Shown here: positions 1 through 64,000 of the stretch, in pieces | How the letters are laid out: each line of letters opens with the position of its first letter | How positions within the stretch are numbered: position 1 is the stretch's first letter | Assembly (NCBI GenBank): GCA_046598345.1 | Contig: JBKJIT010000001.1 | Coordinates: forward strand, 108,251 to 172,250 | Length of the DNA stretch: 64,000 bases | Source of the DNA: Minisyncoccia bacterium | Lineage (GTDB): Bacteria; Patescibacteriota; Minisyncoccia; Phycocordibacterales; UBA918 | Reading direction: 5' to 3' | Translations under genes and position numbers: made by a program | Notes under the pieces: model-generated | Database searches by the model: none | The model's input: the letters and a program-made list of their open reading frames with translations, nothing else | What the model was told of the DNA's origin: nothing

Positions 1-255
1 CGTGACTCCTTGGATACCAAACACCGTCATAAAAATATTGATAATTCCCCAGAATCCAATGATGATGACAAACGCAAGAATTCCCCAGAGTGCAAACGAC
101 TTTGCTTTTTTTTGAGAGTCCTCATCACCACCGTGAAGTATGAAATATTGGAACGTATTCCACATGAAAAAGAGGAATGCGAGTAGGAGAACAAAGGGAA
201 TGATCCGATTGTTCAAGAATGTAAAAAAAAGTTGGAGGTATTGCTGAATATCCAT
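1..255 (-). CDS. small integral membrane protein, C-terminus beyond window edge (two predicted TM helices; VirB2/TrbC-pilin-like architecture is only a guess)
   Basis: Reverse-strand ORF starting at the ATG complementary to 253-255. Translation begins MDIQQYLQLFFTFLNNRIIPFVLLLAFLFFMW and ends inside GFWGIINIFMTVFGIQGVT. It runs off the window start, so it is absent from the ORF track. Confidence 0.35.
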   Translation of the reverse strand, partial: MDIQQYLQLFFTFLNNRIIPFVLLLAFLFFMWNTFQYFILHGGDEDSQKKAKSFALWGILAFVIIIGFWGIINIFMTVFGIQGVT

Positions 256-303
256 ATCCACATAATACCCCAAATACGGCTTATTTTTTGACTCTTTTCA
301 CAT

Positions 304-330
304 TGACAAAATATCTAGTTATGGTATAAT
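304..330 (+). promoter_or_regulatory. sigma70-like promoter (TTGACA, 15 nt spacer, extended -10 TGgTATAAT)
   Basis: ttgacaaaatatctagttatggtataat lies directly upstream of the 381 start. It sits inside the track ORF 330..569, which argues that the real start is M381. Confidence 0.5.
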
Positions 331-380
331 TGACATTGGTAAAAATTCGATGTCCAACCGTTGAGACTCAAGGAGATGTC

Positions 381-569
381 ATGAAAACATCGCAATTGTT
401 TCTGGCAGGACTAGCAGCGGGAGTCATCATCTTTTCGGAGATGGTGTTCCCGTCAGAACCAATGACTTCCAGTGTGAATGATGAAGTGCATACGGGACAA
501 TGTCTCACAGTCGAAAAGGACGGCAAACCTTTGCCTTGTCAGTTCGTTTCGAAAATCGCAGACGAGTAG
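381..569 (+). CDS. small secreted/membrane protein (62 aa), hypothetical
   Basis: In-frame ATG at 381 preceded by AAGGAG (ctcaaggagatgtcATG). N-terminal hydrophobic segment MKTSQLFLAGLAAGVIIFS. Confidence 0.45.
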   Translation: MKTSQLFLAGLAAGVIIFSEMVFPSEPMTSSVNDEVHTGQCLTVEKDGKPLPCQFVSKIADE

Positions 570-591
570 TTCCTAAATCCAGGGAGAGAAA

Positions 592-750
592 GTGTTAAGA
601 ATTCTCGGATGGCTTCTTGTTGCGCTGGGTCTCGGAGTAATTGCTGAGATTCCAGGTTTGAAGTACCTCCCTCTTGCCCCGGTTCTTTTCGCTGGAGTGC
701 TGATTGCCGGGGTTGGTCTCGCACTCGCACTCCGAGGGAAGGGATGGTTT
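592..750 (+). CDS. very small membrane protein (52 aa), GTG start
   Basis: GGGAGAGAAA then GTG. Translation VLRILGWLLVALGLGVIAEIPGLKYLPLAPVLFAGVLIAGVGLALALRGKGWF is entirely hydrophobic. A GC-rich palindromic hairpin follows. Below the 60-aa track cutoff. Confidence 0.3.
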
Positions 751-908
751 TAGCACGGCAGGATGTGTCCAACAAAAGCCGGTTTGCGTTTACGCGGCCG
801 GCCTTTTTTAATGGTCCTCCGGATGTCTATCTCTTGCATACTCCTTTTTAACATGCTTTATTTGCAGTTAGATAGGATCGCTCACGTATCCTTAATTGGA
901 GGTTAAAA

Positions 909-1136
909 TTGAAGAAAATATTTCCTATAGTTCAGTGCGTCATTCAGTTCTTTGGGAATGCCTTCCTTATCATAGGAATGGCTCTGTATCTTTTTTCCTT
1001 CGAACCGTTTTTAGAACCTCCTACACTAGGGGTTGTAGACCTAGGTATCATAGGTGCTTCGTTGTTCTTGATCGGAGACCTTTTTAGGATTTTTGGAGGA
1101 GGAGGATCGATTTTTCACCCACGTATCAAATCGTAA
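909..1136 (+). CDS. small membrane protein (75 aa), TTG start
   Basis: GGAGG sits 6 nt upstream of TTG at 909. Two hydrophobic helices. Followed by terminator 1141..1174. Confidence 0.5.
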   Translation: MKKIFPIVQCVIQFFGNAFLIIGMALYLFSFEPFLEPPTLGVVDLGIIGASLFLIGDLFRIFGGGGSIFHPRIKS

Positions 1137-1140
1137 ACGA

Positions 1141-1174
1141 AGGCCGAGAGGTGTTTCACCCCTCGGCCTTTTTA
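1141..1174 (+). terminator. rho-independent terminator
   Basis: aggccgagagg tgtttcac ccctcggcc followed by ttttt. Confidence 0.6.
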
Positions 1175-1240
1175 CTTGTATGTAAAATGTTAAAGGCCAG
1201 ACGCGAAACTTCGCGTCTGGCCTCTGTGGGGGTTCGTGGA

Positions 1241-1432
1241 TCAACCAAGCAAAATGGGCTCCTGCTCATAGAACCGATGCTTGACCCTAAATTGCTTCGA
1301 AAGCCGCTTCCGGAGTTTCTTCTCCTTGGGCCGGTGACTTTTCTTGGTCTTTTTTTCCGGCCTCGCGCCATTGAGGCTCTTGCTTCTGGGTACACGCCGG
1401 GAACACGGTTTCGAACAATGACGTTTGGACAT
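1241..1432 (-). CDS. small highly basic protein (63 aa, K/R-rich), possible nucleic-acid-binding protein
   Basis: Reverse-strand ORF with a near-perfect SD: AAGAGGAGG, 6 nt, ATG (complement of 1430-1432). Protein MSKRHCSKPCSRRVPRSKSLNGARPEKKTKKSHRPKEKKLRKRLSKQ. The overlapping + ORF 1151..1456 spans two hairpins and is less plausible. Confidence 0.45.
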   Translation of the reverse strand: MSKRHCSKPCSRRVPRSKSLNGARPEKKTKKSHRPKEKKLRKRLSKQFRVKHRFYEQEPILLG

Positions 1433-1808
1433 CTACTGCCTCCTCTTCTTGATTGAACTACGGGAACTGCTCCTGAGCTGTGGGCTAGAGTACTCCCGAC
1501 TTATCTTTTTAGCAAGGTGTCAAAAGTTTATATTAATTGCTCAAATCCCCTTATTTTGCTAGTATCTCTGGGTCTTTGTAGGCCTCTCGTGAGGCTGTGG
1601 CTATAAAATGCAAACAGTTTTACGTTTTATCCGGTTCCGAGTGCGCGAGGAAATTCCTAATATCGAGTGGCAGCGAGACAAGGGAATAGGAATGGTTAGA
1701 GCGGTACAAATACAATTTAAAAACTTAGTGCGGCAGTGGCTATGAAGAGCAATGGGATTGCTTTTCATCCGTAGGGTGGTTCTTCAAAAATTAAATAGTA
1801 TAGTGTGC

Positions 1809-1833
1809 GGCCGTAGCTCAGGTGGTTAGAGTG
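1809..1833 (+). other. duplicated 5' fragment of a tRNA (acceptor stem + D-arm only), tRNA pseudogene remnant
   Basis: gcggccgtagctcaggtggttagag closely matches the 5' 25 nt of the downstream tRNA-Ile (gcggctgtagctcagatggttagag). It is then followed by a 12-bp AT-rich hairpin and has no anticodon or T arm. Confidence 0.35.
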
Positions 1834-1885
1834 GTAAAATAGAATAAAGATTCTATTTTACCTGATAACTCTTTGACAATTTCGT

Positions 1886-1959
1886 GCGGCTGTAGCTCAG
1901 ATGGTTAGAGCGCGTCACTGATAATGACGAGGTCCTAGGTTCGATTCCTAGCAGCCGCA
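1886..1959 (+). tRNA. tRNA-Ile (anticodon GAT)
   Basis: Hand-folded cloverleaf. Acceptor gcggctg/cagccgc, D-arm gctcagatggttagagc, anticodon stem cgtca/tgacg with loop ctGATaa, T-arm cctag-gttcgattc-ctagg (note: stem-loop string as written), discriminator A. No encoded CCA. Confidence 0.85.
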
Positions 1960-2350
1960 CAAAGCAGTCAAAGAGACAGACGAGGCCGTAGGCTAAATTA
2001 GTTCGGGGAACTAATTTAGGAGGTTGCCAGATATTTTGTGAGTGAAGCGAGACAAAATAGCGACAACCTGTACTGAACATGTAATGTTCGAGTCCTTACA
2101 GGACCTGTACACTTTTCGCAGAAACTGCTCAAAGTCTTAAAAATGACATTGAGTCATTTTTAACCTTCCGGCCGCACACTGAATGGTATTTAATTTTTGA
2201 AGAATACTCAGTTTAGAGATACCCTTTCGAAAGGTCTTGTTAGGAAGGTAAAATTACATTCATTGAATCCTCATACAAAGGAGTGTATATTCTGAGTTGG
2301 TTTTTTGTTTGTCTTTATTTCAATGTAGTTCTTTCTTAAAGGGAGTGGAA

Positions 2351-2695
2351 ATGTTGCCTCAACTGATACGTATGGACGAGCCACAGCGGAAATTGGGTGA
2401 ACTCGCAATGTACATGCCCCATGCCCCCACACAGGTGGTACTGTTTGGGGGAATTCTTGCTCAATATCTGCGGCTACCACTCCTTTCACCTGATGGCTTT
2501 GTCTTTGGCTGCGACATGGCTATTCTCGCTCTTATGAGGAGTGCACCGAGAGACGCCTCAGGAAACGCCACGGAGGGAATCGGTTTCTTGGAAAGCCAGA
2601 TCCCTGCAATCGCCGACGTGATTTTCGAAAAGGAAGACGCTGAACGAGTGCGTGCGAGCTTTGAACGGAGTCGTAACTCGCTAGCTGTGGCCTGA
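2351..2695 (+). CDS. hypothetical protein (114 aa)
   Basis: ATG at 2351 preceded by AAAGGGAGTGG. Followed by terminator 2728..2758. Confidence 0.5.
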   Translation: MLPQLIRMDEPQRKLGELAMYMPHAPTQVVLFGGILAQYLRLPLLSPDGFVFGCDMAILALMRSAPRDASGNATEGIGFLESQIPAIADVIFEKEDAERVRASFERSRNSLAVA

Positions 2696-2727
2696 ACAGG
2701 GGAGTGATTTCTGGAACGAATAACGCA

Positions 2728-2758
2728 CAGCGCACTCGAGGAGAGTGCGCTGTTTTTG
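2728..2758 (+). terminator. rho-independent terminator
   Basis: cagcgcactc gagga gagtgcgctg tttttg. Confidence 0.7.
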
Positions 2759-3087
2759 TACTGAGTAATTCTAGTTATGCAACGAAGATCGTAGCTCCAC
2801 GTACGCAATACCACTTAGATTGATGTCACCATGACAAGATCCTCAGCTATTTCTTGCGCGCGAATAGTGAAGGCAATAACAAACATGGAAAAGGCAATAA
2901 CTAAAAACCATGCGATGTAGGGAAACGGCTTGAATTCTTCGAGCTTTCTCATTGAGGTATCATACTATTTTTCATCATAAGCGATGCTGTTTCCCGGGGA
3001 TAATTAAAAAAGCATGTATTGACTAATAGAAAAAACGATGTATAGTTCTAAATAGAAATCAGTCATTCGGCTGATAGGGAGAACTAT

Positions 3088-3459
3088 ATGCTCTGGTTTA
3101 AAAGCTTGGGTCTTGGATTGTTATTCTGGTGTGTGGTAGTTGTAGTTGCAGCTGTCGGTGATTTGCTCGCGGTCATGGGGAACCCTGACATGTCTGATCG
3201 GGAAATGATGGTTCAGCTTGTCATAAACATACTCTTCGTGTGGATGGCTGCGGTAGGCTCATTCCTCCTCATCCACATCAAGAAAATCAAGCTCGGCTGG
3301 CGACCCTTTCTTGTACGCTCCGTGTTTATCTGGGTACCCATCTCGATTGGCTGGTGGGCAATGTCAAAAACAGGCGCTGTCGGCTGGTTTACACTGGGCG
3401 GCATGTTTTCGTCCGTCTTCTTTGCGTATGAAATGCTCGTACTTCGTACACGTACATAA
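3088..3459 (+). CDS. hypothetical integral membrane protein (123 aa, 4 TM)
   Basis: RBS GGGAGAACTAT then ATG. Translation is hydrophobic throughout. Terminator follows. Confidence 0.6.
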   Translation: MLWFKSLGLGLLFWCVVVVVAAVGDLLAVMGNPDMSDREMMVQLVINILFVWMAAVGSFLLIHIKKIKLGWRPFLVRSVFIWVPISIGWWAMSKTGAVGWFTLGGMFSSVFFAYEMLVLRTRT

Positions 3460-3491
3460 GGGGTCGGTGGTGTAGCTATACATATTGTTCC

Positions 3492-3525
3492 AGCGCCCGT
3501 AGTTGTATCTGCGGGCGCTTTTTTA
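3492..3525 (+). terminator. rho-independent terminator
   Basis: agcgcccg tagttgtatct gcgggcgct tttttt. Confidence 0.7.
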
Positions 3526-3546
3526 TACTCATGGTAAAATGCCCGA

Positions 3547-4893
3547 ATGAGCGATTTTGCTGCCTACTTTAAAGGGAAGAAGATAACTGTCATGCGAATT
3601 GGGCTCCTTGGCCGGGGTGTGGGGGACGCCGCCTTTTTGGCAGAATCTGGAGCAGTTGTTCTTGTAGTAGACGATGCTTCTCAGGAGGTTATGCAACCCT
3701 CAGTAGATGCTCTCAAAAAATATCCAAACATATCATTTAAATTTGGCCCTTACGATGTGACTGATTTTACTGAGGCTGATATGGTGCTCGTTGGAGCAGG
3801 GGCACCATTTGATTTGCCATGTCTTATTGCAGCAAAAAACGCAGGTGTACCACTTACAATGAGCGGAACACTTTTTGCAAAACTTTCGGGAGTTCCTATT
3901 ATTGGAATTACGGGTACGAGAGGAAAATCAACCGTGACGCACATGATTCACCATGTGCTTTCTGAAGCAACGGAGGGGGCCCCGGTGCTTCTTGGTGGAA
4001 ATGTCCGAGGTATCTCCAATTTGCAGCTTTTTAAAGATGTGGAGGAAGGATCGCTTGCGGTCATGGAACTCGATTCATGGCAACTCCAAGGATTTGGCTG
4101 GGCAGAAATAAGCCCGCACGTTGCGGTTTTTACCAACTTTATGGAGGATCATTTAAATTATTATCGGAAGAGCATGGCACTCTATTTCAGAGATAAGGCG
4201 AACATATTTAGATACCAGGAACCGGGGAGTACACTCGTGACTACGCAGGAAGTATTTGATCGGGCGAAAGCATTTGCTAAAGCGGAAGGATTCGAAATGG
4301 GCCAGGAGATTTCATTAGTAGATACTTCTATTTTGCCTCAGGACTGTCTTCTCGCGATGCCCGGAGAACACAATCGGTTAAATGCAGCGCTTGCGTATGA
4401 GGCACTTAAAGCGACAGGACTAGAGGACGAAGTGATTTTTGAAGGGCTCACCACATTCCCCGGAGTTCCGGGACGCCTAGAGTATTTGGGCGAAAAAGAC
4501 GGTGTGAAAATGTACAATGACAACAACGCAACAACCCCGACTGCGACACGAGCGGGACTAAAAGCGGTGGGGAATCCGGCAAACGAAGGAATGAACGTCG
4601 TTCTCATTATGGGCGGAGCAGGAAAGGATCTTGATCCGTCACCGCTTCTTGAAATCATTCCCGAATACTGCAAGAAAGTGATTCTGCTTCCGGGAACTGG
4701 AACGGATACGATTAAGGAAAAGATTGAGGCTGTGGAGGTTCCGTCACTGAAGGAAGCCGTGGAGGCCGCGCTCGGCGTAGCCGAGCGCGGCGATGTGATT
4801 CTTTTTAGTCCCGCGTTCGCATCATTTGGCCTCTTTAAAAATGAATATGACCGCGGTGACCAGTTCGTCGATCTTATAAAAAGTCGACTCTGA
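3547..4893 (+). CDS. murD: UDP-N-acetylmuramoyl-L-alanine--D-glutamate ligase
   Basis: N-terminal Rossmann-like KKITVMRIGLLGRGVG. Mur ligase P-loop GITGTRGKSTVTHMI. Central and C-terminal Mur ligase domains, 448 aa. Confidence 0.88.
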   Translation: MSDFAAYFKGKKITVMRIGLLGRGVGDAAFLAESGAVVLVVDDASQEVMQPSVDALKKYPNISFKFGPYDVTDFTEADMVLVGAGAPFDLPCLIAAKNAGVPLTMSGTLFAKLSGVPIIGITGTRGKSTVTHMIHHVLSEATEGAPVLLGGNVRGISNLQLFKDVEEGSLAVMELDSWQLQGFGWAEISPHVAVFTNFMEDHLNYYRKSMALYFRDKANIFRYQEPGSTLVTTQEVFDRAKAFAKAEGFEMGQEISLVDTSILPQDCLLAMPGEHNRLNAALAYEALKATGLEDEVIFEGLTTFPGVPGRLEYLGEKDGVKMYNDNNATTPTATRAGLKAVGNPANEGMNVVLIMGGAGKDLDPSPLLEIIPEYCKKVILLPGTGTDTIKEKIEAVEVPSLKEAVEAALGVAERGDVILFSPAFASFGLFKNEYDRGDQFVDLIKSRL

Positions 4894-5065
4894 TAACGCG
4901 GCCAGATTGTCGTGCTAGAGAAGTTGGGCGATACCCATCCATATTGGTACTGACAGGATTACGCTGATGATGATTGAGCGCGCTGCACCTAAACCTCTGC
5001 CTTCTATCTCGTCTTGAATCATGTTGCTCTCCCGGTGAAGGTCCATTAGATATTTTACCAGTTCA

Positions 5066-6427
5066 GTGTGGTCTTCAAAGGCGCATTCCACATTTCTTCA
5101 TTTGATAGTATATTCATTTATTATGGTACACACGGACATTCTCCAGCTTTCAAAAGTATCAAGCATCCATTTTATTGGTATTGGCGGTATTGGGATGTCC
5201 GGGCTTGCGAGGCTCTTTCTTCACGAAGGAAAGACAGTGAGCGGATCAGACCGCGCATCGTCCCAAATCACTGACGCTCTTCTAAAAGAAGGAGCTACTT
5301 TTTTCCCTTCACAAGAATCTAAAAATATTACGGGAGACATAGAAATGATTGTGTATACGGAGGCGATGTCGCCGGATCATGAGGAAATGGTGGCTGCGCG
5401 TGAGCTAGGAGTCCCGATGATGAATTACTTTGAAGCCCTGGGAATTGTGGCGAATGCGTATTATCTTATTGCAATTGCCGGTGCGCACGGAAAGACAACG
5501 ACAACTGCGATGCTCATTGATATTTTCGAAGAGGCTGGACTTGATCCATCTGGGATTGTTGGTTCACTCCGCGCGAAGACGAAAAGCAATTATCGCCCGG
5601 GAAAGAGCAAATATTTTATTGCAGAGGCGTGTGAGTACAAACGAGACTTTCTCTCCCTCCGGCCTGATGTGCTCGTGATTACCAATATTGAGCACGAACA
5701 TGTCGATTACTATAAAAATCTAGAAGCAGTGCAAGTGGCATTTCGCGAATTTGCACTACAGGTGCGTGAAGGAGGGACCGTGATTGTTAATTTTAGCGAT
5801 AAAAATATTGCTCCTATTCTTCAGGGAGTTACTGTGAGCGTAATTGACTACGGGGAGTATGTAGATCCACTTCGTGTACTTAAGGTGCCGGGTCTCCATA
5901 ACCAAATGAATGCAGCGGCGGCCGCAGCCGCCGCTGCCTGTGTCGGTATTGAAAAAGCAGTAGCACATACAGCACTCCAGAACTTTACCGGAACATGGCG
6001 TCGATTTGAATATAAGGGGGAAGTAAACGGCGCTAAAGTATACGATGACTACGGCCATCATCCCACTGAAATTAAAGCGACGATGCAGGGGGCACGGGAA
6101 TTATATCCCGATAGAAAAATAACGCTGGTGTACGAACCACATACCTACTCCCGTACGGAGGAACTGTTTACTGATTTTGTTTCAGTCTTGAGTCAGGCTG
6201 ATACGCTTTATTTACTTCCCATTTACGCTGCACGAGAAATAGATACGAAAGAAGTGTCGAGCGAAATGCTTATAACAGCGATTGCTCCCCATAATCCTCG
6301 GGCATTTATAGTTCCTGATTTTGATACAGTTATTGAAGAGATCCGAAGAACCGCAACACCCGGGGATCTCATCCTGGTGGAAGGAGCTGGAGGTATAACC
6401 CGGGTTGCAAGTGAGTTGACAAAGTAA
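5066..6427 (+). CDS. murC: UDP-N-acetylmuramate--L-alanine ligase (true start may be the ATG near 5123)
   Basis: Classic MurC N-terminus IHFIGIGGIGMSGLARLFLHEGKTVSGSD. Mur ligase P-loop IAIAGAHGKTTTTAM. 453 aa. Confidence 0.9.
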   Translation: MWSSKAHSTFLHLIVYSFIMVHTDILQLSKVSSIHFIGIGGIGMSGLARLFLHEGKTVSGSDRASSQITDALLKEGATFFPSQESKNITGDIEMIVYTEAMSPDHEEMVAARELGVPMMNYFEALGIVANAYYLIAIAGAHGKTTTTAMLIDIFEEAGLDPSGIVGSLRAKTKSNYRPGKSKYFIAEACEYKRDFLSLRPDVLVITNIEHEHVDYYKNLEAVQVAFREFALQVREGGTVIVNFSDKNIAPILQGVTVSVIDYGEYVDPLRVLKVPGLHNQMNAAAAAAAAACVGIEKAVAHTALQNFTGTWRRFEYKGEVNGAKVYDDYGHHPTEIKATMQGARELYPDRKITLVYEPHTYSRTEELFTDFVSVLSQADTLYLLPIYAAREIDTKEVSSEMLITAIAPHNPRAFIVPDFDTVIEEIRRTATPGDLILVEGAGGITRVASELTK

Positions 6428-6495
6428 ATTTTTCATACATAATTTCACTTGGACGAGTCTTGTACTCGATAGATAGCTTCTTGCAACGAGGAGGA

Positions 6496-7065
6496 ATGAT
6501 GGTAACTGAATGCGTGGTTGTATTGGGGCATGGACCTAAGAGTCCAGAACTTGACAAGCACTGTCGGATTCGACTCTCGAGAGCGCTTGCGGCAGTATGT
6601 GACTTTTTGCAGATGGGGAAGAAAGTTGTACTTATCCTTCCCACAGGGTCGCATCTGGACGCGGGAGAGACCATGGCCACACAGATGTACGACCATCTCA
6701 TCCAAATTGGCGGTGAGTGGTTGATGAAGCCAGAAATCCAGGTCATTATCAATCGGACTGAACGGCGGGTGTGGAGCACGCGCCTTGAAATGCAGTACGC
6801 TCAACGCGTTACCGAAAGGTTGGAAGGTGAGGTTCATTACCACTTTGTCACCAACGAGGTGCATGCGATACGCGTTATCTGCACCAACGATCTGATAGGG
6901 CTTCCTAACTGTCTGTTGATTCTGAGTAATGACGATCCACCACCGCGATTTCACGAGGCGCTCGCGTACATTAAATTACACCTCCAGAAGTTTGCTCCCT
7001 TTGAATACCTGAGTACTGCTATCGAAAATCGGAGGAGGGGAGCGCAGAAATACGTACGAGGGTAA
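6496..7065 (+). CDS. DUF218/YdcF-like (ElyC/SanA family) domain protein
   Basis: RBS GAGGAGGAATG-ATG. The VVLGHGP... core resembles the DUF218 fold. Family assignment from motif memory only. Confidence 0.45.
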   Translation: MMVTECVVVLGHGPKSPELDKHCRIRLSRALAAVCDFLQMGKKVVLILPTGSHLDAGETMATQMYDHLIQIGGEWLMKPEIQVIINRTERRVWSTRLEMQYAQRVTERLEGEVHYHFVTNEVHAIRVICTNDLIGLPNCLLILSNDDPPPRFHEALAYIKLHLQKFAPFEYLSTAIENRRRGAQKYVRG

Positions 7066-7085
7066 TGTGACTCTGAACAACTGGA

Positions 7086-7110
7086 AAGGCGGTGCATGCA
7101 CCGCCTTTTG
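7086..7110 (+). terminator. rho-independent terminator
   Basis: aaggcggtgca tgcaccgcc tttt. Confidence 0.65.
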
Positions 7111-7161
7111 TTATGTGTGGTACATTGAAAATTGGAATATTCCAAAGTCAGGAGCATTGGT

Positions 7162-7395
7162 ATGCGATCATGTTGTGAATGCAATGAACCAATTGAAGGT
7201 TGCATGGGGAGTGTGAATCCCACAGATTTCCTCGAACTCGAACAGGGTGACCGACATACATGTCGCGAACTGTGTGGGCGGTGCACACTCTTTTACCAGT
7301 CGAGGAACATGCGACCTCTTTGGACTCGTCAGCAAGTCCCTGTTTGGTCACCGGAAATCGTTAACCGCTACCCGGTCCTTGAAGCCACTTCATAG
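7162..7395 (+). CDS. small cysteine-rich protein (77 aa), putative zinc-ribbon
   Basis: MRSCCECNEPIEGCMG...HTCRELCGRCTLF has 9 Cys in CxC/CxxC spacings. RBS-like AGGAGCATTGGT then ATG. Confidence 0.4.
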   Translation: MRSCCECNEPIEGCMGSVNPTDFLELEQGDRHTCRELCGRCTLFYQSRNMRPLWTRQQVPVWSPEIVNRYPVLEATS

Positions 7396-7432
7396 TGGCT
7401 TTTTCTTTTGACTATGTTAGGTTGTATCGATT

Positions 7433-8149
7433 ATGGGGACACTTTTTGTTGTGGCGACGCCAATTGGGAATCTTGAAGACATCACGCTTCGGGCAATTCG
7501 TATTTTGAAAGAAGTTGACTATATACTCTGCGAGGATACACGGGTCACAGGAAAACTCCTCAAATACTACAACATTGAAACTAAGATGAAGCGCTATGAC
7601 GCGCATGCGTCGGAAAAAGTGCATGAGAGTATTTTGAAAGATTTAGAAGAAGGGAAGCACATCGCGCTCGTGTCTGACGCTGGGACACCTGGCGTGAGTG
7701 ACCCTGGGGTGCTTTTAGTTGCGCGCGCGCGCGAAGCTGGCGCGCGCATCGATGCGATTCCTGGACCTTCAGCACTTACCGCTGCGTTTTCGATCGCGGG
7801 ACTTACTGGAAATAACTTCGTGTTCTTAGGCTTCGCTCCTCAAAAGAAAGGTCGGCAGACTTTTTTTAAAAGTCTGCCGGGGTATGAAATCCCTGTCATT
7901 TTTTATGAAGCGCCCCACCGCATCATGAAGACTCTTGAATCGCTTGCTATGCATCTTGAAAATACTCCCACAATAGAAGACACTGAGGAAACGACTATTC
8001 CGGTTAACCGGAAGGTGGTGATCGCTCGCGAGCTTACTAAAATGTTTGAAGAGGTAGTTACGGGTTCGCCCAAGGAAGTTCTTCAGTACTTCTTGGAGTA
8101 TCCCGACCATATTCGGGGAGAATTTGTTGTTCTTGTGGAGGGACGGTAA
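7433..8149 (+). CDS. rsmI: 16S rRNA (cytidine1402-2'-O)-methyltransferase
   Basis: Tetrapyrrole-methylase fold N-terminus GTLFVVATPIGNLEDITLRAIRILKEVDYILCEDTR is typical of RsmI. Confidence 0.85.
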   Translation: MGTLFVVATPIGNLEDITLRAIRILKEVDYILCEDTRVTGKLLKYYNIETKMKRYDAHASEKVHESILKDLEEGKHIALVSDAGTPGVSDPGVLLVARAREAGARIDAIPGPSALTAAFSIAGLTGNNFVFLGFAPQKKGRQTFFKSLPGYEIPVIFYEAPHRIMKTLESLAMHLENTPTIEDTEETTIPVNRKVVIARELTKMFEEVVTGSPKEVLQYFLEYPDHIRGEFVVLVEGR

Positions 8150-8157
8150 GATAAGGT

Positions 8158-8400
8158 ATGTCACGTGAATCGTTTGTCTTTCTAGCAGGATTTGTTGTTT
8201 TCTTTGTTTCGTTCTTAGGCATCCCTATGGAATGGGAAAAATATATTCTTATTGGATCAGGTGTATTTCTTATGATTCTCGGGTACAGCCTTCGGCGCTC
8301 GTCGTTCCTCCGTTCTCTTAAAGCACACGATGGAGAGAGGAAGAGTGAGATGTTTGTGGAACAGGTTGCTCTGCGGGAGACTGAAGAAGAGAAAGAATGA
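8158..8400 (+). CDS. small membrane protein (80 aa), hypothetical
   Basis: Two TM helices then a charged tail. Tightly spaced after rsmI. Confidence 0.45.
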   Translation: MSRESFVFLAGFVVFFVSFLGIPMEWEKYILIGSGVFLMILGYSLRRSSFLRSLKAHDGERKSEMFVEQVALRETEEEKE

Positions 8401-8407
8401 TTCGTAT

Positions 8408-9712
8408 ATGTATCGTTATGGAGTAATTGGAATAGTTACACTCGGAACGCTTTTTGTCCTGCATGCGGGGCTCACGCGGATGACGACATACGAGTATGTA
8501 GCGGGCGAAACATCTGCAGAAGCTATCGCAGTGAACTCTGATGAAGCAAAGCACGTTGAAGCGATTCCCGTGGACACGAGAGAAGTAGTTACGCATGTAC
8601 CACTTCCAGCACAAGTAAAAAATATTTACATGACATCCTGTGTCGTCGGCACCACTGATTTCAGGAATCGGTTAGTGGCACTCATAGATGAGACTGAAAT
8701 CAATTCGGTCATTATTGATATCAAGGATTTTTCGGGAACGATTTCATTCCCTCCAAAATCAGCCGCCTGGCAACCTGCGTGGACTGATGCGAGATGCGGT
8801 ACCAGGGACATGAAAGAATTTATTGCAACTCTTCACGAAAAAGGGATATTCGTCATTGCGCGTATGACGGTGTTTCAAGATCCGTTCTACGCTCCGAAGC
8901 ATCCAGAACTCGCAGTCCTCAAGGCCTCTGACGGCAGTGTGTGGCGTGACGGGAAAGGACTCGCATTTATAGATGTTGCCGCAAAGGAGTATTGGGATCA
9001 CATCATTGAACTTTCCAAGGAAGTGTACAACATGGGCTATGACGAAATTAATTATGATTACGTGCGGTATCCTTCTGATGGAAATATGAAAGACATTGCG
9101 TTTCCCAGAAGTATGGCAGGAGAGTACGGTGCTGATAAGCAAGCTAACCTCGAGGCGTTTTTTAAATACTTAAACGAAAAGCTCGACGATCCGGAACTCT
9201 TTAATGAAGTTCGTCATGAAAATACTGGACGCGCGACCGCAACCCCGTATACCTCAGCTGATCTCTTCGGTATGACGACGACAAACACCGACGACCTTTC
9301 TATTGGGCAAGTACAGGAGCGCGCTGCGCCATACTTCGATTTTATCGCCCCTATGGTGTACCCATCTCATTATCCGAAAGCATTCCTTGGTCTTGGGAAT
9401 CCAAATGACTATCCGTACAAGGTGGTACATTACGCAATGAGTGGCGGTGTGGCCCGCATGATTGCATCGACAACCGTGGTACAAGGATTCCTCCATGAAC
9501 GCATTGGCACCTCAACACCGGCGGTGTATACAAAGCCTGTCTATACAGCCGATAAGTTTAGAACTTGGATTCAGGATTTTGATTACGGAGGAGACTACGA
9601 TGCTGCGGATGTGCGCGCTCAGATTCAGGCTAGCTATGATGCTGGAGTAAATAGTTTTATGATTTGGGCGCCTTCAAATATTTACACACGCGGGGCACTC
9701 CTCAATGAGTAA
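8408..9712 (+). CDS. putative glycoside hydrolase-like TIM-barrel protein (COG1306/DUF4015 type), N-terminal membrane anchor
   Basis: ATG at 8408 chosen because the track start 8330 overlaps the upstream gene. N-terminal TM. Motifs SVIIDIKDFSGTISF, FVIARMTVFQDP and GYDEINYDYVRYP resemble the uncharacterised putative-GH family. Confidence 0.55.
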   Translation: MYRYGVIGIVTLGTLFVLHAGLTRMTTYEYVAGETSAEAIAVNSDEAKHVEAIPVDTREVVTHVPLPAQVKNIYMTSCVVGTTDFRNRLVALIDETEINSVIIDIKDFSGTISFPPKSAAWQPAWTDARCGTRDMKEFIATLHEKGIFVIARMTVFQDPFYAPKHPELAVLKASDGSVWRDGKGLAFIDVAAKEYWDHIIELSKEVYNMGYDEINYDYVRYPSDGNMKDIAFPRSMAGEYGADKQANLEAFFKYLNEKLDDPELFNEVRHENTGRATATPYTSADLFGMTTTNTDDLSIGQVQERAAPYFDFIAPMVYPSHYPKAFLGLGNPNDYPYKVVHYAMSGGVARMIASTTVVQGFLHERIGTSTPAVYTKPVYTADKFRTWIQDFDYGGDYDAADVRAQIQASYDAGVNSFMIWAPSNIYTRGALLNE

Positions 9713-9769
9713 TTGCGGGGGAGTGAGTTTTGGTATACGCTTAAATTTGGATTAACAGGGGAGGAGAGT

Positions 9770-9994
9770 ATGGAACCAGCAACAGTGCACGGCATTGCGC
9801 ATGAAGCTGCAGTGAGCCTGAATGACATCGAGCTGATTCAGTTGTGGTCCACAATGACTGCAACTCGATCACCTGACGCGGTGCAAAAGGTGCTTCGGGG
9901 AGAGCCTGGTTCGGCAATCTCGGACGCGCGGCTCCGTGAAGTCGCTGATGCGATGAGTGAGCGAAATCTGTTCTCGTCGATGTGTCTCCTGTAA
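9770..9994 (+). CDS. small hypothetical protein (74 aa)
   Basis: Strong RBS GGGGAGGAGAGT then ATG at 9770. Followed by terminator 10008..10040. Confidence 0.45.
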   Translation: MEPATVHGIAHEAAVSLNDIELIQLWSTMTATRSPDAVQKVLRGEPGSAISDARLREVADAMSERNLFSSMCLL

Positions 9995-10007
9995 AGGAAC
10001 ACCAATA

Positions 10008-10040
10008 CGCCCCGCGGCCTTCAGGCAGCGGGGCGGTTTC
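10008..10040 (+). terminator. rho-independent terminator
   Basis: cgccccgc ggccttcaggca gcggggcg gtttctg. A TATACT -10-like hexamer follows, ahead of the 10056 start. Confidence 0.6.
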
Positions 10041-10055
10041 TGTTATACTTTCAAT

Positions 10056-11966
10056 ATGTCATTTGATCCAAACAAGATCACGTTCTTTGCGCAAACCGAT
10101 GCGCGCGGTAAAAACGTGAAGTTTGGTATTAAAGCGAAGGATAGGCAGCGGCACGTGTACGTCATTGGAAAGACGGGAATGGGGAAGTCGACCATGTTGG
10201 AAAACATGGCGGCGCAGGATATTCAAAATGGAGAGGGTTTGGCATTCATCGATCCACACGGGTCCTCGGCTGAAAGTCTTCTTAATTACGTACCTGAACA
10301 TCGAGTAAATGATGTGCTCTATTTTGCGCCATTTGATACCGACCACCCAATTTCGTTTAACGTCATGGAGGATGTGGGGGCAGACAAGCGGCACCTTGTT
10401 GTGTCTGGACTCATGTCGGTGTTTAAGAAAATATTCGTCGATCAGTGGTCGGCGCGTATGGAGTATATTCTTTCGAATACGCTCCTTGCGCTTCTTGAGT
10501 TTCCAGACTCGACGCTTCTTGGAGTTAACCGCATGCTTTCCGATAAGGACTACCGTAAGAAAGTAATTGATAACATCACCGACCCATCCGTAAAGTCTTT
10601 TTGGGTGGATGAGTTTTTGAAATACAACGAACGATACATGCAGGAGGCGGGTGATGCGATCAAGAATAAGATTGGGCAATTTACTGCAAATCCGGTTATT
10701 CGCAATATTATCGGACAACCGAAGTCGTCGTTTGATATTCGGAAGATCATGGATGAAAAAAAGATCATCATTATGAATCTTTCCAAGGGTCTTATTGGTG
10801 AAACCAATGCGAATCTCTTGGGGTCTATGCTGACGACGCGTATTTATCTTGCGGCGATGAGTCGTGCTGACCTTAGCCCTGAGAAGATGCGCGATATGCC
10901 CAATTTCTATTTTTACGTAGATGAGTTCCAGTCGTTTGCAAACGCAACCTTCGCGAATATTCTTTCTGAGGCTCGTAAGTACCATCTCAATCTCACGATT
11001 GCACACCAATACATCGAGCAAATGGAAGAGGATGTGCGCAATGCTGTTTTCGGTAACGTAGGCACGACGATTGCGTTTCGAGTGGGGCCATTTGACGCTG
11101 AAGTCCTTGAGACCATTTTTACCCCACAGTTTCTTGCCGCCGATATTGTTAATTTAGGGTTTGCACAAGTCTATCTCACCTTAATGATCGACGGTATTGG
11201 TTCTCAGCCATTTTCTGCGACAACGCTACCTCCGATTGAGCCTCCTCTCATTTCCCATAAAAATATGGTGGTTGCGGCGAGTCGCAGACAATTTTCTCGT
11301 CTTCGGCCAGAAGTTGAAGCTCAAATTTTAAAATTCCATGAGCCGGTTGTTTTTGTAAAGAAGTTAGAAGAAAAGCCTGCCCTTCCTAAGCCTTCACCTG
11401 TGGAGGAAAAGAAGCTCCCCTACGTTACCTTACAACCTAAAACGGCAAGTACTCCAACAGTCTCCCGTCCACCGGCCGGTGTTCTGCACCATGAAGAAAC
11501 CCCTCATCGCGAATCTTCTTCGCACGGAGAATTTCTAAAACGGGAAGAGCGAAGGCAGGCTGAACGTCGGCTAAGCGAGCGGCCATCTCCAGCTTCTCTG
11601 CCACATAAACCCAAGGAACATAATCTAAATGAACTCAGATCTGTGCTTAAAAATATTGTGAGAGTGGACACAGAAAAAAATACAGAGGAAAACAAGATCC
11701 CCCACAAAGCGGAAAAATTTGAGGAGTCGCGAGGCGAACTGAAGAATCTTCTCAGTTCTGTCCTTAAGACAGCTCCGCCTCCGACTGCGCCTATCCCCTC
11801 ACCAGCTGCAGCTATATCTCCACCCACACCCACACCCACACCGTCACAGCCTCCTCAGGTAGAGGAGCGCATACCACCCCAGCCACCGACACCAGAAAGT
11901 GCGGTAACTCCTAAAGAACTTGAACGGATGATGCGGGTGACGACTAGTGATACTTCGCCGCTCTAG
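10056..11966 (+). CDS. HerA/DUF87-like (FtsK-HerA superfamily) P-loop ATPase with low-complexity Pro/Thr-rich C-terminal tail
   Basis: Walker A VIGKTGMGKST, then FIDPHG about 17 aa later (HerA/DUF87-style DPHGEY-like motif). IIMNLSKG and a Walker-B-like FYFYVDEFQSF. C-terminal 150 aa is disordered: PTAPIPSPAAAISPPTPTPTPSQPPQ. Confidence 0.6.
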   Translation: MSFDPNKITFFAQTDARGKNVKFGIKAKDRQRHVYVIGKTGMGKSTMLENMAAQDIQNGEGLAFIDPHGSSAESLLNYVPEHRVNDVLYFAPFDTDHPISFNVMEDVGADKRHLVVSGLMSVFKKIFVDQWSARMEYILSNTLLALLEFPDSTLLGVNRMLSDKDYRKKVIDNITDPSVKSFWVDEFLKYNERYMQEAGDAIKNKIGQFTANPVIRNIIGQPKSSFDIRKIMDEKKIIIMNLSKGLIGETNANLLGSMLTTRIYLAAMSRADLSPEKMRDMPNFYFYVDEFQSFANATFANILSEARKYHLNLTIAHQYIEQMEEDVRNAVFGNVGTTIAFRVGPFDAEVLETIFTPQFLAADIVNLGFAQVYLTLMIDGIGSQPFSATTLPPIEPPLISHKNMVVAASRRQFSRLRPEVEAQILKFHEPVVFVKKLEEKPALPKPSPVEEKKLPYVTLQPKTASTPTVSRPPAGVLHHEETPHRESSSHGEFLKREERRQAERRLSERPSPASLPHKPKEHNLNELRSVLKNIVRVDTEKNTEENKIPHKAEKFEESRGELKNLLSSVLKTAPPPTAPIPSPAAAISPPTPTPTPSQPPQVEERIPPQPPTPESAVTPKELERMMRVTTSDTSPL

Positions 11967-12148
11967 AACTCATTCTAAACCCCCATCTAGATGCACGGGG
12001 TTGCGTTAAACAGAGCAAAAGAGCGTTGTTCTCTGTCCGTCTTTAATTTCTCTGTGAGGAGGAACCAAAGAAGCAGGGAGATGTATAGGCGATGCGCTTG
12101 GTCAATCTCCGTCACCTTTTCTTCATGAATTTGGTACTATAAGCGATT

Positions 12149-13015
12149 ATGGCTTCAGAAAAAACAGTGCTCATTACAGGAGGTGCGGGTTTCATTGGGT
12201 CCCATCTTTCGGAGCGACTATTAAAAGATGGGTACCGTGTCATCTCACTTGATAATTATTCCACTGGATCAAAGTCCAATCATATTGAGGGGGTCGAGTA
12301 TCGAGAAGGAGATACAAATGATATTGAGACTCTTGTATCTGAAACACCGGACCTAGTATTTCATCTGGGTGAATATGCGCGCGTCGAGCAAAGCTTCGGT
12401 GCGATTGAAAGAGTTCTTAAAAGTAATGTGATTGGGACAAAGCAGGTACTTGAATTTTGCAGAAAGCGGAAATGCAAATTAGTGTACGCAGGGTCGAGCA
12501 CAAAATTTGCCGACGGAGGTATTGGACGTGATCAGAGCCCGTATGCGTGGACAAAGGCAACGAACACAGAACTTGTACGCAACTATGGCGAATGGTTTGG
12601 TCTCAAATATGCTATTACCTATTTTTATAATGTGTACGGTGACAGAGAACGGAGTGATAGTGGCTCCGGAACAGTAATTGGAATATTCAAAGAACAGTAT
12701 GAGGCGGGAAAATCACTCACCGTACGCGCGCCAGGAACTCAGCGCAGAAATTTCACTCACGTTCACGACATTGTCGATGGGATTGTGCTCGTCGGGGAGC
12801 GCGGTGAGGGAGATGAATACGGTCTCGGACACAAGCATTCGTATTCTGTCCTTGAAGTGGCAGGAATGTTTGGGAGTGAAATTGAAATGCTCCCCGAGCG
12901 TCCCGGGAATCGCATGAATTCGTCAGTTGATTATAGCCGTGCCCGACTTGAACTTGGCTGGAAGCCTAAGCGCGATCTTCCGGATTACATCGCCTCCATC
13001 ACACACAATGGTTAA
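12149..13015 (+). CDS. NAD-dependent epimerase/dehydratase (short extended-SDR, 288 aa)
   Basis: TGGAGFIGSHL Rossmann motif. SDR fold. Confidence 0.8.
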   Translation: MASEKTVLITGGAGFIGSHLSERLLKDGYRVISLDNYSTGSKSNHIEGVEYREGDTNDIETLVSETPDLVFHLGEYARVEQSFGAIERVLKSNVIGTKQVLEFCRKRKCKLVYAGSSTKFADGGIGRDQSPYAWTKATNTELVRNYGEWFGLKYAITYFYNVYGDRERSDSGSGTVIGIFKEQYEAGKSLTVRAPGTQRRNFTHVHDIVDGIVLVGERGEGDEYGLGHKHSYSVLEVAGMFGSEIEMLPERPGNRMNSSVDYSRARLELGWKPKRDLPDYIASITHNG

Positions 13016-14177
13016 ACGCGTACTCGTTTTTTCTACTGACGATCATCTCTATCCTGCAGGAGGAGCAGAGCAGGCGTTTGGAAATATTAGTGAACGCATG
13101 CCCGACGTGGAATTTGATCTCATTTGTGCAAAGCTCCGAAAAGGAGTAAAAGGGTTTGAGCGCGTAAAAAACGTTAACATCTACCGCATGGGATTTGGTA
13201 TGCCCATAATCGACAGCATCGTTCTCGCTCTCTTTGGACACTTTTGTGCCTACAAACTTATGCGCACGCATACGTATGATCTCATATGGTCAATCATGGC
13301 ATCCTATGGAGCATTTGCTGCAGTGCGTGTAAAAAAGAAAACACACATTCCATTTTTGCTCACCCTCCAAGAGGGAGATGCATTCGAACATATTTATGCC
13401 CGCGTAAAATATGTTCGAAAGTCATTTAATGAAATTTTTCAATTGGCTGACGGGTTACAGGCCATTTCAAAGTATTTGCTTACGTGGGGTAAGGAGATGG
13501 GGTTTCGTGGCGCGGATGCAAAAGTAATTCCGAATGGAGTTGACGTTGACGTGTACCTTCGAGAGTACTCTCTCGAAGAGATTGCACGTGTACGCAATGC
13601 ATTTGGGTTCGAGGCCGGTTCAACGATTCTCATTACGAGCTCTCGCCTTGAAAAGAAAAATGGGGTTGCTGATGTAATTACAGCACTCTCAAAACTTCCA
13701 CCCAAGGTATGTTTTGTAATTTGCGGGAGCGGTTCACTCGAATCAGAACTGAAAGCGCAGGTGAAGCAACTCGACCTCTCCTCTCGAGTAACATTCTTAG
13801 GTTTTGTAGACCCAAGCGAGCTACCACTTCTCATGAAAGCTTCCGATATTTTTATTCGTCCATCGCTAACCGAAGGTTTGGGCATAGCATTTTTAGAGGG
13901 AATGGCCGCGATTGGAATTATTGTTGGAACACCGGTGGGTGGTATACCTGATTTCCTTACAGATGGAAAGACGGGATTTATGGTTACTGTAGAAGATCCA
14001 GACAGTATTAAAATGGTGATAGAAAAGATTATGAGCTTAAGCGAGTCAGAGAAGGGTCTGGTTCGCAGGGAAGCGCAGTCCGTAATTCGTGAGGTATATA
14101 ATTGGGACATTGTGACACGTCACATGCAAGAGCTTTTTGATGATATAACTAGGTCTCATGAGCGCACTCATTCTTGA
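13008..14177 (+). CDS. glycosyltransferase family 4 (GT-B)
   Basis: Start ATGGTTAA overlaps the upstream stop. C-terminal GT4 signature SLTEGLGIAFLEGMAAIGIIVGTPVGGIPDFLTDGKTGFMV. Confidence 0.8.
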   Translation: MVKRVLVFSTDDHLYPAGGAEQAFGNISERMPDVEFDLICAKLRKGVKGFERVKNVNIYRMGFGMPIIDSIVLALFGHFCAYKLMRTHTYDLIWSIMASYGAFAAVRVKKKTHIPFLLTLQEGDAFEHIYARVKYVRKSFNEIFQLADGLQAISKYLLTWGKEMGFRGADAKVIPNGVDVDVYLREYSLEEIARVRNAFGFEAGSTILITSSRLEKKNGVADVITALSKLPPKVCFVICGSGSLESELKAQVKQLDLSSRVTFLGFVDPSELPLLMKASDIFIRPSLTEGLGIAFLEGMAAIGIIVGTPVGGIPDFLTDGKTGFMVTVEDPDSIKMVIEKIMSLSESEKGLVRREAQSVIREVYNWDIVTRHMQELFDDITRSHERTHS

Positions 14178-15354
14178 CGGAGAACTTAAAAGCGCACTTT
14201 CTGCAATTCGCTCGCTTGGAAAGCGTGGCATTACCGTGGTATCGGGTTCGCTCCGCGAAAGCGCAATGGGACTCCATTCAAAATGTACGAATGAGTCTTT
14301 CGTGTATCCGTCACCATATGTAGATCAAGAGGGATTTGTGGCCTCGGTGCGTGAAGCTGCCCGACGTATTGGTGATACACCAGTTGTATTCGCGTTCAGT
14401 GACGCAACGTGGCTATCACTCTACGCACATCGCGAGGTGCTGAAGGAGGACATGACGCTTGTATTTCCGAATGATGACGCGGTTGCTATTGCATTCGATA
14501 AGGCTGCGACGTATTCTCTCGCTCGCGTTTCTGGTGTCCCTACCATAACCTCGCACACCGCGGAACTTCCGAGCGAAGTTCCGTATCTCGCTGATACGCT
14601 CACGTTCCCGCTTGTGGTAAAGCCAAGACGAAGTGTTGTGTGGCGGGAAGGTCGCGGTGTCTTCGGGAGTGCCAGCTTTGTGCATGACAAAGGCGAATTA
14701 GTCAGAAAATTTTCAGAACTCAAAGATGCTTGGGGTGAAGCACCGCTCATTCAAGACCTCCTTGTGGGTGAAGAGTACGGAGTTGAGATGATTGCGTCTG
14801 AAGGTAAACCACTTGCTATCGTGACACACCACCGACTTCGGTCACTCTCACCTACGGGCGGCGCATCGGTGCTCAAGGAAACGCTGGGGCAGGGGATTCT
14901 TCGGGAAACACTTGAGGCGCATGCGTTAACACTCATTCAAAAGATCTCGTGGAGTGGACCTATTATGGTTGAGTTTAAAGTTAATAGCGATACGAGAGAG
15001 CCGAAACTCATGGAAATAAATGGACGTTTCTGGGGCTCCCTTCCACTTTCGATAGCGGCGGGAGTTGATATGCCGTACATCTACTATGCACTTGCGGAGG
15101 GGACACATAGTGATACGGAAGTAATTCGCGGTAAAGACGGGGTGACCACGCGACATTTCTTGGGAGATGTCATGCACCTCACGAGAGTACTCTGTACGCG
15201 AGATAAGTTGCGCCATCTACTCTACCCAGAGCGAAGCAAAGCAATCCGTGATTTCTGTATACTTCCGAAAGGAACGAAAAGTGATGTATGGTCGCTTCAG
15301 GATCCAAAACCCGCTATCATGGAGTTCATTGATGCAGTTAAAAAACGAACATGA
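14158..15354 (+). CDS. ATP-grasp domain ligase
   Basis: FPLVVKP, EYGVEM, MVEFKVNSDTREPKLMEINGRFWGS match ATP-grasp motifs of the CPSase/D-Ala-D-Ala ligase type. Confidence 0.7.
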   Translation: MSALILDGELKSALSAIRSLGKRGITVVSGSLRESAMGLHSKCTNESFVYPSPYVDQEGFVASVREAARRIGDTPVVFAFSDATWLSLYAHREVLKEDMTLVFPNDDAVAIAFDKAATYSLARVSGVPTITSHTAELPSEVPYLADTLTFPLVVKPRRSVVWREGRGVFGSASFVHDKGELVRKFSELKDAWGEAPLIQDLLVGEEYGVEMIASEGKPLAIVTHHRLRSLSPTGGASVLKETLGQGILRETLEAHALTLIQKISWSGPIMVEFKVNSDTREPKLMEINGRFWGSLPLSIAAGVDMPYIYYALAEGTHSDTEVIRGKDGVTTRHFLGDVMHLTRVLCTRDKLRHLLYPERSKAIRDFCILPKGTKSDVWSLQDPKPAIMEFIDAVKKRT

Positions 15355-16154
15355 CCGTCACCGCAATTCTACATACTCATTCAACGTATTCGTACGATGC
15401 GAAGCTTTCGCTTAGGGATCTTAAAGCTCTCCTCGTCACGCGTGGGGTACAGGTTGCGTGCATGACTGAACACACGGATGAAATGACGCATGAGAGCGCG
15501 GCGGCGTTTGTGCGGGAATGCGAAATATTATCCGACGATTCGTTTTTATTCATTCCTGGTTTTGAGGTGCCGACATATAACCATGCGCACATTCTTATGA
15601 TTGGTATGCGAGAATTTCTTGGAAACTATGCAAGGAATTTGGAGGAACTCCGACCTTGGGCAGAACGAGCTGCGTTTGTTGTCCTTGCGCACCCGGTGCG
15701 AAATGATTTCTTGGTTGACGACGGACTCCTTAGAATGATTGATGGGCTTGAGGTATGGAACCAACAGTATGACGGCAAACGTGTGCCGCGCACCCATTCA
15801 CTTACGCTCTACGAAAAACTTCGCGCAAGAAAGCCAGAACTTCACGCAACGGGTGGCGTTGATTTACATAGGAAGGAGCACGCTGGGGCGCCCCACATTA
15901 CGCTTGAAGTTGAAAGTCTTAGAGAGTCGCACGTGCTTGAGAAACTAAAGGTAGGTGCATATACGGTGAATTCAAAGGAGACTTCGTTTTTTGGTACGCT
16001 TCCTAATCCTGGAATGTTGAAACGCGCTCACCGAGTGGAGAGTTTCATTTCAGTAACTATTATCGTGCTTGGCAAAACGGTAAACAAAACGCTGGCCGTC
16101 GTTGGAATTACGTTACCTAAATCACTGAAGGAGCTTGTTCGGAGGCGAGTGTAG
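15351..16154 (+). CDS. PHP-domain metal-dependent phosphoesterase
   Basis: N-terminal LHTHSTYSYDAK and downstream MTEHTD / FIPGFEV histidine/aspartate motifs of the PHP fold. Confidence 0.65.
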   Translation: MTVTAILHTHSTYSYDAKLSLRDLKALLVTRGVQVACMTEHTDEMTHESAAAFVRECEILSDDSFLFIPGFEVPTYNHAHILMIGMREFLGNYARNLEELRPWAERAAFVVLAHPVRNDFLVDDGLLRMIDGLEVWNQQYDGKRVPRTHSLTLYEKLRARKPELHATGGVDLHRKEHAGAPHITLEVESLRESHVLEKLKVGAYTVNSKETSFFGTLPNPGMLKRAHRVESFISVTIIVLGKTVNKTLAVVGITLPKSLKELVRRRV

Positions 16155-17130
16155 TGATGTCTTTCATTGATGCGCTCCCCATGCCATATTTTTCTTTGAG
16201 CATTTCAAAGTGTTCAAGAATTTCTTCAAGGTTTCTAAAATTTTCTTTTTGGTTTGTGCCCACATTGTGTGGATGCCACCAGAGGTGAAATATTTCACCG
16301 CACTTTGCTGCGTGCGTCATGCTGTCTTTTATTCGTTTCATACGCAGAGATTCAAAAGGTGAGAGAAATTTATTCCAGGGTCGCAAAAAACGGCTCGCTT
16401 TAATGTCGACAGGAAACGGAGGTGATTCTTCTGGAAGTGCATATGTGTGATGTCCACTTATATTTAGGTAGTGGTCGAGAAGACGAAGACCCCGAATAAA
16501 AAGAGTTTGCTCACTATCTTTCCTCGGGGCGTACAGAAAATGTGTTTCGTTTCCACGATACGCATGGATTCCATTTCTTTTGCACGTGCGCAGTGCCTCG
16601 TCGCTCGGCTGATTGCGCGGGAAGACCATTGATTCGGTTGTGACACCGTATGTCTCAGAGATTTTTTTGTGAGCCTCTAAATCCGCTTCAAAGACGTTCG
16701 GTGGGTTGTCGTGTCCGTCCATGCAGTAAAAATGCGAGAAGGTATGGTTGGCAATTTCTTGTCCCGGAGTCGCTAAGATTTTTTCAACAAGGGAAGATCC
16801 AAAATGATATGGATCAGATTTTTCATCGTCGCCAATTTCAGTCGTGTCGAGATGGTGGTAGGCGGAAACACGCTCGTCTTCATATGTTGGCCAGAGTTCA
16901 TGCGGGGGAAGCACGCCATACAGCTCTTCCTTATTTCGTGCCATGAGCATGCCGAGGGTTGCCCACGTGGCGTGGATGTTGTGTGATTTAAAAAGTTCGA
17001 GCATCCGGGGAATTGCCGTCTGTTCTCCGAGTACATGTGGGCCGTATTCCTTAAGTGAGACCTTATCAAACATGCCCCAGAAAAGCTCAAAATCGAGCGA
17101 TATGACGAGATATCCCGGTTTGTGATCCAT
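16117..17130 (-). CDS. polysaccharide deacetylase family protein (CE4/NodB-like)
   Basis: LVISLDFELFWG N-terminus and ANHTFSHF histidine motif. Convergent with the PHP gene. Confidence 0.6.
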   Translation of the reverse strand: MDHKPGYLVISLDFELFWGMFDKVSLKEYGPHVLGEQTAIPRMLELFKSHNIHATWATLGMLMARNKEELYGVLPPHELWPTYEDERVSAYHHLDTTEIGDDEKSDPYHFGSSLVEKILATPGQEIANHTFSHFYCMDGHDNPPNVFEADLEAHKKISETYGVTTESMVFPRNQPSDEALRTCKRNGIHAYRGNETHFLYAPRKDSEQTLFIRGLRLLDHYLNISGHHTYALPEESPPFPVDIKASRFLRPWNKFLSPFESLRMKRIKDSMTHAAKCGEIFHLWWHPHNVGTNQKENFRNLEEILEHFEMLKEKYGMGSASMKDITTLASEQAPSVI

Positions 17131-17155
17131 ATCTTCAACTATAGCCCAGCAATTT

Positions 17156-17204
17156 AAATCCTAAAAGTTTTAAGAAAGAAGCTTTTAGGGATTTCTGTTA
17201 TAAT
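17156..17204. promoter_or_regulatory. 13-bp inverted repeat (aaatcctaaaag / cttttagggattt) abutting a TTATAAT -10 element in a divergent intergenic region; candidate operator
   Basis: Near-perfect palindrome with a 14-nt spacer, 3 nt upstream of ttataat. Lies between the divergent genes 16117..17130(-) and 17239..(+). Confidence 0.4.
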
Positions 17205-17238
17205 TTAAGAGAATTAATAAATTATAATCTATTCTATT

Positions 17239-17601
17239 ATGACATTCGAAGGTCCCAGCCCATCTTCGTCTGAGAAAAAGATGTCAGCGGAGGAATTAGG
17301 GGTTCTTGAAAAAGAATTTGATACACAATTATCTAAAATCCTGTCTGGACAATCGGATATCGTAGCACGTGTAAGGGAATTTTTTAGTTATCCAAAGGCA
17401 GTTGAGAAAAAGCAGTTAGCGCTATCTTCAGCTTATGGCCCGCAGCCCTTCAGTGGCAACATGGAAAATGTGGTAGGACAAGAAACACTCGAGGGTCTTA
17501 TCCGGGATAGTGCTGGCACTGAAAAGCAAAAAGAATATCTTGCAATAAGAACAGAAATAGAAAAGTTACGGGAACAGTATCGATATAACGCGAACATTTA
17601 A
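17239..17601 (+). CDS. hypothetical protein (120 aa)
   Basis: Clean ORF in the intergenic gap. Predicted helical. No recognisable motif. Confidence 0.5.
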   Translation: MTFEGPSPSSSEKKMSAEELGVLEKEFDTQLSKILSGQSDIVARVREFFSYPKAVEKKQLALSSAYGPQPFSGNMENVVGQETLEGLIRDSAGTEKQKEYLAIRTEIEKLREQYRYNANI

Positions 17602-17715
17602 ATTAGCGGAATTATTTCCGACCATTCAGTGATGGTGTAAACATTTTGGAGAAATAAATAAATCCTAAGGTAAAAAAGCATTCATGCTTAAGTCTGCCAA
17701 TTGTAGCGTTTGTAT

Positions 17716-18828
17716 ATGAAAATCCTTATCGCGACAGGTTTATATCCTCCCGACATCGGAGGTCCTGCAACGCATACACTCTTTCTTGAAAAAAATCTTC
17801 CGACGCATGGCATTTCGTACGCTGTGGTTCCCTTTGGTTCCGTACGGAAATATCCTCCGCTCATTCGTCATCTCGTATATGCAGTAAAACTCCTTCGAGC
17901 GGGACGCTCATGTGATGCGCTCTATGCGCTCGATACGGTTTCAGTGGGTTTTCCTTGCATGCTCGCTGCAATACTCCTCCGCAAACCGTTCTATCTTCGT
18001 GTTCCGGGTGATTATGCGTGGGAGCAGGGCCAGCAGCGATGGGGACTTATGGAAACGCTCGATGCGTACCTTGAGGAACGAAAGCACGCGCCGTTTTTTG
18101 TTCGACTTTTTGCATTCATCCAAACGCGTGTGGCGCGTAGAGCGACGCATGTCATTGTGCCAAGTGACTACATGAAACGTGTGGTGACATCATGGGGTAT
18201 TGATGCTCATCGCATTACACGCGTCTACAGTGCTCTTCAATCTCTTGAAGTCCGTGAACCCAAAGAAGTGCTTCGGAAGCAATTTGGTTTAAAAGGATTT
18301 GTGGTCATGACCGCTGCGCGCCTCGTGCCGTGGAAGGGGGTGAGCGCGCTCATTGATGCAATTGCGTCCCTCAGAAAAGAAGGATTCGATGTATCGCTCC
18401 AGGTCGTGGGTGATGGTCCACTCCGAGAGACGCTGAGGAAACGTGCTTGGGAAAAGGGGATTGCAGAGTGTGTGTACTTTCAGGGCGCGGTGTCCCATGA
18501 CCTCCTTGCAAAGTATCTCAAAGCGTCTGATGCGTTTGTGCTTAACACCTCCTATGAGGGAATGTCACATCAACTTCTCGAAGTCATGAGTCTCGGGATT
18601 CCCGTTATTACGACGCCTGTGGGGGGAAACGAAGAACTCATTACCCATATGCAGGAGGGAATTCTTGTACCCTTTAATGATACAGAAAAAATTAAAGAAG
18701 CACTTAAGGAACTATGCGAAAGTGAACAACTTCGGAGCGCACTCGTGGCCCACGCGCGACTCCGACTCTCTGCTTTTTCTGAAGACACGAGCATACGAGA
18801 GATTGTGTCCGTCTTAAAAAACGGATAA
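17716..18828 (+). CDS. glycosyltransferase family 4
   Basis: MKILIATGLYPPDIGGPATH N-terminus. C-terminal EGMSHQLLEVMSLGIPVITTPVGGNEE. Confidence 0.8.
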   Translation: MKILIATGLYPPDIGGPATHTLFLEKNLPTHGISYAVVPFGSVRKYPPLIRHLVYAVKLLRAGRSCDALYALDTVSVGFPCMLAAILLRKPFYLRVPGDYAWEQGQQRWGLMETLDAYLEERKHAPFFVRLFAFIQTRVARRATHVIVPSDYMKRVVTSWGIDAHRITRVYSALQSLEVREPKEVLRKQFGLKGFVVMTAARLVPWKGVSALIDAIASLRKEGFDVSLQVVGDGPLRETLRKRAWEKGIAECVYFQGAVSHDLLAKYLKASDAFVLNTSYEGMSHQLLEVMSLGIPVITTPVGGNEELITHMQEGILVPFNDTEKIKEALKELCESEQLRSALVAHARLRLSAFSEDTSIREIVSVLKNG

Positions 18829-18887
18829 TTTTTAAAATGCGTTCAGGCTTGTAAAGATGCTGTAATAAGATATCGTACTCTCTATCT

Positions 18888-20030
18888 ATGCATGTTGTAA
18901 GCTTAGCGCTTGATCCAAAAACACTCGACCCTGAAAGCGTCGTGGCGTTTCGAAACCGTGCGTACGGGAGACTCACCGAGCACTATTCGATTGTTGTTCC
19001 ATCTCCCGCTACGATGGTGGTGCATCTTTCAGATAAGACTACGGTGTACGGCGTGGGTGGTTTTCATAAAGTGGTGCAGCTTATTTCTATGTACCGGCGC
19101 GCGAGGGCCCTCATTCGTGCAGGGAAGTGTGATGTGATTACCAGCCAGGATATGTACTTCCTCGGTCTCCTCGGTCTTTTCCTCGCGCGCCGGTACCACC
19201 TCGGCTTAGAAGTGCAGGTGCTTGGCATTGAAAAACTCACGCCGTTCCGAAAACGGATTGCGCTCTTTGTGCTACATCGCGCCGGAGTGGTGCGCGCACT
19301 CAGTGATCGTCTTAAAGATCGCCTCATTACTGAGTTTAATGTCCCTGAGAAACTCATTAACGTGGTCACGATCTATGTGGACGTACAGAAGCTTGGTCTT
19401 GATGTGCGATCCTTGAAAGGTAAAGACACAGAGGAGTTTGAACGTCTCACGCGTGCATTCCGCGAACAGTATGGAAGCCGGATGAATTTCCTCTCCGTTT
19501 CAAGGCTCGTGCCGATTAAGCGAATTGAGCTTCAGCTCGAAGCCATCGCTGCACTCAAACAGCGATTTCCGCAGGTAATGCTCCACATTGTAGGGGATGG
19601 TCCAGATGAAGTACGCATCAAGACACTCGTCTCAAACCTTGGACTCGAAAAGGAAGTACTATTCCATGGGTATCAAACCGGATACGCGCTCGGTATGTTC
19701 TACATTGAGTGTGATTGTTTTCTTCTTACTTCCGATTACGAAGGATGGGGGATGGTCATTATTGAGGCTGCGACAGCAGGACTTCCTATCATCATGACTG
19801 ATGTCGGGTGTGCACGTGAATTCATTCGGGATGAGAAAAGCGGGCTCGTCATTCCACCTCAGGATGGGCAGGCGCTCATAGGCGCAATGGAGCGAGTTAT
19901 TACAGACCCGGAATTGAGACAGAAACTCTCGGTCGGCGCAATACAGGCGCTTGCGCAACTACCGAGCTTTGATACGATTCTCATGCGTTATAAAGAAAAT
20001 TGGGAGGTTGCCTTGTCCAGACGGATGTAA
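18888..20030 (+). CDS. glycosyltransferase family 4
   Basis: EGWGMVIIEAATAGLPIIMTDVGCAREFI E-x7-E region. Confidence 0.8.
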   Translation: MHVVSLALDPKTLDPESVVAFRNRAYGRLTEHYSIVVPSPATMVVHLSDKTTVYGVGGFHKVVQLISMYRRARALIRAGKCDVITSQDMYFLGLLGLFLARRYHLGLEVQVLGIEKLTPFRKRIALFVLHRAGVVRALSDRLKDRLITEFNVPEKLINVVTIYVDVQKLGLDVRSLKGKDTEEFERLTRAFREQYGSRMNFLSVSRLVPIKRIELQLEAIAALKQRFPQVMLHIVGDGPDEVRIKTLVSNLGLEKEVLFHGYQTGYALGMFYIECDCFLLTSDYEGWGMVIIEAATAGLPIIMTDVGCAREFIRDEKSGLVIPPQDGQALIGAMERVITDPELRQKLSVGAIQALAQLPSFDTILMRYKENWEVALSRRM

Positions 20031-20039
20031 TTATTTTTT

Positions 20040-20975
20040 ATGAATATACTTATCACAGGAGGAGCAGGGTTTCAGGGAAGCCATCTCGCAGAACGCATGC
20101 TCGCAAAGGGACATTCAGTAACTATCCTCAATACCTTTTCTGATGAGAAAAAGCGCAACATCGCTTCATTCCAGGATAAGCTTAATGTCGTCTTTGGATC
20201 TATCACTGATCCAGTTCTCATTGAAAAGACCGTCCGTGGTCACGATGTGGTATTTCACCTCGCTGCGAATGTGAACGTTGATCACTCACTCTCTGATCCA
20301 AAGAGTTTTCTCGATGTGAACGTTATGGGAACGTTTAATATTTTGGAGCAGGTGCGGGCGCATGGCATCCGTATGATTCATGCATCAACGTGTGAAGTAT
20401 ACGGCGATGGGCATGACCTAAAGGACGGGGAACTGCTCGATGAGACCGCAGAGCTTAAGCCGAAGAGTCCATACGCGGCATCGAAGGCTGCAGCTGACCG
20501 TCTCTGCTACGCGTATCACGCGTCATTTGGGGTAAATGTAACTATCGTGCGCCCGTTTAATATTTTTGGGGAACGACAAAAGAGCGGAACGTTCGGAGCG
20601 CTCATTCCAATTCTCGTACGTAAGGCGATGTCGGGAGAAAAGCTTACGGTTTTTGGCGATGGTACTGCAACGCGTGATTATCTGCACGTCAGTGATCTCG
20701 TGAGTGCGTATGAGCTCGTAATGGATACATCAGGACTCGAAGGAAAAAGTATTAACTTTGCGAGCGGAAAGAACACATCCGTAAAAGAAATTGCAGAATA
20801 TATTGGAAAGAAGTTTAGTGCAGAAGTGAAGCATGGTCCTGCGCGTCCCGGAGAGGTGACGCGTTTCCCTGCAGATATTTCGTACGCAGAGAGTATTGGA
20901 TTTGCTCCACAAATTTCAATATGGAATGGCATCGACCGGTACATTGAATGGGCGAAAAAAGAAGCTCAAGTGTAA
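20040..20975 (+). CDS. NAD-dependent epimerase/dehydratase (dTDP-glucose 4,6-dehydratase / UDP-sugar epimerase family)
   Basis: ITGGAGFQGSHL. Catalytic YAASK (YxxxK) motif. 311 aa. Confidence 0.85.
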   Translation: MNILITGGAGFQGSHLAERMLAKGHSVTILNTFSDEKKRNIASFQDKLNVVFGSITDPVLIEKTVRGHDVVFHLAANVNVDHSLSDPKSFLDVNVMGTFNILEQVRAHGIRMIHASTCEVYGDGHDLKDGELLDETAELKPKSPYAASKAAADRLCYAYHASFGVNVTIVRPFNIFGERQKSGTFGALIPILVRKAMSGEKLTVFGDGTATRDYLHVSDLVSAYELVMDTSGLEGKSINFASGKNTSVKEIAEYIGKKFSAEVKHGPARPGEVTRFPADISYAESIGFAPQISIWNGIDRYIEWAKKEAQV

Positions 20976-21007
20976 GTAGGGTGAGTGGGTAGCTTTGAAT
21001 AGTCGCC

Positions 21008-22402
21008 TTGAACAGACGGTATACTATCTGTGTGCCAAAACGAGATCTCTCACAATTCATTCCACCTATTGATCCTGCAAAACATGCAGCGGGTGTTTTA
21101 AATTCAGTGTTAGAAAAAACGGGAACACAATCTCAATCGCCAGCGAGTGAAGACACTCTGGCACGTATGGAGAATGCATGGGGTCATATTGAGGCAGGAA
21201 AGGCGCTGACGGGAGGATCAGTTTTGGAGCGAAGTGCTTCCGGCCGTTCGCTCCGACTTCTCATTCTTTCGCGCGATCTTGCGCTCTTTGAAGGAGGAAG
21301 TCTTGCTCAGAATCAGCTTCTCGAACTTGCCGAGCGTTTTTCAGAAGTTCATGTCATCGTACTCTCAGTGACCGGGACGGGATCCAAAGTCCCTCTGCGC
21401 ATTCAGAATCAAGTATGGGTGTACCCGACGTACTCAAAGTACTGGTGGAAAACAGGCTTCGATGCGTATCGCATCGCGGAGGAGCAGCTATCATTTGCGC
21501 AGGGTTTTCGAGCAGATCTCGTCATTGCACACGATCCGTTTGAATCTGGAGTGGCCGCGCATTTCATTGCAAAAAAGTACGAGCGGCCACTCCAGATTCA
21601 TGTGCGCGAAGATTTTTACGATCCGCATTTTAAGCTTCTGGATGAACACAACAGTCTAAGGGTGTTTGTGGCGTCCTATGCACTCAGTCACGCAGAATCG
21701 ATTCGGACAAAGACAGCGTATATTCGTGAACGCTTGATCTCGGAGGATCCTCACCTGGAAAAGCGCACAGAAGTACTTCCAAACTATATTAATTTAAAAG
21801 CTTGGCGAGATGCCGTCCCAGCGTTCAGTCTGGAGATGCGCTATCCTCAATTTAAATTCATCATCGTTCATATTTCACAGATGACTAAAGCATCGCACAC
21901 GCAAGAGGTTATTAACGGTACGCTTCGACTCCTCAGTCAGTACCCTATGATGGGACTCGTCATTGTTGGCTCGGGGCCACTTCGTGCTACGTACGAGAAA
22001 TATGTTACTGAACTCAAGATGACGCGTCAGATTATTTTTGAACCCATGCCTGACGAAGTGCTCTCGCATTTAAAAACGGCGCACGTATGTATCCACCTCT
22101 CCATTGACGACGCGGAATCACACATCCCACTCATGGCGGCTGCGGCAAAGATCCCCATGATCATCAATGCAGAAGCAGGTAAGGAAATATTTAAAGACAA
22201 TGAATCTGCATTTCTCTGCGGAGCGACAGACGTAGAGTGTGTGGGGGCAAGGCTTAATACATTTCTTAATCAAAATGCGCTTCGGACAAGTTTTGGTGAT
22301 GAGGCAGAAAATGCTATCTTTACCCATATTGAGCAAGATTTTGAGTCATATATGGACGCCTATGCGGGAAGCATAGAACGTTCCTTTGCGCAGGCGAGTT
22401 AG
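21008..22402 (+). CDS. GT-B fold glycosyltransferase (GT4-like, divergent); start uncertain
   Basis: Two Rossmann-like halves (LRLLILSRDLALFEGGS ... GLVIVGSGP ... IPMIINAEAGKE). Low similarity to the canonical motif. Confidence 0.5.
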   Translation: MNRRYTICVPKRDLSQFIPPIDPAKHAAGVLNSVLEKTGTQSQSPASEDTLARMENAWGHIEAGKALTGGSVLERSASGRSLRLLILSRDLALFEGGSLAQNQLLELAERFSEVHVIVLSVTGTGSKVPLRIQNQVWVYPTYSKYWWKTGFDAYRIAEEQLSFAQGFRADLVIAHDPFESGVAAHFIAKKYERPLQIHVREDFYDPHFKLLDEHNSLRVFVASYALSHAESIRTKTAYIRERLISEDPHLEKRTEVLPNYINLKAWRDAVPAFSLEMRYPQFKFIIVHISQMTKASHTQEVINGTLRLLSQYPMMGLVIVGSGPLRATYEKYVTELKMTRQIIFEPMPDEVLSHLKTAHVCIHLSIDDAESHIPLMAAAAKIPMIINAEAGKEIFKDNESAFLCGATDVECVGARLNTFLNQNALRTSFGDEAENAIFTHIEQDFESYMDAYAGSIERSFAQAS

Positions 22403-22428
22403 GGTAAAGGCAGTAATGAGAATTTTGG

Positions 22429-23439
22429 ATGCGACTACTCATCACCACTCAGACAGTTGATACAGAAGACCCTATTCTTGGTTTTTTTCATGGGTGGCTG
22501 ATTGAACTCTCTAAGCATGTTGAACATATTCATGTGGTGTGTCTTCGTAAAGGAGCCTACACCCTTCCGCAAAACATCACCGTTCACTCGTTGGGAAAAG
22601 AAGATCGACAAAATCGGCTCGCGTACGTTCTTACCTTTTATAAAAATGTGTGGAAGCTCCGCAACGAATACGACATTGTGTTTTCTCATATGAATCCCCA
22701 CTACATTGTTCTTGCAGGATTATTTTGGCTCATAACCGGCAAACGAATCTTTCTCTGGAGAAATCATGCGAAGATGAACATGAAGAGTCGTATCGCGGCG
22801 TGGTTTTCAAGACGTGTGTTTTACACTTCTCCGTATGCATGTATGCGGCGATTCCGGCATTCTATGCAGATGCCGGTGGGAATTGATACGGAATTATTTA
22901 AGCCACAGCCAGAAATCGTGCGCGAAGAGGGAACAGTCCTTTTTCTCGGCCGTCTTTCTCCAGTGAAGCGTCCTGAACTCATGATGGAAAGCACAAAGCA
23001 TGTGCCGGAGCTTCGTATACATGTGTACGGGGACGAGCCCGGCGGCTCGCATACGTATGGTGACGCACTGAGGGCACAGAGTGGGGAAAACACTTCCTTT
23101 TTTCCTTCGCTTCCAAATTATAAAACTCCGAAAGTGTACGCTGCTCACGATATCTATGTAAATCTTACTCCAGAAGGAAGTATGGATAAAACGGTTCTTG
23201 AGGCCGCAGCATGCGGCACACTCGTGCTCGTTTCAAATCGCTCGTTCCAGGATGTATTACCACCGGAATGTACTCTCGCCCATGACCGACCGGAAGATAT
23301 TGGAGCAGCACTTCGAACACTCATACATCTTGCCCCAGAGAAAAAAAATAGCTATCGTGTAACCTTAAACCAAATGGTTCTTGAGTCCCATTCTCTAAAG
23401 AAACTTGTGAACACCCTCATTAGTCAGTTTGCATCATGA
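22429..23439 (+). CDS. glycosyltransferase (GT4/GT1-like)
   Basis: TVLFLGRLSPVKRPELMM and LEAAACGTLVLVSN GT-B C-terminal half. Confidence 0.6.
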   Translation: MRLLITTQTVDTEDPILGFFHGWLIELSKHVEHIHVVCLRKGAYTLPQNITVHSLGKEDRQNRLAYVLTFYKNVWKLRNEYDIVFSHMNPHYIVLAGLFWLITGKRIFLWRNHAKMNMKSRIAAWFSRRVFYTSPYACMRRFRHSMQMPVGIDTELFKPQPEIVREEGTVLFLGRLSPVKRPELMMESTKHVPELRIHVYGDEPGGSHTYGDALRAQSGENTSFFPSLPNYKTPKVYAAHDIYVNLTPEGSMDKTVLEAAACGTLVLVSNRSFQDVLPPECTLAHDRPEDIGAALRTLIHLAPEKKNSYRVTLNQMVLESHSLKKLVNTLISQFAS

Positions 23440-24278
23440 CACATATCGATTTCATAGGTATCGGAGCGCAAAAATCAGCCACATCGTGGGTGTATGCCTG
23501 TCTCTACGAACATCCGCAGATTTGTGCACCGATTAAGGAAATACACTTCTTTAGTCGCCCTCGCTTTAGCGAGGGAAAAGAGTGGTATGAAGATCATTTT
23601 AAACGCTGTGGAGAAGGAAAACTGTGTGGGGAATTTTCGACCTCGTATCTGTATTCGAAAGACGCGCCCCTGCGCATTCATTCTTTGTACCCGAACGCTA
23701 AACTTATTGCCATCCTTAGGAATCCTATTGATCGCGCATACTCGCACTATCGAAATGCAATCAAGGCGGGAGAAATCAAGGAATCAGAATCGTTTGAATC
23801 GTTCAGCGCACGGGAAGTGAGTGTGCTGGAGCAGGGTCTCTTCACACAGCAGCTCACGCGGTATTTCGAACTTTTCCCGCGCGAGCAAGTCCTCATTCTT
23901 ATTCAGGAAGATATTGAAAAAAGTCCGGAGGCATTTATGGAACGGATTTTTACGTTTCTAGGAGTCGACTCTACTTTTGTGCCAACTATGCTCCATACGC
24001 AAGTAAATGTTGGACGCATCCCAAAACGTGTGTTTATTGACCGCATGATGACGCACACTGCAGAATTTCTCCGAAAGATTGGATTTGATCGCTTTGTGTG
24101 GATTATTCGGAAACTTGGAATGCCCGACTTTGTGCGTTCATTTAATACTAAGGAGGGCAAGAAAGAAGGTAAGCCTCCCTATGATCGCGGAGCACTCGCA
24201 GCGTATTTTCGAGATGATGTGCGCGGCCTCACAGAATTTTTGGGGCGTGATATGGTAAAGGAATGGAACCTCGAGTAA
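23436..24278 (+). CDS. sulfotransferase family protein (PAPS-dependent)
   Basis: 5'-PSB motif GAQKSATSW near the N-terminus and 3'-PB-like ILRNPIDRAYSHY. 280 aa. Confidence 0.7.
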   Translation: MTHIDFIGIGAQKSATSWVYACLYEHPQICAPIKEIHFFSRPRFSEGKEWYEDHFKRCGEGKLCGEFSTSYLYSKDAPLRIHSLYPNAKLIAILRNPIDRAYSHYRNAIKAGEIKESESFESFSAREVSVLEQGLFTQQLTRYFELFPREQVLILIQEDIEKSPEAFMERIFTFLGVDSTFVPTMLHTQVNVGRIPKRVFIDRMMTHTAEFLRKIGFDRFVWIIRKLGMPDFVRSFNTKEGKKEGKPPYDRGALAAYFRDDVRGLTEFLGRDMVKEWNLE

Positions 24279-25087
24279 CACATACGCTACGCGATACCCT
24301 CGTAAGTCTCCTGGGGATTTTGGGTATTACAACTCTCTATAACCTGAGAGAAAAACGCCGCGGACCCCTCGTGCGTGTCCTCGTCTTTCATGATGTTACC
24401 GACGCCGTTTGGTTTGATTCTGTCATGAAGGAACTCAGTCTGCATGTTCATTTTCTCAGCCCGAGCGCCTTTGAAGCGGGTAATTTTATGTCGGATCGTG
24501 TAAATGTACTCGTAACCTTCGATGATGGGTACGCATCATGGGTAGAGATCTGTCTTTCGATTCTTGCTAAGTATAAATGCACTGCGGTATTTCTTGTAAA
24601 TTCAGGACTCCTCGATTCAAAAGACAAGAATACGAAAGCGACGTACGTACGTGAGCGCCTCCTCCTTTCCACAATGCGAGAGGTACTGACGTGGGATGGG
24701 CTGAGGGCGCTCGCTCACGAGGGACATACGATTGGGGGACACACGAGAACGCATGCGCGGCTCGGAGAGTTACAGGATGATGTGGCACTAGAAGAAATTC
24801 GAGGTGATAAAGCACGCGTTGAAGCAGAGCTTGACTCAACGCTCACCTGGTTTGCGTATCCCTTTGGAAATCCGGGAGACTACACGAAGCGTACCGCCGC
24901 GCTCGTTAGGGAATCGGGGTACCAGTATGCGTGCACAACTGAGGCGGCATTTGTGTCACCGGGAGGAGAGAGGATGGTGATCCCGCGTCTCTGTTTGCCA
25001 GACGGCCTTTCTCCACGCGCCGTTCGCTCGTGGGTGAGTGGAGGATATGATGTGCTTCGTAAACTAAAAAAACTATGTGTGGAATAA
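24263..25087 (+). CDS. polysaccharide deacetylase (CE4/NodB homology domain)
   Basis: VLVTFDDGYASW (TFDDG motif) and HTRTH histidine motif. Confidence 0.75.
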   Translation: MEPRVTHTLRDTLVSLLGILGITTLYNLREKRRGPLVRVLVFHDVTDAVWFDSVMKELSLHVHFLSPSAFEAGNFMSDRVNVLVTFDDGYASWVEICLSILAKYKCTAVFLVNSGLLDSKDKNTKATYVRERLLLSTMREVLTWDGLRALAHEGHTIGGHTRTHARLGELQDDVALEEIRGDKARVEAELDSTLTWFAYPFGNPGDYTKRTAALVRESGYQYACTTEAAFVSPGGERMVIPRLCLPDGLSPRAVRSWVSGGYDVLRKLKKLCVE

Positions 25088-26907
25088 ACGGTATTACGAC
25101 AAACGACCCGGCTCGCGTAGATCGAATGAACCAAGCAATTATTCATCGTGGTCCAGACGGTTCGCGGATTTGGGAAGGGAACGGGATTACTCTCGGCCAC
25201 AATCGACTTGCGATTATTGATCTTTCCGACCTTGCAATTCAGCCCATGGCAGGAATTGATGGTCGATACGAGATCGTTTTTAACGGAGAAATCTATAATT
25301 ATCGTGAACTCCGTGCACAGCTTGCATCTAAATACACTTTCAAAACGGAAAGTGATACGGAAGTGCTCATCACTGCGTACCACGAGTGGGGCGAAGCGAT
25401 GTTTGCACGCCTTCGGGGTATGTTCGCGTTTGGTCTCTGGGATAATCGGGAGAAGACGCTTACACTTGTGCGCGACCATATGGGCATTAAACCCCTCTAT
25501 TACACTCAAAAAGAGGGTGTGCTTGCGTTTTCGTCTGAAATACCTGGGTTGCTACAGGGGATAGAAAATCGTGTCCTCAATCGGCGGCGGGTTGGAATGT
25601 ACCTCTCAATGGAATATGTGCCAGGTCCCAAAACGCTCATTGAAGGAGTGTATAAGCTTCAACCCGGACATCTACTCGTGTATGCGCGCGGAGCATATAC
25701 AGTTCGCTCGTATCTTGACGCACTTCCAAAAAAACGTGTGGTCACGGAGGAGGAGATCTACCGTACGATTGATGAAGGAGTGCACCGGCAAATGGTGTCC
25801 GATCGTCCTATCGGCGCATACCTCTCTGGAGGGTTTGATTCTAGTATCGTGGTGCATCACATGGCGAAGCATTCACCGCACACTAAAACGTATTCCGTCG
25901 ATTTTGAAGCAGTGCGGGGTGAGGAGGAGGACAGTGTCAAATTTAATGCCGATGCAGCTCTTGCGAAGCAGACTGCCGCCTTTTATGGCACTGACCATAA
26001 GACTCTTACAATCGGGCTTCAAGACGTGCGCGAGAACATGGAACGTGTGCTTTCGTCCATGAATGAACCGGTCGCAAATTCCACTGCGATCACACAATTT
26101 CTCCTCAGTGATTTTGTACGAAAGGACGGTGTCATTGTTGTCTTAGGCGGCGATGGAGGAGATGAGCTCTTTGCTGGTTACACGCGACACCGACTTGCGA
26201 TGGGTGCGTATATGTACCAGCAACTGCCACACTTCCTTCAACGACTCGGTGGAAGCCTAAGTGCACGTGTTGGAAAGCTTTCCACGCCGTTCTACACGCC
26301 GCTTCACCGCACACTAATGATTAAGGACGAAAAGAAAATTGCTCCCTTTCTTACGAGTGGACTTTCCATTAATCATGAGGTGGAGACTTACTTCAATGCG
26401 CTCTACGAGGACCCGCAGTTTAATGGAGTGCACCCCCTTGATGTATTTATGAATGTCGATCGGAGAACGTGGCTCGCTGATGAGTGTTTCGTGCGTTCCG
26501 ATTACACATCTATGGCGCACGGCATTGAACTCCGAGTGCCACTCCTTGATCTTGATATTATCAAGCTCGCGGACCAACTCTCAATCTGGAAGAAGGTGCT
26601 ACCGCATGAGGGAAAGCGGATTATTCGGAGTACGTATAAACCGTATTTACCAGCCCATCTCTACAACCAACCTAAACGTGGTTGGCTCAGCCCAGCGGCA
26701 AAATGGTTTCGGGACCCCGAGATAAGTTCGTTTGCTCGCGAAGTATTTTCATCGGAGTATTACTCAGGTCTTGACGGTCTATTCAACTGGGAAAGTGTAC
26801 AGTCTATGCTGAATACACATATTGAAAAGAGAGGATATTATCTGTATCCACTTTGGAATATTCTTGTCCTGCAGGTCTGGGCACGGAAGCACAACATATT
26901 TACATGA
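25075..26907 (+). CDS. asparagine synthase (glutamine-hydrolysing) family amidotransferase
   Basis: N-terminal MCGI nucleophile. SGGFDSS PP-loop. 610 aa. Confidence 0.85.
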   Translation: MCGINGITTNDPARVDRMNQAIIHRGPDGSRIWEGNGITLGHNRLAIIDLSDLAIQPMAGIDGRYEIVFNGEIYNYRELRAQLASKYTFKTESDTEVLITAYHEWGEAMFARLRGMFAFGLWDNREKTLTLVRDHMGIKPLYYTQKEGVLAFSSEIPGLLQGIENRVLNRRRVGMYLSMEYVPGPKTLIEGVYKLQPGHLLVYARGAYTVRSYLDALPKKRVVTEEEIYRTIDEGVHRQMVSDRPIGAYLSGGFDSSIVVHHMAKHSPHTKTYSVDFEAVRGEEEDSVKFNADAALAKQTAAFYGTDHKTLTIGLQDVRENMERVLSSMNEPVANSTAITQFLLSDFVRKDGVIVVLGGDGGDELFAGYTRHRLAMGAYMYQQLPHFLQRLGGSLSARVGKLSTPFYTPLHRTLMIKDEKKIAPFLTSGLSINHEVETYFNALYEDPQFNGVHPLDVFMNVDRRTWLADECFVRSDYTSMAHGIELRVPLLDLDIIKLADQLSIWKKVLPHEGKRIIRSTYKPYLPAHLYNQPKRGWLSPAAKWFRDPEISSFAREVFSSEYYSGLDGLFNWESVQSMLNTHIEKRGYYLYPLWNILVLQVWARKHNIFT

Positions 26908-26937
26908 AGCTTTTATAAAAATAAATAGCTTACCCTC

Positions 26938-28056
26938 ATGTTCTCTTTTTTCAAAGACAAACAGATTGCCCTCATTTTACTCGCAGTGGTGAGCGTGATA
27001 ATCGCATTTACGTATGTCGACAGTCATGCCATAAACGCGATAGGAAGCCCGCGGGTATGGAGTCCGGATACACAAACCTATATAGAAGCAATGAAATTCA
27101 TAGAGGGAAGCAGCACAGGGCCTCTCGAGCCTGTTGTGGCGACCCGGCTCCTCACTTCACCGTTATTGCTCACCTCGGCGCTGGGAATAAAATACATAGT
27201 AGGGGACTACGGATACGGCATTTTGTTTCTAAATTTTGTGCTGTATTTAGTGTCCGTTATTCTTTTTTATCAGTTAGCCCTTCAAATATACAAACAGGAA
27301 AGAATAGCTTTCATCGCTGCTTTTTTATATATCACCAATTGGTGTCTGTTTTCATTTGGCACTACCTATCTTTCAGATATGGGTGGTTGGTTTTTCTTCT
27401 TGCTCACCTCACTCCTCAGTGTTCTGTACTATCTTAAAAATAGAAGCGTATATTTGTATGCCGCAATAGCTGCCGCATGTATTGGCGTGCTCTTTAAAGA
27501 ATACGGCGCGCTCGGGATTATCAGTTTAGGAATGCTTATCATACTAGGCGCTCGTACATGGGGGCAGAAGATTCGAGATATTTTAGTTGCAGGGGTTTCT
27601 TTTCTATTGGTCTTAGTGGCCTACCACGCATGGTTTTATTTCCAGTTTGACTGGAGCTATGTAGATTGGTACCAGTATAATCACCAGCAATATCGAGAGA
27701 ATACCTACAAAACACTTGGTGCTGCCATTAGTACACTTATAAAAGTTATCGGGTGGGTGTTTCTCGCAGGATGGCCTTTTTTCGCGATGGGAGTATGGTA
27801 TGAGATCAAAGATGTCCTAGGACGAAATTACAGTCGCGCTATTCTACTTCTAGGACTCTTGCCTGCCTCGCTCTTTTTCCTTGTGTGGCCTGCTTTTACT
27901 CAGCGTGTTGCATTCACACTCGTTCCGTGGGTTGCATTAATAGCGGCGTATGGTCTCTCAAAAATACAAAAAACATGGTTTCTTGTAGTGCTACTCCTCA
28001 TCTATGCACTCATAAACTATCACGTGGACATACTTATGATAGTAATTAATATATAA
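26938..28056 (+). CDS. polytopic integral membrane protein, putative GT-C-like glycosyltransferase / polymerase
   Basis: About 10 TM helices with one larger loop near the N-terminus. No soluble domain. Located inside the glycan cluster. Confidence 0.5.
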   Translation: MFSFFKDKQIALILLAVVSVIIAFTYVDSHAINAIGSPRVWSPDTQTYIEAMKFIEGSSTGPLEPVVATRLLTSPLLLTSALGIKYIVGDYGYGILFLNFVLYLVSVILFYQLALQIYKQERIAFIAAFLYITNWCLFSFGTTYLSDMGGWFFFLLTSLLSVLYYLKNRSVYLYAAIAAACIGVLFKEYGALGIISLGMLIILGARTWGQKIRDILVAGVSFLLVLVAYHAWFYFQFDWSYVDWYQYNHQQYRENTYKTLGAAISTLIKVIGWVFLAGWPFFAMGVWYEIKDVLGRNYSRAILLLGLLPASLFFLVWPAFTQRVAFTLVPWVALIAAYGLSKIQKTWFLVVLLLIYALINYHVDILMIVINI

Positions 28057-28061
28057 ATTGC

Positions 28062-29533
28062 TTAGTTGGTAGTTGTAACCTTATCTTTTAAATCTCCCTT
28101 TTCATAATATTCCTTTTCGCCTCCTATCGCATCGAAATCTGCTTTTTTGCCAGTTATGATACTTTCTGCTGCTGCAATTCCCATTTCGAGTGAATGATCC
28201 TGATTGTTGTAACGAAAACGGCCGGGACGCCCAATGTAAAACAGATTGCTGAAACGATCGAGAAAACCTTTGATGTGTCCGAGATTGGATTCGTAGTGTA
28301 GATCATAAATGGGGTACACGTCTTTTTGAGTGATGCGGTAATAAGTTCTCACCTCCTCTTTTTTCAAGAAGCCGGCTTTTTCGAGATGGGGAAGTATGTA
28401 CGCAAACAGTTCATCCTTATTCATAGACCAGACTGGCTCATCTTCAAAGCAGAAAAACTCAAGGAAGAGGGATGTTGTACCAGAGGGAGACATCCATGAA
28501 CTAAAATTTTTCATTTCTGACATTCGTGCGACAGGCACTTCTTTCTTGGGGAAATATATCCATTGATCTCTGGTCACGGATTCTTTGTTGAGCGTAATGA
28601 AGAGATATACTTGGTGCCGATATCGTAAATTTTTGAGGGCAGGCGGAACTTCTGGTGGAAGGGTAGTATCGAGAAGGTTTACAAAATTCACGATTGGTAT
28701 TGATTCAACTAGGTACTCACATTCAATCTCCAGCTCTTCTTCGCCGGCTCGTGCAATTACTTTGGTAATGCGGTTTTCTTCTATGCATATCTTTTGCACT
28801 TCGACATTGAACATAAAGAATACCCCTTTTGTTCCAGATTTTCTTGTATCGTCCGGTAAATAAGTCCCGTACCCTTACGAGGATAATAAAAGGTATCCAC
28901 AAGTGATTTTGGCTTATTTCGTGCCTTACTGGAGAATATTTTCAGTATCATGTCCTGCGCAATAGTACGGAGACTCAATCCTTTAATGCGTTGACCGGCC
29001 CAGTCGGGGTGAATGGTTGATGCGGGAATACCCCAGATCTTTTCTGTGTAGTTAATCATGTTGAACTCCCCCAATGTCCGACCAAAATTAGCGATCACAT
29101 AATCTTCAAAGTTTTTAATTTTCTTACCGAGAATGCCGTACTGCATCTTTGCTAGTGCGTAGTCGGTAAGGATGCGTATTGATGTAAAGAGTCCGATATT
29201 GCGCAGTGCCTGAATAGGATTCACCGGATAGTCATAAAATTTGCCATCAATGAACTGGCGAGTGTACCGATTAACGGTTATCCAGTCATCGTGGAGCACT
29301 TCTTCGATCATTTCGTACAGGTATGGATTTTTTGAAAAAAACCGATGGGGACCGTTGTCTGTATAAAAGGTTCCAACGTCTTCTTTGAAAGCATACGTTT
29401 TTGAAAGGCCTCCAACTTCAGAAGTCTTTTCCAGGACTAGGAATTTTTTACCAGCCTTTGCAAGCTCAAGTGCAGCGGCCATGCCTGCGGGCCCAGCGCC
29501 TATTATGAGCGTTTCTATCTTAATCCTGCGCAT
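28062..29533 (-). pseudogene. FAD-dependent oxidoreductase (amine-oxidase / phytoene-desaturase-like) split by a frameshift into two 250-aa ORFs (28781..29533 N-terminal half, 28062..28814 C-terminal half)
   Basis: The upstream ORF has the FAD dinucleotide motif IIGAGPAGMAAALELAKAG. The downstream ORF reads as the C-terminal substrate/FAD domain. The two ORFs overlap by 34 nt in different frames. Confidence 0.55.
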
Positions 29534-29701
29534 TATGTGTTTTTATAAAAAATGATGAGCTGTACATTATTCAAGCCTTCAATCTTCATGAATCGTTTCA
29601 TATGGTACTACGCAGCCAACACATTATCAATTTAAAACCTTTGTTTCGAATACATCTCGCAAAGAATATATGCGAATAGACATTTCCTTTCTGTTACATA
29701 C

Positions 29702-30151
29702 TTATTCTGCTGGAGTGGCGTGGGTATCTCGAAAAATCAAATACTTGTATATAAAAAAACTCCAAACAGCAATGGTCATCATGCAGGACATTTGGGCATA
29801 GATATCATACATCCCGAGTCGTTCCACAAAAACCACCATCAGTATGGTATTCATGTTGAGGTTTATCAGTGCCAGGACAAAGAAAAGACTGAATTGACCT
29901 GAGATGTTCTTGTCCCGATTCTCAAAGGTGACGTATTTTTGAAGTAAAAAGCTCACAATAACCGCTAATGTAAATGAAATCCCAGAAGCGAGAAGGTATT
30001 GAATATCAAAAATGCGCGACAGGATGTAGTAAACGATGAGTTGAAAAGTAGCCGCTGACCCTCCTGCAATAAGAAAAAGGATCAACCGTCGGAACTTCTT
30101 GATATTCCCAGTTATGAAATTACATATATTACCTGCATCCACACACAACAT
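29702..30151 (-). CDS. GtrA-like family membrane protein
   Basis: About 130-150 aa with 4 TM and GtrA-like hydrophobic pattern. Located in a glycan cluster. Start uncertain. Confidence 0.55.
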   Translation of the reverse strand: MLCVDAGNICNFITGNIKKFRRLILFLIAGGSAATFQLIVYYILSRIFDIQYLLASGISFTLAVIVSFLLQKYVTFENRDKNISGQFSLFFVLALINLNMNTILMVVFVERLGMYDIYAQMSCMMTIAVWSFFIYKYLIFRDTHATPAE

Positions 30152-30289
30152 TCTACTACAACTTCTACGCAGATGTTTTAATTATGTATGAATGGGGATG
30201 TGGGACTTTCGACGAGAGAACCTAATCTTTACTCACCGAGTTAAAGGTGGTAGTCTTCGTTCATAAACGTGACAAAATAAGGCTAAAAT

Positions 30290-31126
30290 ATGAAAATTGG
30301 ATTCATCGGACAAGGGTACGTTGGTAAAAACATAGCGAACGATTTTGAAGCACGTGGCCATGAAGTAGTCAGGTACTCTCTGGAGCCGGAATATATTTTG
30401 AATATGGATAAAATCCAGACGTGCGATATTGTCTTTATTGCTGTTCCCACACCCACAACCCCGGATGGTTTTGATTATTCAATAATTGAACAATCACTTC
30501 CGCTATGTAGGGAAGGGGCCAAAGTTGTTCTCAAATCAACACTGCTTCCAGGTACAACGGAAAAACTACAAAAGCTGTTTCCCCAGCTTTGCATACTTTT
30601 TTCGCCTGAATTTTTGTGTGAAGCGACGGCTGCTCATGATGCGGCAAACCCAGTCTTCAATATCATTGGGAGTCCTACGAACACAGCACTTCACGAAGAT
30701 GCTGCCAAAGAAATTATGAGCATTCTTCCTAAAGCTCAGCATTCCTTTCAAACGACCGCAACAGCAGCGGAGCTTTTTAAATATGTACACAACATTCAGG
30801 GGTATATGCGGGTCATTCTTTCGAACCTTTTTTATGACACCGCCACAACACTTGGCGTTGAGTGGGAAGACGTCCGTCGTATGATGGATGTGGACCCTAT
30901 GATGTCGCCGTACTACAACTCCCCGCTCCATAAGAGTGGTCGTGGCGCAGGAGGGCATTGTTTTATTAAAGACATGGCAGCATTTAGGATGCTCTATGAA
31001 AAGGCACTCCCTGAGGATGCTCTCGGTATTGAGGTATTCAAAGCCCTTGAAAGTAAGAACCTGGAGCTTTTAGCCTCCACTAACAAGGACCAGGGTCTTG
31101 TGAACGGGGTGTATGGACAAGATTAA
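30290..31126 (+). CDS. UDP-glucose/GDP-mannose dehydrogenase-family protein, short form (278 aa) lacking the C-terminal UDP-binding domain
   Basis: N-terminal MKIGFIGQGYVG Rossmann. Catalytic-Cys motif GGHCFIKD near residue 230. The ORF stops about 45 aa later, whereas full-length Ugd is about 430 aa. Confidence 0.65.
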   Translation: MKIGFIGQGYVGKNIANDFEARGHEVVRYSLEPEYILNMDKIQTCDIVFIAVPTPTTPDGFDYSIIEQSLPLCREGAKVVLKSTLLPGTTEKLQKLFPQLCILFSPEFLCEATAAHDAANPVFNIIGSPTNTALHEDAAKEIMSILPKAQHSFQTTATAAELFKYVHNIQGYMRVILSNLFYDTATTLGVEWEDVRRMMDVDPMMSPYYNSPLHKSGRGAGGHCFIKDMAAFRMLYEKALPEDALGIEVFKALESKNLELLASTNKDQGLVNGVYGQD

Positions 31127-31193
31127 GATTGAATAGAATATTTTCTGAAAGGAATGTGTTATAAAGAGAGTGCTATTAAAATAAAATTAACTC

Positions 31194-31778
31194 ATGCCGA
31201 AGATTGATTGGGAGGTGAATACAGTAAAAAATATATTTACAAGGAATGACCTATGGCCATGGAAGGATGACGAACTAGATTCTGTGTTGGATGTTGCTTG
31301 TGGTTTGTCATTTAAATCCAAGTTTATCCCTGCGAAAATTCGAGTGGGAGTTGATATATTTGAAAAATATTTCGATCATATTGAAACTGATGTGCCTTAT
31401 GTCGTTATAAAACACGACGTTCGTCGACTGAGTGAAATTTTTCTGCCTAAAAGCTTTGATCTCGTCATTGCTTTGGATATCATTGAACATCTCGAAAAGG
31501 AGGAGTCACTTGCTATGATCAGAGAGTGTGAGAAAATTGCTCGTAAGGCAGTAATTCTTGAAACACCGAAAGGATATGTACCACAAAATCTTGATATACA
31601 GGGTCATGGAGGTCATGAATTCCAGACACACCGATGCGGATGGGAAAAGGAAGAGTTAGAATCTTTGGGGTATAAGGTAATAGTAAGAGATTATGTCATG
31701 AGCAATGTTCAAAGACATACGGAACTAGATGTGGATCCTCATATCCAACTCATGGACGGCATTAAATTTATTCAATGA
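31194..31778 (+). CDS. class I SAM-dependent methyltransferase
   Basis: Motif I VLDVACG and post-I LVIALDIIEHL. Confidence 0.6.
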   Translation: MPKIDWEVNTVKNIFTRNDLWPWKDDELDSVLDVACGLSFKSKFIPAKIRVGVDIFEKYFDHIETDVPYVVIKHDVRRLSEIFLPKSFDLVIALDIIEHLEKEESLAMIRECEKIARKAVILETPKGYVPQNLDIQGHGGHEFQTHRCGWEKEELESLGYKVIVRDYVMSNVQRHTELDVDPHIQLMDGIKFIQ

Positions 31779-31782
31779 ACTC

Positions 31783-32736
31783 ATGGCACGAATTCTGATT
31801 ACTGGATCTAAGGGCGTAATAGGCACCTTTCTCACTGATTTCTTAACAAAGAGGGGGCATAGTATTTTCGGTATTGATCTTACTCATGGATTTGGAGAGG
31901 TGGGGTGGGAACATGCTATGGCAAAGAATGAGTTTACTTATTCTCGCTGTGATGTGAGCGACTTTCGACAACTCGAGCGTGTCTTTGAAGAAGCGGGGCC
32001 TTTTGATTTTGTGTATCACACCGCAGCAGAATTTGGTAGGTGGAATGGGGAAGATTTTTATGAACAACTCTGGCGAAGTAACGCAATTGGTACTAAAAAT
32101 ATTATTCGCCTTCAAGAAAAATTGAAGTTTAAATTAATTCACTTTTCTTCTTCGGAAGTATATGGAGATTTCCCTGGAATTATGGAGGAATCGGTAATGG
32201 ATACTGTAGAAATTAAACAAATGAATGATTACGCATTAACTAAATGGGTTAATGAACAACAAATTCGAAATTCTGTAATTAAAAATCAAACGGATAGTGT
32301 TATCGTCCGACTTTTCAACACGTATGGTCCGGGAGAGTGGTATCACCCGTACCGCAGCGTAAATTGTAAATTTACCTACCATGCTCTTCATGGTCTTCCG
32401 GTCACCGTCTATAAGAACCATACACGCACCTCTACCTACCTTGAGGATACATGTAATACACTCTCAAACATCGTTGATAACTTTATACCCAATTCAGTTT
32501 ATAATATTGGAGGCCGAGAATTGCATAACATGGAAACTCTAGTGGAGCTGATCTGGAAATACACTGGTGCTAATGTTGACCTCATAACTTACGCGGAATC
32601 AGAGATCCTTACAACAAAAGACAAAGTAGTGGACGTAAGCAAATCTGAACGTGATCTGCAGCATAAGAACAGTGTTACCTTAGAAGAAGGTGTCAAAAGG
32701 ACGGTGGACTGGATGCGTACGTTTTATGGCATGTAG
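31783..32736 (+). CDS. NAD-dependent epimerase/dehydratase
   Basis: MARILITGSKGVIG Rossmann. SDR fold. Track ORF 31729 trimmed to the first ATG after the upstream stop. Confidence 0.7.
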   Translation: MARILITGSKGVIGTFLTDFLTKRGHSIFGIDLTHGFGEVGWEHAMAKNEFTYSRCDVSDFRQLERVFEEAGPFDFVYHTAAEFGRWNGEDFYEQLWRSNAIGTKNIIRLQEKLKFKLIHFSSSEVYGDFPGIMEESVMDTVEIKQMNDYALTKWVNEQQIRNSVIKNQTDSVIVRLFNTYGPGEWYHPYRSVNCKFTYHALHGLPVTVYKNHTRTSTYLEDTCNTLSNIVDNFIPNSVYNIGGRELHNMETLVELIWKYTGANVDLITYAESEILTTKDKVVDVSKSERDLQHKNSVTLEEGVKRTVDWMRTFYGM

Positions 32737-32763
32737 CTATTAAAAGGTGGTTCGTCGCAATCT

Positions 32764-33885
32764 ATGCATATAGTTTACGTTGCTAACAGTCGCTTCCCAA
32801 GTGAACGGGCGCATATGACGCAGATAGTGCATATGTGTAATGCATTTGCTGAGAATGGGCACGAGGTCACTCTACTTGTAACTGATCGAAAGACTAATAT
32901 TGTTGAAGATCCGGAGACTTTTTTTGGTGTTCCCCTTACATTTTCGATAGAGCGGATCCAAGTTCCAGATATTGCAGGCCGCGCAAAAGACATACCTATA
33001 TTTCTGAGACCTCTTGCGTTCATGATTCAACGTCTCGTATTTACATTAAGGGCAAAAAAATACATAGAAAGAGAATCGTTTGATCTTATTTATGGACGCG
33101 ACGAATGGATTTTGTATTCCTTGAGCATACTTCAGAGTGTAAAAATAATTTGGGAATCTCACGAAGCGAAATATTCATTTCCTGCTCGTCTGCTTATTCC
33201 TCATGTTAAAAAACTAGTAGTTATCTCTGAGGGTATTTATACATTTTATATCAGTAAAGGAGTCTCAAACCAGAAAATGATTGTTGCGCATGATGCGGTG
33301 GATGCCCGTTTTTTTGACCCGCATATACCAAAAGATGAAGCCCGAAAAATGCTTGGCATTGCCACGACCAAGCCCGTCGTTATGTACATCGGAGGACTCG
33401 AGTCCTGGAAGGGAGTCGAAACACTTCTGAAAGCAGGGGATCAGTCAGATGCCTTTGAAGTCCATATTGTGGGTGGTAAAGAAAACGAGCTTTTGAAATA
33501 TCGTAAAATATATCCAAACGCTCACTTTCATGGCCCTTGGTTCTATCGAGAACTTCCAAAAATCCAACAGGCAGCTGATATTCTCGTGATTCCAAATACT
33601 GCAAAAGTGGCTCTCTCTGCAGAATATACATCACCCCTCAAGCTTTTTACATACATGACTTCAGGAAAGCCTATTGTTGCATCAAAAATTCCAAGTATTG
33701 CAAACATCCTGTCGGAGGAAGAAGTTTTTTTCTTTGAGCCTGATGATCCTGAGTCACTCTTTACAATCATACTTTCAGCAATCCAAAACAGCAGAGATGC
33801 TAAGGAGAGAACGGAGAGAGCCTACAGCAAGAGTTTCAAGTATACTTGGATACGACGTGCGGAAGAAATTACTAAATCCCTATAG
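32764..33885 (+). CDS. glycosyltransferase family 4
   Basis: GT-B architecture with VMYIGGLESWKG and C-terminal lysine/glutamate motifs. Confidence 0.7.
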   Translation: MHIVYVANSRFPSERAHMTQIVHMCNAFAENGHEVTLLVTDRKTNIVEDPETFFGVPLTFSIERIQVPDIAGRAKDIPIFLRPLAFMIQRLVFTLRAKKYIERESFDLIYGRDEWILYSLSILQSVKIIWESHEAKYSFPARLLIPHVKKLVVISEGIYTFYISKGVSNQKMIVAHDAVDARFFDPHIPKDEARKMLGIATTKPVVMYIGGLESWKGVETLLKAGDQSDAFEVHIVGGKENELLKYRKIYPNAHFHGPWFYRELPKIQQAADILVIPNTAKVALSAEYTSPLKLFTYMTSGKPIVASKIPSIANILSEEEVFFFEPDDPESLFTIILSAIQNSRDAKERTERAYSKSFKYTWIRRAEEITKSL

Positions 33886-34702
33886 TATGTTTCATATAAA
33901 TCTTGTCTTTAAAATACTCCCCAGACTTTCTGAGCGGTTAAGTAACTCGTTTTTTCAAACTGTGCGTCTGTACCTAAAATTTTTACTATTTTTAATCTCT
34001 AAGAAACTGCATAAGAAAGCTTCTCCATGGAGATTCGAATTTTATTTTGAAGGCAAAGAACTTAGAATAAAATTATTTGAAGGCAGTCCTGACATCGCTG
34101 CACTTGCTGAAATCTTTTTAGACGGAGAGTACGATTGGGATAGTATTAAAGAACCACAGATTATTATTGATCTTGGAGCACATACAGGAAACACTGCACT
34201 CTATTTTCACGCAAAATATCCGAATGCAGTAATTTATGCAGTTGAAGCATCGCCTCAAACCTTTTCGCATCTATTAGAAAATGTGCATGGTATAGCACAA
34301 ATAAAGCCCATCTTCGGAGCCATCTCAGACAGGAACGGAAAGATAACTTTTTATGAGTCGGAGAGTAGTTTAGGAAGTTCAATTTATAAACGAGCTAACA
34401 GTGTCGGGGTCGAGGTTCCCACATTCACATTAGACAGTCTCTTTTTGAAAGAAGGCTTAGGAAGAGCGGATTTTATAAAAATTGATATTGAAGGGGGCGA
34501 AGGGGATATCTTTCTCAGGGATTTACCTGAGAAATACGCTGAATGGTATATAGTCGAGGTTCACTCAGACCTTATGACAGAGCGTGTTGATTTCATACAG
34601 AGATTTTTCGCGAAATATGAGACCTTAACTAAATCTCTTGCCACCAAAGATCGCTATTTGCTGTATGCAAAGGCGACAATAACGAATGAAATAACCATGT
34701 AA
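33886..34702 (+). CDS. FkbM-family methyltransferase
   Basis: IIIDLGAHTGNTALYF and FIKIDIEGGEGDIF are FkbM-domain hallmarks. Start set at the ATG immediately after the upstream stop. Confidence 0.7.
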
Positions 34703-34737
34703 CTTTAGAGGAATGGGGTGTGTTATTATTGGAACCC

Positions 34738-35784
34738 ATGCAGCATATACTTATTACAGGAGGGGCAGGTTTTATCGGAGTGAACGCTACTCGGCGTTTT
34801 TTAAGAGACGGGTGGAAGGTTACTATTTTTGACAATTTGTCTCGAAAAGGCTCTGACATTAACTTAAGGCATTTGGAAATGGAAAATCACAAAAATCTTT
34901 TTGTGATGATTAATGATATTCGTACCGACAGAGAGGCGCTGAATCAGATTGCATCAGAATGTGATGTAATCCTACATCTTGCTGCACAGGTTGCGGTCAC
35001 CACCTCGATCATCGACCCTCAAACTGACTTCGACATTAACATATTAGGTACATTCAATGTCCTTGAAGCAGCGCGCAAAAGTGAGCGCAAGCCGCTCGTG
35101 ATTTATGCGTCAACGAACAAGGTCTTTGGAGCACTTGAAAATTATCCAGTGCGAGAAATGGAGACACGCTTTGAGTTTGAGCACGACCACTTCCATACGC
35201 ATGGAGTTCCTGGTGATCATCCACTCGATTTCCATTCTCCCTATGGCTGTTCGAAAGGCGCAGCTGATCAGTACGTGGTCGATTATGCACGCATCTATGG
35301 TCTAAACACTGTAGTTTTTCGGCAATCATGCATTTATGGTACCAATCAATTTGGAGTTGAAGATCAGGGATGGTTAGCATGGTTTGCTATTGCAACCATG
35401 TTGGGTAGACCTCTTACCCTCTACGGAACGGGCAAGCAGGTTCGTGACGCGCTCTTTGTCGATGATCTTGTTGATTTGTATGTCCATGCAGTTACAAATC
35501 GTGTTTCCATGAATGGAAATGCCTATGTGGTAGGTGGAGGTCCGAACAATACGCTCTCGCTACTAGAACTTTTGGATATGATTGAGAAAAAACTTCAAAA
35601 GAGGCCAGTTACAACTCTCGCTGCGATTCGCGCCGGCGATCAACCTATATTTGTGGCGGATGTACGAGCGCTTGAAAAAGATTTTAATTGGAAACCGCAG
35701 ATCACTGTGCACGAAGGTGTAGATCGCATGATTGAATGGATGCACGAACATGAGGCTGATATTAGAAAACTTTTTCAGGCTTAA
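34738..35784 (+). CDS. NAD-dependent epimerase/dehydratase (CDP-paratose 2-epimerase-like)
   Basis: ILITGGAGFIGVNA. SDR catalytic YGCSK. Confidence 0.8.
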   Translation: MQHILITGGAGFIGVNATRRFLRDGWKVTIFDNLSRKGSDINLRHLEMENHKNLFVMINDIRTDREALNQIASECDVILHLAAQVAVTTSIIDPQTDFDINILGTFNVLEAARKSERKPLVIYASTNKVFGALENYPVREMETRFEFEHDHFHTHGVPGDHPLDFHSPYGCSKGAADQYVVDYARIYGLNTVVFRQSCIYGTNQFGVEDQGWLAWFAIATMLGRPLTLYGTGKQVRDALFVDDLVDLYVHAVTNRVSMNGNAYVVGGGPNNTLSLLELLDMIEKKLQKRPVTTLAAIRAGDQPIFVADVRALEKDFNWKPQITVHEGVDRMIEWMHEHEADIRKLFQA

Positions 35785-35799
35785 TTTTCTCCCTAACGC

Positions 35800-36972
35800 A
35801 TGAACGTACTCCTGAGCTCGTCAACTATTGATCGTTCAAATGGGTATGGAAATATAACATATGAATTTTCTCGTTCTCTTGTTGAAAAGGGAGTCAGTGT
35901 AACTCTTCTGCTTCCTCGAGATACAAGGGACGAAATACCTGTGATTTCGGGTCTCAAAATTGAGAGAATATTACCACCGTACCTATTTCAGGCAATTCGC
36001 CCCAAGCTGTTTGAATACCTCCTATGGAAGTATGACAATAAGAGTAAATTTGATATTGTACATTCTCTTTTTGAAACCCCGTATGCTCCACTCATGGCCC
36101 GTGAGTCAAGGCGCCGTAAGATACCATTTGTAATGGGGGCACAGGGAACCTACGGAGTAAAACCCCTTACTGAGCAGCCTGAACGCTTCCTTCTGAAATA
36201 CGCGTATAGGACGGCAAAAACAATTATTGTACCGAGCGCGTATACTAAAAAGACTATCCTGAAGGAATCTGGTGAAAATTACGACATCACAGTGATTCAT
36301 AACGGTGTTGACTTTGACCGCTTCAACACCGCTACGGAAACCGGTGTAGAAATCAGAAAGCAATATCCGGGCAAGCAACTATTACTTACCGTTGGTCAGC
36401 TTAAAAATAGAAAGGGACAAGACATGGTGATAAAGGCACTTCCGGCAATTTTGAAACAGCACCCCGATACGATGTATCTTCTCGTGGGTGACGATGGTTG
36501 GAATGGGTATCTAAATCGTCTTGCGCAAGAGGTGGGTGTCTCTGACCATGTGGTATTTGTGGGCTCGGTAGCTGGGAAAGATGTACCAAAATACTTTCAT
36601 GGATGTGATGTCTATGTGCACACTGCACGCATTTCGGGAAAATATTATTTCGAGGGTTTTGGCATCGTGTATCTTGAGGCAGCTGCGTGTGGCAAGCCAT
36701 CCGTTGGTACCGACGCAGGAGGTATTACAGATGCCCTTCTTCATGAAAAAACTGGTTTTGTTGCAGAAAATGAGAATATTGAACAAGTAGCAGATTACAT
36801 AAATAAACTTCTGAGTGATCAGTACTTGCGTAAAAAGATGGGAAACGAGGCACAAGAGTATGCACGTCTTCATAGGTGGAGTCACATCACAGAGCAATAC
36901 CTAAAAGTATATGAAGATATTCTTAAAAAGGATCCTGTTCGAAAGACTATGAGTTATGGTAATTTAGTATAG
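35800..36972 (+). CDS. glycosyltransferase family 4
   Basis: EGFGIVYLEAAACGKPSVGTDAGGITDALLHEKTGFV. Confidence 0.8.
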   Translation: MNVLLSSSTIDRSNGYGNITYEFSRSLVEKGVSVTLLLPRDTRDEIPVISGLKIERILPPYLFQAIRPKLFEYLLWKYDNKSKFDIVHSLFETPYAPLMARESRRRKIPFVMGAQGTYGVKPLTEQPERFLLKYAYRTAKTIIVPSAYTKKTILKESGENYDITVIHNGVDFDRFNTATETGVEIRKQYPGKQLLLTVGQLKNRKGQDMVIKALPAILKQHPDTMYLLVGDDGWNGYLNRLAQEVGVSDHVVFVGSVAGKDVPKYFHGCDVYVHTARISGKYYFEGFGIVYLEAAACGKPSVGTDAGGITDALLHEKTGFVAENENIEQVADYINKLLSDQYLRKKMGNEAQEYARLHRWSHITEQYLKVYEDILKKDPVRKTMSYGNLV

Positions 36973-36975
36973 TCT

Positions 36976-37638
36976 ATGAGAATTCCCGAAAATATTAAAC
37001 GTTCACTTAGGCCTCTGTATGTCCCGATTACTAGTTGGTATTACAATACTTTCAAAGCTCCAAAGCGATATCATCATCTTTATGACACGATTCGTGCAAT
37101 TTCTGCAAAGAGTATTCTCGAAGTAGGGGTATGGAATGGCGGACGTGCGGTGAGAATGATCGAAGTTGCCAAAGAGCAGACTTCTCAGGTTTCGTACTTC
37201 GGTTATGATCTTTTCGAAGACTTAGGAGAAGTTGGGTACATCGCAGAGCTTTCAAAACGACCACCTACAGAACGTGAAGTTGCTGCACTTCTAAAAGCAA
37301 CTGGAGCAGAAGTCAAGCTTTTTCGTGGAAATACACTGGAGACGCTCTGTGTCTCAGTCGAGACACTTCCAAAGATTGACTTCGTCTTTATTGATGGGGG
37401 ACACAGTGTAAAAACGATTGCGAGTGACTGGAGCTATATAGAAAAAGTATTGCATAATAACTCAGTGGTTATTTTTGATGATTACTGGCGCAATCGCAGC
37501 GATGCCGGCTGTAAAGCCATTGTTGATGCTATCGATCGGTCTCAATACAATGTGGAGATCTTACCGGAAATAGATTCTTTTAATAATCCCGATTTCGGCA
37601 GATTAGAAATTAGTTTTGCTAAAGTAACCAAAAAATAG
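36976..37638 (+). CDS. class I SAM-dependent O-methyltransferase (TylF/MycF / Methyltransf_24-like)
   Basis: ILEVGVWNGGRAV and FVFIDGGHSVKTIASD / VVIFDDY motifs. Confidence 0.65.
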   Translation: MRIPENIKRSLRPLYVPITSWYYNTFKAPKRYHHLYDTIRAISAKSILEVGVWNGGRAVRMIEVAKEQTSQVSYFGYDLFEDLGEVGYIAELSKRPPTEREVAALLKATGAEVKLFRGNTLETLCVSVETLPKIDFVFIDGGHSVKTIASDWSYIEKVLHNNSVVIFDDYWRNRSDAGCKAIVDAIDRSQYNVEILPEIDSFNNPDFGRLEISFAKVTKK

Positions 37639-38385
37639 TTACGGTTTACGAATTACAAATTGGTCATTTTTCACCTCAAGTCTATTTTTCAAACCCTTCC
37701 TTTCCACGAATTCATACAATGCTTTCTGTACATCTGGGAGCCGATAATCGTCGCCACTAAGAATGCCGCCTGATTTTGTTTTCTCGTAGTATATCTTTAT
37801 ATCATTGAGCACATACTCGTAGTCATGATTGCCATCAATGTAGACAAAATCAAAATAGTTATCCGGGAAATGCACGGCTGCCTCTGTTGAGGTCTCACGG
37901 CGTATCTTTACTTTTTGGGTATTTATTTCATTTTGAAACATATTTATGACTTGCTTATATCGAGAATCTTGTGCTTCTTGAGTATATTTACCGATTTTCT
38001 TTTTATCAAAGTAGTTTTCCTTAGTGAAATAGAACCAGGGATCAATAAGTACAAGTTCTGATGGATTGCATATCTCATAGATACGTTTAGAAAAATCGCC
38101 TGTCCAAACCCCCACTTCGCAGCATTTTCCATTTTTAGGTACTCGCTTTAAGATGAAATCTCTGGGATAAGGTAAGAAGGAATTTATGTAACGGTATATT
38201 CCTCTGAAATATGGCTTAATGTAGGTTTTAATAAAGTGGTTTTCATTTGCATACGTGAGCAAAATTGCGCGCAATTTGTAATCATTGCGATATACCGCAT
38301 TGTTTTTGCTAGTTTTTTTGTCCATACATACATTATATATTATTATGTAAAGATTGAGTTTTCCATTGAAACAATTATGAATCAC
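37639..38385 (-). CDS. class I SAM-dependent methyltransferase (Methyltransf_24-like paralog); start possibly the internal Met (MDKKTS, about 38325)
   Basis: CCEVGVWTGDFS, FVYIDGNHDYEY, GGILSGDDY. Confidence 0.6.
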   Translation of the reverse strand: MIHNCFNGKLNLYIIIYNVCMDKKTSKNNAVYRNDYKLRAILLTYANENHFIKTYIKPYFRGIYRYINSFLPYPRDFILKRVPKNGKCCEVGVWTGDFSKRIYEICNPSELVLIDPWFYFTKENYFDKKKIGKYTQEAQDSRYKQVINMFQNEINTQKVKIRRETSTEAAVHFPDNYFDFVYIDGNHDYEYVLNDIKIYYEKTKSGGILSGDDYRLPDVQKALYEFVERKGLKNRLEVKNDQFVIRKP

Positions 38386-39354
38386 ATTTTCAAAAAATTA
38401 GGTTTAAGGATCCTACAACGGAAGCCGCATATGTACTCAAAGTCACTGATCTTTAATGTGCTAGGGATGCAAGTATATAGGACTGTAGTGTTTTATCTCT
38501 GGCGCGTACTACGAATACCAATACGCATTGATCCAAAATTTAAACCTCACCTCGAAAGCTTATTTGTAAACGGCTATATTGCGATTCCAAACTTCTTCGG
38601 ATCCAGCGAGTACAAAAAGATCTATGATGAATACTTCGCACTTCTGCCCCAGTTTGAAAAGAGCGGTAGTCCCGTTGATCTACCGCATGTTGACCGGATG
38701 GATATTTTGGATAACCGAGTTAGTGAGTTTTTCAGAAATTCTTTTTGTAGGAATGCTCTCATTCGTGGACTTGTAGCTGCGTATCTTAATCGTAATTTCA
38801 ATATGCCATATGAAGTTGATCTTACGCGCATATATCTTAAGAATCTTGAGGAAATGAAATTACCGCAAAACGGTGGCACTAACAATTGGCATTTCGATGC
38901 ACCGCTCCGTACGTTAAAGGCATTTTATTACGTAACTGATACTGCAAAGGAGAACGCTGCACTCCAATACTGTGTCGGTTCGAATAAGCGCAATACCCTA
39001 CGTCGTCTTTGGCTCGAATACAAATTGAGCATCCGATATGCTTATAATAAAAGAAATCCCAGCCATGGTGGAGAATACAAGGACGGCGAGCCGTGGGTAG
39101 TGCTTACCGATGCAGAAATGAAGGGCCATGATCTGAAGGAAATGTGTATGGAAGTTGAGGCAAATACCTTAGTCATTGTTGATATCGGTGGCTTTCATAA
39201 GCGCGGCGAATTCAGCTCAATTAAACCGCGAGATACCGTAGAACTTAACTTTCGTAACATTGATACCATTCGGAATGAACTCTATCCCATTGAAAGACAG
39301 TTTCGTAAGAAGTTACCCAAGTTTGACCATAAAGTCAGGACGAATGTTGCCTAG
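38377..39354 (+). CDS. putative 2OG-Fe(II) oxygenase of the phytanoyl-CoA dioxygenase (PhyH) family
   Basis: WHFDAP (His-x-Asp) and distal GFHKRGE His suggest the 2-His-1-carboxylate facial triad. Weak assignment. Confidence 0.45.
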   Translation: MNHIFKKLGLRILQRKPHMYSKSLIFNVLGMQVYRTVVFYLWRVLRIPIRIDPKFKPHLESLFVNGYIAIPNFFGSSEYKKIYDEYFALLPQFEKSGSPVDLPHVDRMDILDNRVSEFFRNSFCRNALIRGLVAAYLNRNFNMPYEVDLTRIYLKNLEEMKLPQNGGTNNWHFDAPLRTLKAFYYVTDTAKENAALQYCVGSNKRNTLRRLWLEYKLSIRYAYNKRNPSHGGEYKDGEPWVVLTDAEMKGHDLKEMCMEVEANTLVIVDIGGFHKRGEFSSIKPRDTVELNFRNIDTIRNELYPIERQFRKKLPKFDHKVRTNVA

Positions 39355-40149
39355 CCCGATTTCTTTTTTGATATCGGATTCATTTACGACTCCATCTTTT
39401 AAAGCTTTTTTCACAACGTCAAAGAAAAGGTTTTCAATCTGTCTATTAGGGTGGGGAGCATAATGTGTCGGGTACCTTCCTAGGAGCTTGTATATTGGCT
39501 CACGAGGAATGATACCTAGTATGGTCTTCATCTTATTTCGGGTGAAATCAATAGGTAGACCAGTCTTCCAGGGCTGAGTGAGTCTTCCTGTCATATGAAT
39601 CATTTTTGTTTCTTCCGTGTATTCATCGAGGTGATTCCAGATGCGGGGAAGCGGAGTGATTGATGTTTCTTTACGTAAGTCCATTAACTCCCGATATGTT
39701 AGGGCACGGTCATGAAGTGCAGCGAGGAAAGTCCGAATATTCCAATGTGTTAGTTTCGCACAATTAAGCAGCATCACACTCGTATCCCATGCATCTTTCT
39801 TAGGACATGCCGCTATTGCATGACCCTTTAGATCAAAAGAAAAAAGTTCCTCGATATTGGTGAGTGCAAAGATGTCTGGATCAATAACCACGGCAATTCC
39901 TTCGTACCCCATAAGTTCGGGCGTCATAAAGCGGGAAAGGGTAAAAGACTGCAAATCAGTGTTGGTATATATTCGCTCGTCACCCTCCACATACGTGTAT
40001 ACAGTACCTATAAAATTCTTGAAAATATCAATTTCATCCACGTTCATTATTTCAACATTGGATCCGGCCTTTGATTCGATGGCATACTTTGCTATACGAG
40101 CGCCAAAAAGCTGTTTATTGTTTGTTTGAATAAATACAGTAGGTTGCAT
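39313..40149 (-). CDS. GT-A fold glycosyltransferase, GT8-like
   Basis: DxD-like VVIDPDIF and C-terminal HMTGRLTQPW resembling the GT8 H-x-G-x-x-KPW motif. Confidence 0.45.
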   Translation of the reverse strand: MQPTVFIQTNNKQLFGARIAKYAIESKAGSNVEIMNVDEIDIFKNFIGTVYTYVEGDERIYTNTDLQSFTLSRFMTPELMGYEGIAVVIDPDIFALTNIEELFSFDLKGHAIAACPKKDAWDTSVMLLNCAKLTHWNIRTFLAALHDRALTYRELMDLRKETSITPLPRIWNHLDEYTEETKMIHMTGRLTQPWKTGLPIDFTRNKMKTILGIIPREPIYKLLGRYPTHYAPHPNRQIENLFFDVVKKALKDGVVNESDIKKEIGLGNIRPDFMVKLG

Positions 40150-40159
40150 AAGCCATATT

Positions 40160-41962
40160 CTACACTAACTCATACTCATGCATGAGTATTGCAAGGGAGA
40201 GATAGAAATGTAGTGCCTTACCGGGCCATTTTTCATCACGTTCGACAACCTGTTTGATTTTCTTCCAGTCAATAATTTCATTTTTGTGCTCCACTGCACT
40301 CAATATATCTAAGAAATGTTCTTTGTAGGTATCGTCGTACCACGCTTTTACAGGAGCACGCCAGCCGGTTTTTTCTTTCCTTTTAGAAATATACTGTGGA
40401 AGTTTTTGGTCATATATTTCACGTAGAAATATTTTATTTGAATCTGCGGAAATATACTGCTTCGATGAGATGTGTGTATCCATGTATGTTCGAAGGGGAG
40501 TGTAGGCAAGTGGACAGCGCATTTCCATCGACTGGCTCATATACAGTTTGTCTGAGCGTATAAAATTTTCTGACGCGAGCCAAAAGAAACGATCGAGAAG
40601 CATTGCTCGATATACGTCATCCGTTTTTTTGCTATAGATTGGCAAAAGCAGGTCTGTCGTTTCTTTAAGGTATTTCCGTACATTTGATTTTGTATTTTTC
40701 GTTGAAAAAGTTGAAGGTAGACCTCGAAAGTGTAAGAAAATATCCGAGATTTCACTGTAATCTGTATCATCATTATTACGAACACTTTTTATTACGTTTA
40801 CTCCGTATGATGTAAGCAGTCTTTTGTAGTTCTCAACCCTTTGTATGAGTCTGTAGTGAGGATATCCTCCAAACAGCTCGTCCCCACCGTCTCCGGAGAG
40901 TACAACGCGTAATCCTTGGCCATGTATTCCCTCAATGCATGCTGTCTGATAATAAATAGGAACAGAAATGTTATAGTTGGGCTCCTCAATTGCCTTGTAT
41001 GCGTTTATAAAGTTTCTTAGATATGACTCTTTCGTGATCTGAATGGGAGTAAATTCCTGATTAAAATCTTTAGCTAATTTCTCTGCAAGAAATGCATCAG
41101 CGTTATGAGATTCATCCCCGCCTTCAAATGTGGTACTGAAGGCATGTATGGTTCGCCCAGCTCGAACACTTTCATAGAAAATGAGTGAAGAGTCCAGGCC
41201 ACCACTTAGATTTATAGAAATTTCACGCTTACTCTGAAGATGGTCTACTATTGTTTGTGATATAGCCTCTCCTGGACTGAGACGGTCGTACTCGGATTCA
41301 CCGCTCGAAATAAACAATTCAGACGAAAGAAGGGATGTGTTCATGTCGAAAGTCATGACTTCAGACGGGTGTAGTTTACGAACATCAGAAATAAACGTTC
41401 TATTTCCTGGGACGTAACCGATACTTGTAGCAACTTCAATGGCTAAAAGATCAAGATCTCGCTTAATAAAGGGAAATTTTAGTATTGCCTTTAATTCCGA
41501 AGCAAAAACAAACTTCCCATTTACGAAGGCATAGTACAAGTTTTTTTGACCTGACTGATCACGGTAAAGACGTAGAACCTTTTCAGCCTTATTGTACAGG
41601 GCAATCGCAAACATTCCGTGAATATGCCTAGCAAAATCCCATCCATGCTTCTTTATAAGTCTAAAGAGGAGTAGCGTATCGACGGTCGTTGCAACCCCGG
41701 TAACTCCTAGATCACGTTGGATAGCTGCAGTGTTGTAAAGTTGTCCATTAAATGCGAGTACCCATGGACTCTCTTCATTCATTACAGGTTGAATAGACTC
41801 ACGAATGTCACCACGGATTGCTAGGAGGAGATGACTAATGAGGACATTCTGATCTTCAAAAGTTCCTATGTAGTCTGGTCCTCGATGATGTTGCGTTTCG
41901 CGGGCAGCATTAAAATCCCTTATTTCTAGCCCCCCTTTAGTAGCGCCGATGATGCCGCACAT
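40160..41962 (-). CDS. asparagine synthase (glutamine-hydrolysing) family amidotransferase, second paralog
   Basis: MCGIIG N-terminal nucleophile. SGGLDSS PP-loop. 600 aa. Confidence 0.85.
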   Translation of the reverse strand: MCGIIGATKGGLEIRDFNAARETQHHRGPDYIGTFEDQNVLISHLLLAIRGDIRESIQPVMNEESPWVLAFNGQLYNTAAIQRDLGVTGVATTVDTLLLFRLIKKHGWDFARHIHGMFAIALYNKAEKVLRLYRDQSGQKNLYYAFVNGKFVFASELKAILKFPFIKRDLDLLAIEVATSIGYVPGNRTFISDVRKLHPSEVMTFDMNTSLLSSELFISSGESEYDRLSPGEAISQTIVDHLQSKREISINLSGGLDSSLIFYESVRAGRTIHAFSTTFEGGDESHNADAFLAEKLAKDFNQEFTPIQITKESYLRNFINAYKAIEEPNYNISVPIYYQTACIEGIHGQGLRVVLSGDGGDELFGGYPHYRLIQRVENYKRLLTSYGVNVIKSVRNNDDTDYSEISDIFLHFRGLPSTFSTKNTKSNVRKYLKETTDLLLPIYSKKTDDVYRAMLLDRFFWLASENFIRSDKLYMSQSMEMRCPLAYTPLRTYMDTHISSKQYISADSNKIFLREIYDQKLPQYISKRKEKTGWRAPVKAWYDDTYKEHFLDILSAVEHKNEIIDWKKIKQVVERDEKWPGKALHFYLSLAILMHEYELV

Positions 41963-42015
41963 ATTTCATGTATTATATATTAAACTTTCTAAAAGGAGGT
42001 TTGGTTAAAGAAAAT

Positions 42016-42975
42016 ATGGATATTGATGCATCTGCTAGGTCAAGGAAGGTTATACGTGAAGCGATTAATTCCCTCAAGGAATTTCAGAATCTCGATGAGA
42101 GATTTTGGAACGAGTTGTGTTCCCGTGTTCAGAATCGCAAGGGTAAGCTTGTGCTTACGGGAGTGGGGAAGTCAGGTTACATCGCTATGAAAGTTGCTGC
42201 CACACTCACAAGTCTTGGAAATTTTGCGACGTTTATACATCCTGTTGAAGCAATGCATGGAGATTCCGGTGGGGTAACTGAGGGGGATACGGTAATTGCT
42301 TTCTCGTATTCTGGAAACACAAAAGAACTGATTCAGTTTATGCGTCACATCAAGGAAAGAATGGAAGTGTCTTTGATTGGTGTTACAGGTGCGAGGGATT
42401 CACAACTCGGCAAACTTTCAGATATGGTGATCCTTATTACAATTCAGGAAGAGGGTAGTCCGTATAACCTTGCTCCTATGGCATCCACCACAGCAATGCT
42501 TGTTGCCGGGGATGCACTTGCAGCGGGTCTAACTTCTCCACAGACTTTCACAAAAAATGATTTCGCTCGTTATCACCCAAGTGGTACACTCGGCTTTTCA
42601 CTCACCTCAGTGAAAGAAAGAATGTTACCTCATACTCCTGACGATATGGTTGGTGAAGATACTGAACTGCAAGAAGTGTTACTCCATATGAGCAACATTG
42701 GAAAGGGGATAATTGGGGTCATTTCCCCGAATGGCGCACTTACGGGAGCAATAACCGATGGTGACATACGGAGATTCCTATGCACAAATATTTCAATCGA
42801 AGGTGCACATGCAAAAGATGCAATGAATGTGACGCCAAAGTATGTTCAGCATAACCACACACTTAAAGATGCACTTGAGATGATGGAATCTTTTAAGATC
42901 ACAAATGTCTTTGTTATCAACGAGGAAAGCATACCAATTGGCATCCTTCACATGCATGATATTTTAAGCTCATGA
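42016..42975 (+). CDS. kpsF: arabinose-5-phosphate isomerase (KpsF/GutQ family: SIS + tandem CBS)
   Basis: RBS AAAAGGAGG. SIS domain LVLTGVGKSGYIAMKVAATLTSLG. Two C-terminal CBS-like repeats. Confidence 0.75.
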   Translation: MDIDASARSRKVIREAINSLKEFQNLDERFWNELCSRVQNRKGKLVLTGVGKSGYIAMKVAATLTSLGNFATFIHPVEAMHGDSGGVTEGDTVIAFSYSGNTKELIQFMRHIKERMEVSLIGVTGARDSQLGKLSDMVILITIQEEGSPYNLAPMASTTAMLVAGDALAAGLTSPQTFTKNDFARYHPSGTLGFSLTSVKERMLPHTPDDMVGEDTELQEVLLHMSNIGKGIIGVISPNGALTGAITDGDIRRFLCTNISIEGAHAKDAMNVTPKYVQHNHTLKDALEMMESFKITNVFVINEESIPIGILHMHDILSS

Positions 42976-44441
42976 GAGAAGAGATAGATTTTAGTTACGC
43001 CCTCGAATTTTATAATCGATTGGAAGCTGTCCACATGGACAATCTCCCCCTCACGAAATATTTTGAATGTGAAGGGTCTGACTATTGGCAATTTTACAAA
43101 CAGAGGATTTTTGAAGAAATTAAGACTTTTAGTCGAACAAAGCACATAGTGCGACCAAGGGCGAATCGTTTTAGTAAGACGGTAGATTTTTGCGTGTATG
43201 TCGGGGTCGTTCTCTCAACTGTGTTTTCTTTAATGCGTAAAAGAAAGGCGCTAGTGTATGCAATTGATAAAGTAGACCCAGTGCACAAGAGTGATTTTAG
43301 GCTTTCTACCGTGTATGCATTTCTTAAGAGAGCACAGATATCTTATCTAGAAATCTTCCATACCGTGATAGGGGGTGCGACCATCAAGCATTTCTTTCAG
43401 CGAAGGCGAATTGTTACCTACCTCGAAGCAGCCGATCGTCTCTATCCCATAGCAGTATGGCTCAAGCTCCATAAGCCTCTCGAGCTGGCTGTAGTTACAA
43501 ATATAGCCCTAGAAAATTTTAGTGAAAGAGAAAGAGAATTCGCCATTACTCTCATACAAAAATATCTACGTCAAATCGATATTTCTCGTTTTAAAATTAT
43601 GTTTTTTTCCTTTCTTATGCGAAAAAGCAAATGCAAAATATTTCTTGCAATTGACGATGCTCGTTATTATTACGAACTCTTAAGAGCGGCAAAACTTGCC
43701 AAGGTTCCAAGCTATGCCTTCCAGCATGGACACTTTACGAAATACCATGTTGGATGGCTTAGATCTAATAATCAGTATGGCGAGTCGACCTATCCAGATC
43801 ATTTTTTAGTTTCGAGTGAATATTGGAAACAGGAACTAACTAGGTTGGGTGGGATTATGCCATCACATACTATTCTTGTCTCTGGAGACAAGACGCCTAC
43901 ACCAGACACTGCGTTTAGGGACATGCGTGAGGAAAGTAAGATACATATTCTTATCCCTTACGAAACAGCGTGCCCAAAGCATGAAGTTGCAGTGTATATA
44001 CGCAGCTTTCTGAGTATAAAAAATGTTCATGTGATATTTAAGCTTCGCCCAGATATGTCTACAGCTGAACAATTGAAGGAGTACGGCCTACAAGAATTAA
44101 AGGACTCACGGTTTGAGACCGCGGTAGATATTGGGGAATGTATAGAAAGAGTAGATATAGTTGCTGGAGTCTATTCAACATTTCTATATGACATGATTTT
44201 ATATAAGAAGCGAGTTGTTATCCTTGACACCTCATCTGATTATGGTGAGGGCATGTACGAAAACGGCTTGGCGGATCTTTTGAAGCGAGGGCGTGATCTT
44301 GAGACTTTTATATGGCAAATTAAAAAATTGCCGGACTCACTAATTGTGGAAAGAAAAACAAAATTATTAGCTAATGGAATTACACTGGAACAGACATTGA
44401 AAGATATAGTTGAAAAACATATTCATGACCGATTACTTTAA
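42972..44441 (+). CDS. hypothetical protein, possibly a capsule-synthesis (KpsS/KpsC-like) or TagF-like glycosyl/phosphotransferase
   Basis: 489 aa with no clear motif. Placed by synteny between kpsF and a kdsB-like gene. A QHGHF motif is present. Confidence 0.35.
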   Translation: MREEIDFSYALEFYNRLEAVHMDNLPLTKYFECEGSDYWQFYKQRIFEEIKTFSRTKHIVRPRANRFSKTVDFCVYVGVVLSTVFSLMRKRKALVYAIDKVDPVHKSDFRLSTVYAFLKRAQISYLEIFHTVIGGATIKHFFQRRRIVTYLEAADRLYPIAVWLKLHKPLELAVVTNIALENFSEREREFAITLIQKYLRQIDISRFKIMFFSFLMRKSKCKIFLAIDDARYYYELLRAAKLAKVPSYAFQHGHFTKYHVGWLRSNNQYGESTYPDHFLVSSEYWKQELTRLGGIMPSHTILVSGDKTPTPDTAFRDMREESKIHILIPYETACPKHEVAVYIRSFLSIKNVHVIFKLRPDMSTAEQLKEYGLQELKDSRFETAVDIGECIERVDIVAGVYSTFLYDMILYKKRVVILDTSSDYGEGMYENGLADLLKRGRDLETFIWQIKKLPDSLIVERKTKLLANGITLEQTLKDIVEKHIHDRLL

Positions 44442-44558
44442 GGTAAGTCCTGTAAAAGATGTTTTCGACATTTTGTTTTCGTTATTTTTTCTAGATTGTT
44501 TTGATCGCGTGAGAAACCTTGCTCTGGAGACCAAATTGCTTTAACTAATCAGAGTAAT

Positions 44559-45818
44559 TTACTTAGGACGATACATTTTGAACAAAATATAGAGCATAAA
44601 ACAATGCACAATATAGAAAATTAGAAGGGAGAAGACAGCGCCCCATATACCATATATAGGTACTAAGATAATGAGCGGTATAATCCGAATCACTGGTTTT
44701 GTAATGTTGAGTATGTACAATTCTTTTTTACTTCCGAGTGAGGTTAGTGCTTGTGTATAAAGGGTAAGAGGAATAGTGAAGAGTGTAAGAGAAAGTACTT
44801 GGGAATATCTCACTGCTTCTTGATATTCAGGAAAAAAATGGATAAAGAGAAATTCAGCGAATGTAATATAAGAAAGAATAAGGACGATGCTAATAAGAAA
44901 AGTAATAAACATTTTATGTGGAAGCGCATCCCTCAGTTCTTCATAGGTGCGTGTACTAAATTTCGGCAATATAAGTGAACGAATGATCTTTGAAGTACCA
45001 TGAAGTTGCCGTATCGGAGCGAGAGCAATGGCATAGATAGCGAGAGAGGTTGCTCCTAGAAGCTGAAAAATAATGACTTTATCAATATATGTAGAAAAGT
45101 TAGAGAATGAATCCATGAGACTCAAGTGTTTTCCCAAAGAAAGAGATTTGTTGTCTACAAATGCATTTTTGTCGATCTTCCTGACCAAGAGAAAATAACG
45201 AACTGAAGAAATAATCATATTTGAAAGAAAGAGAGTGAGCACAGCATAAATGACATCTTCAGTGAGATAGGCAACCAGGATGACACTAGTTGTGATAGCA
45301 ATATTTTTGTATATGTTATCGTTAGCAATCTTAGTAAATTGTTTTTTGCCGTTAAAATATGATCCGTAGAGTGAGGATGCATATAAGAGAGGCGAGCAGA
45401 GCCCGATAATTAGGAGCGAGTATCCGAGAACATCATTATTCTTGTAAAGGTAGTATGATCCCCCCAGAAGTGTTAACAACGATACGGGAATGGTCCATTT
45501 AAGTTTAAGAAGGAAACCTTTTATTAGAGTACGCTCAGATCCACGGGCCACTGCTTGCGCTACTGAAATGTCCAATCCAGAGAGAGTAAATGCAGCAATC
45601 ATACTGGCGATTGAAAGAATATACGCATAAAATCCGTACTCAGCTGGATTAAAGATTCGTACCAGGCAAAGGGTAAGTACAAATCCAGAGATACCGGCAA
45701 AGATTTGACCAATAGTAAGTACCATAGTTCCTTTAGCCAAATACCGGACATCTGTCTTAAGGTAAGGCTGTAATCTACTTGCAAGACGATTAAGAATATA
45801 AATTGATCTTTTTTTCAT
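44559..45818 (-). CDS. Wzx-like oligosaccharide flippase (MOP/polysaccharide biosynthesis protein family)
   Basis: 419 aa, 12 to 14 TM. N-terminal LAKGTMVLTIGQIFAGISGF typical of Wzx/PST family. Confidence 0.7.
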   Translation of the reverse strand: MKKRSIYILNRLASRLQPYLKTDVRYLAKGTMVLTIGQIFAGISGFVLTLCLVRIFNPAEYGFYAYILSIASMIAAFTLSGLDISVAQAVARGSERTLIKGFLLKLKWTIPVSLLTLLGGSYYLYKNNDVLGYSLLIIGLCSPLLYASSLYGSYFNGKKQFTKIANDNIYKNIAITTSVILVAYLTEDVIYAVLTLFLSNMIISSVRYFLLVRKIDKNAFVDNKSLSLGKHLSLMDSFSNFSTYIDKVIIFQLLGATSLAIYAIALAPIRQLHGTSKIIRSLILPKFSTRTYEELRDALPHKMFITFLISIVLILSYITFAEFLFIHFFPEYQEAVRYSQVLSLTLFTIPLTLYTQALTSLGSKKELYILNITKPVIRIIPLIILVPIYGIWGAVFSLLIFYIVHCFMLYILFKMYRPK

Positions 45819-45908
45819 TGGTATATATAACGCTAGGTAGCTTCGCTTTGTTCTATATATTTAACCTTAAATATAGTATAGTTTTGAAGAAAAATATCAT
45901 ACATTAAC

Positions 45909-47015
45909 GTGGAACAAGAAAGAAAACTTAAAGTCTTATCAGTTTTTCGGTCGCATCTCCTTGAAAACCGCGGGACGCCACTTCGCGTTAAATCACTTAT
46001 TAGTCACTTTAGGGGGGATGTCGACCTAGAATGGCATACGTGCACCCTGGATAGGGAGAGTCCGCTCGGTTTGCCGCATATCTCAATAATGCATGATCAT
46101 TTATATGATATTCGGAAGATCGCTTCGTATGCCGAAAAAAACAATATCAATGTTTTGATCTTCCACAGTGTCGCTGCAGCATTCTATCTTCCTTTTTTAA
46201 AACTGCTAATGCCCCGGAAAAAATTTGTGCTTGAGATGCACGGGTTTCGTGAAGAGGAAAGTCTTCTCTATGGAAGTATTTCAAAATTTACGTATAATCG
46301 CGATCGTCTCTTTTATAGCGTGATCTACAGGCTCGCCAATCTCATTACTACGTGCAGCGAAACTGCAAGTCAACGAATGAGGAAATATAATAAGAATGTT
46401 GTAACCGTTTATGGTGGTTTTGATCCAGTTTTATTTAATTCACATGTTTCTTCCGGAAACTTTATACAAAGAAATGCCGAAGATATTATCGTTGGATATG
46501 CGGGCGATGGTCGGAAATGGCAAGGTCTACCTTTTCTATTGGATGCGTTTGATAAGCTAGTTCAACTACATCCGAAGTTTAAGCTAGCACTGCTTTTAAG
46601 TGAAAACCGTAAGATTCCTGAGCGACCATACATTCAAGTCTTAGGGGCACTACCACATGATATGGTAGCCAGGTTTACTGTTGATTGTGACATCTTAGTC
46701 ATCCCCCGTATTCATTCACCTGTAAATGAACTTGGGTATCCCTCTAAATTAATGGAATACATGGCGATGGGAAAACCTGTGGTAGGAAGTAGAACAAGTG
46801 ATATTCACAAAATAATTCGTTCAGGGGAAAATGGAGTTCTTTTTAATCCTGAAGATGTAGAAGGCTTCATTGAAGCAACAAGTAGTTTGACAGAGAAGGA
46901 AGTGCGTAAAACAATTGGGAAAAGAGCAGAAGAAACCGCCTTTGCCGGATTTACGTGGGAAATACAGGGTGCTCTTTTTAAAGATGCTATTTTTAAGATA
47001 GGAAGAAGATATTGA
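45909..47015 (+). CDS. glycosyltransferase family 4
   Basis: VGYAGDGRKWQG and GYPSKLMEYMAMGKPVVGSRTSDI. Confidence 0.75.
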   Translation: MEQERKLKVLSVFRSHLLENRGTPLRVKSLISHFRGDVDLEWHTCTLDRESPLGLPHISIMHDHLYDIRKIASYAEKNNINVLIFHSVAAAFYLPFLKLLMPRKKFVLEMHGFREEESLLYGSISKFTYNRDRLFYSVIYRLANLITTCSETASQRMRKYNKNVVTVYGGFDPVLFNSHVSSGNFIQRNAEDIIVGYAGDGRKWQGLPFLLDAFDKLVQLHPKFKLALLLSENRKIPERPYIQVLGALPHDMVARFTVDCDILVIPRIHSPVNELGYPSKLMEYMAMGKPVVGSRTSDIHKIIRSGENGVLFNPEDVEGFIEATSSLTEKEVRKTIGKRAEETAFAGFTWEIQGALFKDAIFKIGRRY

Positions 47016-47079
47016 TTTATTTCTATTTGTATTGTATAATATCTAGGTAAGTTCATTTCATCTTTAGAAAGGGGTTCAA

Positions 47080-47670
47080 ATGTCTGCTCAAAGACCGATG
47101 GAGCAAGTTGTTGATAGCGATTCAGTACAGTTGGTGGCAAACCAGAAATTTCACCACCTTGGCAAAAACGGGGTACCTTATTTTCGTTTGAGGGTGCAGA
47201 GGTTGCCGAATGGGGATGTGTATCCCATGATCTCCACACCGGATGCGGCAAGCGTGCTCCCCGTTGAATGTGACGCAGCGGGACTCATAGTTGGGGCTCA
47301 CTTCCTTTGTCAGGAAAGACCGGAGTCTGAAGGTGTGATTACCAAGGCGGTGGGTGGGTACTGCAACCTTGGTGAAACCCGGGAGGAAGCTGCAATTCGA
47401 ACACTTCGGGCTAAGATGGGGATTGTTACGGAAGTCAAAGATCTGATCCCCTGTGGTGAGGCATATGGCTATGGTGACCAATACAGATTTCCGGTCTCAT
47501 GCTATGTATCGAAGGCGTTCTTCGTTGATCAAGACGCGGTTTTAGGCTCGGGGTGTAAGCGTCGTTTCATGACGATTAAGGAGGTTGCGGACACCCATCG
47601 CAAGAATCGATTCTTCAGTGATGACACTGTGCACTTGATCGCTACGATCATGTTGCGAAATGCGATGTGA
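47080..47670 (+). CDS. NUDIX hydrolase
   Basis: Nudix box GGYCNLGETREEAAIRTLRAKMGI (Gx5Ex7REUxEExGU). Confidence 0.65.
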   Translation: MSAQRPMEQVVDSDSVQLVANQKFHHLGKNGVPYFRLRVQRLPNGDVYPMISTPDAASVLPVECDAAGLIVGAHFLCQERPESEGVITKAVGGYCNLGETREEAAIRTLRAKMGIVTEVKDLIPCGEAYGYGDQYRFPVSCYVSKAFFVDQDAVLGSGCKRRFMTIKEVADTHRKNRFFSDDTVHLIATIMLRNAM

Positions 47671-48853
47671 GATGCATACGAGTGGTAAATTGAATGGCCG
47701 GGGATCTCCCCGGTCTTTTTCTTATTCAGAATTAGCTTGCATATTCTTGCTGTGTGTGGAGAATGAATGGGTGTCAAAACGGTCATTTCTTGTTGTGTTG
47801 GGAGCGCGTCCGAATTTCGTAAAGGCAGCGCCCTTTTTTCGTCGTGCAAAAGAGTACCCAGAATTTGAATTTAAGCTGGTCCATACTGGACAACATTTTG
47901 ATGACAATATGTCTAAAATCTTTTTCGAGGAGATGCAAATCCCCAAACCGGATATCCATTTAGACATAAAGGGTGATTTTCACACAGAAAAAATAGGCAA
48001 AATGTTTACAGCTCTAAAAGAGGTGGTCCGCACTCACGGACAGGATGGTGTAATTGTTTTTGGAGACATTAACTCGACCCTCGCTGGGGCTGTTGCTGCT
48101 GCTACTGAACGAAAGCGGATCATTCATATAGAATCCGGTCTACGTAGCCACGACCGAAGAATGCCTGAGGAAATCAATAGAGCGATCGTTGATCACCTCA
48201 GTGACCTACTTTTTGTGACCGAAGAATCCGGGAAGGAGAATTTACTCAAGGAAGGTATATCTGAGGAAAGGATTCATGTTGTAGGAAACATTATGATTGA
48301 GAGTATTGAGCTTTTTAAAAACCATTTTCATAGTTCAAATGTGCACGAACAACTCTTAACCACTCCCCAAGATTATTATGTTGCCACTATACATCGTTCT
48401 GAAAATACTGATGATGTGCACATTTTAGAGAAGATTATGAATATTCTAGATGCACTTTCAAAAGAAAAGCCGATTGTTATGCCACTTCATCCAGGAACTC
48501 GTCAGAAATTACTGAATTTTGGACTTGAAAAAAAATTGCAAGGAATTAAAGTAATCGAACCATTGGGTTACATAGATTTTATGAAACTCGTTATCGATTC
48601 ATCCGGTGTAGTAACAGACTCGGGAGGTATTCAGGAAGAAACTTCTCATTTGGGCATTCCATGTAGTACGCTACGGGAGAACACCGAGCGCCCAATAACC
48701 GTATCTTTAGGATCTAATAAGTTGTTTAACATTGATGACATTTCTTTAGAGGCTCTCATTGCCCATTTGGGAAGGAAAGATTTTAAGTCGAATCATATTC
48801 CACTTTGGGATAAGGATGTCAGTAAAAGGATTTTAGATATTTTAAGAAAATGA
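47660..48853 (+). CDS. UDP-N-acetylglucosamine 2-epimerase (WecB/NeuC family); probable GTG start near 47771
   Basis: LGARPNFVK...HTGQHFD..MS..FF family signature. 397 aa in track. Confidence 0.8.
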   Translation: MRCEMHTSGKLNGRGSPRSFSYSELACIFLLCVENEWVSKRSFLVVLGARPNFVKAAPFFRRAKEYPEFEFKLVHTGQHFDDNMSKIFFEEMQIPKPDIHLDIKGDFHTEKIGKMFTALKEVVRTHGQDGVIVFGDINSTLAGAVAAATERKRIIHIESGLRSHDRRMPEEINRAIVDHLSDLLFVTEESGKENLLKEGISEERIHVVGNIMIESIELFKNHFHSSNVHEQLLTTPQDYYVATIHRSENTDDVHILEKIMNILDALSKEKPIVMPLHPGTRQKLLNFGLEKKLQGIKVIEPLGYIDFMKLVIDSSGVVTDSGGIQEETSHLGIPCSTLRENTERPITVSLGSNKLFNIDDISLEALIAHLGRKDFKSNHIPLWDKDVSKRILDILRK

Positions 48854-49602
48854 AACAAAAAAAAGTATTGGGAATTATACCAGCACGACTTAACTCAACA
48901 CGGCTTCCGCGCAAAATGCTGCAAGATATTTGTGGGAAGCCGATGATTCAGTGGACGTACGAGAGTGTAAAAAAGGCAAAAATTTTGGATGCTGTTGTTG
49001 TGGCAACTGACTCTATAGAAATCGCCGATGCGGTGAAAGCGGTTGGTGGTATGGTACTTATGACTTCTTCCAAACCCAAGAATGGGACAGAAAGGGTAGC
49101 TGAAGCTGCGCGACTATTTAACGGCTTTAAACCCGATATTGTTATCAACATCCAAGGAGATGAACCCATGATGCCTGTTTCTGCAATTACGAAAACGGTA
49201 GAACTACTGCTCGCAGATGGAAAAACAGTCATGTCTACAGTAGCCCGGCCATTTCCCAAAGGAGGTAACTTAGCGGAACCAGGGCAGGTAAAAGTAGTCC
49301 TTGATAAAGATAATTATGCGCTTTATTTCTCAAGGTCAAAGATTCCATATGAGAGAACGCCGTATGCCAAATTTTATAATCATATTGGAATTTATGGATA
49401 CCAGTATGAGTTTTTGCAAAAATTTGTAACCTTTAGGCAGACACCGTTAGAAAAAGCAGAACTTCTTGAGCAACTTCGTGCGCTTGAAAACGGATTCAAA
49501 ATCAAGGTGGGAATAGGAAAGTATGAAAGGCTTGAAGTAAATGAGCCGCATGAGTTAGAGGCTGTGCGTAAAATGATGGCAAGACGCTTGAAATCAAGGT
49601 AA
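48850..49602 (+). CDS. kdsB: 3-deoxy-manno-octulosonate cytidylyltransferase-like (CMP-Kdo synthetase family; CMP-sugar synthetase)
   Basis: IIPARLNSTRLPRKML and NIQGDEPMM. 250 aa, the expected KdsB length. Confidence 0.7.
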   Translation: MKQKKVLGIIPARLNSTRLPRKMLQDICGKPMIQWTYESVKKAKILDAVVVATDSIEIADAVKAVGGMVLMTSSKPKNGTERVAEAARLFNGFKPDIVINIQGDEPMMPVSAITKTVELLLADGKTVMSTVARPFPKGGNLAEPGQVKVVLDKDNYALYFSRSKIPYERTPYAKFYNHIGIYGYQYEFLQKFVTFRQTPLEKAELLEQLRALENGFKIKVGIGKYERLEVNEPHELEAVRKMMARRLKSR

Positions 49603-49674
49603 CTTTTTGGCTGAGAATCGGTTATACTCTCTGAGAAATTTAGCAGTATTTTTAATTGATCGAGGAAATAGCGT

Positions 49675-51321
49675 ATGCAGAATGAAGAGCAAAAAGAGGA
49701 TATTCTGAACCTTCCGCGCCTTAATGTTAAAGGTCGTCAACTTCACGATCTTGAGGTAATGCTCGTAGGTGGATTTTTCCCAGTTGAGGGCTTCATGGAT
49801 GAGGCAGACTACAATGCTGTCGTCGAGACTATGCACCTCGCAGATGGACAGATTTTTCCTATTCCTATTGTCCTCGACGTGCCACACGATAGCCCATATC
49901 ACGTAGGGGATCGAATCCTCCTCTGTGATCCGTTTGGAAATCCGCTTGCGATCATGAACGTGAGTTCGCGATTTACGCCAGATAAGCAAAACGAAGTACT
50001 AAAGGTCTATGGTACAGATGACCCAATGCATCCGGGTGTTCAGTATGTCCTCGATGAAATGCATGATACCTATATTGGTGGACCGGTAGCACATTTGGCA
50101 CTTCCAGTACGTCATGATTTTAAGCAGTGGAGACGGACACCGGCAGAACTCAAGGCACTTTTTAAAGAACGAGGTTGGGACAAGGTCGTTGGGTTCCAAA
50201 CACGTAACCCAATGCACCGCGCACATTTTGAGCTCGTGAAGCGTGCGTCAGAGACGGTTGGCGCACCAGTCCTCATTCATCCTGTAGTTGGTATGACGAA
50301 ACCGGGCGACATTGATTATGTCACTCGTGTGCGAACGTATAATGTTGTGCATTCAAAGTATGGAAAAGACTTTACAGAACTTTCGCTCTTACCGCTTGCA
50401 ATGCGAATGGCGGGACCGCGTGAGGCAGTGTGGCACTCGATCATTAGGCGAAACTACGGCTGCACGCACTTCATTGTGGGGCGCGATCATGCGGGGCCAG
50501 GAAAGGGAAGTGACGGCAAAGATTTTTACGGTCCGTATGAGGCCAGAGATCTTGCGCTTACTTGTGCGGACGAAGTAGGAATCACCATTGTGCCTTCGGA
50601 CGAACTCGCATATTCAAAGACACGCGATGCGTATGTTTCGACGAGTGAAGTAACTCCGGAGGACGAGATTGAGAATATTTCCGGCACTGAATTCCGACGC
50701 CGACTCTTTGCAGGAGAAGAAATTCCCGATTGGTTTTCATTTAAGGAAAGCATTGATATTTTACGCCAAAGTGTGAAGCGCGATACGCGCCCTGGAGTAG
50801 CTGTGTTTTTTACGGGTCTTTCATGTTCCGGAAAATCAACGCTTGCAAACCTTCTCCTTGCACGACTCCAGGAAATCCAAGACAGAGAGATTACACTCCT
50901 CGATGGCGATTTGATTCGGGCACACCTTTCAAAAGGACTTGGATTCTCAAAGGAGGATCGGGATGAAAATGTGAAGCGTGTCGGGTTTGTGGCGAGCGAA
51001 ATTGTGCGACACGGGGGTATTGTAATTTGCGCCCTTATTGCACCGTACAAGGATGCACGTCGCTACGTACGCAACCTGATCGAGCAGCACGGTGAATTCG
51101 TTGAAATTTTTGTCGAGACCTCGCTCGAAGAATGTGCTCGTCGCGATACAAAGGGTCTCTATGAAAAGGCGAAGCAGGGACTCATTAAAAATTTCACGGG
51201 CGTTGATGATCCGTATGAGATTCCTGAAAGCCCTGAACTTGTGGCCAAAACGGAGGAGGCGACTCCTGAGATGCTTGTCGAAGAAATCATTTCTAGCTTG
51301 AAAGACCGCAAGGTACTGTAA
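49675..51321 (+). CDS. bifunctional sulfate adenylyltransferase (Sat-type ATP sulfurylase) / adenylylsulfate kinase (CysC): PAPS synthase
   Basis: GFQTRNPMHRAHFEL and GRDHAG motifs of ATP sulfurylase. C-terminal APS kinase P-loop GLSCSGKSTLAN. Confidence 0.85.
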   Translation: MQNEEQKEDILNLPRLNVKGRQLHDLEVMLVGGFFPVEGFMDEADYNAVVETMHLADGQIFPIPIVLDVPHDSPYHVGDRILLCDPFGNPLAIMNVSSRFTPDKQNEVLKVYGTDDPMHPGVQYVLDEMHDTYIGGPVAHLALPVRHDFKQWRRTPAELKALFKERGWDKVVGFQTRNPMHRAHFELVKRASETVGAPVLIHPVVGMTKPGDIDYVTRVRTYNVVHSKYGKDFTELSLLPLAMRMAGPREAVWHSIIRRNYGCTHFIVGRDHAGPGKGSDGKDFYGPYEARDLALTCADEVGITIVPSDELAYSKTRDAYVSTSEVTPEDEIENISGTEFRRRLFAGEEIPDWFSFKESIDILRQSVKRDTRPGVAVFFTGLSCSGKSTLANLLLARLQEIQDREITLLDGDLIRAHLSKGLGFSKEDRDENVKRVGFVASEIVRHGGIVICALIAPYKDARRYVRNLIEQHGEFVEIFVETSLEECARRDTKGLYEKAKQGLIKNFTGVDDPYEIPESPELVAKTEEATPEMLVEEIISSLKDRKVL

Positions 51322-51515
51322 TACGCAAAGGGTGCGGGGTATTGAAGCCACTCGAAGATTCCACTTCGTGAATGCTGCCGTTGATACACTCATGAATCCC
51401 GTCTGCCCCCATTTTTACGTGGTTGCAAGGGCGAATCCTATCTTTGCGTATCCAGCTCGCCATATGAAGGAGCTCGAGGGGTATGTAGGCATGCGCGGGA
51501 ATATTGACACTAAGG

Positions 51516-51540
51516 TAAACCTGTAACCAGGTTTTGTCTC
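51516..51540 (+). terminator. hairpin aacctg-taac-caggtt followed by a T-rich stretch; weak terminator
   Basis: Sits about 200 bp downstream of the PAPS synthase stop. Confidence 0.35.
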
Positions 51541-51608
51541 TCTTTATACAGGGGAGGGTATCTCGTGGTATAGTCTTCGACACATGAATCCCATTAAGAG
51601 TAGAGGGA

Positions 51609-53843
51609 TTGCGCAAAGAGTTACTAACTTTTAATTTCACTCGGATGAAAGATATTGCAAAAGGAATAGTGTATTTGGGAGTTTTTGCCATCCCATTTAT
51701 TCCCCTCATTATTTCCAACACAATGTTTTTTCCCTTTATTACGGGAAAAAATTTCACCTTCCGCGTCATTGTTGAAATTATTTTTGCAGCATGGATACTA
51801 CTCGCTCTCTATGAACCTCTCTATAGGCCACGTTTTTCGTGGATAGTCGCTGGGTTTACATCGCTCCTCGTCGTAATGTTTTTTGCGAATCTTTTCGGGG
51901 CAAACCCGCTCCAGAGTTTTTGGAGCAATTTCGAACGTATGGAAGGGTATGTCACCTTGGTGCATATGTTCCTCTACTTTCTTGTGGCTGGGAGTGTACT
52001 TACTACTGATAAGCTTTGGAACCGTTTTTTCAACACAACACTTTTTGCAGCAGTACTCCTCTCGCTCTATGCATTTGCGCAGCTTTCTGGGAATATTGTT
52101 ATCAATCAGGGAGGATGGCGTCTCGATGGAACTCTGGGTAATTCAGCGTATATGGCAATCTATATGCTTTTCCACAGCTTCATAGCGCTCTTTATGCTTG
52201 TACGGACGCGTACTCGAGGACTTCAATACACGTATGGGGCGCTTTTAATTCTATTCATTTTTCTTCTCATACAGACAGCGACTCGCGGTTCAATAATCGG
52301 ATTTTTCGGGGGCCTCTTTGTGACAACGCTCTACATCACGCTATTTATCAAGGATCATCCACGAGTTCGTAAGGTAGCAATATCTTCACTCGTTGCTGTG
52401 GTTGCTCTTGTTGGACTCTTTGTTGCATTTAGGGACTCAGCACTTATTCAAAGCAACCCCTACCTCGGTCGAGTCGCGAACATAACGCTGAGTGAAGGAA
52501 ATGTACGTTTTAAAGTGTGGAATATGGCGATTGAAGGATTTAAGGAACGCCCAGTTCTTGGATGGGGACAGAGTAATTTCAACTACGTTTTCAATGAGCA
52601 CTATGATCCATCAATCTACTTTGCTGAATCATGGTATGACCGGGTGCACGATATTGCATTCGATTGGCTCATTGCAGGGGGTGTCTTAGGATTCATTGCG
52701 TACTTCTCGATTCTAGCTGCAGCACTCTACTACCTTTTCTTTAGACCACTCTTTAAGAAAGACGATGAGTCAATGACTGTGGTTGAGCGGGGTGTGCTCC
52801 TCGGTCTCCTTGCGGGATATGTCTTCCATAATATTTTCGTGTTCGACAACATCGTAAGTTATGTCTATTACGGAACCATCCTCGCATTTATTCATTCACG
52901 TGTTGCGTCGGCAATACCCAAGGTGGCAGCAGCAAAATTTGACACGCGTGTACTCGAACAGATTGCTACACCTGTTGTTGGGGTCGCACTCTTGTTTGTG
53001 ATCTACTTTGTGAATGCACCGGGTATTCGAGCTGCGAGTGACATTATTGATGCATTTTCAACACAGTCTCCAGACGCAGCCTTCCAACAGTTTGACGAAG
53101 CACTCTCGCGTAATTCATTTGGAAACCAGGAAATCCGGGAACAGCTCACGAGACAGGCACAAGCACTCATCCAGGATCCTAAAGCCGATGCAGCTCTTAA
53201 GGAAAAGGTGAAAGCACGTGTGGAAGAAGAGCTCATTAAGCAGATTGAGGAAAAGCCTAATGATGCACGTGTGCATGTATTCATTAGCTCCTTCTATCGA
53301 ATGACGGGGGATATTGATAAGGCAATCGAACAACTCGAAATAGCTCGTTCTCTTTCTCCACAAAAGCAGCAAATTATTTTTGAACAGGGGCTCGCGCATC
53401 TCCAGAAGGGTGAGAACGACATAGCACTCGCATACTTTAAAGAGGCGTATGATCTTGCACCTTCTTACTCGGAAGCCGCAGTATTCTATGCAGTTGCAGG
53501 ACTTTTCGCGGGGAAGCCAGAGATTATAGACGAAGTTCTTACCACCAAAGAGCTTAGAGATAGCTTCTCAGAAAATGATCTTGCCGTGCAAGCTGCGTAC
53601 AGCACGAAGCAATTTGATGTTCTCGAAAATATATTTAAGACTCGAATAGAACGGAAACCGGAAGATCCTCAGGCACGTACCAATCTTGCGTTTATCCTGA
53701 ATGAACAGGGTAAAACAACCGAGGCGATTGAAATTCTGAACCAAGCAGCGAAAGATATTCCGTCATTTGAAGGACAGTCACAGCAGTTTATTGCGAGTCT
53801 CCTTGCGGGAAACAGTCCAACGACGAGCCCTGTAGCACCGTAG
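51609..53843 (+). CDS. O-antigen ligase-domain (Wzy_C) membrane protein fused to C-terminal TPR repeats; putative O-oligosaccharyltransferase or polymerase
   Basis: About 12 TM N-terminal half with TATRGSIIGFFGGL (Wzy_C-like loop). The C-terminal 300 aa is soluble, helical and TPR-like. Confidence 0.65.
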   Translation: MRKELLTFNFTRMKDIAKGIVYLGVFAIPFIPLIISNTMFFPFITGKNFTFRVIVEIIFAAWILLALYEPLYRPRFSWIVAGFTSLLVVMFFANLFGANPLQSFWSNFERMEGYVTLVHMFLYFLVAGSVLTTDKLWNRFFNTTLFAAVLLSLYAFAQLSGNIVINQGGWRLDGTLGNSAYMAIYMLFHSFIALFMLVRTRTRGLQYTYGALLILFIFLLIQTATRGSIIGFFGGLFVTTLYITLFIKDHPRVRKVAISSLVAVVALVGLFVAFRDSALIQSNPYLGRVANITLSEGNVRFKVWNMAIEGFKERPVLGWGQSNFNYVFNEHYDPSIYFAESWYDRVHDIAFDWLIAGGVLGFIAYFSILAAALYYLFFRPLFKKDDESMTVVERGVLLGLLAGYVFHNIFVFDNIVSYVYYGTILAFIHSRVASAIPKVAAAKFDTRVLEQIATPVVGVALLFVIYFVNAPGIRAASDIIDAFSTQSPDAAFQQFDEALSRNSFGNQEIREQLTRQAQALIQDPKADAALKEKVKARVEEELIKQIEEKPNDARVHVFISSFYRMTGDIDKAIEQLEIARSLSPQKQQIIFEQGLAHLQKGENDIALAYFKEAYDLAPSYSEAAVFYAVAGLFAGKPEIIDEVLTTKELRDSFSENDLAVQAAYSTKQFDVLENIFKTRIERKPEDPQARTNLAFILNEQGKTTEAIEILNQAAKDIPSFEGQSQQFIASLLAGNSPTTSPVAP

Positions 53844-53902
53844 TGGATTGTGCGCTTGACGCAGGAAGTCTAGCAGCTATACTTACGCATGAGTCCACGT
53901 TG

Positions 53903-54190
53903 TGGAGCTCTAAATTTGAAAGTTTAACGTAAAGATCCCCGGGGTGGGGATTTTTGCGTTTTAGGGTGTGCCTCAACGTAGAAATCCTCACCCCGGGTGG
54001 GTGAGACAGTCTGGGGGAGTGTCGCAAGACTTTGAACTCTAATTTAGTCTCCCAGACTAAATTAGTATGAAAAGTTACAGCCGCTGTATGCGGTTTTTGC
54101 GTTTTAGGGATGGTATACTACGAGGAGCTCGTCTTTCGATATGGCTAGTAGCGGCGCTCACAATATTTAAACTTTCAATTAATTTGGAGT
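53903..54190. repeat. MITE-like non-coding element: imperfect terminal inverted repeats (ggagctctaaatttgaaagtttaa ... ttaaactttcaattaatttggagtcc) enclosing internal palindromes and a 16-nt direct repeat
   Basis: Internal perfect hairpin ctaatttagtct-ccc-agactaaattag. Palindrome atccccggggtggggat. tttttgcgttttaggg appears at about 53950 and about 54097. Confidence 0.4.
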
Positions 54191-54230
54191 CCTGCCCCTA
54201 CTGGCCATATTGGCAGATGAGTTTTATTGT

Positions 54231-55319
54231 ATGCCTTCTACTGTAAGAGAAAAGGTCCCCTTGGCCCCGTACACCACGCTTGGGATTGGTGGGGTTGCAG
54301 AATATTTTGTAGACCTGGAACATATATCGTTGTTTACAGATGTTGCAGAGTGGGCACGTGAGAAGAAACTCCCTATAACAATTCTCGGGGGAGGATCGAA
54401 TGTACTTATAGCTGATGAAGGAATTCAAGGACTCGTGATACACATGAGGACTACGGGCGTCAGGGTTCTCCATGAGGATGAGGATACCGTAGTGATTGCC
54501 GCTGCTGCAGGAGAATCGTGGGATACACTAGTGAATTTCGCAGCGGAATCGGGATACTGGGGTCTAGAAAATCTCTCGGGTATTCCGGGAAGCGTCGGCG
54601 CAGCTCCCATTCAAAATATCAATGCGTATGGAATAAGTGTAGGGGACTCTGTGTCTCACGTGCAGGCAGTCAATCTACTGACCTTAGAGGAAGTGAGTTT
54701 TTCAAAAGAAGAGTGTGCGTTTCAGTATCGCGATAGTTTTTTCAAATCAGAGAAAGGACGTGAGTTTCTTATAACCACTGTGAATGTTGTATTGCAAAAA
54801 AGACGAGGCGCAGTACTCAAGTATCGGAGTTCGTCACAGAGCATCGAACGACTTCTTTCGGAAGAAGGGATAACCGACCCAACTCCTCGTGATATACGAA
54901 GGGGAATTCTCCATATGCGACGAAACATTGGCATGCTTCTTGGGATGTATCAATCCGCAGGGTCATTCTTTAAAAATGTTCTCCTAAGTCAAGAGGAGTT
55001 TACGCGGCTCGCTGAAATAGTTGCAGCGAAGTACGGAGAAAAATCTGGAATACTTTCTCCCTGGCACTGGGAAGTGGAAGGGGGGCTTTATAAAGTGTCT
55101 ACAGCGTTTCTCATGGAGTGCACTGCATACAACAAAACGGATTTTAAAGAAAAAAGCTTTAGGGGTGTGGTGGGTATTTCACCAGGTCATACACTCTCGC
55201 TCGTTAATCAGGGCAGCGCACACGCAGCAGATGTTCGTGCGTTTGCAAAAGAGATACAGGAGACTGTACATGCAACATTTAATATTCTTATTGAACCTGA
55301 AGTACTTTTTCTTCCCTAG
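54231..55319 (+). CDS. murB: UDP-N-acetylenolpyruvoylglucosamine reductase
   Basis: LAPYTTLGIGGVAEYF and ILGGGSNVLI FAD-binding motifs. C-terminal MurB domain. Confidence 0.8.
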   Translation: MPSTVREKVPLAPYTTLGIGGVAEYFVDLEHISLFTDVAEWAREKKLPITILGGGSNVLIADEGIQGLVIHMRTTGVRVLHEDEDTVVIAAAAGESWDTLVNFAAESGYWGLENLSGIPGSVGAAPIQNINAYGISVGDSVSHVQAVNLLTLEEVSFSKEECAFQYRDSFFKSEKGREFLITTVNVVLQKRRGAVLKYRSSSQSIERLLSEEGITDPTPRDIRRGILHMRRNIGMLLGMYQSAGSFFKNVLLSQEEFTRLAEIVAAKYGEKSGILSPWHWEVEGGLYKVSTAFLMECTAYNKTDFKEKSFRGVVGISPGHTLSLVNQGSAHAADVRAFAKEIQETVHATFNILIEPEVLFLP

Positions 55320-55529
55320 TTTGCATTAAAAAACTTTTCAAAAAATATTTTATAAAAATTTTCAGTGCAGAAATTTTTTTACAAAATTATTTATCCACAT
55401 ATATTTTTTATTTTTTCTTGTATGAATTTTTTTTTAATAGATAATGTAATTAAGCAACGTTCTCTCAATGCTCTTTGAAAAGAGAACAATGCGGTCGAGT
55501 TGTTAAGACTAATTAATTCAAACTCAATC

Positions 55530-55622
55530 ATGGCAGCAAAAAAGAAGGCAGCTAAGAAGACAGCTAAGCGAAAGGCAGCTAAGAAGACCGCAAAGCGAAA
55601 GACAACTGCAAAGCGAAAATAA
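55530..55622 (+). CDS. 30-aa lysine/alanine-rich basic peptide (MAAKKKAAKKTAKRKAAKKTAKRKTTAKRK)
   Basis: ATG at 55530, TAA at 55620. Three tandem KAAKKTAKR-like repeats. Own terminator at 55643..55669. Preceded by a 200-bp AT-rich region. No obvious SD. Confidence 0.3.
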   Translation: MAAKKKAAKKTAKRKAAKKTAKRKTTAKRK

Positions 55623-55642
55623 TTTCGTTTACGCTAAACAAA

Positions 55643-55669
55643 AACACTCCCACAAGGGAGTGTTTTTGT
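55643..55669 (+). terminator. rho-independent terminator
   Basis: aacactccc acaa gggagtgtt tttg. Confidence 0.6.
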
Positions 55670-55732
55670 TTCTCTAGGACAGTTTTTTGGAGAGCATTTT
55701 TCATGCTATGCTGGGTACACTTTTAAATCCAT

Positions 55733-58267
55733 ATGTCATTTCTCGATAGATTTTTCGGCCCCACTTACGAAAAGGAGCTTAAGGAAATTAAGCCTATTGT
55801 GGCAAAAATTAATGAGCTGGGAGAAGTCATGAAAGCCCTCAGTGATGCAGATTTGTCTGCGAAAACTGATGCGTTTAAAGCACTTCTTACAGAAGGAAAG
55901 ACACTCGACGACATACTTCCTCAGGCATTTGCTGCGGTCCGCGAGGCTAGTACCCGAACGCTTGGGCAACGTCACTACGATGAGCAGCTCATCGGTGGAA
56001 TCATTCTTCATCGCGGCAAGATTACTGAGATGCGTACGGGAGAAGGAAAGACATTGGTAGGAACTTTGCCTGCGTACCTCAATGCACTCTCTGGAGAGGG
56101 TGTGCACGTGATCACCGTGAACGATTACCTCGCGCGTCGTGACGCGGTGTGGATGGGTCAAATTTATGCAAAACTTGGATTACGTGTCGGTATCATAAAT
56201 CAAAATGAATCGTATCTCTATGATCCAGAACATCAGAACAAGGATTCTGAACGTGATGCCGAAGGTTCGTTCAGGGTTGTGTATGAATTTCTTCGACCGA
56301 CATCACGTAAGGACGCATATGCTGCTGACATTACGTACGGAACAAACAATGAGTACGGTTTTGATTATCTCCGTGACAATATTGAATTTGATGCAGATCG
56401 ACTTCGACAGCGAGGACATCATTTTGCGATTATCGACGAAGTTGACTCTATTTTAATTGACGAAGCGAGAACCCCACTTATTATCTCCGCCCCCGCTGAA
56501 GACTCAGAGGATCTCTATACGGTTTTTGCTGGTATCGCAGGAAAGCTCATGCCAGAAACGCATTACAATATTGATGAGAAACTGAAAAGCGCGACTTTGA
56601 CCGACGAAGGGGTGGAGTTTGCGGAAAAGATTTTAGGCATTGGAAACATTTATACCGATAAAGGTATTAAGTACGTGCATCATCTTGAAACGGCCGTGCG
56701 CGCAAAGGCGCTCTACAGTCGTGACAAAGAATATGTCGTGAAGGATAACGAGGTCGTTATTGTGGATGAATTTACGGGACGGCTGCAACCTGGACGACGG
56801 TGGTCTGATGGACTACATCAGGCGGTTGAAGCAAAGGAAGGGGTCTCGATTCAGAAAGAGTCACGTACGTACGCTTCGATTACATTTCAAAACTATTTTA
56901 GAATGTACGAAAAGCTCGCTGGTATGACTGGTACAGCACTTACCTCACAGGAAGAATTTTACTCCGTGTACAAACTGGATGTAATTCCTGTACCAACGCA
57001 TCTTCCCGTAAAGCGCACCGACCGCAATGATCTTATCTTCCAGACGGAGCGCGGGAAGATAGAGGCGATCATTCGAAAGATCAAGGAGGTACACGAGACC
57101 GGGCAGCCAATGCTTATCGGTACCGCATCGATTGATAAAAACGAACTCCTCGCCACTCACTTAGCGAAAGCGGGGGTTCCATTCCAAATGCTTAATGCGA
57201 AGAACCACGAACGAGAAGGAGAGATAATTGCGGAAGCGGGTGAGAAGGGCCGCGTGACACTCGCAACGAATATGGCGGGTCGTGGTGTCGACATCAAGCT
57301 CGGCGGTGTGCATGCGACCAAGGAAGAGGCTGAGGAAGTCAAAGCACTAGGAGGACTTTTCGTCCTTGGTACTGAGCGTCACGAAGCAAGACGCATTGAT
57401 AATCAGCTCCGTGGTCGTGCAGGACGTCAGGGAGATTTCGGAGAGACACAGTTTTTTGTATCCATGGAGGATTCTTTGATGCGCGTGTTTGCAAGCGACA
57501 TGGTAAAAAATATGATGGGGCGCTTAGGTATTCCAGAGGATCAGCCTATCGAAAATACTATGATCACGAGGTCGCTTGAATCAGCGCAAAAAAAGATTGA
57601 AGGGTTTCACTTTGATGCAAGGAAGCAAGTCCTCGCCTACGACAATGTGCTTAACCAACAGCGACATATAATCTATGAACGACGGGAAAAGCTACTCTCG
57701 GGTCACGTAGAAGATGTCGAACGGTTGCTTGCTGAAGTTGTCGCATTTGCGCCAGGCGTGGAGCGTGCGATTGAATCTCGAAAACATGAGCTCGGAGAGA
57801 CTGCTTGGATGGAAGTGGTTCGTAGACTCATGCTTCAAGTAAACGATATCCTTTGGGTAGAGCACCTTGAAGTTATGCAACATACACGTTCGAGCGTGAG
57901 TCTACGTGCATACGGTCAGCAGGATCCATTAATTGAGTACCGCAAGGAGGCAATTCGTTTATTTCGAGAAATGGAAGAAGCTGCACTTCACCGGATTGCT
58001 GAGCTCATTCCTACCGTGCGTGTGGAGGCTGTAGAGAAAGAAGAAGAGGCCCTCCGAAAAGCACAGGCTCACGCACAAATTGCAGGGGGATCCCTCGCTG
58101 CAGTGGACGCGCAATCAGGAATTCCGGGAACGCCTGTACGCAAGGAAGATCGTACGGGACGCAATGAGTTTGTAACGATCACGAATGGTAACGAGACAAA
58201 GGAGATGAAATACAAGAAAGCCGAACCTCTCCTCCAAAGTGGGGAGTGGACACTCGTGACGAAATAG
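55733..58267 (+). CDS. secA: preprotein translocase ATPase SecA
   Basis: 844 aa. N-terminal MSFLDRFFG. DEAD-like motor motifs MRTGEGKT and DEVDSILIDEARTPLIIS. Confidence 0.92.
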   Translation: MSFLDRFFGPTYEKELKEIKPIVAKINELGEVMKALSDADLSAKTDAFKALLTEGKTLDDILPQAFAAVREASTRTLGQRHYDEQLIGGIILHRGKITEMRTGEGKTLVGTLPAYLNALSGEGVHVITVNDYLARRDAVWMGQIYAKLGLRVGIINQNESYLYDPEHQNKDSERDAEGSFRVVYEFLRPTSRKDAYAADITYGTNNEYGFDYLRDNIEFDADRLRQRGHHFAIIDEVDSILIDEARTPLIISAPAEDSEDLYTVFAGIAGKLMPETHYNIDEKLKSATLTDEGVEFAEKILGIGNIYTDKGIKYVHHLETAVRAKALYSRDKEYVVKDNEVVIVDEFTGRLQPGRRWSDGLHQAVEAKEGVSIQKESRTYASITFQNYFRMYEKLAGMTGTALTSQEEFYSVYKLDVIPVPTHLPVKRTDRNDLIFQTERGKIEAIIRKIKEVHETGQPMLIGTASIDKNELLATHLAKAGVPFQMLNAKNHEREGEIIAEAGEKGRVTLATNMAGRGVDIKLGGVHATKEEAEEVKALGGLFVLGTERHEARRIDNQLRGRAGRQGDFGETQFFVSMEDSLMRVFASDMVKNMMGRLGIPEDQPIENTMITRSLESAQKKIEGFHFDARKQVLAYDNVLNQQRHIIYERREKLLSGHVEDVERLLAEVVAFAPGVERAIESRKHELGETAWMEVVRRLMLQVNDILWVEHLEVMQHTRSSVSLRAYGQQDPLIEYRKEAIRLFREMEEAALHRIAELIPTVRVEAVEKEEEALRKAQAHAQIAGGSLAAVDAQSGIPGTPVRKEDRTGRNEFVTITNGNETKEMKYKKAEPLLQSGEWTLVTK

Positions 58268-58327
58268 TGCTGTCGAGCACAAAAAATCCTGAGCCTCCGC
58301 TCAGGATTTTTTGTGCTCGACAGCACT
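58267..58327. terminator. long perfect palindrome (about 28-bp stem) acting as bidirectional terminator after secA
   Basis: gtgctgtcgagcacaaaaaatcctgagc ctccg gctcaggattttttgtgctcgacagcac. Confidence 0.65.
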
Positions 58328-58350
58328 CTGAAAGGGAGTACTATGTACCC

Positions 58351-58686
58351 ATGCATTTTATTCTTCGCACCGTTGCCACCGCACTCGCACTCATCCTCGT
58401 TGCGTACCTGCTTCCAGGAATCGAGGTTACGGGCATATATCCTGCAATTATTGCAGCTCTTATTTTGGGCCTTCTCAATGCGATTGTTCGACCAATTCTT
58501 ATTTTTCTCACACTCCCAGTAACAATAGTAACTCTCGGCCTCTTTATTTTTGTGATTAACGCCGTACTGTTTTCCTGGGTTGCGACCTTTGTTGATGGAT
58601 TTGAAATTACGGGTGGTTTTCTCGCATCCCTCATAGGCTCCATCCTCGTGAGTATCGTGAGTTCGCTCATGAGTAAAATCGCTTAA
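58351..58686 (+). CDS. DUF360/YvlD-like small membrane protein (phage-holin-4 superfamily fold)
   Basis: 4 TM about 110 aa. Conserved GIEVTG and LPVTIVTLGLF patterns. Confidence 0.5.
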   Translation: MHFILRTVATALALILVAYLLPGIEVTGIYPAIIAALILGLLNAIVRPILIFLTLPVTIVTLGLFIFVINAVLFSWVATFVDGFEITGGFLASLIGSILVSIVSSLMSKIA

Positions 58687-58706
58687 GTATGAAGGAGGTT
58701 CGGCAC

Positions 58707-59342
58707 ATGGGTATTTTGGTGCTCATTGTATGCCTCATAGTCGTATCCCTTGTGGGCGTCATGTGGGACATTCCACTTGATCACATTGTTGCCTATGCAG
58801 AAACACACAGGCTCTTAGGAGCGTTCCTTTTTGCACTCCTCATGTTCGCTTCTACCGTGTTTGCTCCACTCACGACACTTCCTCTCGTTCCACTCCTTGC
58901 ACCCATCCTGGGTCCGTTCACTACAGCGATAGCAAGCATTATCGGATGGACTACGGGTGCCACAGTCGCATTTCTTATTGCGCGTCACGGGGGACGCCCG
59001 GCACTCCTTCGGCATGTTGATCTACAGAAGGTTGAGCGATACGAATCTCTGCTTCCCAAGGAAACACACTTCCTCGCACTCGTCATGCTTCGCATGCTTA
59101 TACCGGTTGATCTACTCAGCTACGCGCTCGGGTTTTTAAGTACCGTAAAACTCGGGGAGTACGTGCTCACAACGATTATTGGTGTGTCGTGGTTCTCGTT
59201 TGCCTTTGCGTACATGGGGGATGCCATCATGAGTCGGAACTATGTACTTTTGGGCGGGATCGGTGTAGCATCAATCCTCGTGCTCAGTATTGCGTACAGC
59301 TATCTACGGAAAGGAAAACGCAAAAACACTGATCCCACATAA
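58707..59342 (+). CDS. TVP38/TMEM64 (DedA-like) family membrane protein
   Basis: RBS GAAGGAGG then ATG at 58707. Multi-TM. Confidence 0.55.
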   Translation: MGILVLIVCLIVVSLVGVMWDIPLDHIVAYAETHRLLGAFLFALLMFASTVFAPLTTLPLVPLLAPILGPFTTAIASIIGWTTGATVAFLIARHGGRPALLRHVDLQKVERYESLLPKETHFLALVMLRMLIPVDLLSYALGFLSTVKLGEYVLTTIIGVSWFSFAFAYMGDAIMSRNYVLLGGIGVASILVLSIAYSYLRKGKRKNTDPT

Positions 59343-59345
59343 ACT

Positions 59346-60350
59346 ATGTTTGTTGATGAATTAGAAATTGCAGCCATCGCGGGAACGGGGGGGCCGGGAG
59401 TCGTCCGTTGGCGACGCGAAAAGTCTGAACCTCTCGGAGGGCCTAATGGTGGAAATGGAGGAAGGGGCGGCGACGTTTATATGCGTGCTGTCAGGGATCT
59501 AAGCCTGCTTTCCAAATATACAGGATCAAAGGAATTTGCGGCAGGAAACGGTGATGCCGGAGGCAATAGTAGTCAGCATGGGCATGACGGAAAGGATTAC
59601 ATCATAGATGTCCCGGTAGGCGCTACAGTGACCGATTTGGCTCGTGAACGCGTTTTTACATTTAATACAGTTGGTGAGACCCACAAGATACTCCAAGGTG
59701 GGCACGGTGGTCTCGGAAATGAGTATTTCAAATCGTCCACTAATCGGTCTCCCGATCGTGCGACTACTGGAAAAGCGGGGGAGACGGGAAGGTTCTTAAT
59801 TGAACTTTCGCTTATTGTTGATGTTGGACTTGTCGGTTTTCCAAATGCTGGAAAATCAACACTTATTAATGCGCTCACGAATACGAGGGCTAAAGTAGGT
59901 GCGTATCCCTTTACGACCTTAGAGCCTCATCTCGGGGATTTGTATGGATTTGTTATTGCAGACATCCCAGGGCTTATTGAGGGTGCCTCAGAAGGAAAAG
60001 GATTGGGACATAAATTTCTGCGTCATGTGAGCCGTACCAAGATGATCCTACATTTAATTTCACTTGAACAAGAGGATGTTCTAGATGCCTACCGCATAAT
60101 TCACGAAGAGCTCGAAAAACATGACCCTGCACTGCTTCAAAAAAATGAGTGGGTACTCCTTACAAAAAGTGATCTGGTTTCAGGAGATGATGCTGAGGCT
60201 GCAAAGAAACTTCTCGCTAAAATCAGCCCTAATGTATTTGTTGTCTCATCAGAAACAGGGGAGTCCATAAAAGAACTCTCTGACTCGCTCGTGCTGTACC
60301 TTCGAAATAGTGAAAAAGAGGATGAAAAAAGTGCGACCTCTCCAAAATAA
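59346..60350 (+). CDS. obg: GTPase Obg/CgtA
   Basis: Gly-rich N-terminal Obg fold GGPNGGNGGRGGDVY. G1 GFPNAGKST. G3 DIPG. Confidence 0.9.
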   Translation: MFVDELEIAAIAGTGGPGVVRWRREKSEPLGGPNGGNGGRGGDVYMRAVRDLSLLSKYTGSKEFAAGNGDAGGNSSQHGHDGKDYIIDVPVGATVTDLARERVFTFNTVGETHKILQGGHGGLGNEYFKSSTNRSPDRATTGKAGETGRFLIELSLIVDVGLVGFPNAGKSTLINALTNTRAKVGAYPFTTLEPHLGDLYGFVIADIPGLIEGASEGKGLGHKFLRHVSRTKMILHLISLEQEDVLDAYRIIHEELEKHDPALLQKNEWVLLTKSDLVSGDDAEAAKKLLAKISPNVFVVSSETGESIKELSDSLVLYLRNSEKEDEKSATSPK

Positions 60351-60501
60351 TTTCTGTACCAACCGCGACATTATTTTTATAAAAGAGGTTTTATTTATAT
60401 TTTAAGCCGTACAATTCTAGCCTGGAAACAGGATATTGACATAAATGAGAAACGTGTGATTTTAACTTGCCAAATAGCCCTGTAACGCTACTATACACAC
60501 C

Positions 60502-61935
60502 ATGCAAACGGAGGAAAAAACTACAGATACAGTCTACCGACCGACAATTGGAATTGAAGTTCATGCAGAACTGAAGACCAAAACAAAAATGTTTTGTGAT
60601 TCTGCTAATGCTCCACACACTGGGGAACCAAATACGCACATTTGTCCGGTCTGTCTCGCTCATCCGGGGACTCTTCCTGTCATTAATAAAGAGGCAGTAA
60701 AGCATGTGCTTAAAGTAGGACTAGCACTCGGTAGTGAGCTCGCCTCGTATACAGAGTTTGATCGCAAAAATTATTTTTATCCAGATATTCCGAAAGGGTA
60801 TCAAATTAGTCAGTACATCTATCCGTTGGTAAAAGGTGGTGTTCTTGAAGGAGTCGCGATTACCAGAGTTCATCTTGAGGAAGACACTGCACGTTCACAG
60901 CATGAATCGGGAGAAGGAAGTCTCATTGATTATAATCGGGCAGGAGTTCCGCTCATGGAACTGGTTACCGAACCAGTAATTCATTCTGCAAAAGATGCAG
61001 CAAACTTTGCACGTGAACTTCAGCTTCTTCTCCGGACTCTCGGGGTTTCAGACGCAAACATGGAACAGGGGGAAATGCGAGTTGAAGCAAATATCTCTAT
61101 AAGTAGTACGGATACATTTGGTACTAAAGTAGAAGTAAAAAACTTAAATTCATTCAAGTCCGTCGAAAGTGCGATTATCTATGAAATTGACCGCCAGAAA
61201 GAACTCCTTGAGAAGGGTGAAATGGTGGTTCAGGAAACAAGGGGATGGGACGAGATTAAATCGCGCACGTTCTCACAACGCCTAAAAGAAACCGCGCACG
61301 AGTACCGCTACTTCCCAGATCCTGATTTGCCTAAGTTGGATTTAACGTCGTATTCTGAATTTTCAGTATCTCGTCTACAGCAGGAAATACCACTTTTACC
61401 CTCAATTCTGCGCGAAAAATATAGTTATCTTGGATTGACGAGAGAACACATTGAAATAATTATTGCTGATACAGTCTTGCGAGTATTTTTTGCTGCAGTG
61501 CTTCTGCATACGAATGATAATCAGAAGCTCGCAACTCTTTCTGCGAATTATCTGACTTCTGATATTGGGCAACTTCGTATGAATGGATTGGTTCTTAATC
61601 CAAGTCGTTCAGAGGCCTTTGTTTCTTTGATGAAAATGGTGGAGGAAGGTAAAATCACCTCACGAGTTGCTAAAGATTTACTTTTGGAAGTATTGGAAAG
61701 TGAAGTAAATCCTCAGGATTTAGCTGAATCTCGTGGACTCTTACAAAATAATTCTAGTGATGCACTTCGGGTTGTGGTTTTGGAGGTTATTGCACTGAAC
61801 GAGAGTGTGGTTCTGGAATACCGAGCAGGGAAGATCACATCACTGCAATTTCTTGTTGGACAGGGTATGAAGGCAACTAAGGGATCTGCCAATCCAACAC
61901 TACTCGCAGAACTGTTTGTCGCGGAGCTTCAGTAA
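60502..61935 (+). CDS. gatB: Asp-tRNA(Asn)/Glu-tRNA(Gln) amidotransferase subunit B
   Basis: IGIEVHAEL, CPVCLAHPGTLPV, C-terminal YqeY-like tail. 477 aa. Confidence 0.9.
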   Translation: MQTEEKTTDTVYRPTIGIEVHAELKTKTKMFCDSANAPHTGEPNTHICPVCLAHPGTLPVINKEAVKHVLKVGLALGSELASYTEFDRKNYFYPDIPKGYQISQYIYPLVKGGVLEGVAITRVHLEEDTARSQHESGEGSLIDYNRAGVPLMELVTEPVIHSAKDAANFARELQLLLRTLGVSDANMEQGEMRVEANISISSTDTFGTKVEVKNLNSFKSVESAIIYEIDRQKELLEKGEMVVQETRGWDEIKSRTFSQRLKETAHEYRYFPDPDLPKLDLTSYSEFSVSRLQQEIPLLPSILREKYSYLGLTREHIEIIIADTVLRVFFAAVLLHTNDNQKLATLSANYLTSDIGQLRMNGLVLNPSRSEAFVSLMKMVEEGKITSRVAKDLLLEVLESEVNPQDLAESRGLLQNNSSDALRVVVLEVIALNESVVLEYRAGKITSLQFLVGQGMKATKGSANPTLLAELFVAELQ

Positions 61936-62035
61936 AATAAATCGTTATCTCGGATTGACGCTGTAAAGCTATCCACCATGTATTTGCATGATATCTCTGG
62001 TATTCCAGGGCGGTTCTTGTATACTTGTCGTGATG

Positions 62036-62983
62036 GATACACTCGTTCTTGATGGGAAGAGTTTTATGAAAGCGTCTAAGGCTGCGCGAGATCTCGGCTA
62101 CACTGCTGATTACGTTGGTCAACTTTGTAGAAGTGGAAAGGTCCCTGCACACCTTGTGGGAAGAACCTGGTACGTGGATGCAGCACACCTCGGTGAGCAT
62201 CGGGTTGAAAAGAAGCGTATGGCACGAGTTAAAGCTCGTGAGCAGGCACACAAAGCACTTGAGGAACACAGGTTACTTCGAATTCAGACGGAAACTGATC
62301 CAAAGCCAGGGCGGCGAATTGCCTATGCAGAAGATCGGAGTGAGCTGATTCCAAAGCCCCGTAAGCTTACTATTGCAAGTGAGTACGAGCCTCGAGAGCC
62401 TGTTGTTTTAGAGGAAACTGCTGATCCTTTTATTATCGAAAATAAGGGAGAGAAAATCCTCATGGAGGGCAAAATTAAGATTTTTGATGCAAATGATGAT
62501 GCGCTTACTGACCCAGACACAATAATTCTTCATCCAAAAATACAGAGAAAACATGGAAAACCTGAAGTAATAGAAGTGAGCGAGAAGAAAACACCAACAG
62601 CCCATGAGGTGCACTTAATTGTTTCCGAGGAAATAGGGGAAACTGAGGTTGATCTACCTATTCAGACCGATTCAGTACCTTCTAAGCCCGCCTTTGCAAG
62701 CTTTGCTGATCGTCTTGAGAGCATGGAAGACACAAAAGTTCCTGCAGTAAGTAGTAAGCCTATTCCAGATCAAGAACCAGTAGTTTCACCAGTTAAACCA
62801 CCTAGGAAATCGATCGCTGTTCCGCTAAGCGTCATCTTTCTAGCGGTTATCATTATCGTTCTATCATTCGGAGTTGGAAGTCTGTGGCAGGTTACGACAA
62901 GTCAGGATACCTCTGGACTACTCAGTATCTCGTACTACTTCGAAACACAGTCAACCATTAACTTTATATTAAGCAAAATATAG
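62036..62983 (+). CDS. membrane-anchored protein with N-terminal HTH-like domain, basic coiled linker and C-terminal TM
   Basis: KSFMKASKAARDLGYTADYVGQLCRSGKVPAHLVGRTWYV (HTH-like). KR-rich linker. TM IAVPLSVIFLAVIIIVLSF. Paralog of the 63428 gene. Confidence 0.5.
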   Translation, partial: DTLVLDGKSFMKASKAARDLGYTADYVGQLCRSGKVPAHLVGRTWYVDAAHLGEHRVEKKRMARVKAREQAHKALEEHRLLRIQTETDPKPGRRIAYAEDRSELIPKPRKLTIASEYEPREPVVLEETADPFIIENKGEKILMEGKIKIFDANDDALTDPDTIILHPKIQRKHGKPEVIEVSEKKTPTAHEVHLIVSEEIGETEVDLPIQTDSVPSKPAFASFADRLESMEDTKVPAVSSKPIPDQEPVVSPVKPPRKSIAVPLSVIFLAVIIIVLSFGVGSLWQVTTSQDTSGLLSISYYFETQSTINFILSKI

Positions 62984-63261
62984 GTATCTCGTCTAAACTA
63001 TATTAAAAATACTCATAACCTTTGCTTAGGTCACCAGCAAGTGGCGTGTTTCTGGAAGCTGGTGCGCTATTTTGAGATTGTCACTGAGGTGGCATATTTT
63101 CTTTGTAAGGTTACAGACCCTATTCGCCCGTGCTTTTCGAAAATGAACGCCAGCTAGGAAATGTATTCAAAAGTACTGAATGTATGCTGACCGAAGTAAA
63201 AGCGCTGGGTCTGTTTTTTGGATATGTTTCTGTACACATTTCTGTTTCAAAATTCTAATAG

Positions 63262-63285
63262 AAATCCCGTTCGGGATTTTTCTTG
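63262..63285 (+). terminator. rho-independent terminator in the intergenic region, about 280 bp after the nearest upstream stop
   Basis: aaatcccg ttcg ggattttt. Confidence 0.45.
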
Positions 63286-63427
63286 TTTTCGACTGATTTA
63301 TTCGGGTACTTTTTTAAACCTCTCGATTTATTTTTTCCTCCAAAATTCTATTTGGAAAATGTTAATAACTTTCGTATAGAACTAGGCAAAAAAGCTATAT
63401 AATTTATAGACATTTTGTTTTTTGTTC

Positions 63428-64000
63428 ATGTCTGAAACATTGTCACTTTCTGGTCAGGAATTCATCCCCGCAACTATTGCGGGGAAGCACTTTGGATACA
63501 CCGGTGATTACATTTCAAAACTAGCTCGCGAGGGTCAGGTGGAGGGTACGAAAATTGGTAATCAGTGGTTTGTGACGAATGCATCCGTTCAGGCATTTGT
63601 CGAGCATAAGACCATTGAGAAAACTGAACACTATGCGCGTGTACGTGAGGCGCGTAAACGAGAGCTTGTTGAGTACGCAACGAAAAATGAAGAAGCACAT
63701 GCGGAGAAATCGAGAACACACCGGATGTCTGCACTTATTCAAACACTCGTCATTTTAATCCTCGGACTTTCCGTAGGTGCGAGCGGGTACATCATCCGCA
63801 CGACACCTCTTCCGCAAAATGCATCACTCGCAAGCACTTCGTTTTCTGGTCTCGAACGTCTTGCGGTCATGGTCTATACGTTCGTGTCTGGCGAGAAAAA
63901 AACAGCGCCAGCAATCAATACGTTTACGGTTCCTACCGCAGATCTCGCTGCTACACCGGCGTATGCAACAACGACGCACACATCCCTTGTAGTTGCTCCT
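63428..64000 (+). CDS. paralogous HTH-like membrane protein, 3' end beyond the window
   Basis: QEFIPATIAGKHFGYTGDYISKLAREGQVEGTKIGNQWFV aligns with the N-terminus of the 62036 protein. Followed by a KR-rich segment and TM LIQTLVILILGLSVGASGYII. No stop before the window end, so it is absent from the track. Confidence 0.45.
   Translation, partial: MSETLSLSGQEFIPATIAGKHFGYTGDYISKLAREGQVEGTKIGNQWFVTNASVQAFVEHKTIEKTEHYARVREARKRELVEYATKNEEAHAEKSRTHRMSALIQTLVILILGLSVGASGYIIRTTPLPQNASLASTSFSGLERLAVMVYTFVSGEKKTAPAINTFTVPTADLAATPAYATTTHTSLVVAP

Follow-up and report, generated by a model that had tools for sequence, protein, structure and literature searches.

A methyltransferase-rich sugar-tailoring block with a PhyH-type oxygenase in an envelope glycan locus of an ultrasmall CPR bacterium

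The conversion of a C-H bond into a methoxy group by two enzymes is known from cephamycin, where CmcI and CmcJ combine a 2-oxoglutarate (2OG)-dependent hydroxylase with a Methyltransf_24-related, metal-dependent methyltransferase (MT). On envelope glycans, KdoO is the Fe/2OG Kdo 3-hydroxylase of Burkholderia and Yersinia LPS; it belongs to the LPS core synthesis of diderms and is not known to have an MT partner. PhyH-type Fe/2OG oxygenases also tailor antibiotic sugars, with SnoN and SnoK in nogalamycin, HygX and EvdO2 in orthoester formation and KanJ in the deamination of kanamycin B. In enzymes with an HxD...H metal site hydroxylation is the default outcome, and halogenases carry HxA/G in place of HxD. 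Sugar O-methylation is represented by the Mg-dependent MycF, SpnH, NovP and MeT1, the last of which is the mycobacterial methylmannose-polysaccharide 1-O-methyltransferase.

The window analysed here, the whole stretch of 64 kb, comes from an ultrasmall CPR/Patescibacteria bacterium with Saccharibacteria-like relatives. As proposed in the preliminary description, positions 31194-39354 encode four MTs and an Fe/2OG oxygenase within 8 kb; two SDR and two GT4 glycosyltransferase genes lie among them. A Pfam scan and fold evidence confirm this arrangement and all five family calls (Methyltransf_25/11, Methyltransf_21/FkbM, Methyltransf_24 twice, PhyH), and the segment is indeed one of sugar tailoring. 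The setting is a cell-envelope glycan locus and not an antibiotic cluster, and the block is best read as the part of this locus in which sugars are made and decorated. This Wzx-type locus of ~40 kb, with murD/murC on one side and murB on the other, encodes many GT4s, Wzx, a Wzy_C/TPR protein, a GtrA-like protein, a PMT_2-like membrane transferase, AsnB-like amidotransferases, a sulfotransferase, PAPS synthase, KdsB and KpsF. The architecture ending in Wzy_C/TPR and murB is repeated in two related loci, L003 and L005, and sister loci are likewise rich in MTs (six in 20 kb of L002, five in 21 kb of L005). No further sugar-type MT was found by Pfam scan in the rest of the window, where the sole other methylase match is a TP_methylase (7433-8149). 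Transmembrane segments are predicted for none of the tailoring enzymes of the block, as would be expected of enzymes that work on the cytoplasmic side of the membrane with its supply of SAM and 2OG. Two modules can be told apart, A (30290-34702) and B (34720-40149).

Module A starts just outside the block with a short protein of the UDP-glucose/GDP-mannose dehydrogenase family (30290..31126, plus strand, 278 aa). It has the Pfam UDPG_MGDP_dh_N and central domains, its PDB matches are UDP-sugar 6-dehydrogenases of which just the first ~300 residues are covered, and the C-terminal UDP-binding domain is absent. The retained motifs GGHCFIKD and ELFKYVHN are presumably the catalytic Cys and Lys/Asn motifs of the UDP-sugar dehydrogenase family. 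In L002 this dehydrogenase-like protein is fused with an MT (542 aa) and in L003 with an SDR (658 aa), and these fusions support the module as a unit. The class I SAM MT that follows (31194..31778, plus strand, 194 aa) scores barely above the cut-offs of Methyltransf_25 (27.6 bits against 27) and Methyltransf_11 (25.0 against 21.2); it carries the SAM motif VLDVACG, and searches of PDB and NCBIfam gave no informative match. SDR1 (31783..32736, plus strand) is an extended SDR and a putative UDP-xylose synthase of the UDP-glucuronate decarboxylase type, with 315 bits against PDB 8w3u/9ar1 (Mth373). Mth373 has been assigned as a UDP-xylose synthase with the motifs EYGRW, SAE and YAITK (PMC12820599), and the matching active-site motifs of SDR1 are EFGRW, SSE and YALTK; the truncated dehydrogenase-like partner of SDR1 is a point of difference. 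The module is completed by GT4a (32764..33885, plus strand; Glycos_transf_1 and Glyco_trans_1_4), which has orthologues at 33-40% identity in L005, L009, L011, L012 and L025, and by an FkbM-family SAM MT (33887..34702, plus strand, 271 aa; Methyltransf_21 61.8 bits; TIGR01444 fkbM_fam 86.8 against a cut-off of 37.7).

Four ORF starts in the block require trimming, and separate gene calls on the identical Logan contig support two of the four revisions. The most likely start of the FkbM MT is 33887, right behind the GT4 stop at 33885 (ORF as listed 33674-34702, plus strand), and that of SDR1 is 31783 (listed 31729-32736). The minus-strand Methyltransf_24 protein was revised to 37639-38325 (listed 37639-38385) and the oxygenase to 38377-39354 (listed 38236-39354).

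Module B opens with SDR2 (34720..35784, plus strand), which is CDP-tyvelose-2-epimerase-like according to its PDB matches (312 bits against 9rl0, TaTyvE; 291 bits against 1orr). TaTyvE epimerises CDP-glucose (PMC13098431, PMC7851689). In contrast to the TyvE system, genes for a 3,6-dideoxyhexose pathway are lacking, and SDR2 therefore more likely epimerises an ordinary NDP-hexose. Orthologues of SDR2 adjoin the oxygenase in L006/L007 (55% identity) and in L008/L023 (39%), as do orthologues of GT4b (35800..36972, plus strand; Glycos_transf_1 146.5 bits) in L024 (64%) and in L008/L023 (42.5%). At the far end of the module, a GT8-like glycosyltransferase gene (39313..40149, minus strand, 278 aa) converges on the oxygenase gene with a 42-nt overlap. 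The protein scores just below the Glyco_transf_8 cut-off (23.8 bits against 24.3), its L008 orthologue lies above it (31.5 bits), and a DPD (DxD-type) motif is seen. Orthologues at 44-56% identity lie near the oxygenase in L003, L008/23, L009, L010, L012/26 and L014, directly adjoining it in L003, L009, L010 and L014. Hydroxylation followed by O-methylation would require a deoxy carbon, but module B has no evident 4,6-dehydratase or 3-dehydrase.

The oxygenase (38377..39354, plus strand, 325 aa) scores 21.3 bits against a Pfam PhyH cut-off of 22 and falls about 0.3-0.7 bits short across scans. This sub-threshold call is rescued by three agreeing lines of evidence: 32 of the 36 family members match Pfam PhyH (best E 6.4e-14), the weak matches of the family profile in the PDB (best E 1.6e-4) are mostly PhyH-type Fe/2OG dioxygenases, and the AF2 model (pLDDT 85.1, pTM 0.84) fits the PhyH fold. 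The metal-binding HxD...H suggested earlier is kept, with H172-x-D174...H274...R285 invariant in an alignment of 36 relatives at 20-45% identity; the retained Asp of the triad argues against halogenation. The top Foldseek matches (SnoN, DhiD, PrhA, SnoK, HygX, KanJ and EvdO2; E 2.5e-10 to 5e-8) are PhyH-type enzymes, many of them acting on sugars of glycosylated antibiotics. With SnoN/SnoK, HygX, EvdO2 and KanJ the oxygenase shares the double-stranded beta-helix, the HxD...H and an Arg 11 residues past the distal His, and its substrate, like theirs, is probably a carbohydrate. As TM-scores are only 0.45-0.6 at ~15% identity, the chemistry of these matches is not transferable, and unlike the antibiotic-tailoring enzymes the oxygenase resides in Wzx-type glycan loci with an MT nearby. 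Among the nearest solved relatives, reactions range from hydroxylation and epimerisation to carbocyclisation, orthoester formation and oxidative deamination. KdoO would resemble it as an Fe/2OG oxygenase acting on an envelope glycan sugar, and Kdo-pathway genes lie near the oxygenase of the window and several orthologues, but PhyH is the only Pfam match and no KdoO-family relationship is detectable in the sequence. The N-terminus forms a conserved, moderately hydrophobic helical region of ~50 residues. The close relatives form a small, hitherto uncharacterised family of 19 clusters among 5.8 billion proteins, and all seven loci from named genomes belong to CPR.

Two MTs of the Methyltransf_24 family precede the oxygenase. 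MT24a (36976..37638, plus strand, 220 aa; 49.7 bits, cut-off 26.3) keeps the residues that are invariant in the family alignment (E/G/G, D, IDGxH and D), with DDY at the site that is almost always GDD/GHD. MT24b (37639..38325, minus strand, 228 aa; 53.4 bits) is TylF-like, with a sub-threshold TylF match (17.4 against 23) which MT24a does not have, and is divergent from the oxygenase with a 51-nt spacer between them. Its class I SAM motif is E-x-G-x-x-x-G, and its conserved acidic residues (IDGNH ... GDDY) presumably coincide with the metal-binding positions of TylF-family enzymes. Its AF2 model (pLDDT 87.4) finds MeT1, MycF, SpnH and NovP as top Foldseek matches (E 2.5e-9 to 4e-8), which like MT24b belong to a sugar-tailoring setting. 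Identity to these enzymes is only 15-20%, and the presumed substrate is a CPR envelope glycan, as opposed to macrolide sugars or polymethylated polysaccharides of the cytoplasm. The likeness to antibiotic deoxysugar pathways and mycobacterial methylated glycans noted in the preliminary description thus holds for the enzyme structures but not for the setting.

In every related CPR locus showing both flanks, the oxygenase lies within ~2.5 kb of a SAM MT gene; five loci ending too near the oxygenase gene were left out of this scoring. The linked MT is an orthologue of MT24a at 46-50% identity, beside or one gene off the oxygenase, in L002, L003, L009 and L010, an orthologue of MT24b at 41-49% identity in L005, L006/7, L008/23, L011 and L012, and a class I MT in L025. 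The two genes may diverge, run in the same direction with a 3-nt gap, or converge and overlap, but adjacency is kept. In other glycan loci, more distant relatives of the oxygenase (21-25% identity) have an MT of a different family directly alongside. In L006/L007, which come from one genome, GT4, TyvE-like SDR, oxygenase and MT24b form a stand-alone four-gene cassette, whose called neighbours include housekeeping genes (e.g. guaA-like, polA-like) and no other sugar-pathway gene, as would suit a self-contained unit for adding a sugar and tailoring it. Kdo-pathway genes adjoin the oxygenase in several loci, pointing to a substrate other than a hexose.

The abutting stops of MT24a (TAG, 37636-37638, plus strand) and MT24b (TTA at 37639-41, i.e. 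TAA on the minus strand) were confirmed, and with the common Pfam family they had suggested a recent local duplication or inversion. This origin is now highly improbable: identity between the two proteins is just 21% over 127 residues, no inverted DNA repeat was found at the pair, and each is closer (41-50%) to its own distinct set of orthologues, with related CPR loci carrying one or the other and never both. Judged by these identities, MT24a and MT24b are old paralogues, and the window seems to join two arrangements that are alternatives elsewhere, GT4b followed by MT24a and MT24b facing the oxygenase. Equally far-fetched is a glycosylated secondary-metabolite cluster, despite the likeness of the tailoring enzymes to enzymes from macrolide, aminoglycoside and anthracycline sugar pathways, as no PKS, NRPS, cyclase, resistance or aglycone genes were found across the 64 kb, the locus has Wzx-type machinery bracketed by mur genes with an architecture that recurs in other loci, and the hosts have reduced CPR genomes. 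It is also improbable, if less so, that the PhyH-like protein is catalytically dead or acts on a lipid, protein or metabolite, with its position being incidental. The sub-threshold Pfam score and P0173, a more distant PhyH relative next to an amidohydrolase with no glycan-pathway genes around, would be in keeping with this, but the catalytic residues are invariant and P0173, a partial-coverage relative, is the exception among family members: all full-length members examined are in glycan loci.

Two further readings, each unlikely but deserving more weight, concern the chemistry. The oxygenase and its MT could tailor a 2-keto-3-deoxy ulosonic acid (Kdo or nonulosonic acid) instead of a hexose, for example by hydroxylation of the C3 methylene, as a functional analogue of KdoO, and subsequent O-methylation; the CH2 of a 3-deoxy sugar offers an Fe/2OG hydroxylase a natural site of attack. 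KdsB (280.9 bits, cut-off 193; TIGR00466 208 against 155) and KpsF/KdsD (233 bits, cut-off 203.7) are both encoded in the window, the next gene downstream of the oxygenase is KdsB-like in L010 (64% identity) and L002 (33%), a KdsC-like phosphatase gene is immediately upstream in L024, and KpsF is 3 kb away in L008/L023. In loci that also have NeuB, distant family members lie between an MT and a gene of Capsule_synth, the Pfam family that includes the KpsC/KpsS Kdo transferases. No ulosonic-acid gene occurs within 10 kb of the L006/L007 cassette, however, about half of the CPR loci have none in the visible stretch, the window ORFs that were scanned include neither KdsA nor NeuB, and the oxygenase shows no detectable sequence likeness to the KdoO family. 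Alternatively, the radical formed on the glycan could lead to something other than a hydroxyl for methylation. The outcome might be a SnoN-like C-H epimerisation, a KanJ-like oxidative deamination that leaves a ketone, or oxidative O-demethylation; with the MT acting first, it might be an EvdO/HygX-like ring closure in which an O-methyl or hydroxyl pair gives a methylene-acetal or orthoester. Enzymes of this kind lead the Foldseek matches, the strict oxygenase-MT pairing is also compatible with MT-first chemistry and module B has no obvious deoxy-sugar pathway; against this, the likeness is at fold level only, and hydroxylation is the usual result with an HxD...H site.

With a probability of about 0.6, we therefore favour a two-module envelope-glycan core in which C-H tailoring by the oxygenase and O-methylation by the partner MT fall on the same sugar residue. 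Module A would make, transfer and methylate one residue. In module B, SDR2 would supply a C2-epimerised hexose that is transferred before a sugar is tailored. The soluble, cytoplasmic oxygenase would use Fe(II), 2OG and O2 to abstract hydrogen from a sugar C-H, in the simplest form leading to hydroxylation, and the Mg-dependent TylF-like MT would then methylate the tailored residue, presumably at oxygen and not at nitrogen or carbon. This is the two-enzyme logic of CmcI/CmcJ, by analogy only, as their substrate is a beta-lactam. Most likely, then, the pair links oxidative tailoring at a C-H bond with O-methylation on a sugar of the surface glycan, and the end product would be a methoxy-decorated, methyl-rich surface glycan.

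As scans of the remaining ORFs show, the block at 31194-39354 is part of a glycan locus that extends over some 40 kb, from about 12.1 to 53.8 kb, with murD/murC (3.5-6.4 kb) on one side and murB (54.2 kb) on the other. The sugar genes of this locus include at least eight GT4s, several SDRs, WecB, KdsB and KpsF/KdsD, and they are accompanied by two AsnB-like amidotransferases, an ATP-grasp protein, two polysaccharide deacetylases and two membrane proteins that are GtrA-like and PMT_2-like. The locus also encodes a Wzx flippase (44559-45818) and a Wzy_C+TPR membrane protein with 11 predicted transmembrane segments (51609-53843), and it is of the Wzx/Wzy envelope glycan type; an initiating phosphoglycosyl transferase was not among the genes recognised in the window. 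The Wzy_C/TPR-murB ending is common to the window and to L003 and L005, two of the related loci (L002-L026) that carry relatives of the oxygenase of the block. The G+C content at 28-50 kb is 0.36-0.43 as against 0.45-0.50 in the flanks; lower values are usual in variable glycan islands, and the low-G+C centre would fit an island that varies or has been exchanged horizontally. As a sulfotransferase (23436-24278, +) and a bifunctional ATP-sulfurylase/APS kinase (49675-51321, +) share the locus, the glycan is probably sulfated. As far as enzyme types go, the preliminary description was right to compare the block with the tailoring of deoxysugars in antibiotics and with the methylated glycans of mycobacteria. 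An antibiotic cluster in place of an envelope glycan is unlikely, polyketide, non-ribosomal peptide and aglycone genes being absent from the ORFs scanned. Two further features were recorded in the window: a VirD4/TraG-like type IV coupling ATPase of 669 aa (9957-11966, +), which has a DUF4015 glycoside-hydrolase-like gene on one side and the beginning of the glycan locus on the other, and an FAD-dependent oxidoreductase (UDP-galactopyranose mutase/amine oxidase-like; 28062-29533, -) which a frameshift after ...LEQKGY splits into two overlapping 250-aa ORFs, so that either the gene is a pseudogene or the assembly is in error.

Four SAM methyltransferases (MTs) and a PhyH-like oxygenase had been read from the sequence within the block, interleaved with SDRs and GT4s, and the ORF list and a Pfam scan bear this inventory out. 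On the forward strand follow a class I MT (31194-31778; Methyltransf_25 27.6 against a cut-off of 27, Methyltransf_11 25.0 against 21.2), an Epimerase-family SDR (SDR1, first listed as 31729-32736), a GT4 of the Glycos_transf_1 family (32764-33885), an FkbM MT (first listed as 33674-34702), a second Epimerase-family SDR (SDR2, 34720-35784), a further GT4 (GT4b, 35800-36972; Glycos_transf_1, 146.5 bits) and the Methyltransf_24 protein MT24a (36976-37638; 49.7 bits against 26.3). The second Methyltransf_24 protein, MT24b, is on the reverse strand (first listed as 37639-38385; 53.4 against 26.3), and the oxygenase is again on the forward strand (first listed as 38236-39354; PhyH 21.3 against 22). 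The FkbM MT exceeds the cut-offs of both models of its family, Methyltransf_21 (61.8 bits against 22.7) and TIGR01444 (86.8 against 37.7). Four of the ORF starts have to be trimmed, to 33887 for the FkbM MT, 31783 for SDR1, 38325 for MT24b and 38377 for the oxygenase; the last two coincide with starts called independently on a Logan contig of identical sequence and leave the two genes divergent with 51 nt between them. No transmembrane segment is predicted in the tailoring enzymes, which are soluble proteins. MT24a, MT24b, the oxygenase and a GT8-like protein (39313-40149) are not covered by any NCBIfam model, and single-sequence PDB searches with the oxygenase, MT24a, the GT8-like protein, the FkbM MT and the class I MT gave no useful match. 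Promoter and terminator signals at 30-42 kb were no higher than shuffle expectation, and a tRNA-Ile was the sole Rfam match.

The oxygenase, a protein of 325 aa, narrowly misses the gathering cut-off of Pfam PhyH (PF05721; 21.3-21.7 bits against 22), a family matched at E<=0.01 by 32 of the 36 relatives in our family alignment, with a best value of 6.4e-14. Among the residues invariant in this alignment, which spans 20-45% identity, are H172, D174 and H274, so that the HxD...H metal triad proposed earlier is conserved, as well as R285, which is 11 residues past the distal histidine. Human PhyH presumably has the same spacing (His264/Arg275), and an arginine about 11 residues past the distal histidine is what we take to bind the C5 carboxylate of 2OG in PhyH-type dioxygenases. 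The AlphaFold (AF2) model (pLDDT 85.1, pTM 0.84) has a predicted double-stranded beta-helix like that of solved PhyH-type members; Foldseek matched it with probability 1.00 and E values of 2.5e-10 to 1e-8 to SnoN, DhiD, PrhA, HygX, KanJ and FtmOx1, and matches including SnoK and EvdO2 span 2.5e-10 to 5e-8 with TM scores of 0.45-0.6. Several of these act on sugars of antibiotics: SnoN and SnoK are the nogalamycin sugar epimerase and carbocyclase, HygX and EvdO2 form orthoesters, and KanJ is the kanamycin B dioxygenase. In the model comparison, carbohydrate-tailoring enzymes are over-represented among the nearest solved neighbours, at a likeness too distant for the reaction to be transferred. 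A profile built from 17 close homologues gave DhiD as its best PDB match (E 1.6e-4), with weaker ones that are mostly PhyH-type (among the weak matches AusE, OkaE, EctD, EasH, SptF, PrhA and PHYHD1, besides DhiD itself). Because of the invariant HxD...H and arginine, the confident model and the structural matches, we accept the protein as a predicted catalytically competent PhyH-type Fe(II)/2OG enzyme. Membership of the KdoO family was not found, PhyH being the only Pfam match at E<=0.01. An N-terminal membrane anchor was rejected because the hydropathy peaks at 1.27 in a 19-residue stretch, below the usual threshold; the N-terminal helices are conserved, moderately hydrophobic and at most amphipathic.

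Close relatives of this enzyme are rare. It was matched by just 19 clusters among 5.8 billion proteins, and in a representative library of 1.84 billion proteins the 17-homologue profile found 1,397 relatives at E<=1e-3, of which 505 reach 1e-10 and 63 reach 1e-30, with only about five representatives in the close clade. Relatives from named genomes all belong to CPR/Patescibacteria: Saccharibacteria (four), Parcubacteria, Paceibacterota and "Patescibacteria group". These seven, together with synteny, are the basis for assigning the window to CPR.

A SAM MT adjoins the oxygenase or sits within about 2.5 kb of it in every CPR locus with sufficient flank, a count which leaves out L004, L013, L014, L024 and L026, whose ends are too near the oxygenase; four more loci came from a metagenome scan with a second oxygenase alignment. 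The arrangement of the pair varies. An MT24a-type gene is immediately 5' of the oxygenase in L002 and separated from it by one gene in L003, L009 and L010, while an MT24b-type gene is convergent and overlapping in L005, co-directional at a gap of 3 nt in L006/L007, divergent in L008/L023 and the window, and about 2 kb away in L011 and L012. In L025 a class I MT of 322 aa with a Cys-rich N-terminal segment (5988-6956, +) takes the position that MT24b has in L011 and L012, an apparent non-orthologous replacement of the partner. Oxygenase relatives of only 21-25% identity, found in unrelated glycan loci with NeuB, aminotransferase, Wzx and Capsule_synth genes, are directly flanked by MTs of the Methyltransf_23/11/25 type; this wider evidence consists of three independent loci, the word-indexed search with the 36-sequence alignment having reached few distant relatives. 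That MT adjacency outlasts changes both in orientation and in MT family argues for a functional coupling of oxygenase and MT. An oxygenase that is dead or irrelevant to the glycan is unlikely, its catalytic residues being invariant and the full-length family members with an inspected neighbourhood all lying within glycan loci.

In L006/L007 a GT4, a TyvE-like SDR (55% identical to SDR2), the oxygenase and MT24b occur together, and since the called neighbours, housekeeping genes among them, include no further sugar-pathway gene, this set defines a minimal cassette. The GT8-like gene is near the oxygenase in six locus types, and its orthologue in L008 exceeds the Pfam GT8 cut-off. A 489-aa soluble protein (42972-44441, +) also travels with the oxygenase and is conserved at 26-32% identity beside oxygenase and Wzx in L003, L009, L010, L012 and L014. 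It has no Pfam or NCBIfam family and one hydrophobic segment only, on which ground a Wzy polymerase was rejected; a GT-B enzyme that has diverged strongly is a possibility, with Glyco_transf_4 at E 0.07-0.08 only. As L002 (six MTs in 20 kb) and L005 (five in 21 kb) match the density of the window (four in 8 kb), MT density appears to be a trait of the lineage and not a peculiarity of the window. Near the oxygenase, sister CPR loci encode a protein of the Methyltransf_13/14 type (L002 7660-8901; L003 5526-6728), an architecture we take to be that of TylCIII-type NDP-hexose C-methyltransferases, which suggests C-methyl (branched-chain) sugars in some relatives; the gene is absent from the window.

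The stop codons of the two Methyltransf_24 genes, TAG at 37636-38 and, on the opposite strand, TAA at 37639-41, directly abut, as had been described. The duplication or inversion proposed as their origin did not hold: pairwise alignment gave 21% identity over 127 residues, and the junction lacks an inverted DNA repeat. Searches of all fetched loci by tblastn and HMM placed MT24a-type orthologues (46-50% identical) in L002, L003, L009 and L010 and MT24b-type orthologues (41-49%) in L005, L006/L007, L008/L023, L011 and L012, with both types together in the window alone. Given the low identity, the missing repeat and the two separate orthologue groups, the sequences indicate old paralogues which abut here by chance, and a recent duplication is unlikely. 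Both proteins are above the Methyltransf_24 cut-off; that of TylF (PF05711) is not reached by MT24b (a weak 17.4 against 23), MT24a has no TylF match in the Pfam scan, and precomputed PF05711 matches exist on nine MT24b homologues. In an alignment of Methyltransf_24 proteins that includes MT24a, E70, G72, G76, D159, D164, H167 and D175 show no variation and G191 and D193 hardly any; the SAM motif E-x-G-x-x-x-G and IDGxH are kept in both window proteins, and the near-invariant GDD/GHD position reads GDDY or DDY. By analogy with MycF, D164, D192 and D193 are candidate metal ligands. The AF2 model of MT24b (pLDDT 87.4) has a predicted fold nearest to sugar O-methyltransferases, the best Foldseek matches being Mycobacterium hassiacum MeT1, MycF (mycinamicin 3''-O-MT, with a structure containing Mg), SpnH (spinosyn rhamnose 4'-O-MT) and NovP (a novobiocin pathway O-MT). 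We take all four to be metal-dependent sugar O-methyltransferases, MeT1 presumably being the 1-O-methyltransferase of methylmannose polysaccharide.

Full-length similarity makes SDR2 a CDP-tyvelose 2-epimerase-like enzyme, with 312 bits (9rl0) and 291 bits (1orr) to solved epimerases over residues 8-342 and a far lower 134 bits to the next SDR class; the Thermodesulfatator member of these epimerases turns CDP-glucose into CDP-mannose (PMC13098431, PMC7851689). SDR1 scores 315 bits, with matching sugar-binding motifs, against Mth373, which has been assigned as a UDP-xylose synthase (PMC12820599). Directly upstream of the block is a mini UDP-sugar 6-dehydrogenase-family protein of 278 aa (30290-31126, +), conserved across CPR loci, in which the catalytic Cys motif GGHCFIKD is kept and the C-terminal UDP-binding domain is missing. 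Its fusion partner is an MT in L002 (1164-2792) and a UXS-like SDR in L003 (2312-4288), and these fusions link it with the class I MT and with SDR1 in a single pathway (module A).

For the neighbouring module B (34720-40149) we infer steps by SDR2, GT4b, the oxygenase and a Methyltransf_24 enzyme. SDR2 would supply a C2-epimerised NDP-hexose, which GT4b would transfer; the oxygenase would oxidise a sugar C-H, with a hydroxyl as the simplest product, and the Methyltransf_24 enzyme would then O-methylate the oxidised residue, a step that two different MTs in the window could serve. We put the probability that oxygenase and MT jointly tailor one glycan residue of this envelope polymer at roughly 0.6, while the specific sequence of hydroxylation followed by methylation is a tentative proposal, somewhat short of an even chance. 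One serious alternative concerns the chemistry, which may instead be of the kind known from the structures nearest to the oxygenase model: epimerisation, deamination, demethylation or the closure of an acetal or orthoester. Equally to be taken seriously is a Kdo-like or nonulosonic acid as the substrate. KdsB or KdsC genes adjoin the oxygenase in L002 (11043-11786), L010 (10995-11738) and L024 (1420-2055), the phosphatase of L024 being KdsC-like and below its NCBIfam cut-offs; KpsF/KdsD (41968-42975, +) and KdsB (48850-49602, +) of the window itself are above theirs, and the Capsule_synth and NeuB genes beside distant relatives point the same way. The window showed no KdsA, and to our knowledge CPR bacteria are not expected to make LPS.

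Because all components fall in known superfamilies, nothing in the block is categorically new. Our literature searches found no characterised PhyH enzyme in polysaccharide loci and nothing pertinent on CPR glycan or Kdo chemistry; nor did they find a description of a PhyH-type oxygenase family within Wzx-type envelope glycan loci, of its obligate pairing with a methyltransferase, or of a PhyH oxygenase alongside sulfation and Kdo-activation genes in CPR. It is conceivable, if rather unlikely, that the protein founds an Fe/2OG family dedicated to surface-glycan tailoring, obligately MT-paired and installing methoxy or oxidatively cyclised methyl groups. It would then act on sugar carbons that lack activation, perhaps at the 3-deoxy position of Kdo-like acids, and the family would have about 500 representatives at E<=1e-10, with a tiny CPR clade. 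If true, the envelope polymer of a CPR epibiont would be unusually methylated, sulfated and Kdo-containing.

CPR/Patescibacteria live attached to host cells, and we know of almost nothing on their surface glycans. In a genetic study, EPS genes were important for epibiotic growth (PMC10633639). From the locus one would expect a polymer with heavy methylation, probable sulfation and amidation, and a Kdo-like sugar. The four-gene cassette is compact and portable. The only Fe/2OG enzymes we know of in the tailoring of envelope polysaccharides are KdoO and the lipid A enzyme LpxO; the oxygenase family would bring C-H oxidation to this repertoire and could yield new enzymes for the C-H functionalisation of carbohydrates.

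What the first reader, a model, noticed from the sequence alone, without database searches (positions are those of the whole stretch)
41968..49602. Incomplete Kdo / nonulosonate-like module: KpsF + unknown 489-aa protein + UDP-GlcNAc 2-epimerase + KdsB-like CMP-sugar synthetase, but no KdsA/NeuB in the window
KpsF makes arabinose-5-phosphate, which only feeds Kdo-8-P synthase. A KdsB-like cytidylyltransferase (IPARLNSTRLPRK...QGDEPM) sits 6 kb away, next to a WecB/NeuC-type 2-epimerase and a NUDIX hydrolase. No aldolase-type synthase (KdsA or NeuB) is seen in 64 kb. The ORF between kpsF and the flippase (42972..44441) has no recognisable motif and could be a novel synthase or a KpsS/KpsC-like beta-Kdo transferase. 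The organism might make a CMP-activated 8- or 9-carbon acidic sugar by a non-canonical route, or kdsA might lie elsewhere.
Basis: partly seen in the sequence, partly recalled or inferred. Interest (0 to 1): 0.65.

Follow-up and report, generated by a model that had tools for sequence, protein, structure and literature searches.

The report
Kdo sugar module with unknown glycosyltransferase
In a surface-sugar gene cluster of an ultra-small (Patescibacteria) bacterium, an unannotated 489-residue protein has a glycosyltransferase fold and, in many relatives, sits inside operons for the acidic sugar Kdo, so it is probably a new family of Kdo-adding enzyme and not evidence of a new way to make the sugar.

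Summary
The window encodes a KpsF-type arabinose-5-phosphate isomerase (41968-42975), a 489-aa ORF with no Pfam or NCBIfam hit (42972-44441), a WecB-type epimerase and a true KdsB (48850-49602). No KdsA, DAHP-synthase, NeuB or KdsC homologue lies anywhere in the 64 kb.

- The 489-aa protein ("U489") is not a synthase. Its confident AlphaFold model (pLDDT 93.9) is a two-Rossmann-domain (GT-B) glycosyltransferase fold with a conserved hydrophobic anchor helix.
- U489 belongs to a Patescibacteria-restricted family.
- Of 89 non-redundant related loci, 53 carry a Kdo-pathway gene within 10 kb and 43 carry one directly adjacent on the same strand.
- In several relatives U489 is the last gene of a KdsB-phosphatase-KpsF-KdsA operon. 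In one of these it is the only gene with a recognisable glycosyltransferase fold within 10 kb.
- Canonical KdsA therefore exists in this lineage, so kdsA most likely lies elsewhere in this genome. I could not test that.
- U489 lacks the QXXXD and HP motifs of KpsC/KpsS/WbbB-type enzymes and the GT30 and GT4 signatures.
- The 9-carbon (nonulosonate) reading is not supported: the epimerase is non-hydrolysing, and the Nudix box is degenerate.

Best reading: a candidate new Kdo-transferase family, inferred from gene context only.

The parts
39313..40149 (-). GT8-like 278-aa protein, a conserved neighbour of the module
   Evidence: Weak Glyco_transf_8 match. It is 45-60% identical in 32 of the first 50 related loci and usually lies divergent from kpsF-U489.
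40160..41962 (-). AsnB-like glutamine amidotransferase, a conserved neighbour
   Evidence: GATase_7 + Asn_synthase domains. Found in 21 of the first 50 related loci at the same position.
41968..42975 (+). KpsF/GutQ-family sugar-phosphate (arabinose-5-phosphate) isomerase. The real start is probably the ATG at 42016, downstream of an AAGGAGG.
   Evidence: SIS + CBS domains. TIGR00393 scores 233 bits against a 203.7 cutoff. The SIS domain matches solved arabinose-5-phosphate isomerases 5uqi and 2xhz. Start region read.
42972..44441 (+). U489: membrane-anchored GT-B-fold protein of an unannotated, Patescibacteria-restricted family. Candidate CMP-Kdo-dependent Kdo transferase.
   Evidence: - No Pfam or NCBIfam hit.
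- AF2 model pLDDT 93.9, pTM 0.92.
- Foldseek against the PDB finds only generic GT-B enzymes: TM 0.35-0.48 for the whole protein and 0.5-0.64 for the C-terminal domain alone.
- A hydrophobic helix at about residues 70-88 is present in 83 of 88 homologues.
- The start codon overlaps the kpsF stop.
- Kdo genes are adjacent in relatives.
44559..45818 (-). Wzx-type flippase
   Evidence: Polysacc_synt and Polysacc_synt_3 domains. Conserved next to U489 in 41 of the first 50 loci.
45909..47015 (+). GT4 glycosyltransferase. Part of a block absent from the same position in the closest relative.
   Evidence: Glycos_transf_1 and Glyco_transf_4 domains. Absent between Wzx and KdsB in L091.
47080..47670 (+). 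Nudix-fold-like protein with a degenerate Nudix box, followed by a hairpin plus T-run at 47696-47715
   Evidence: Pfam NUDIX scores 20.2 bits, below the 21.1 gathering score. The catalytic REUXEE is replaced by RTLRAK. Hairpin reported. No homologue in any related locus.
47660..48853 (+). Non-hydrolysing UDP-GlcNAc 2-epimerase (WecB). The real start is probably near 47771.
   Evidence: TIGR00236 scores 282 bits (cutoff 210); NeuC scores 85 bits (cutoff 236). The family match starts at residue 44, and a terminator-like hairpin lies inside the 5' extension of the ORF.
48850..49602 (+). KdsB, CMP-Kdo synthetase
   Evidence: NF003952 281 bits (cutoff 193) and TIGR00466 208 bits (cutoff 155). It scores 177 bits against the solved KdsB 3oam. 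Its ATG overlaps the wecB stop. It is 77% identical to the KdsB of L091, which holds the same position before the PAPS synthase.
49675..51321 (+). Bifunctional sulfate adenylyltransferase / APS kinase (PAPS synthase)
   Evidence: NF004040 scores 779 bits against a 669 cutoff. The KdsB-PAPS synthase adjacency is conserved in L091.
51609..53843 (+). Wzy_C (O-antigen ligase/polymerase-like) + TPR membrane protein that closes the glycan locus before murB-secA
   Evidence: Wzy_C plus TPR domains. Conserved in 27 of the first 50 related loci.

Best explanation
The region is the conserved core of a Wzx/Wzy-type surface-glycan locus of a Paceibacteria/Parcubacteria (Patescibacteria) bacterium, and this locus builds Kdo into its glycan.

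Proposed pathway:
1. KpsF makes arabinose-5-phosphate.
2. A KdsA and a Kdo-8-P phosphatase, encoded outside this window, make Kdo.
3. KdsB activates Kdo to CMP-Kdo.
4. The 489-aa protein (U489), held at the membrane by a hydrophobic helix, uses its GT-B domain to transfer Kdo from CMP-Kdo onto the lipid-linked glycan.
5. Wzx then flips the glycan, and the Wzy_C-TPR protein polymerises or ligates it.

What is shown:
- The identities of KpsF, KdsB, WecB and Wzx.
- The GT-B fold of U489.
- The tight, recurrent linkage of U489 to all four Kdo-pathway genes in relatives.

What is inferred:
- That U489's donor is CMP-Kdo.
- That kdsA lies elsewhere in this genome.
For: 1. Fold. The AF2 model has pLDDT 93.9. 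All top PDB matches are GT-B glycosyltransferases or epimerases.

2. Gene linkage in 89 non-redundant related loci.
- 53 have at least one Kdo-pathway gene within 10 kb, and 43 have one on the same strand within 400 bp of U489.
- Among the 39 loci with at least 9 kb on both sides, the figures are 28 and 19.
- If four Kdo genes were placed at random in a genome of about 1 Mb (my own estimate), roughly 8% of loci would have one within 10 kb.

3. Every pathway step is found next to U489 in some genome.
- KpsF-U489-KdsA in L015.
- KpsF-U489-methyltransferase-KdsA in L051.
- KdsB-U489 in L014 and L041.
- KdsB-His phosphatase-KpsF-KdsA-U489 in L054 and L055.
- DAHP-synthase-type-KdsB-KdsC-U489 in L030 and L032; in L038 the same three genes lie about 6 kb from U489.
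- The KdsA calls are above the curated cutoffs: NF003543 scores 374-381 bits against 242.

4. In L054, U489 is the only gene with a recognisable glycosyltransferase fold within 10 kb of a complete CMP-Kdo operon, and a flippase follows it.

5. At least 10 contigs carry both U489 and KdsA. This was judged by matching the contig length reported for each hit in the two searches.

6. The kpsF stop and the U489 start overlap in the window, which suggests translational coupling.

7. The conserved residues are rich in Arg, Lys and His (R110, R144, R146, R231, H252, H254, K257, H259, K357, R359), which fits anionic substrates. This is an inference.

8. A conserved hydrophobic helix suits a lipid-linked acceptor.

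9. There is a precedent: E. coli kps loci carry kpsF + kpsU + Kdo transferases without kdsA.
Against: - No biochemical evidence exists. The donor is inferred only from gene neighbourhood.
- The closest structural neighbours of the whole protein and of its nucleotide-binding domain use UDP- or TDP-sugars (GT1, GT4, MurG, UDP-GlcNAc 2-epimerases). No CMP-sugar enzyme appears in the top 50 of either search.
- None of the known CMP-binding or Kdo-transferase motifs is conserved.
- 36 of 89 related loci show no Kdo gene nearby, although many of those contigs are short.
- kdsA and a phosphatase were not found for this genome. No KdsA or DAHP-synthase hit carrying the window's contig length (174,316 bp) appeared among the best 120 of either search. 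That result is inconclusive, not negative.
Confidence: 0.55

Rival explanations
1. U489 is a GT-B glycosyltransferase in the Kdo-containing glycan pathway, but it uses an ordinary UDP-, TDP- or GDP-sugar. It might add the sugar that Kdo is attached to, or the next sugar onto Kdo. Another protein would be the actual Kdo transferase.
For: The nearest structural neighbours are GT1, GT4 and MurG enzymes and UDP-GlcNAc epimerases. There is no HP, QXXXD or SRRT motif. 17 of 88 members weakly match the GT4 N-terminal domain.
Against: In L054 no other recognisable glycosyltransferase lies within 10 kb of the complete CMP-Kdo operon that ends in U489. No alternative Kdo-transferase family (GT30, PF05159) was found in the window or appears among the Pfam-annotated genes of related loci. 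The EX7E motif of GT4 is absent.
Confidence: 0.22
2. U489 has a GT-B fold but is not a transferase. It could be an epimerase or hydrolase acting on a nucleotide sugar, in the way that UDP-GlcNAc 2-epimerases share the fold.
For: UDP-GlcNAc 2-epimerases (NeuC, MnaA, WecB) rank among the top structural matches.
Against: Identity to the epimerases is at most 17% and TM only 0.34-0.59. The profile comparison with the window's own WecB gave a probability of 0.6%. A conserved membrane helix is atypical for these soluble enzymes. The family is present where no epimerase substrate pathway is evident.
Confidence: 0.08
3. The genome lacks KdsA, and U489 or another unknown protein supplies a non-canonical route to a CMP-activated 8- or 9-carbon acid. 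Alternatively, Kdo is salvaged from a host.
For: No synthase lies in the 64 kb. The closest syntenic relative, L091, also shows none within 10 kb. KdsA is the pathway gene least often linked to U489, in 9 of 89 loci.
Against: U489 has a glycosyltransferase fold, not an aldolase TIM barrel. It co-occurs with canonical KdsA in the same operon. Only 64 kb of a 174-kb contig from a genome I estimate at about 1 Mb was examined. The epimerase is WecB, not NeuC.
Confidence: 0.08

Closest known systems
E. coli group 2/3 capsule kps locus (kpsF, kpsU, kpsC, kpsS)
   Same: It is a polysaccharide locus that carries its own arabinose-5-P isomerase, its own CMP-Kdo synthetase and dedicated Kdo transferases, but no kdsA or kdsC; these sit elsewhere in the genome (plus textbook knowledge).
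   Different: Export there is by an ABC transporter, here by Wzx/Wzy. The transferases there are retaining beta-Kdo enzymes (GT107) with QXXXD and HP motifs, which U489 lacks. The E. coli genes duplicate LPS housekeeping genes, whereas Patescibacteria are not expected to make LPS.
Retaining beta-Kdo transferases: WbbB (GT99), KpsC/KpsS (GT107), KrkA (GT140)
   Same: They are CMP-Kdo-dependent enzymes built on a GT-B scaffold. New families are still being defined from deeply divergent sequences (PMC12887879).
   Different: Their defining QXXXD nucleophile motif and (K/R)XHP CMP-binding motif are not conserved at any alignment position in U489. They have a highly modified GT-B fold, whereas U489 best matches canonical GT-B enzymes. 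No member hits PF05159.
Inverting alpha-Kdo transferases: WaaA (GT30) and A. baumannii KdoT (family unassigned)
   Same: They have a canonical two-Rossmann GT-B architecture, associate with the membrane and act on a lipid-linked acceptor. KdoT shows that Kdo transferases can lie outside established families (PMC12856342).
   Different: No member hits PF04413. hhalign of the U489 profile against E. coli WaaA gave a probability of 0.3%. KdoT's SRRT motif occurs in 1 of 88 members. The acceptor here cannot be lipid A.
GT1 / GT4 / GT28 GT-B glycosyltransferases (for example CalG4, OleD, HepE, BshA, MurG)
   Same: These are the best structural matches for both the whole protein and the donor-binding domain. 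There is weak sequence similarity to the GT4 N-terminal domain in 17 of 88 members.
   Different: Sequence identity is 8-17% and TM at most 0.64. There is no EX7E motif and no Glycos_transf_1 hit. U489 also has an extra 90-residue N-terminal region with a hydrophobic helix.

Membership tests
KpsF/GutQ/KdsD arabinose-5-phosphate isomerases (ORF 41968-42975) | SIS domain followed by tandem CBS domains; score above the TIGR00393 cutoff | tested here: met
   SIS 78 bits and CBS 50 bits. TIGR00393 scores 233 bits against a 203.7 cutoff. The equivalog models for KdsD and GutQ are far below their cutoffs (227 against 505; 200 against 481), so substrate specificity is inferred at family level.
KdsB CMP-Kdo synthetases (ORF 48850-49602) | Score above the curated KdsB cutoffs and well above sister clades (PseF/NeuA) | tested here: met
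   NF003952 281 bits (cutoff 193), TIGR00466 208 bits (cutoff 155), PseF 55 bits (cutoff 206). All 13 PDB matches are KdsB.
Hydrolysing UDP-GlcNAc 2-epimerase NeuC (needed for a nonulosonate reading) | Score above the TIGR03568 cutoff | tested here: not met
   NeuC scores 85 bits against a 236 cutoff. WecB (TIGR00236) scores 282 bits against 210.
Nudix hydrolases (ORF 47080-47670) | Nudix box GX5EX7REUXEEXGU with its catalytic glutamates; Pfam gathering score | tested here: not met
   20.2 bits against a 21.1 gathering score. The box reads G-x5-E-x7-RTLRAKMG, so the REUXEE glutamates are missing (read from the sequence).
KdsA / DAHP synthase / NeuB aldolase-type synthases (anywhere in the window) | PF00793 or NeuB domain, or a tblastn match to KdsA, DAHPS or NeuB | tested here: not met
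   No Pfam hit in any ORF of at least 150 aa. Six-frame tblastn at E<=10 gave only hits of 24 bits or less.
Retaining beta-Kdo glycosyltransferases GT99/GT107/GT140 (U489) | [quoted passage not shown] | tested here: not met
   Definition taken from PMC12887879. No alignment column carries QXXXD in more than 4 of 88 sequences.
Retaining beta-Kdo glycosyltransferases and sialyltransferases (U489) | (K/R)XHP CMP-binding motif | tested here: not met
   [KR]xHP occurs in 3 of 88 sequences. HP occurs at any one position in at most 8 of 88.
GT107 KpsC/KpsS (U489) | Pfam PF05159 Capsule_synth | tested here: not met
   None of the 88 family members hits it at E<=1.
GT30 WaaA Kdo transferases (U489) | Pfam PF04413 Glycos_transf_N, or detectable profile similarity to WaaA | tested here: not met
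   No hit at E<=1 in 88 members. hhalign of the A1 profile against E. coli WaaA gave a probability of 0.3%.
GT4 retaining glycosyltransferases (U489) | Glycos_transf_1 C-terminal domain with the EX7E motif | tested here: not met
   No Glycos_transf_1 hit; only weak N-terminal-domain Glyco_transf_4 hits in 17 of 88 members. EX7E occurs at any one position in at most 8 of 88.
GT-B fold glycosyltransferase superfamily (U489) | Two Rossmann-like beta/alpha/beta domains with an inter-domain cleft and a C-terminal helix crossing back | tested here: met
   AF2 model pLDDT 93.9, with alternating strand/helix topology in two domains. 261 PDB matches at E<=0.001, and the top 50 shown are all GT-B enzymes.
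CMP-Kdo-dependent transferase activity (U489) | Uses CMP-Kdo as donor | not testable with these tools
   Only gene-neighbourhood evidence is available. Testing it needs an enzyme assay.

The most novel reading that the evidence does not exclude
This organism truly lacks any KdsA/DAHP-synthase-type enzyme while keeping KpsF, KdsB and U489. Its 8-carbon acid would then be made by an unrecognised synthase or salvaged from a host. A related possibility comes from sister lineages that pair U489 and KdsB with a DAHP-synthase-type enzyme. There the family may install a 7-carbon ulosonic acid, so U489 would be a general 'CMP-ulosonate' transferase of the ultra-small bacteria.
Probability: 0.1. Interest if true: 0.75.

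Novelty: new variant of a known kind. Interest (0 to 1): 0.5.

Why it matters
Kdo is regarded as a hallmark of Gram-negative LPS and capsules. Here a complete CMP-Kdo pathway recurs in the glycan loci of Patescibacteria, which are generally described as lacking an outer membrane and LPS. The pathway is tied to a glycosyltransferase-fold family with no database annotation and none of the known Kdo- or sialyl-transferase motifs.

If U489 is confirmed, it would found a new glycosyltransferase family. New Kdo-transferase families are still being defined: GT140 was published in 2026, and A. baumannii KdoT remains unassigned. Confirmation would also show that these uncultivated, host-dependent bacteria display an acidic Kdo-containing, probably sulfated, surface glycan. 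That is relevant to how they attach to hosts and are recognised.

The claim is directly testable with recombinant protein and CMP-Kdo made in situ.

Tried and rejected
- U489 as a novel synthase: rejected because of its GT-B fold and because it co-occurs with KdsA.
- Sequence links of U489 to known families: none found.
  - Pfam and NCBIfam gave no hit.
  - A relaxed Pfam scan of 88 members gave only weak GT4 N-terminal-domain hits.
  - A profile search against PDB sequences found nothing.
  - hhalign against E. coli WaaA, WaaZ, WaaC, WaaF, WaaG, WaaB, WaaS and WaaJ, and against the window's WecB, GT4s and GT8-like protein, gave probabilities below 1% in every case.
- Structural assignment of the donor: modelling the C-terminal domain alone and searching the PDB gave only UDP/TDP-sugar GT-B enzymes, which is not decisive.
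- Finding kdsA of this genome failed.
  - Look-ups of genes at the window ends found no record.
  - Only a 10-kb Logan contig is indexed for U489.
  - No accessions are given for the window's proteins.
  - Matching contig lengths in the KdsA and DAHP-synthase-type searches found no hit carrying 174,316 bp. Only the best 120 hits are listed, so this is inconclusive.
- Literature on Kdo in Patescibacteria/CPR: nothing relevant found.
- Distant U489 homologues in the Microgenomates KdsA loci, or paralogues in the window: none.
- Rfam on 38-54 kb: no RNA family.
- Promoter and terminator scans were at chance level, except for one strong hairpin at 47696-47715.
The KdsA calls were therefore re-verified with NCBIfam and with the precomputed Pfam annotations.

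Full report
**What is in the window**

ORF calling and Pfam/NCBIfam scans show that about 12-54 kb of the window is one large surface-polysaccharide locus. It holds:
- about nine GT4 glycosyltransferases;
- several SDR epimerases/dehydratases;
- two AsnB-like amidotransferases, deacetylases and methyltransferases;
- a sulfotransferase and a PAPS synthase;
- a Wzx flippase and a Wzy_C+TPR protein.

The locus is flanked by murC/murD-like genes on one side and murB-secA-obg-gatB on the other. Homologues of the unknown ORF that carry an organism name are labelled Parcubacteria, Paceibacterota, Kaiserbacteria or Patescibacteria. A few assembly labels say Saccharibacteria or Gammaproteobacteria; I take these to be mislabels. 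The window therefore comes from a Patescibacteria (CPR) genome, and its contig is 174,316 bp long.

**Checking the observation**

- ORF 41968-42975 is a KpsF/GutQ-family isomerase: SIS+CBS domains, and TIGR00393 scores 233 bits against a 203.7 cutoff.
- ORF 48850-49602 is a true KdsB. It is above two curated KdsB cutoffs, scores only 55 bits on PseF, and all its PDB matches are KdsB.
- ORF 47660-48853 is the non-hydrolysing WecB type, not NeuC (282 against 85 bits).
- The 'NUDIX hydrolase' is marginal. It falls below Pfam's gathering score, and its Nudix box lacks the catalytic glutamates.
- ORF 42972-44441 ('U489') has no Pfam or NCBIfam match.
- No KdsA, DAHP synthase, NeuB, KdsC or histidine-phosphatase homologue exists in the 64 kb in any frame.

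**What U489 is**

U489 has 151 homologues at E<=1e-3 in the 5.8-billion-protein index. They are about 490 aa long and have no precomputed Pfam domain apart from one Glyco_transf_4 hit (P0074); every source name given is 'hypothetical protein'. A profile search over 1.84 billion cluster representatives finds 401 at E<=1e-30.

An AlphaFold2 model built on an 88-sequence alignment is very confident (pLDDT 93.9, pTM 0.92). It shows two Rossmann-like domains, which is a GT-B fold. An additional N-terminal region of about 90 residues precedes them.

Foldseek against the PDB returns only GT-B enzymes: GT4, GT1, MurG, SdgB/TarM and UDP-GlcNAc 2-epimerases. The similarity is modest (TM 0.35-0.48, identity at most 13%). 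The C-terminal, donor-binding domain modelled alone gives the same families (TM 0.5-0.64).

A 19-residue hydrophobic segment at about residues 70-88 is conserved in hydrophobicity in 83 of 88 members, although not in sequence. It is flanked by basic residues, so it is most likely a membrane anchor.

U489 is therefore a membrane-associated GT-B protein, not an aldolase-type synthase.

**Gene context**

I collected 44 loci from species-representative genomes and 57 from metagenomes. I added places found by exact protein look-up. I then located Kdo-pathway genes with tblastn.

The conserved core of the locus is:

AsnB-like <- GT8-like <- | -> KpsF -> U489 (-> methyltransferase) | <- Wzx | -> Wzy_C/TPR -> murB -> secA

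After removing duplicates at 95% identity there are 89 loci other than the window.
- 53 have at least one Kdo-pathway gene within 10 kb.
- 43 have one on the same strand within 400 bp of U489.
- Among the 39 loci with at least 9 kb on both sides, the figures are 28 and 19.

Each of the four pathway steps is found directly next to U489 in some genome.
- KpsF-U489-KdsA (L015).
- KpsF-U489-methyltransferase-KdsA (L051).
- KdsB-U489 (L014, L041).
- KpsF-U489-KdsB (L100, L101, L105).
- KdsB-His phosphatase-KpsF-KdsA-U489 (L026, L029=L054, L055).
- DAHP-synthase-type-KdsB-KdsC-like-U489 (L030, L032); L038 carries the same three genes about 6 kb from U489.

The KdsA neighbours are bona fide: NF003543 scores 374-381 bits against a 242 cutoff, and TIGR01362 scores 349-362 against 314.

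In L054 a complete CMP-Kdo operon ends in U489 and is followed by a flippase. No other recognisable glycosyltransferase lies within 10 kb.

I also compared the contig length reported for each hit in the U489 search and the KdsA search. At least ten contigs carry both genes.

This is strong guilt-by-association evidence that U489 consumes the product of the pathway.

**The missing kdsA**

Canonical KdsA clearly exists in this lineage, so no non-canonical route needs to be invoked.

The pathway genes are often scattered. KdsA is the one least often linked to U489 (9 of 89 loci, against 41 for KpsF and 20 for KdsB).

The closest syntenic relative is L091. Its flanking genes are 55-78% identical to the window's, and its KdsB is 77% identical. 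It has the same layout (KpsF-U489 ... Wzx, KdsB-PAPS synthase) and also has no synthase within 10 kb.

In L091 KdsB directly follows Wzx. The GT4-Nudix-like-WecB block of the window therefore looks like an accessory insertion and not part of the Kdo module.

A well-known precedent exists. E. coli kps capsule loci contain kpsF, kpsU and Kdo transferases but no kdsA.

I could not reach the rest of this genome. Neither the KdsA nor the DAHP-synthase-type search returned a hit from the 174,316-bp contig among the 120 best hits shown. The question therefore stays open, with 'elsewhere in the genome' the most economical answer.

**Comparison with known Kdo transferases**

Retaining beta-Kdo transferases (GT99, GT107, GT140) are defined by a QXXXD nucleophile motif and a (K/R)XHP CMP-binding motif on a highly modified GT-B fold (PMC12887879). 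U489 has neither motif at any conserved position and does not hit PF05159.

It also lacks:
- the GT30 domain PF04413 (hhalign against E. coli WaaA gave 0.3% probability);
- the EX7E motif of GT4;
- the SRRT motif of A. baumannii KdoT.

The family has its own signature: D99, D108-x-R110, E127-xx-H130, R144-x-R146, D228-D-x-R231, Q251-HGHFTKYH-x-GW, W281-S-x-YWK-x-EL, P329-x-E331, K357-x-R359-x-D361, G399-x-YSTFLYD, and D423-x-G-x-G.

By its position at the end of the first strand of the N-terminal domain, D99 could be the general base of an inverting GT-B enzyme. K357/R359 and the YST loop could bind the nucleotide phosphate. These are inferences from topology, not tests.

**Verdict**

The finding is real. 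The sensational reading, a new synthase or a non-canonical route to an 8- or 9-carbon acid, is not supported.

What remains is a moderately interesting result. U489 represents an unannotated, Patescibacteria-restricted, membrane-anchored GT-B family that is embedded in CMP-Kdo operons. It is the best candidate for the Kdo transferase of a Wzx/Wzy surface glycan in bacteria not expected to make LPS.

U489 is only 28.7% identical between the window and L091, while its neighbours are 55-78% identical. That pattern is typical of glycan-specific transferases.

The functional assignment rests on context alone, so I give it a confidence of about 0.55.

Noticed in passing
L030:820-3113, L032:4987-~7400, L038:452-~2800: In three related Paceibacteria loci the synthase next to KdsB and a KdsC-like phosphatase is a DAHP-synthase-type enzyme, not KdsA. 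NF006421 scores 412 bits against a 335 cutoff, and the protein has a KPRS motif and a GPCAVE metal cysteine. In L030 and L032 U489 follows directly; in L038 it lies about 6 kb away. This may point to a 7-carbon ulosonic acid (DAH) variant of the pathway.
   Followed up: partly
L026:5649-6278; also L029/L054, L055, L033, L034, L037, L085: A His_Phos_1 (phosphoglycerate-mutase-like) phosphatase sits between kdsB and kpsF in the operons that lack KdsC. It is probably a non-orthologous Kdo-8-phosphate phosphatase.
   Followed up: partly
window 23436-24278 and 49675-51321: A sulfotransferase and a fused sulfate adenylyltransferase/APS kinase lie in the same glycan locus, which suggests a sulfated surface polysaccharide. 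The KdsB-PAPS synthase adjacency is conserved in the closest relative, L091 (77% and 78% identity).
   Followed up: partly
window 28062-29533 (-) and 30290-31126 (+): A UDP-galactopyranose mutase appears split into two overlapping ORFs (NAD_binding_8 half and GLF half), which suggests a frameshift. A UDP-glucose dehydrogenase-like ORF lacks the C-terminal domain. Both may be decaying genes or assembly errors in the variable part of the locus.
   Followed up: no
window 47696-47715: A strong GC-rich hairpin (8 bp, 7 G-C pairs) with a T-run lies just after the Nudix-like gene and inside the 5' extension of the wecB ORF. wecB probably starts near 47771, and the Nudix-like gene may be transcribed separately.
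   Followed up: partly
window 42972-44441 vs L091:9992-11464: U489 is only 28.7% identical between the window and its closest syntenic relative, while the flanking genes are 55-78% identical. This suggests allele replacement or fast divergence of the transferase.
   Followed up: partly
window 28000-50000: GC content drops to 0.36-0.43 across the variable part of the glycan locus, against 0.45-0.50 in the flanks. This is as expected for horizontally exchanged glycan genes.
   Followed up: no
L052:10001-12090, L053:10001-11636: In Microgenomates (Levybacteria and relatives) KdsA sits with an SIS-only isomerase (no CBS domains), a HAD phosphatase and a 927-aa methyltransferase-GT2 fusion. There is no U489 or KdsB nearby, so Kdo genes in Patescibacteria come in at least two different architectures.
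   Followed up: partly
window 39313-40149 (-): The GT8-like 278-aa protein is the most conserved protein of the locus (45-60% identity across relatives). It is almost always divergent from kpsF-U489, and its role is unknown.
   Followed up: no
window 9957-11966: A TraG/VirD4-like coupling ATPase is encoded just upstream of the glycan locus. A TrwB-like gene also lies near the locus in L054.
   Followed up: no

What the first reader, a model, noticed from the sequence alone, without database searches (positions are those of the whole stretch)
49675..51321. Fused Sat-type ATP sulfurylase + APS kinase (PAPS synthase) located inside the glycan cluster rather than in a cys operon
Single 548-aa ORF with QTRNPMHRAHFEL and GRDHAG sulfurylase motifs, then a CysC P-loop domain. 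It is flanked by kdsB-like and O-antigen-ligase-like genes, with no cysD/cysH/cysJ nearby. This genomic context argues it supplies PAPS to the sulfotransferase at 23436 rather than to sulfur assimilation.
Basis: partly seen in the sequence, partly recalled or inferred. Interest (0 to 1): 0.6.

Follow-up and report, generated by a model that had tools for sequence, protein, structure and literature searches.

The report
PAPS synthase in CPR glycan locus
This gene encodes an ordinary, intact two-step enzyme that makes the activated sulfate donor PAPS, and in this tiny-genome (CPR/Paceibacteria) bacterium and its relatives it always sits at one end of a cell-surface sugar-polymer locus whose other end carries a sulfotransferase, so it most likely serves to sulfate a surface glycan rather than to make cysteine.

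Summary
ORF 49675-51321 (+, 548 aa) is a PUA-like / ATP-sulfurylase / APS-kinase fusion. It passes the NCBIfam equivalog NF004040 (778.6 bits, cutoff 669) and matches Aquifex aeolicus SAT/APS kinase 2GKS over its full length.

All catalytic motifs of both domains are intact here and in 120 orthologues, so the kinase domain is not a fungal-type regulatory relic.

The context claim holds but needs refining. The gene belongs to a conserved right arm: PAPS synthase / Wzy_C-TPR / MurB / SecA / Obg / GatB. It has core-like GC (0.486). The adjacent low-GC island, which includes WecB and KdsB, is variable.

The sulfotransferase at 23436 lies in a conserved left arm. Coordinates from six genomes place it upstream of the PAPS synthase, on the same strand, 19.9-31.4 kb away. 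More distant CPR and some non-CPR genomes have sulfotransferases closer.

No cysH, cysD, cysJ, sulfite reductase, sulfate transporter or CysQ was found in the window. Genome-wide absence could not be tested.

Verdict: a dedicated PAPS supply for glycan sulfation, which is a known kind of arrangement. Published CPR surveys read sat/cysC as sulfate reduction, so this corrects that reading. Interest is moderate.

The parts
49675..51321 (+). Bifunctional ATP sulfurylase / APS kinase (PAPS synthase), 548 aa
   Evidence: ORF. Pfam domains. NF004040 778.6 bits against cutoff 669. 2GKS E 6e-171 over the full length. GC 0.486, like the core genes.
49681..50097 (+). PUA-like N-terminal domain (aa 3-141)
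   Evidence: PF14306, E 1.7e-41.
50125..50769 (+). ATP-sulfurylase catalytic domain (aa 151-365), with QTRNPMHRAH (50197-50235) and GRDHAG (50479-50496)
   Evidence: PF01747, E 2.1e-81. Motif residues are 97-100 % conserved in 120 orthologues.
50794..51246 (+). APS-kinase domain (aa 374-524), with P-loop GLSCSGKST (50815-50841) and LDGD
   Evidence: PF01583, E 4e-59. The P-loop and DGD motifs are intact as in Aquifex 2GKS, unlike the fungal regulatory domain 1I2D. The core residues G381, L382, S383, G386, K387, T389 and the DGD motif are invariant, and C384, S385 and S388 are 93-95 % conserved, in 120 orthologues.
23436..24278 (+). PAPS-dependent carbohydrate-type sulfotransferase, 280 aa, the likely consumer of the PAPS
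   Evidence: PF00685 and PF13469. PDB hits are bacterial ST 3RNL, heparan-sulfate 3-O-sulfotransferases and the NDST N-sulfotransferase domain. The 5'-PSB GAQKSxTSW, the KEIHFF Glu-x-His and the 3'-PB RNPxxRxxS are conserved in 120 orthologues. It shares a contig with the PAPS synthase in 6 genomes.
24263..25087 (+). Polysaccharide (N-)deacetylase whose start overlaps the sulfotransferase stop
   Evidence: PF01522, E 9e-21. The pairing with the ST is conserved in L086, L088, L091, L092 and L093, and the gene is truncated in L087.
12149..26907 (+). Conserved left arm of the glycan locus: epimerase, GT4, ATP-grasp, PHP, deacetylase (-), GT4 x2, epimerase, GT4 x2, sulfotransferase, deacetylase, AsnB-type amidotransferase
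   Evidence: Pfam. Collinear at 39-74 % identity for most genes (24-33 % for some GT4s) in L086, L087, L088 and L091, and also in L092 and L093. GC 0.45-0.51.
26938..49602 (.). Variable low-GC centre of the locus: GTs, methyltransferases, epimerases, second AsnB, KpsF, Wzx, WecB, KdsB
   Evidence: GC 0.37-0.44 for all but one ORF (47080-47670, 0.506). The content differs between relatives.
44559..45818 (-). Wzx-type flippase (Polysacc_synt)
   Evidence: PF01943, E 4e-19. A homologue lies upstream of the PAPS synthase in most CPR relatives.
47660..49602 (+). WecB (UDP-GlcNAc 2-epimerase) and KdsB-type CMP-sugar synthetase directly upstream; 73-nt gap to the PAPS synthase
   Evidence: TIGR00236 and TIGR00466. 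The same pair sits directly upstream of the PAPS synthase in L089 (KdsB 72 % identical) but not in most relatives.
51609..53843 (+). Wzy_C (O-antigen ligase/polymerase family) + C-terminal TPR membrane protein; the conserved downstream neighbour
   Evidence: PF04932 and TPR families. It is downstream of the PAPS synthase in 16 of the 18 CPR loci (the two exceptions are short contigs), directly in all but L008, and in L082, L084, L089 and L090. The gap is only 6-47 nt in several.
54210..55319 (+). MurB, the first gene of the conserved housekeeping run MurB / SecA / Obg / GatB
   Evidence: Pfam. Synteny.

Best explanation
The gene encodes a catalytically competent Aquifex-type bifunctional PAPS synthase. 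The N-terminal ATP-sulfurylase module converts sulfate + ATP to APS + PPi. The C-terminal APS-kinase module phosphorylates APS to PAPS. The organism is a Paceibacteria (Kaiserbacteria-like) CPR bacterium. There the gene is a core gene at the right-hand end of a large cell-envelope glycan locus, probably co-transcribed in many relatives with a Wzy_C-TPR ligase/polymerase and MurB. Its main role is to supply PAPS to the cytoplasmic carbohydrate-type sulfotransferase in the conserved left arm (23436-24278). That enzyme would sulfate a sugar of a lipid-linked glycan built by the neighbouring GT4 glycosyltransferases. The glycan would then be flipped by Wzx and ligated or polymerised by the Wzy_C-TPR protein. 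Shown: the domain architecture, the intact motifs, family membership, the conserved sulfotransferase...PAPS-synthase bracket, and the lack of reductive genes locally. Inferred: enzyme activity, the sulfotransferase as the consumer, the glycan as the acceptor, and the absence of assimilatory use.
For: Architecture and family. Catalytic motifs of both domains (HxxH, GRDHAG, P-loop, DGD, FTG lid) are essentially invariant in 120 orthologues of 71-83 % identity. The gene is as conserved as SecA and GatB (78-81 % identity, against 34-54 % for MurB and 59-74 % for Wzy_C-TPR) and has core-like GC. The order PAPS synthase / Wzy_C-TPR / MurB / SecA... holds in the CPR loci long enough to show it. The sulfotransferase has conserved PAPS-binding and catalytic motifs. 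It sits in a collinear left arm. It lies upstream on the same strand at 26.2 kb in the window and at 19.9, 24.5, 30.0, 31.0 and 31.4 kb in five other genomes. Matching contig lengths link left-arm genes and the PAPS synthase on 14 of about 23 PAPS-synthase contigs of 30 kb or more. Independent associations: sulfotransferases lie 3-7 kb away in distant CPR loci L016 and L017, adjacent in Krumholzibacteriota L025 and L026, and nearby in L031, L039 and L048. No cysH, cysD, cysJ, sir, transporter or CysQ is in the window, and none appeared among the 25 commonest of 72 Pfam families in 74 upstream ORFs of nine CPR loci. Parcubacteria lack amino-acid biosynthesis (PMC4508563), and cysH/aprA are reported in 4.95 % of CPR MAGs (PMC11608272).
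Against: The sulfotransferase is 20-31 kb from the PAPS synthase in the close relatives, so the two genes are not in one operon. The repeated co-location within one lineage is inherited synteny, not independent events. Only one recognisable sulfotransferase is in the window, and most relatives have none within 10 kb (2 of 9 loci). No sulfate importer or pAp phosphatase was found in the locus. The conserved PHP protein failed the bisphosphate-phosphatase test. The rest of the genome could not be searched for cysH, sir or cysK. The APS-kinase 'ISPY' serine (Ser109 in E. coli CysC) is alanine in 119 of 120 orthologues. From memory, this serine is dispensable in the Penicillium kinase, but that was not verified here.
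Confidence: 0.7

Rival explanations
1. Classical assimilation: the PAPS (or APS) is reduced to sulfite and sulfide for cysteine synthesis, and the glycan context is incidental synteny.
For: This is the default role of Sat/CysC, and it is how CPR sat/cysC genes are read in surveys ('involved in sulfate reduction... transformations to sulfite', PMC7906910). Non-CPR members of the family are not in cys operons either, so distance from cys genes does not exclude this role. The very high conservation fits a housekeeping role.
Against: No reductive gene is in the 64 kb or in the roughly 20 related loci. Parcubacteria generally lack amino-acid biosynthesis. cysH/aprA are reported in only 4.95 % of CPR MAGs. 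A conserved sulfotransferase is present in the same locus.
Confidence: 0.1
2. The PAPS is made for sulfation, but of something other than the locus glycan, such as a lipid, a protein (tyrosine or pilin sulfation) or a small molecule, through sulfotransferases encoded elsewhere. The sulfotransferase at 23436 would be only one consumer, or none.
For: The PAPS synthase is more conserved (78-81 %) than the sulfotransferase (57-72 %) and lies 20-31 kb from it. Bacterial PAPS-dependent sulfation of Nod factors, sulfolipids and RaxX is established knowledge.
Against: The sulfotransferase overlaps a GT4 gene upstream and a polysaccharide deacetylase downstream. Its nearest solved relatives are carbohydrate sulfotransferases. 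No other sulfotransferase was detected in the window.
Confidence: 0.12
3. The C-terminal kinase-like domain is regulatory, as in fungal ATP sulfurylases, so the enzyme makes only APS.
For: The 'IAPY' alanine is shared with the fungal regulatory domain (1I2D 'APIAPY'), where active kinases have serine.
Against: The Walker A GLSCSGKST and the LDGD motif are intact and conserved across the clade. The fungal domain has GYMNSGKDA and LLGD. TIGR00455 apsK scores 190 bits against a cutoff of 139.
Confidence: 0.04
4. The sulfurylase runs in reverse (APS + PPi to ATP + sulfate), or takes part in dissimilatory sulfur cycling.
For: Aquifex-type enzymes have been discussed in this sense (from memory). CPR surveys list sat under sulfur cycling.
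Against: No APS reductase or Dsr genes were seen. A fused active APS kinase pulls the reaction towards PAPS. CPR bacteria lack respiratory chains (general literature, titles).
Confidence: 0.02

Closest known systems
Aquifex aeolicus bifunctional SAT/APS kinase (PDB 2GKS; NCBIfam NF004040 / PRK05537)
   Same: The domain order is the same (PUA-like, ATP sulfurylase, C-terminal APS kinase). The alignment covers the full length at E 6e-171. The HxxH, GRDHAG, P-loop and DGD motifs are the same.
   Different: The host is a CPR bacterium. The gene is embedded in a conserved cell-envelope glycan locus. The 'VSPY' serine is alanine throughout the clade.
Fungal ATP sulfurylase with an allosteric APS-kinase-like domain (Penicillium chrysogenum, PDB 1I2D / 1M8P)
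   Same: The overall architecture is the same, and the match is strong (E 1e-152).
   Different: The fungal C-terminal domain has a degenerate P-loop (GYMNSGKDA) and LLGD, and is regulatory. The window protein keeps the catalytic motifs.
Metazoan PAPS synthases PAPSS1/2 (PDB 1X6V, 1XNJ)
   Same: Both activities are in one polypeptide that makes PAPS purely for sulfation. Both domains are homologous.
   Different: The domain order is reversed in animals (kinase N-terminal), which points to an independent fusion.
Dedicated bacterial PAPS-supply plus sulfotransferase systems: rhizobial NodPQ-NodH, Xanthomonas RaxPQ-RaxST, mycobacterial CysDNC-Stf0 (from established knowledge, not tested here)
   Same: The logic is the same: sulfate-activation genes linked to a sulfotransferase that decorates a secreted or surface molecule.
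   Different: Those systems use the heterodimeric GTPase-coupled CysD/CysN-type sulfurylase and coexist with an assimilatory pathway. Here the sulfurylase is Sat-type and fused, and it is probably the only sulfate-activating enzyme in an organism without assimilation.
Cyanobacterial sulfated exopolysaccharide clusters (synechan xss: Wzx/Wzy machinery + sulfotransferases; PMC13125312)
   Same: A Wzx/Wzy-type glycan assembly locus that contains PAPS-dependent sulfotransferases.
   Different: As described in that paper, the xss unit comprises regulators, Wzx/Wzy or ABC machinery and sulfotransferases, with no PAPS-forming enzyme named. The CPR locus carries its own PAPS synthase.

Membership tests
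NF004040 / PRK05537 bifunctional sulfate adenylyltransferase-adenylylsulfate kinase | Whole-protein score above the curated equivalog cutoff | tested here: met
   778.6 bits against a cutoff of 669, covering aa 3-545.
NF004040 / PRK05537 bifunctional sulfate adenylyltransferase-adenylylsulfate kinase | One polypeptide with PUA-like, ATP-sulfurylase and C-terminal APS-kinase domains in that order | tested here: met
   PF14306 at aa 3-141, PF01747 at 151-365, PF01583 at 374-524.
NF004040 / PRK05537 bifunctional sulfate adenylyltransferase-adenylylsulfate kinase | Sulfurylase active-site motifs QxRNPxHxxH and GRDHAG | tested here: met
   Present at aa 175-184 and 269-274. They are 97-100 % conserved in 120 orthologues.
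NF004040 / PRK05537 bifunctional sulfate adenylyltransferase-adenylylsulfate kinase | Catalytic (not regulatory) kinase domain: Walker A GxxxxGK[ST] and LDGD | tested here: met
   GLSCSGKST and LLDGD align with Aquifex GLPCAGKST and LLDGD. They are conserved in orthologues.
NF004040 / PRK05537 bifunctional sulfate adenylyltransferase-adenylylsulfate kinase | Formation of PAPS from sulfate and 2 ATP | not testable with these tools
   Needs an enzyme assay.
Fungal-type ATP sulfurylase with an allosteric kinase-like domain | Degenerate P-loop and loss of the DGD motif in the C-terminal domain | tested here: not met
   Both motifs are intact in the window protein. It is not filed here.
Dedicated PAPS-supply / sulfotransferase glycoconjugate-sulfation system (functional class) | A PAPS-forming enzyme and a PAPS-dependent sulfotransferase in one conserved locus | tested here: met
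   Six genomes have the sulfotransferase 19.9-31.4 kb upstream on the same strand. The spacing is closer in L016, L017, L025, L026 and L031.
Dedicated PAPS-supply / sulfotransferase glycoconjugate-sulfation system (functional class) | The sulfotransferase keeps the 5'-PSB lysine loop, the 3'-PB Arg/Ser and a catalytic base | tested here: met
   GAQKSATSW, RNPIDRAYS and KEIHFF align with heparan-sulfate 3-OST. They are conserved in 120 orthologues.
Dedicated PAPS-supply / sulfotransferase glycoconjugate-sulfation system (functional class) | Glycan assembly and export genes in the same locus | tested here: met
   At least 9 GT4 genes, Wzx, Wzy_C-TPR, epimerases and deacetylases.
Dedicated PAPS-supply / sulfotransferase glycoconjugate-sulfation system (functional class) | A sulfated product exists | not testable with these tools
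   Needs chemistry on cells or an enrichment culture.
Assimilatory sulfate-reduction (cys) gene cluster | PAPS/APS reductase (CysH) and sulfite reductase adjacent to, or in the genome with, the activating enzyme | tested here: not met
   None is in the 64-kb window. None is among the genes called around the PAPS synthase in L001, L082-L084, L089 and L090. The rest of the genome was not testable.
PHP-family 3',5'-nucleoside bisphosphate (pAp) phosphatase (NF041577), considered for ORF 15351-16154 | Score above the curated cutoff, or profile similarity to a solved pAp phosphatase such as Cv1693 (entry recalled from memory) | tested here: not met
   17.9 bits against a cutoff of 400. A 40-sequence profile hits only TM0559 (2ANU) at E 3e-6.

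The most novel reading that the evidence does not exclude
Kaiserbacteria-like Paceibacteria make a lineage-wide sulfated cell-surface glycan. The conserved, overlapping sulfotransferase-deacetylase gene pair acts like the animal heparan-sulfate N-deacetylase/N-sulfotransferase: it de-N-acetylates an amino sugar and then N-sulfates it, giving a heparan-like polyanion. The Wzy_C-TPR enzyme then attaches this polymer to the wall, pili or an S-layer for adhesion of the episymbiont to its host. On this reading the 'sat/cysC' genes scored as sulfate reduction in CPR metagenomics are surface-glycan genes.
Probability: 0.12. Interest if true: 0.7.

Novelty: new member of a known kind. Interest (0 to 1): 0.4.

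Why it matters
CPR/Patescibacteria are uncultivated episymbionts whose surface structures presumably mediate attachment to hosts, and almost nothing is known about their glycans. A core, highly conserved PAPS synthase paired with a conserved sulfotransferase predicts a sulfated surface polymer, which could be tested by 35S or 34S labelling or by glycan mass spectrometry on enrichments. It also matters for interpreting surveys. sat and cysC hits in CPR MAGs are currently counted as 'sulfate reduction' capacity (PMC7906910, PMC9698310), and in this lineage that reading is probably wrong. The enzyme and the logic (dedicated PAPS supply for sulfation) are both well known, so this is a refinement rather than a discovery of a new mechanism.

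Tried and rejected
1. I looked for further sulfotransferases, sulfate transporters, CysQ and CysH among the window ORFs without Pfam hits, at E up to 1. None was found.

2. I asked whether sulfotransferases are common within 10 kb upstream of the PAPS synthase in CPR relatives. Only 2 of 9 loci had one. The sulfotransferase turned out to lie 20-31 kb away in a conserved left arm.

3. As a control, I examined the neighbours of non-CPR family members. They are heterogeneous, with no cys operon, so 'not in a cys operon' is not discriminating.

4. I tested whether the conserved PHP protein (15351-16154) is the missing pAp phosphatase. This was not supported, although JGI labels orthologues 'TrpH'.

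5. Promoter and terminator scans of 44-55 kb gave counts no higher than shuffled sequence. They yielded only weak hints: a terminator-like hairpin at 51517-51534 and a promoter-like site at 51545-51574.

6. Rfam and tRNA scans found nothing near the gene.

7. Literature searches combining Parcubacteria, Patescibacteria or CPR with sulfotransferase or sulfated glycan found no relevant prior description.

9. A genome-wide search for cysH and sir was not possible.
Full report
**1. Observation**

The window holds one ATG-initiated ORF at 49675..51321 (+) of 548 aa. A GAGGA-type ribosome-binding site precedes it.

- Pfam finds PUA_2 (aa 3-141), ATP-sulfurylase (151-365) and APS_kinase (374-524).
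- The NCBIfam equivalog NF004040, 'bifunctional sulfate adenylyltransferase/adenylylsulfate kinase', scores 778.6 bits against a cutoff of 669.
- The flanking genes are as described. KdsB-type cytidylyltransferase lies at 48850-49602 and a Wzy_C + TPR membrane protein at 51609-53843.
- The ORF at 23436-24278 is a Sulfotransfer_1/3 protein.

**2. Is the enzyme intact?**

The best solved relative is the Aquifex aeolicus bifunctional SAT/APS kinase 2GKS, at E 6e-171 over the full length.

The residue-by-residue alignment shows that the kinase domain keeps Walker A (GLSCSGKST against Aquifex GLPCAGKST) and LLDGD. The non-catalytic regulatory domain of the Penicillium sulfurylase (1I2D) has GYMNSGKDA and LLGD instead.

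I aligned 120 orthologous clusters of 71-83 % identity. The HxxH, GRDHAG, mobile-loop, P-loop, DGD and FTG-lid residues are essentially invariant. Both half-reactions are therefore under purifying selection.

There is one lineage-specific oddity. The serine of 'ISPY' is Ser109 in E. coli CysC, where it is reported to be phosphorylated. It is alanine in 119 of 120 orthologues. From memory, that serine is dispensable in the Penicillium APS kinase, but I did not verify this.

**3. Organism and conservation**

Species-representative genomes with close relatives are titled Candidatus Kaiserbacteria or Paceibacterota. Some carry a generic 'Saccharibacteria' label. The window therefore comes from a CPR/Patescibacteria genome.

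The housekeeping genes in the window fit this: MurD, MurC, MurB, SecA, Obg and GatB.

Across these genomes the PAPS synthase is 78-81 % identical. That matches SecA (76-82 %) and GatB (73-87 %). It is far above MurB (34-54 %) and Wzy_C-TPR (59-74 %).

**4. Architecture of the region**

Synteny analysis shows a fixed right arm: PAPS synthase / Wzy_C-TPR / MurB / SecA / holin-like / DedA-like / Obg / GatB. It holds in the CPR relatives long enough to show it, down to 58 % PAPS-synthase identity. The gap between the PAPS synthase and Wzy_C-TPR is only 6-47 nt in several of them, against about 290 nt in the window.

Upstream of the PAPS synthase the gene content varies between genomes. It includes methyltransferases, NeuB, cytidylyltransferases and GTs.

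- WecB + KdsB adjacency recurs only in L089 (KdsB 72 % identical).
- WecB alone recurs in L082.

Composition agrees with this picture. The PAPS synthase has GC 0.486, like the core genes and the left arm (0.45-0.51). The genes from 26.9 to 49.6 kb have GC 0.37-0.44, including WecB at 0.398 and KdsB at 0.416.

So the gene is not cargo of the variable glycan island. It belongs to the conserved backbone that borders the island.

**5. The link to the sulfotransferase**

The sulfotransferase has more than 120 orthologous clusters at 57-72 % identity. Nine of them sit on contigs whose lengths equal those of PAPS-synthase-bearing contigs. The orthologue list for the neighbouring PHP protein adds five more such matches.

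Coordinates were verified for six genomes. In every case the sulfotransferase is upstream on the same strand.

| Genome / contig | Spacing, sulfotransferase to PAPS synthase |
|---|---|
| Window | 26.2 kb |
| JAWVHE010000111.1 | 19.9 kb |
| CAZBMV010000004.1 | 24.5 kb |
| CAZQIF010000002.1 | 30.0 kb |
| Ga0654431_0000091 | 31.0 kb |
| JAKFZB010000027.1 | 31.4 kb |

The sulfotransferase lies in a collinear left arm. Its order is epimerase, GT4, ATP-grasp, PHP, deacetylase (-), GT4s, sulfotransferase, deacetylase, AsnB-type amidotransferase.

Because these genomes are related, the six cases are inherited synteny rather than six independent events. Independent support comes from elsewhere:

- The more distant CPR loci L016 and L017 have sulfotransferases 6.4 and 3.2 kb from the gene.
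- The Krumholzibacteriota loci L025 and L026 have one immediately adjacent.
- L031, L039 and L048 also carry sulfotransferases nearby.

The sulfotransferase itself looks functional and carbohydrate-directed. Its nearest solved relatives are a bacterial sulfotransferase (3RNL), heparan-sulfate 3-O-sulfotransferases and the NDST N-sulfotransferase domain. The 5'-PSB loop (GAQKSATSW), the Glu-x-His (KEIHFF) and the 3'-PB (RNPIDRAYS) are conserved in its orthologues. Its reading frame overlaps a GT4 gene upstream and a polysaccharide deacetylase downstream.

**6. Assimilation?**

No CysH, CysD/N, CysJ/I, sulfate permease or CysQ was found in the window, even at lenient thresholds. None appears among the genes called around the PAPS synthase in relatives.

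Non-CPR members of the family are not in cys operons either.

The genome-wide test could not be run with the available tools. The argument therefore leans on the literature:

- Parcubacteria lack amino-acid biosynthetic pathways (PMC4508563).
- cysH/aprA were reported in only 4.95 % of 399 CPR MAGs (PMC11608272).

By contrast, CPR surveys read sat/cysC/cysN as 'sulfate reduction... transformations to sulfite' (PMC7906910; repeated in PMC9698310). I found no paper linking Patescibacteria to sulfotransferases or sulfated glycans.

**7. Mechanism proposed**

1. Sulfate + ATP gives APS (Sat module).
2. APS + ATP gives PAPS (CysC module).
3. PAPS is used in the cytoplasm by the left-arm sulfotransferase on a lipid-linked oligosaccharide assembled by the GT4 enzymes.
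4. Wzx flips the unit across the membrane.
5. The Wzy_C-TPR protein polymerises or ligates it onto an envelope acceptor. The tools did not establish whether this organism has a lipid A-core acceptor; if it lacks one, the acceptor must be something else.

Enzyme architecture, motif integrity and conserved co-location are shown. The flow of PAPS to this sulfotransferase, the acceptor and the lack of assimilation are inferred.

Two pieces are missing: a sulfate importer and a pAp phosphatase. I tested whether the conserved PHP protein could be the phosphatase. It scores 17.9 bits against the cutoff of 400 for NF041577, and a 40-sequence profile hits only TM0559 in the PDB. It was not supported.

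**8. Comparison with what is known, and verdict**

The enzyme is a bona fide member of NF004040 (Aquifex type). It is not the fungal regulatory type.

The system-level logic matches several known cases:

- the dedicated PAPS-supply/sulfotransferase pairs NodPQ-NodH, RaxPQ-RaxST and CysDNC-Stf0 (established knowledge);
- Wzx/Wzy loci with sulfotransferases such as cyanobacterial synechan (PMC13125312).

What is new is the host lineage, the conserved 'bracket' architecture around a hypervariable centre, and the correction of how these genes are read in CPR metagenomics. That makes it a new member of a known kind, of moderate interest (0.4).

The most novel reading still open is an NDST-like N-deacetylation/N-sulfation by the overlapping sulfotransferase-deacetylase pair, yielding a heparan-like surface polymer. 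I give it about 0.12 probability.

Noticed in passing
window 26938-49602, compared with 12149-26907 and 49675 onward: The glycan region is a conserved left arm and a conserved right arm around a compositionally distinct centre. The centre has GC 0.37-0.44, against 0.45-0.51 for the arms. Its gene content differs in every relative examined, the pattern expected of a recombining surface-glycan island.
   Followed up: yes
window 23436-25087; L086 10001-11634; L088 10001-11646; L091 10001-11642; L092 16928-18585; L093 16965-18632: The sulfotransferase and a polysaccharide deacetylase form a conserved gene pair, overlapping or only a few nt apart. The sulfotransferase's solved relatives include the heparan-sulfate N-deacetylase/N-sulfotransferase. 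This hints at N-deacetylation followed by N-sulfation. In L087 the deacetylase is truncated.
   Followed up: partly
window 15351-16154: A conserved 267-aa PHP-superfamily metallohydrolase sits in the left arm, with 56-73 % identical orthologues that JGI labels 'TrpH'. It was tested as a pAp phosphatase and not supported. Its substrate is unknown and its closest solved relative is TM0559 (2ANU).
   Followed up: yes
PAPS synthase aa 456 (window about 51040-51042): The 'ISPY' serine of APS kinases is alanine in 119 of 120 CPR orthologues, while every other catalytic motif is kept.
   Followed up: partly
window 28062-28814 (-) and 28781-29533 (-): Two overlapping 250-aa ORFs carry the N-terminal FAD/NAD-binding half and the C-terminal GLF-like half of a UDP-galactopyranose-mutase-like flavoenzyme. 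This is probably a frameshifted or split gene.
   Followed up: no
window 41968-42975, 42972-44441, 48850-49602; L009 148-2442: KpsF/KdsD (arabinose-5-P isomerase) and KdsB are present, but no KdsA or KdsC was seen. An unannotated 489-aa ORF (42972-44441) has weak homologues in L005, L006 and L009, and lies directly next to KdsB in L009. It may be the matching ulosonic-acid transferase.
   Followed up: partly
window 9957-11966; L092 1-1032; L093 1-1706: A TrwB/VirD4/HerA-like ATPase with a long proline-rich C-terminal tail lies upstream of the left arm. In L092 and L093 its homologue sits further upstream, separated from the arm by other genes. That is an unusual neighbour for a glycan locus.
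   Followed up: no
L086 9695-9967; L093 16659-16937; L087 8017-8940: Small GIY-YIG ORFs (90-92 aa) are inserted directly upstream of the sulfotransferase in two relatives. A Fic-domain gene is inserted one gene upstream in a third (L087), ahead of the GT4 that precedes the sulfotransferase. These look like selfish or mobile insertions inside the conserved arm.
   Followed up: no
window 47080-47670; L089 3755-5140; L082 7993-8613: A 196-aa ORF with only a marginal NUDIX hit has GC 0.506 inside the low-GC island. It is conserved next to the GT4 and WecB genes in relatives, and is tandemly duplicated in L089.
   Followed up: no
window 51322-51608: The spacer between the PAPS synthase and Wzy_C-TPR is about 290 nt here, against 6-47 nt in L089, L084, L003, L011 and L032. 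It holds a terminator-like hairpin (51517-51534) followed by a promoter-like site (51545-51574). The right-arm operon may be split in this genome.
   Followed up: partly
L015 (JBLHGD010000048.1), and the titles of L002-L006 and L008: A 7-kb contig binned as Azotimanducaceae carries a PAPS synthase 63 % identical to the window's, closer than any other non-CPR hit, so it may be mis-binned. Several MAGs titled 'Saccharibacteria' share the gene order seen in the loci titled Paceibacterota or Kaiserbacteria.
   Followed up: no
window 1886-1960: tRNA-Ile (GAT) is the only structured RNA detected in the 64 kb.
   Followed up: yes
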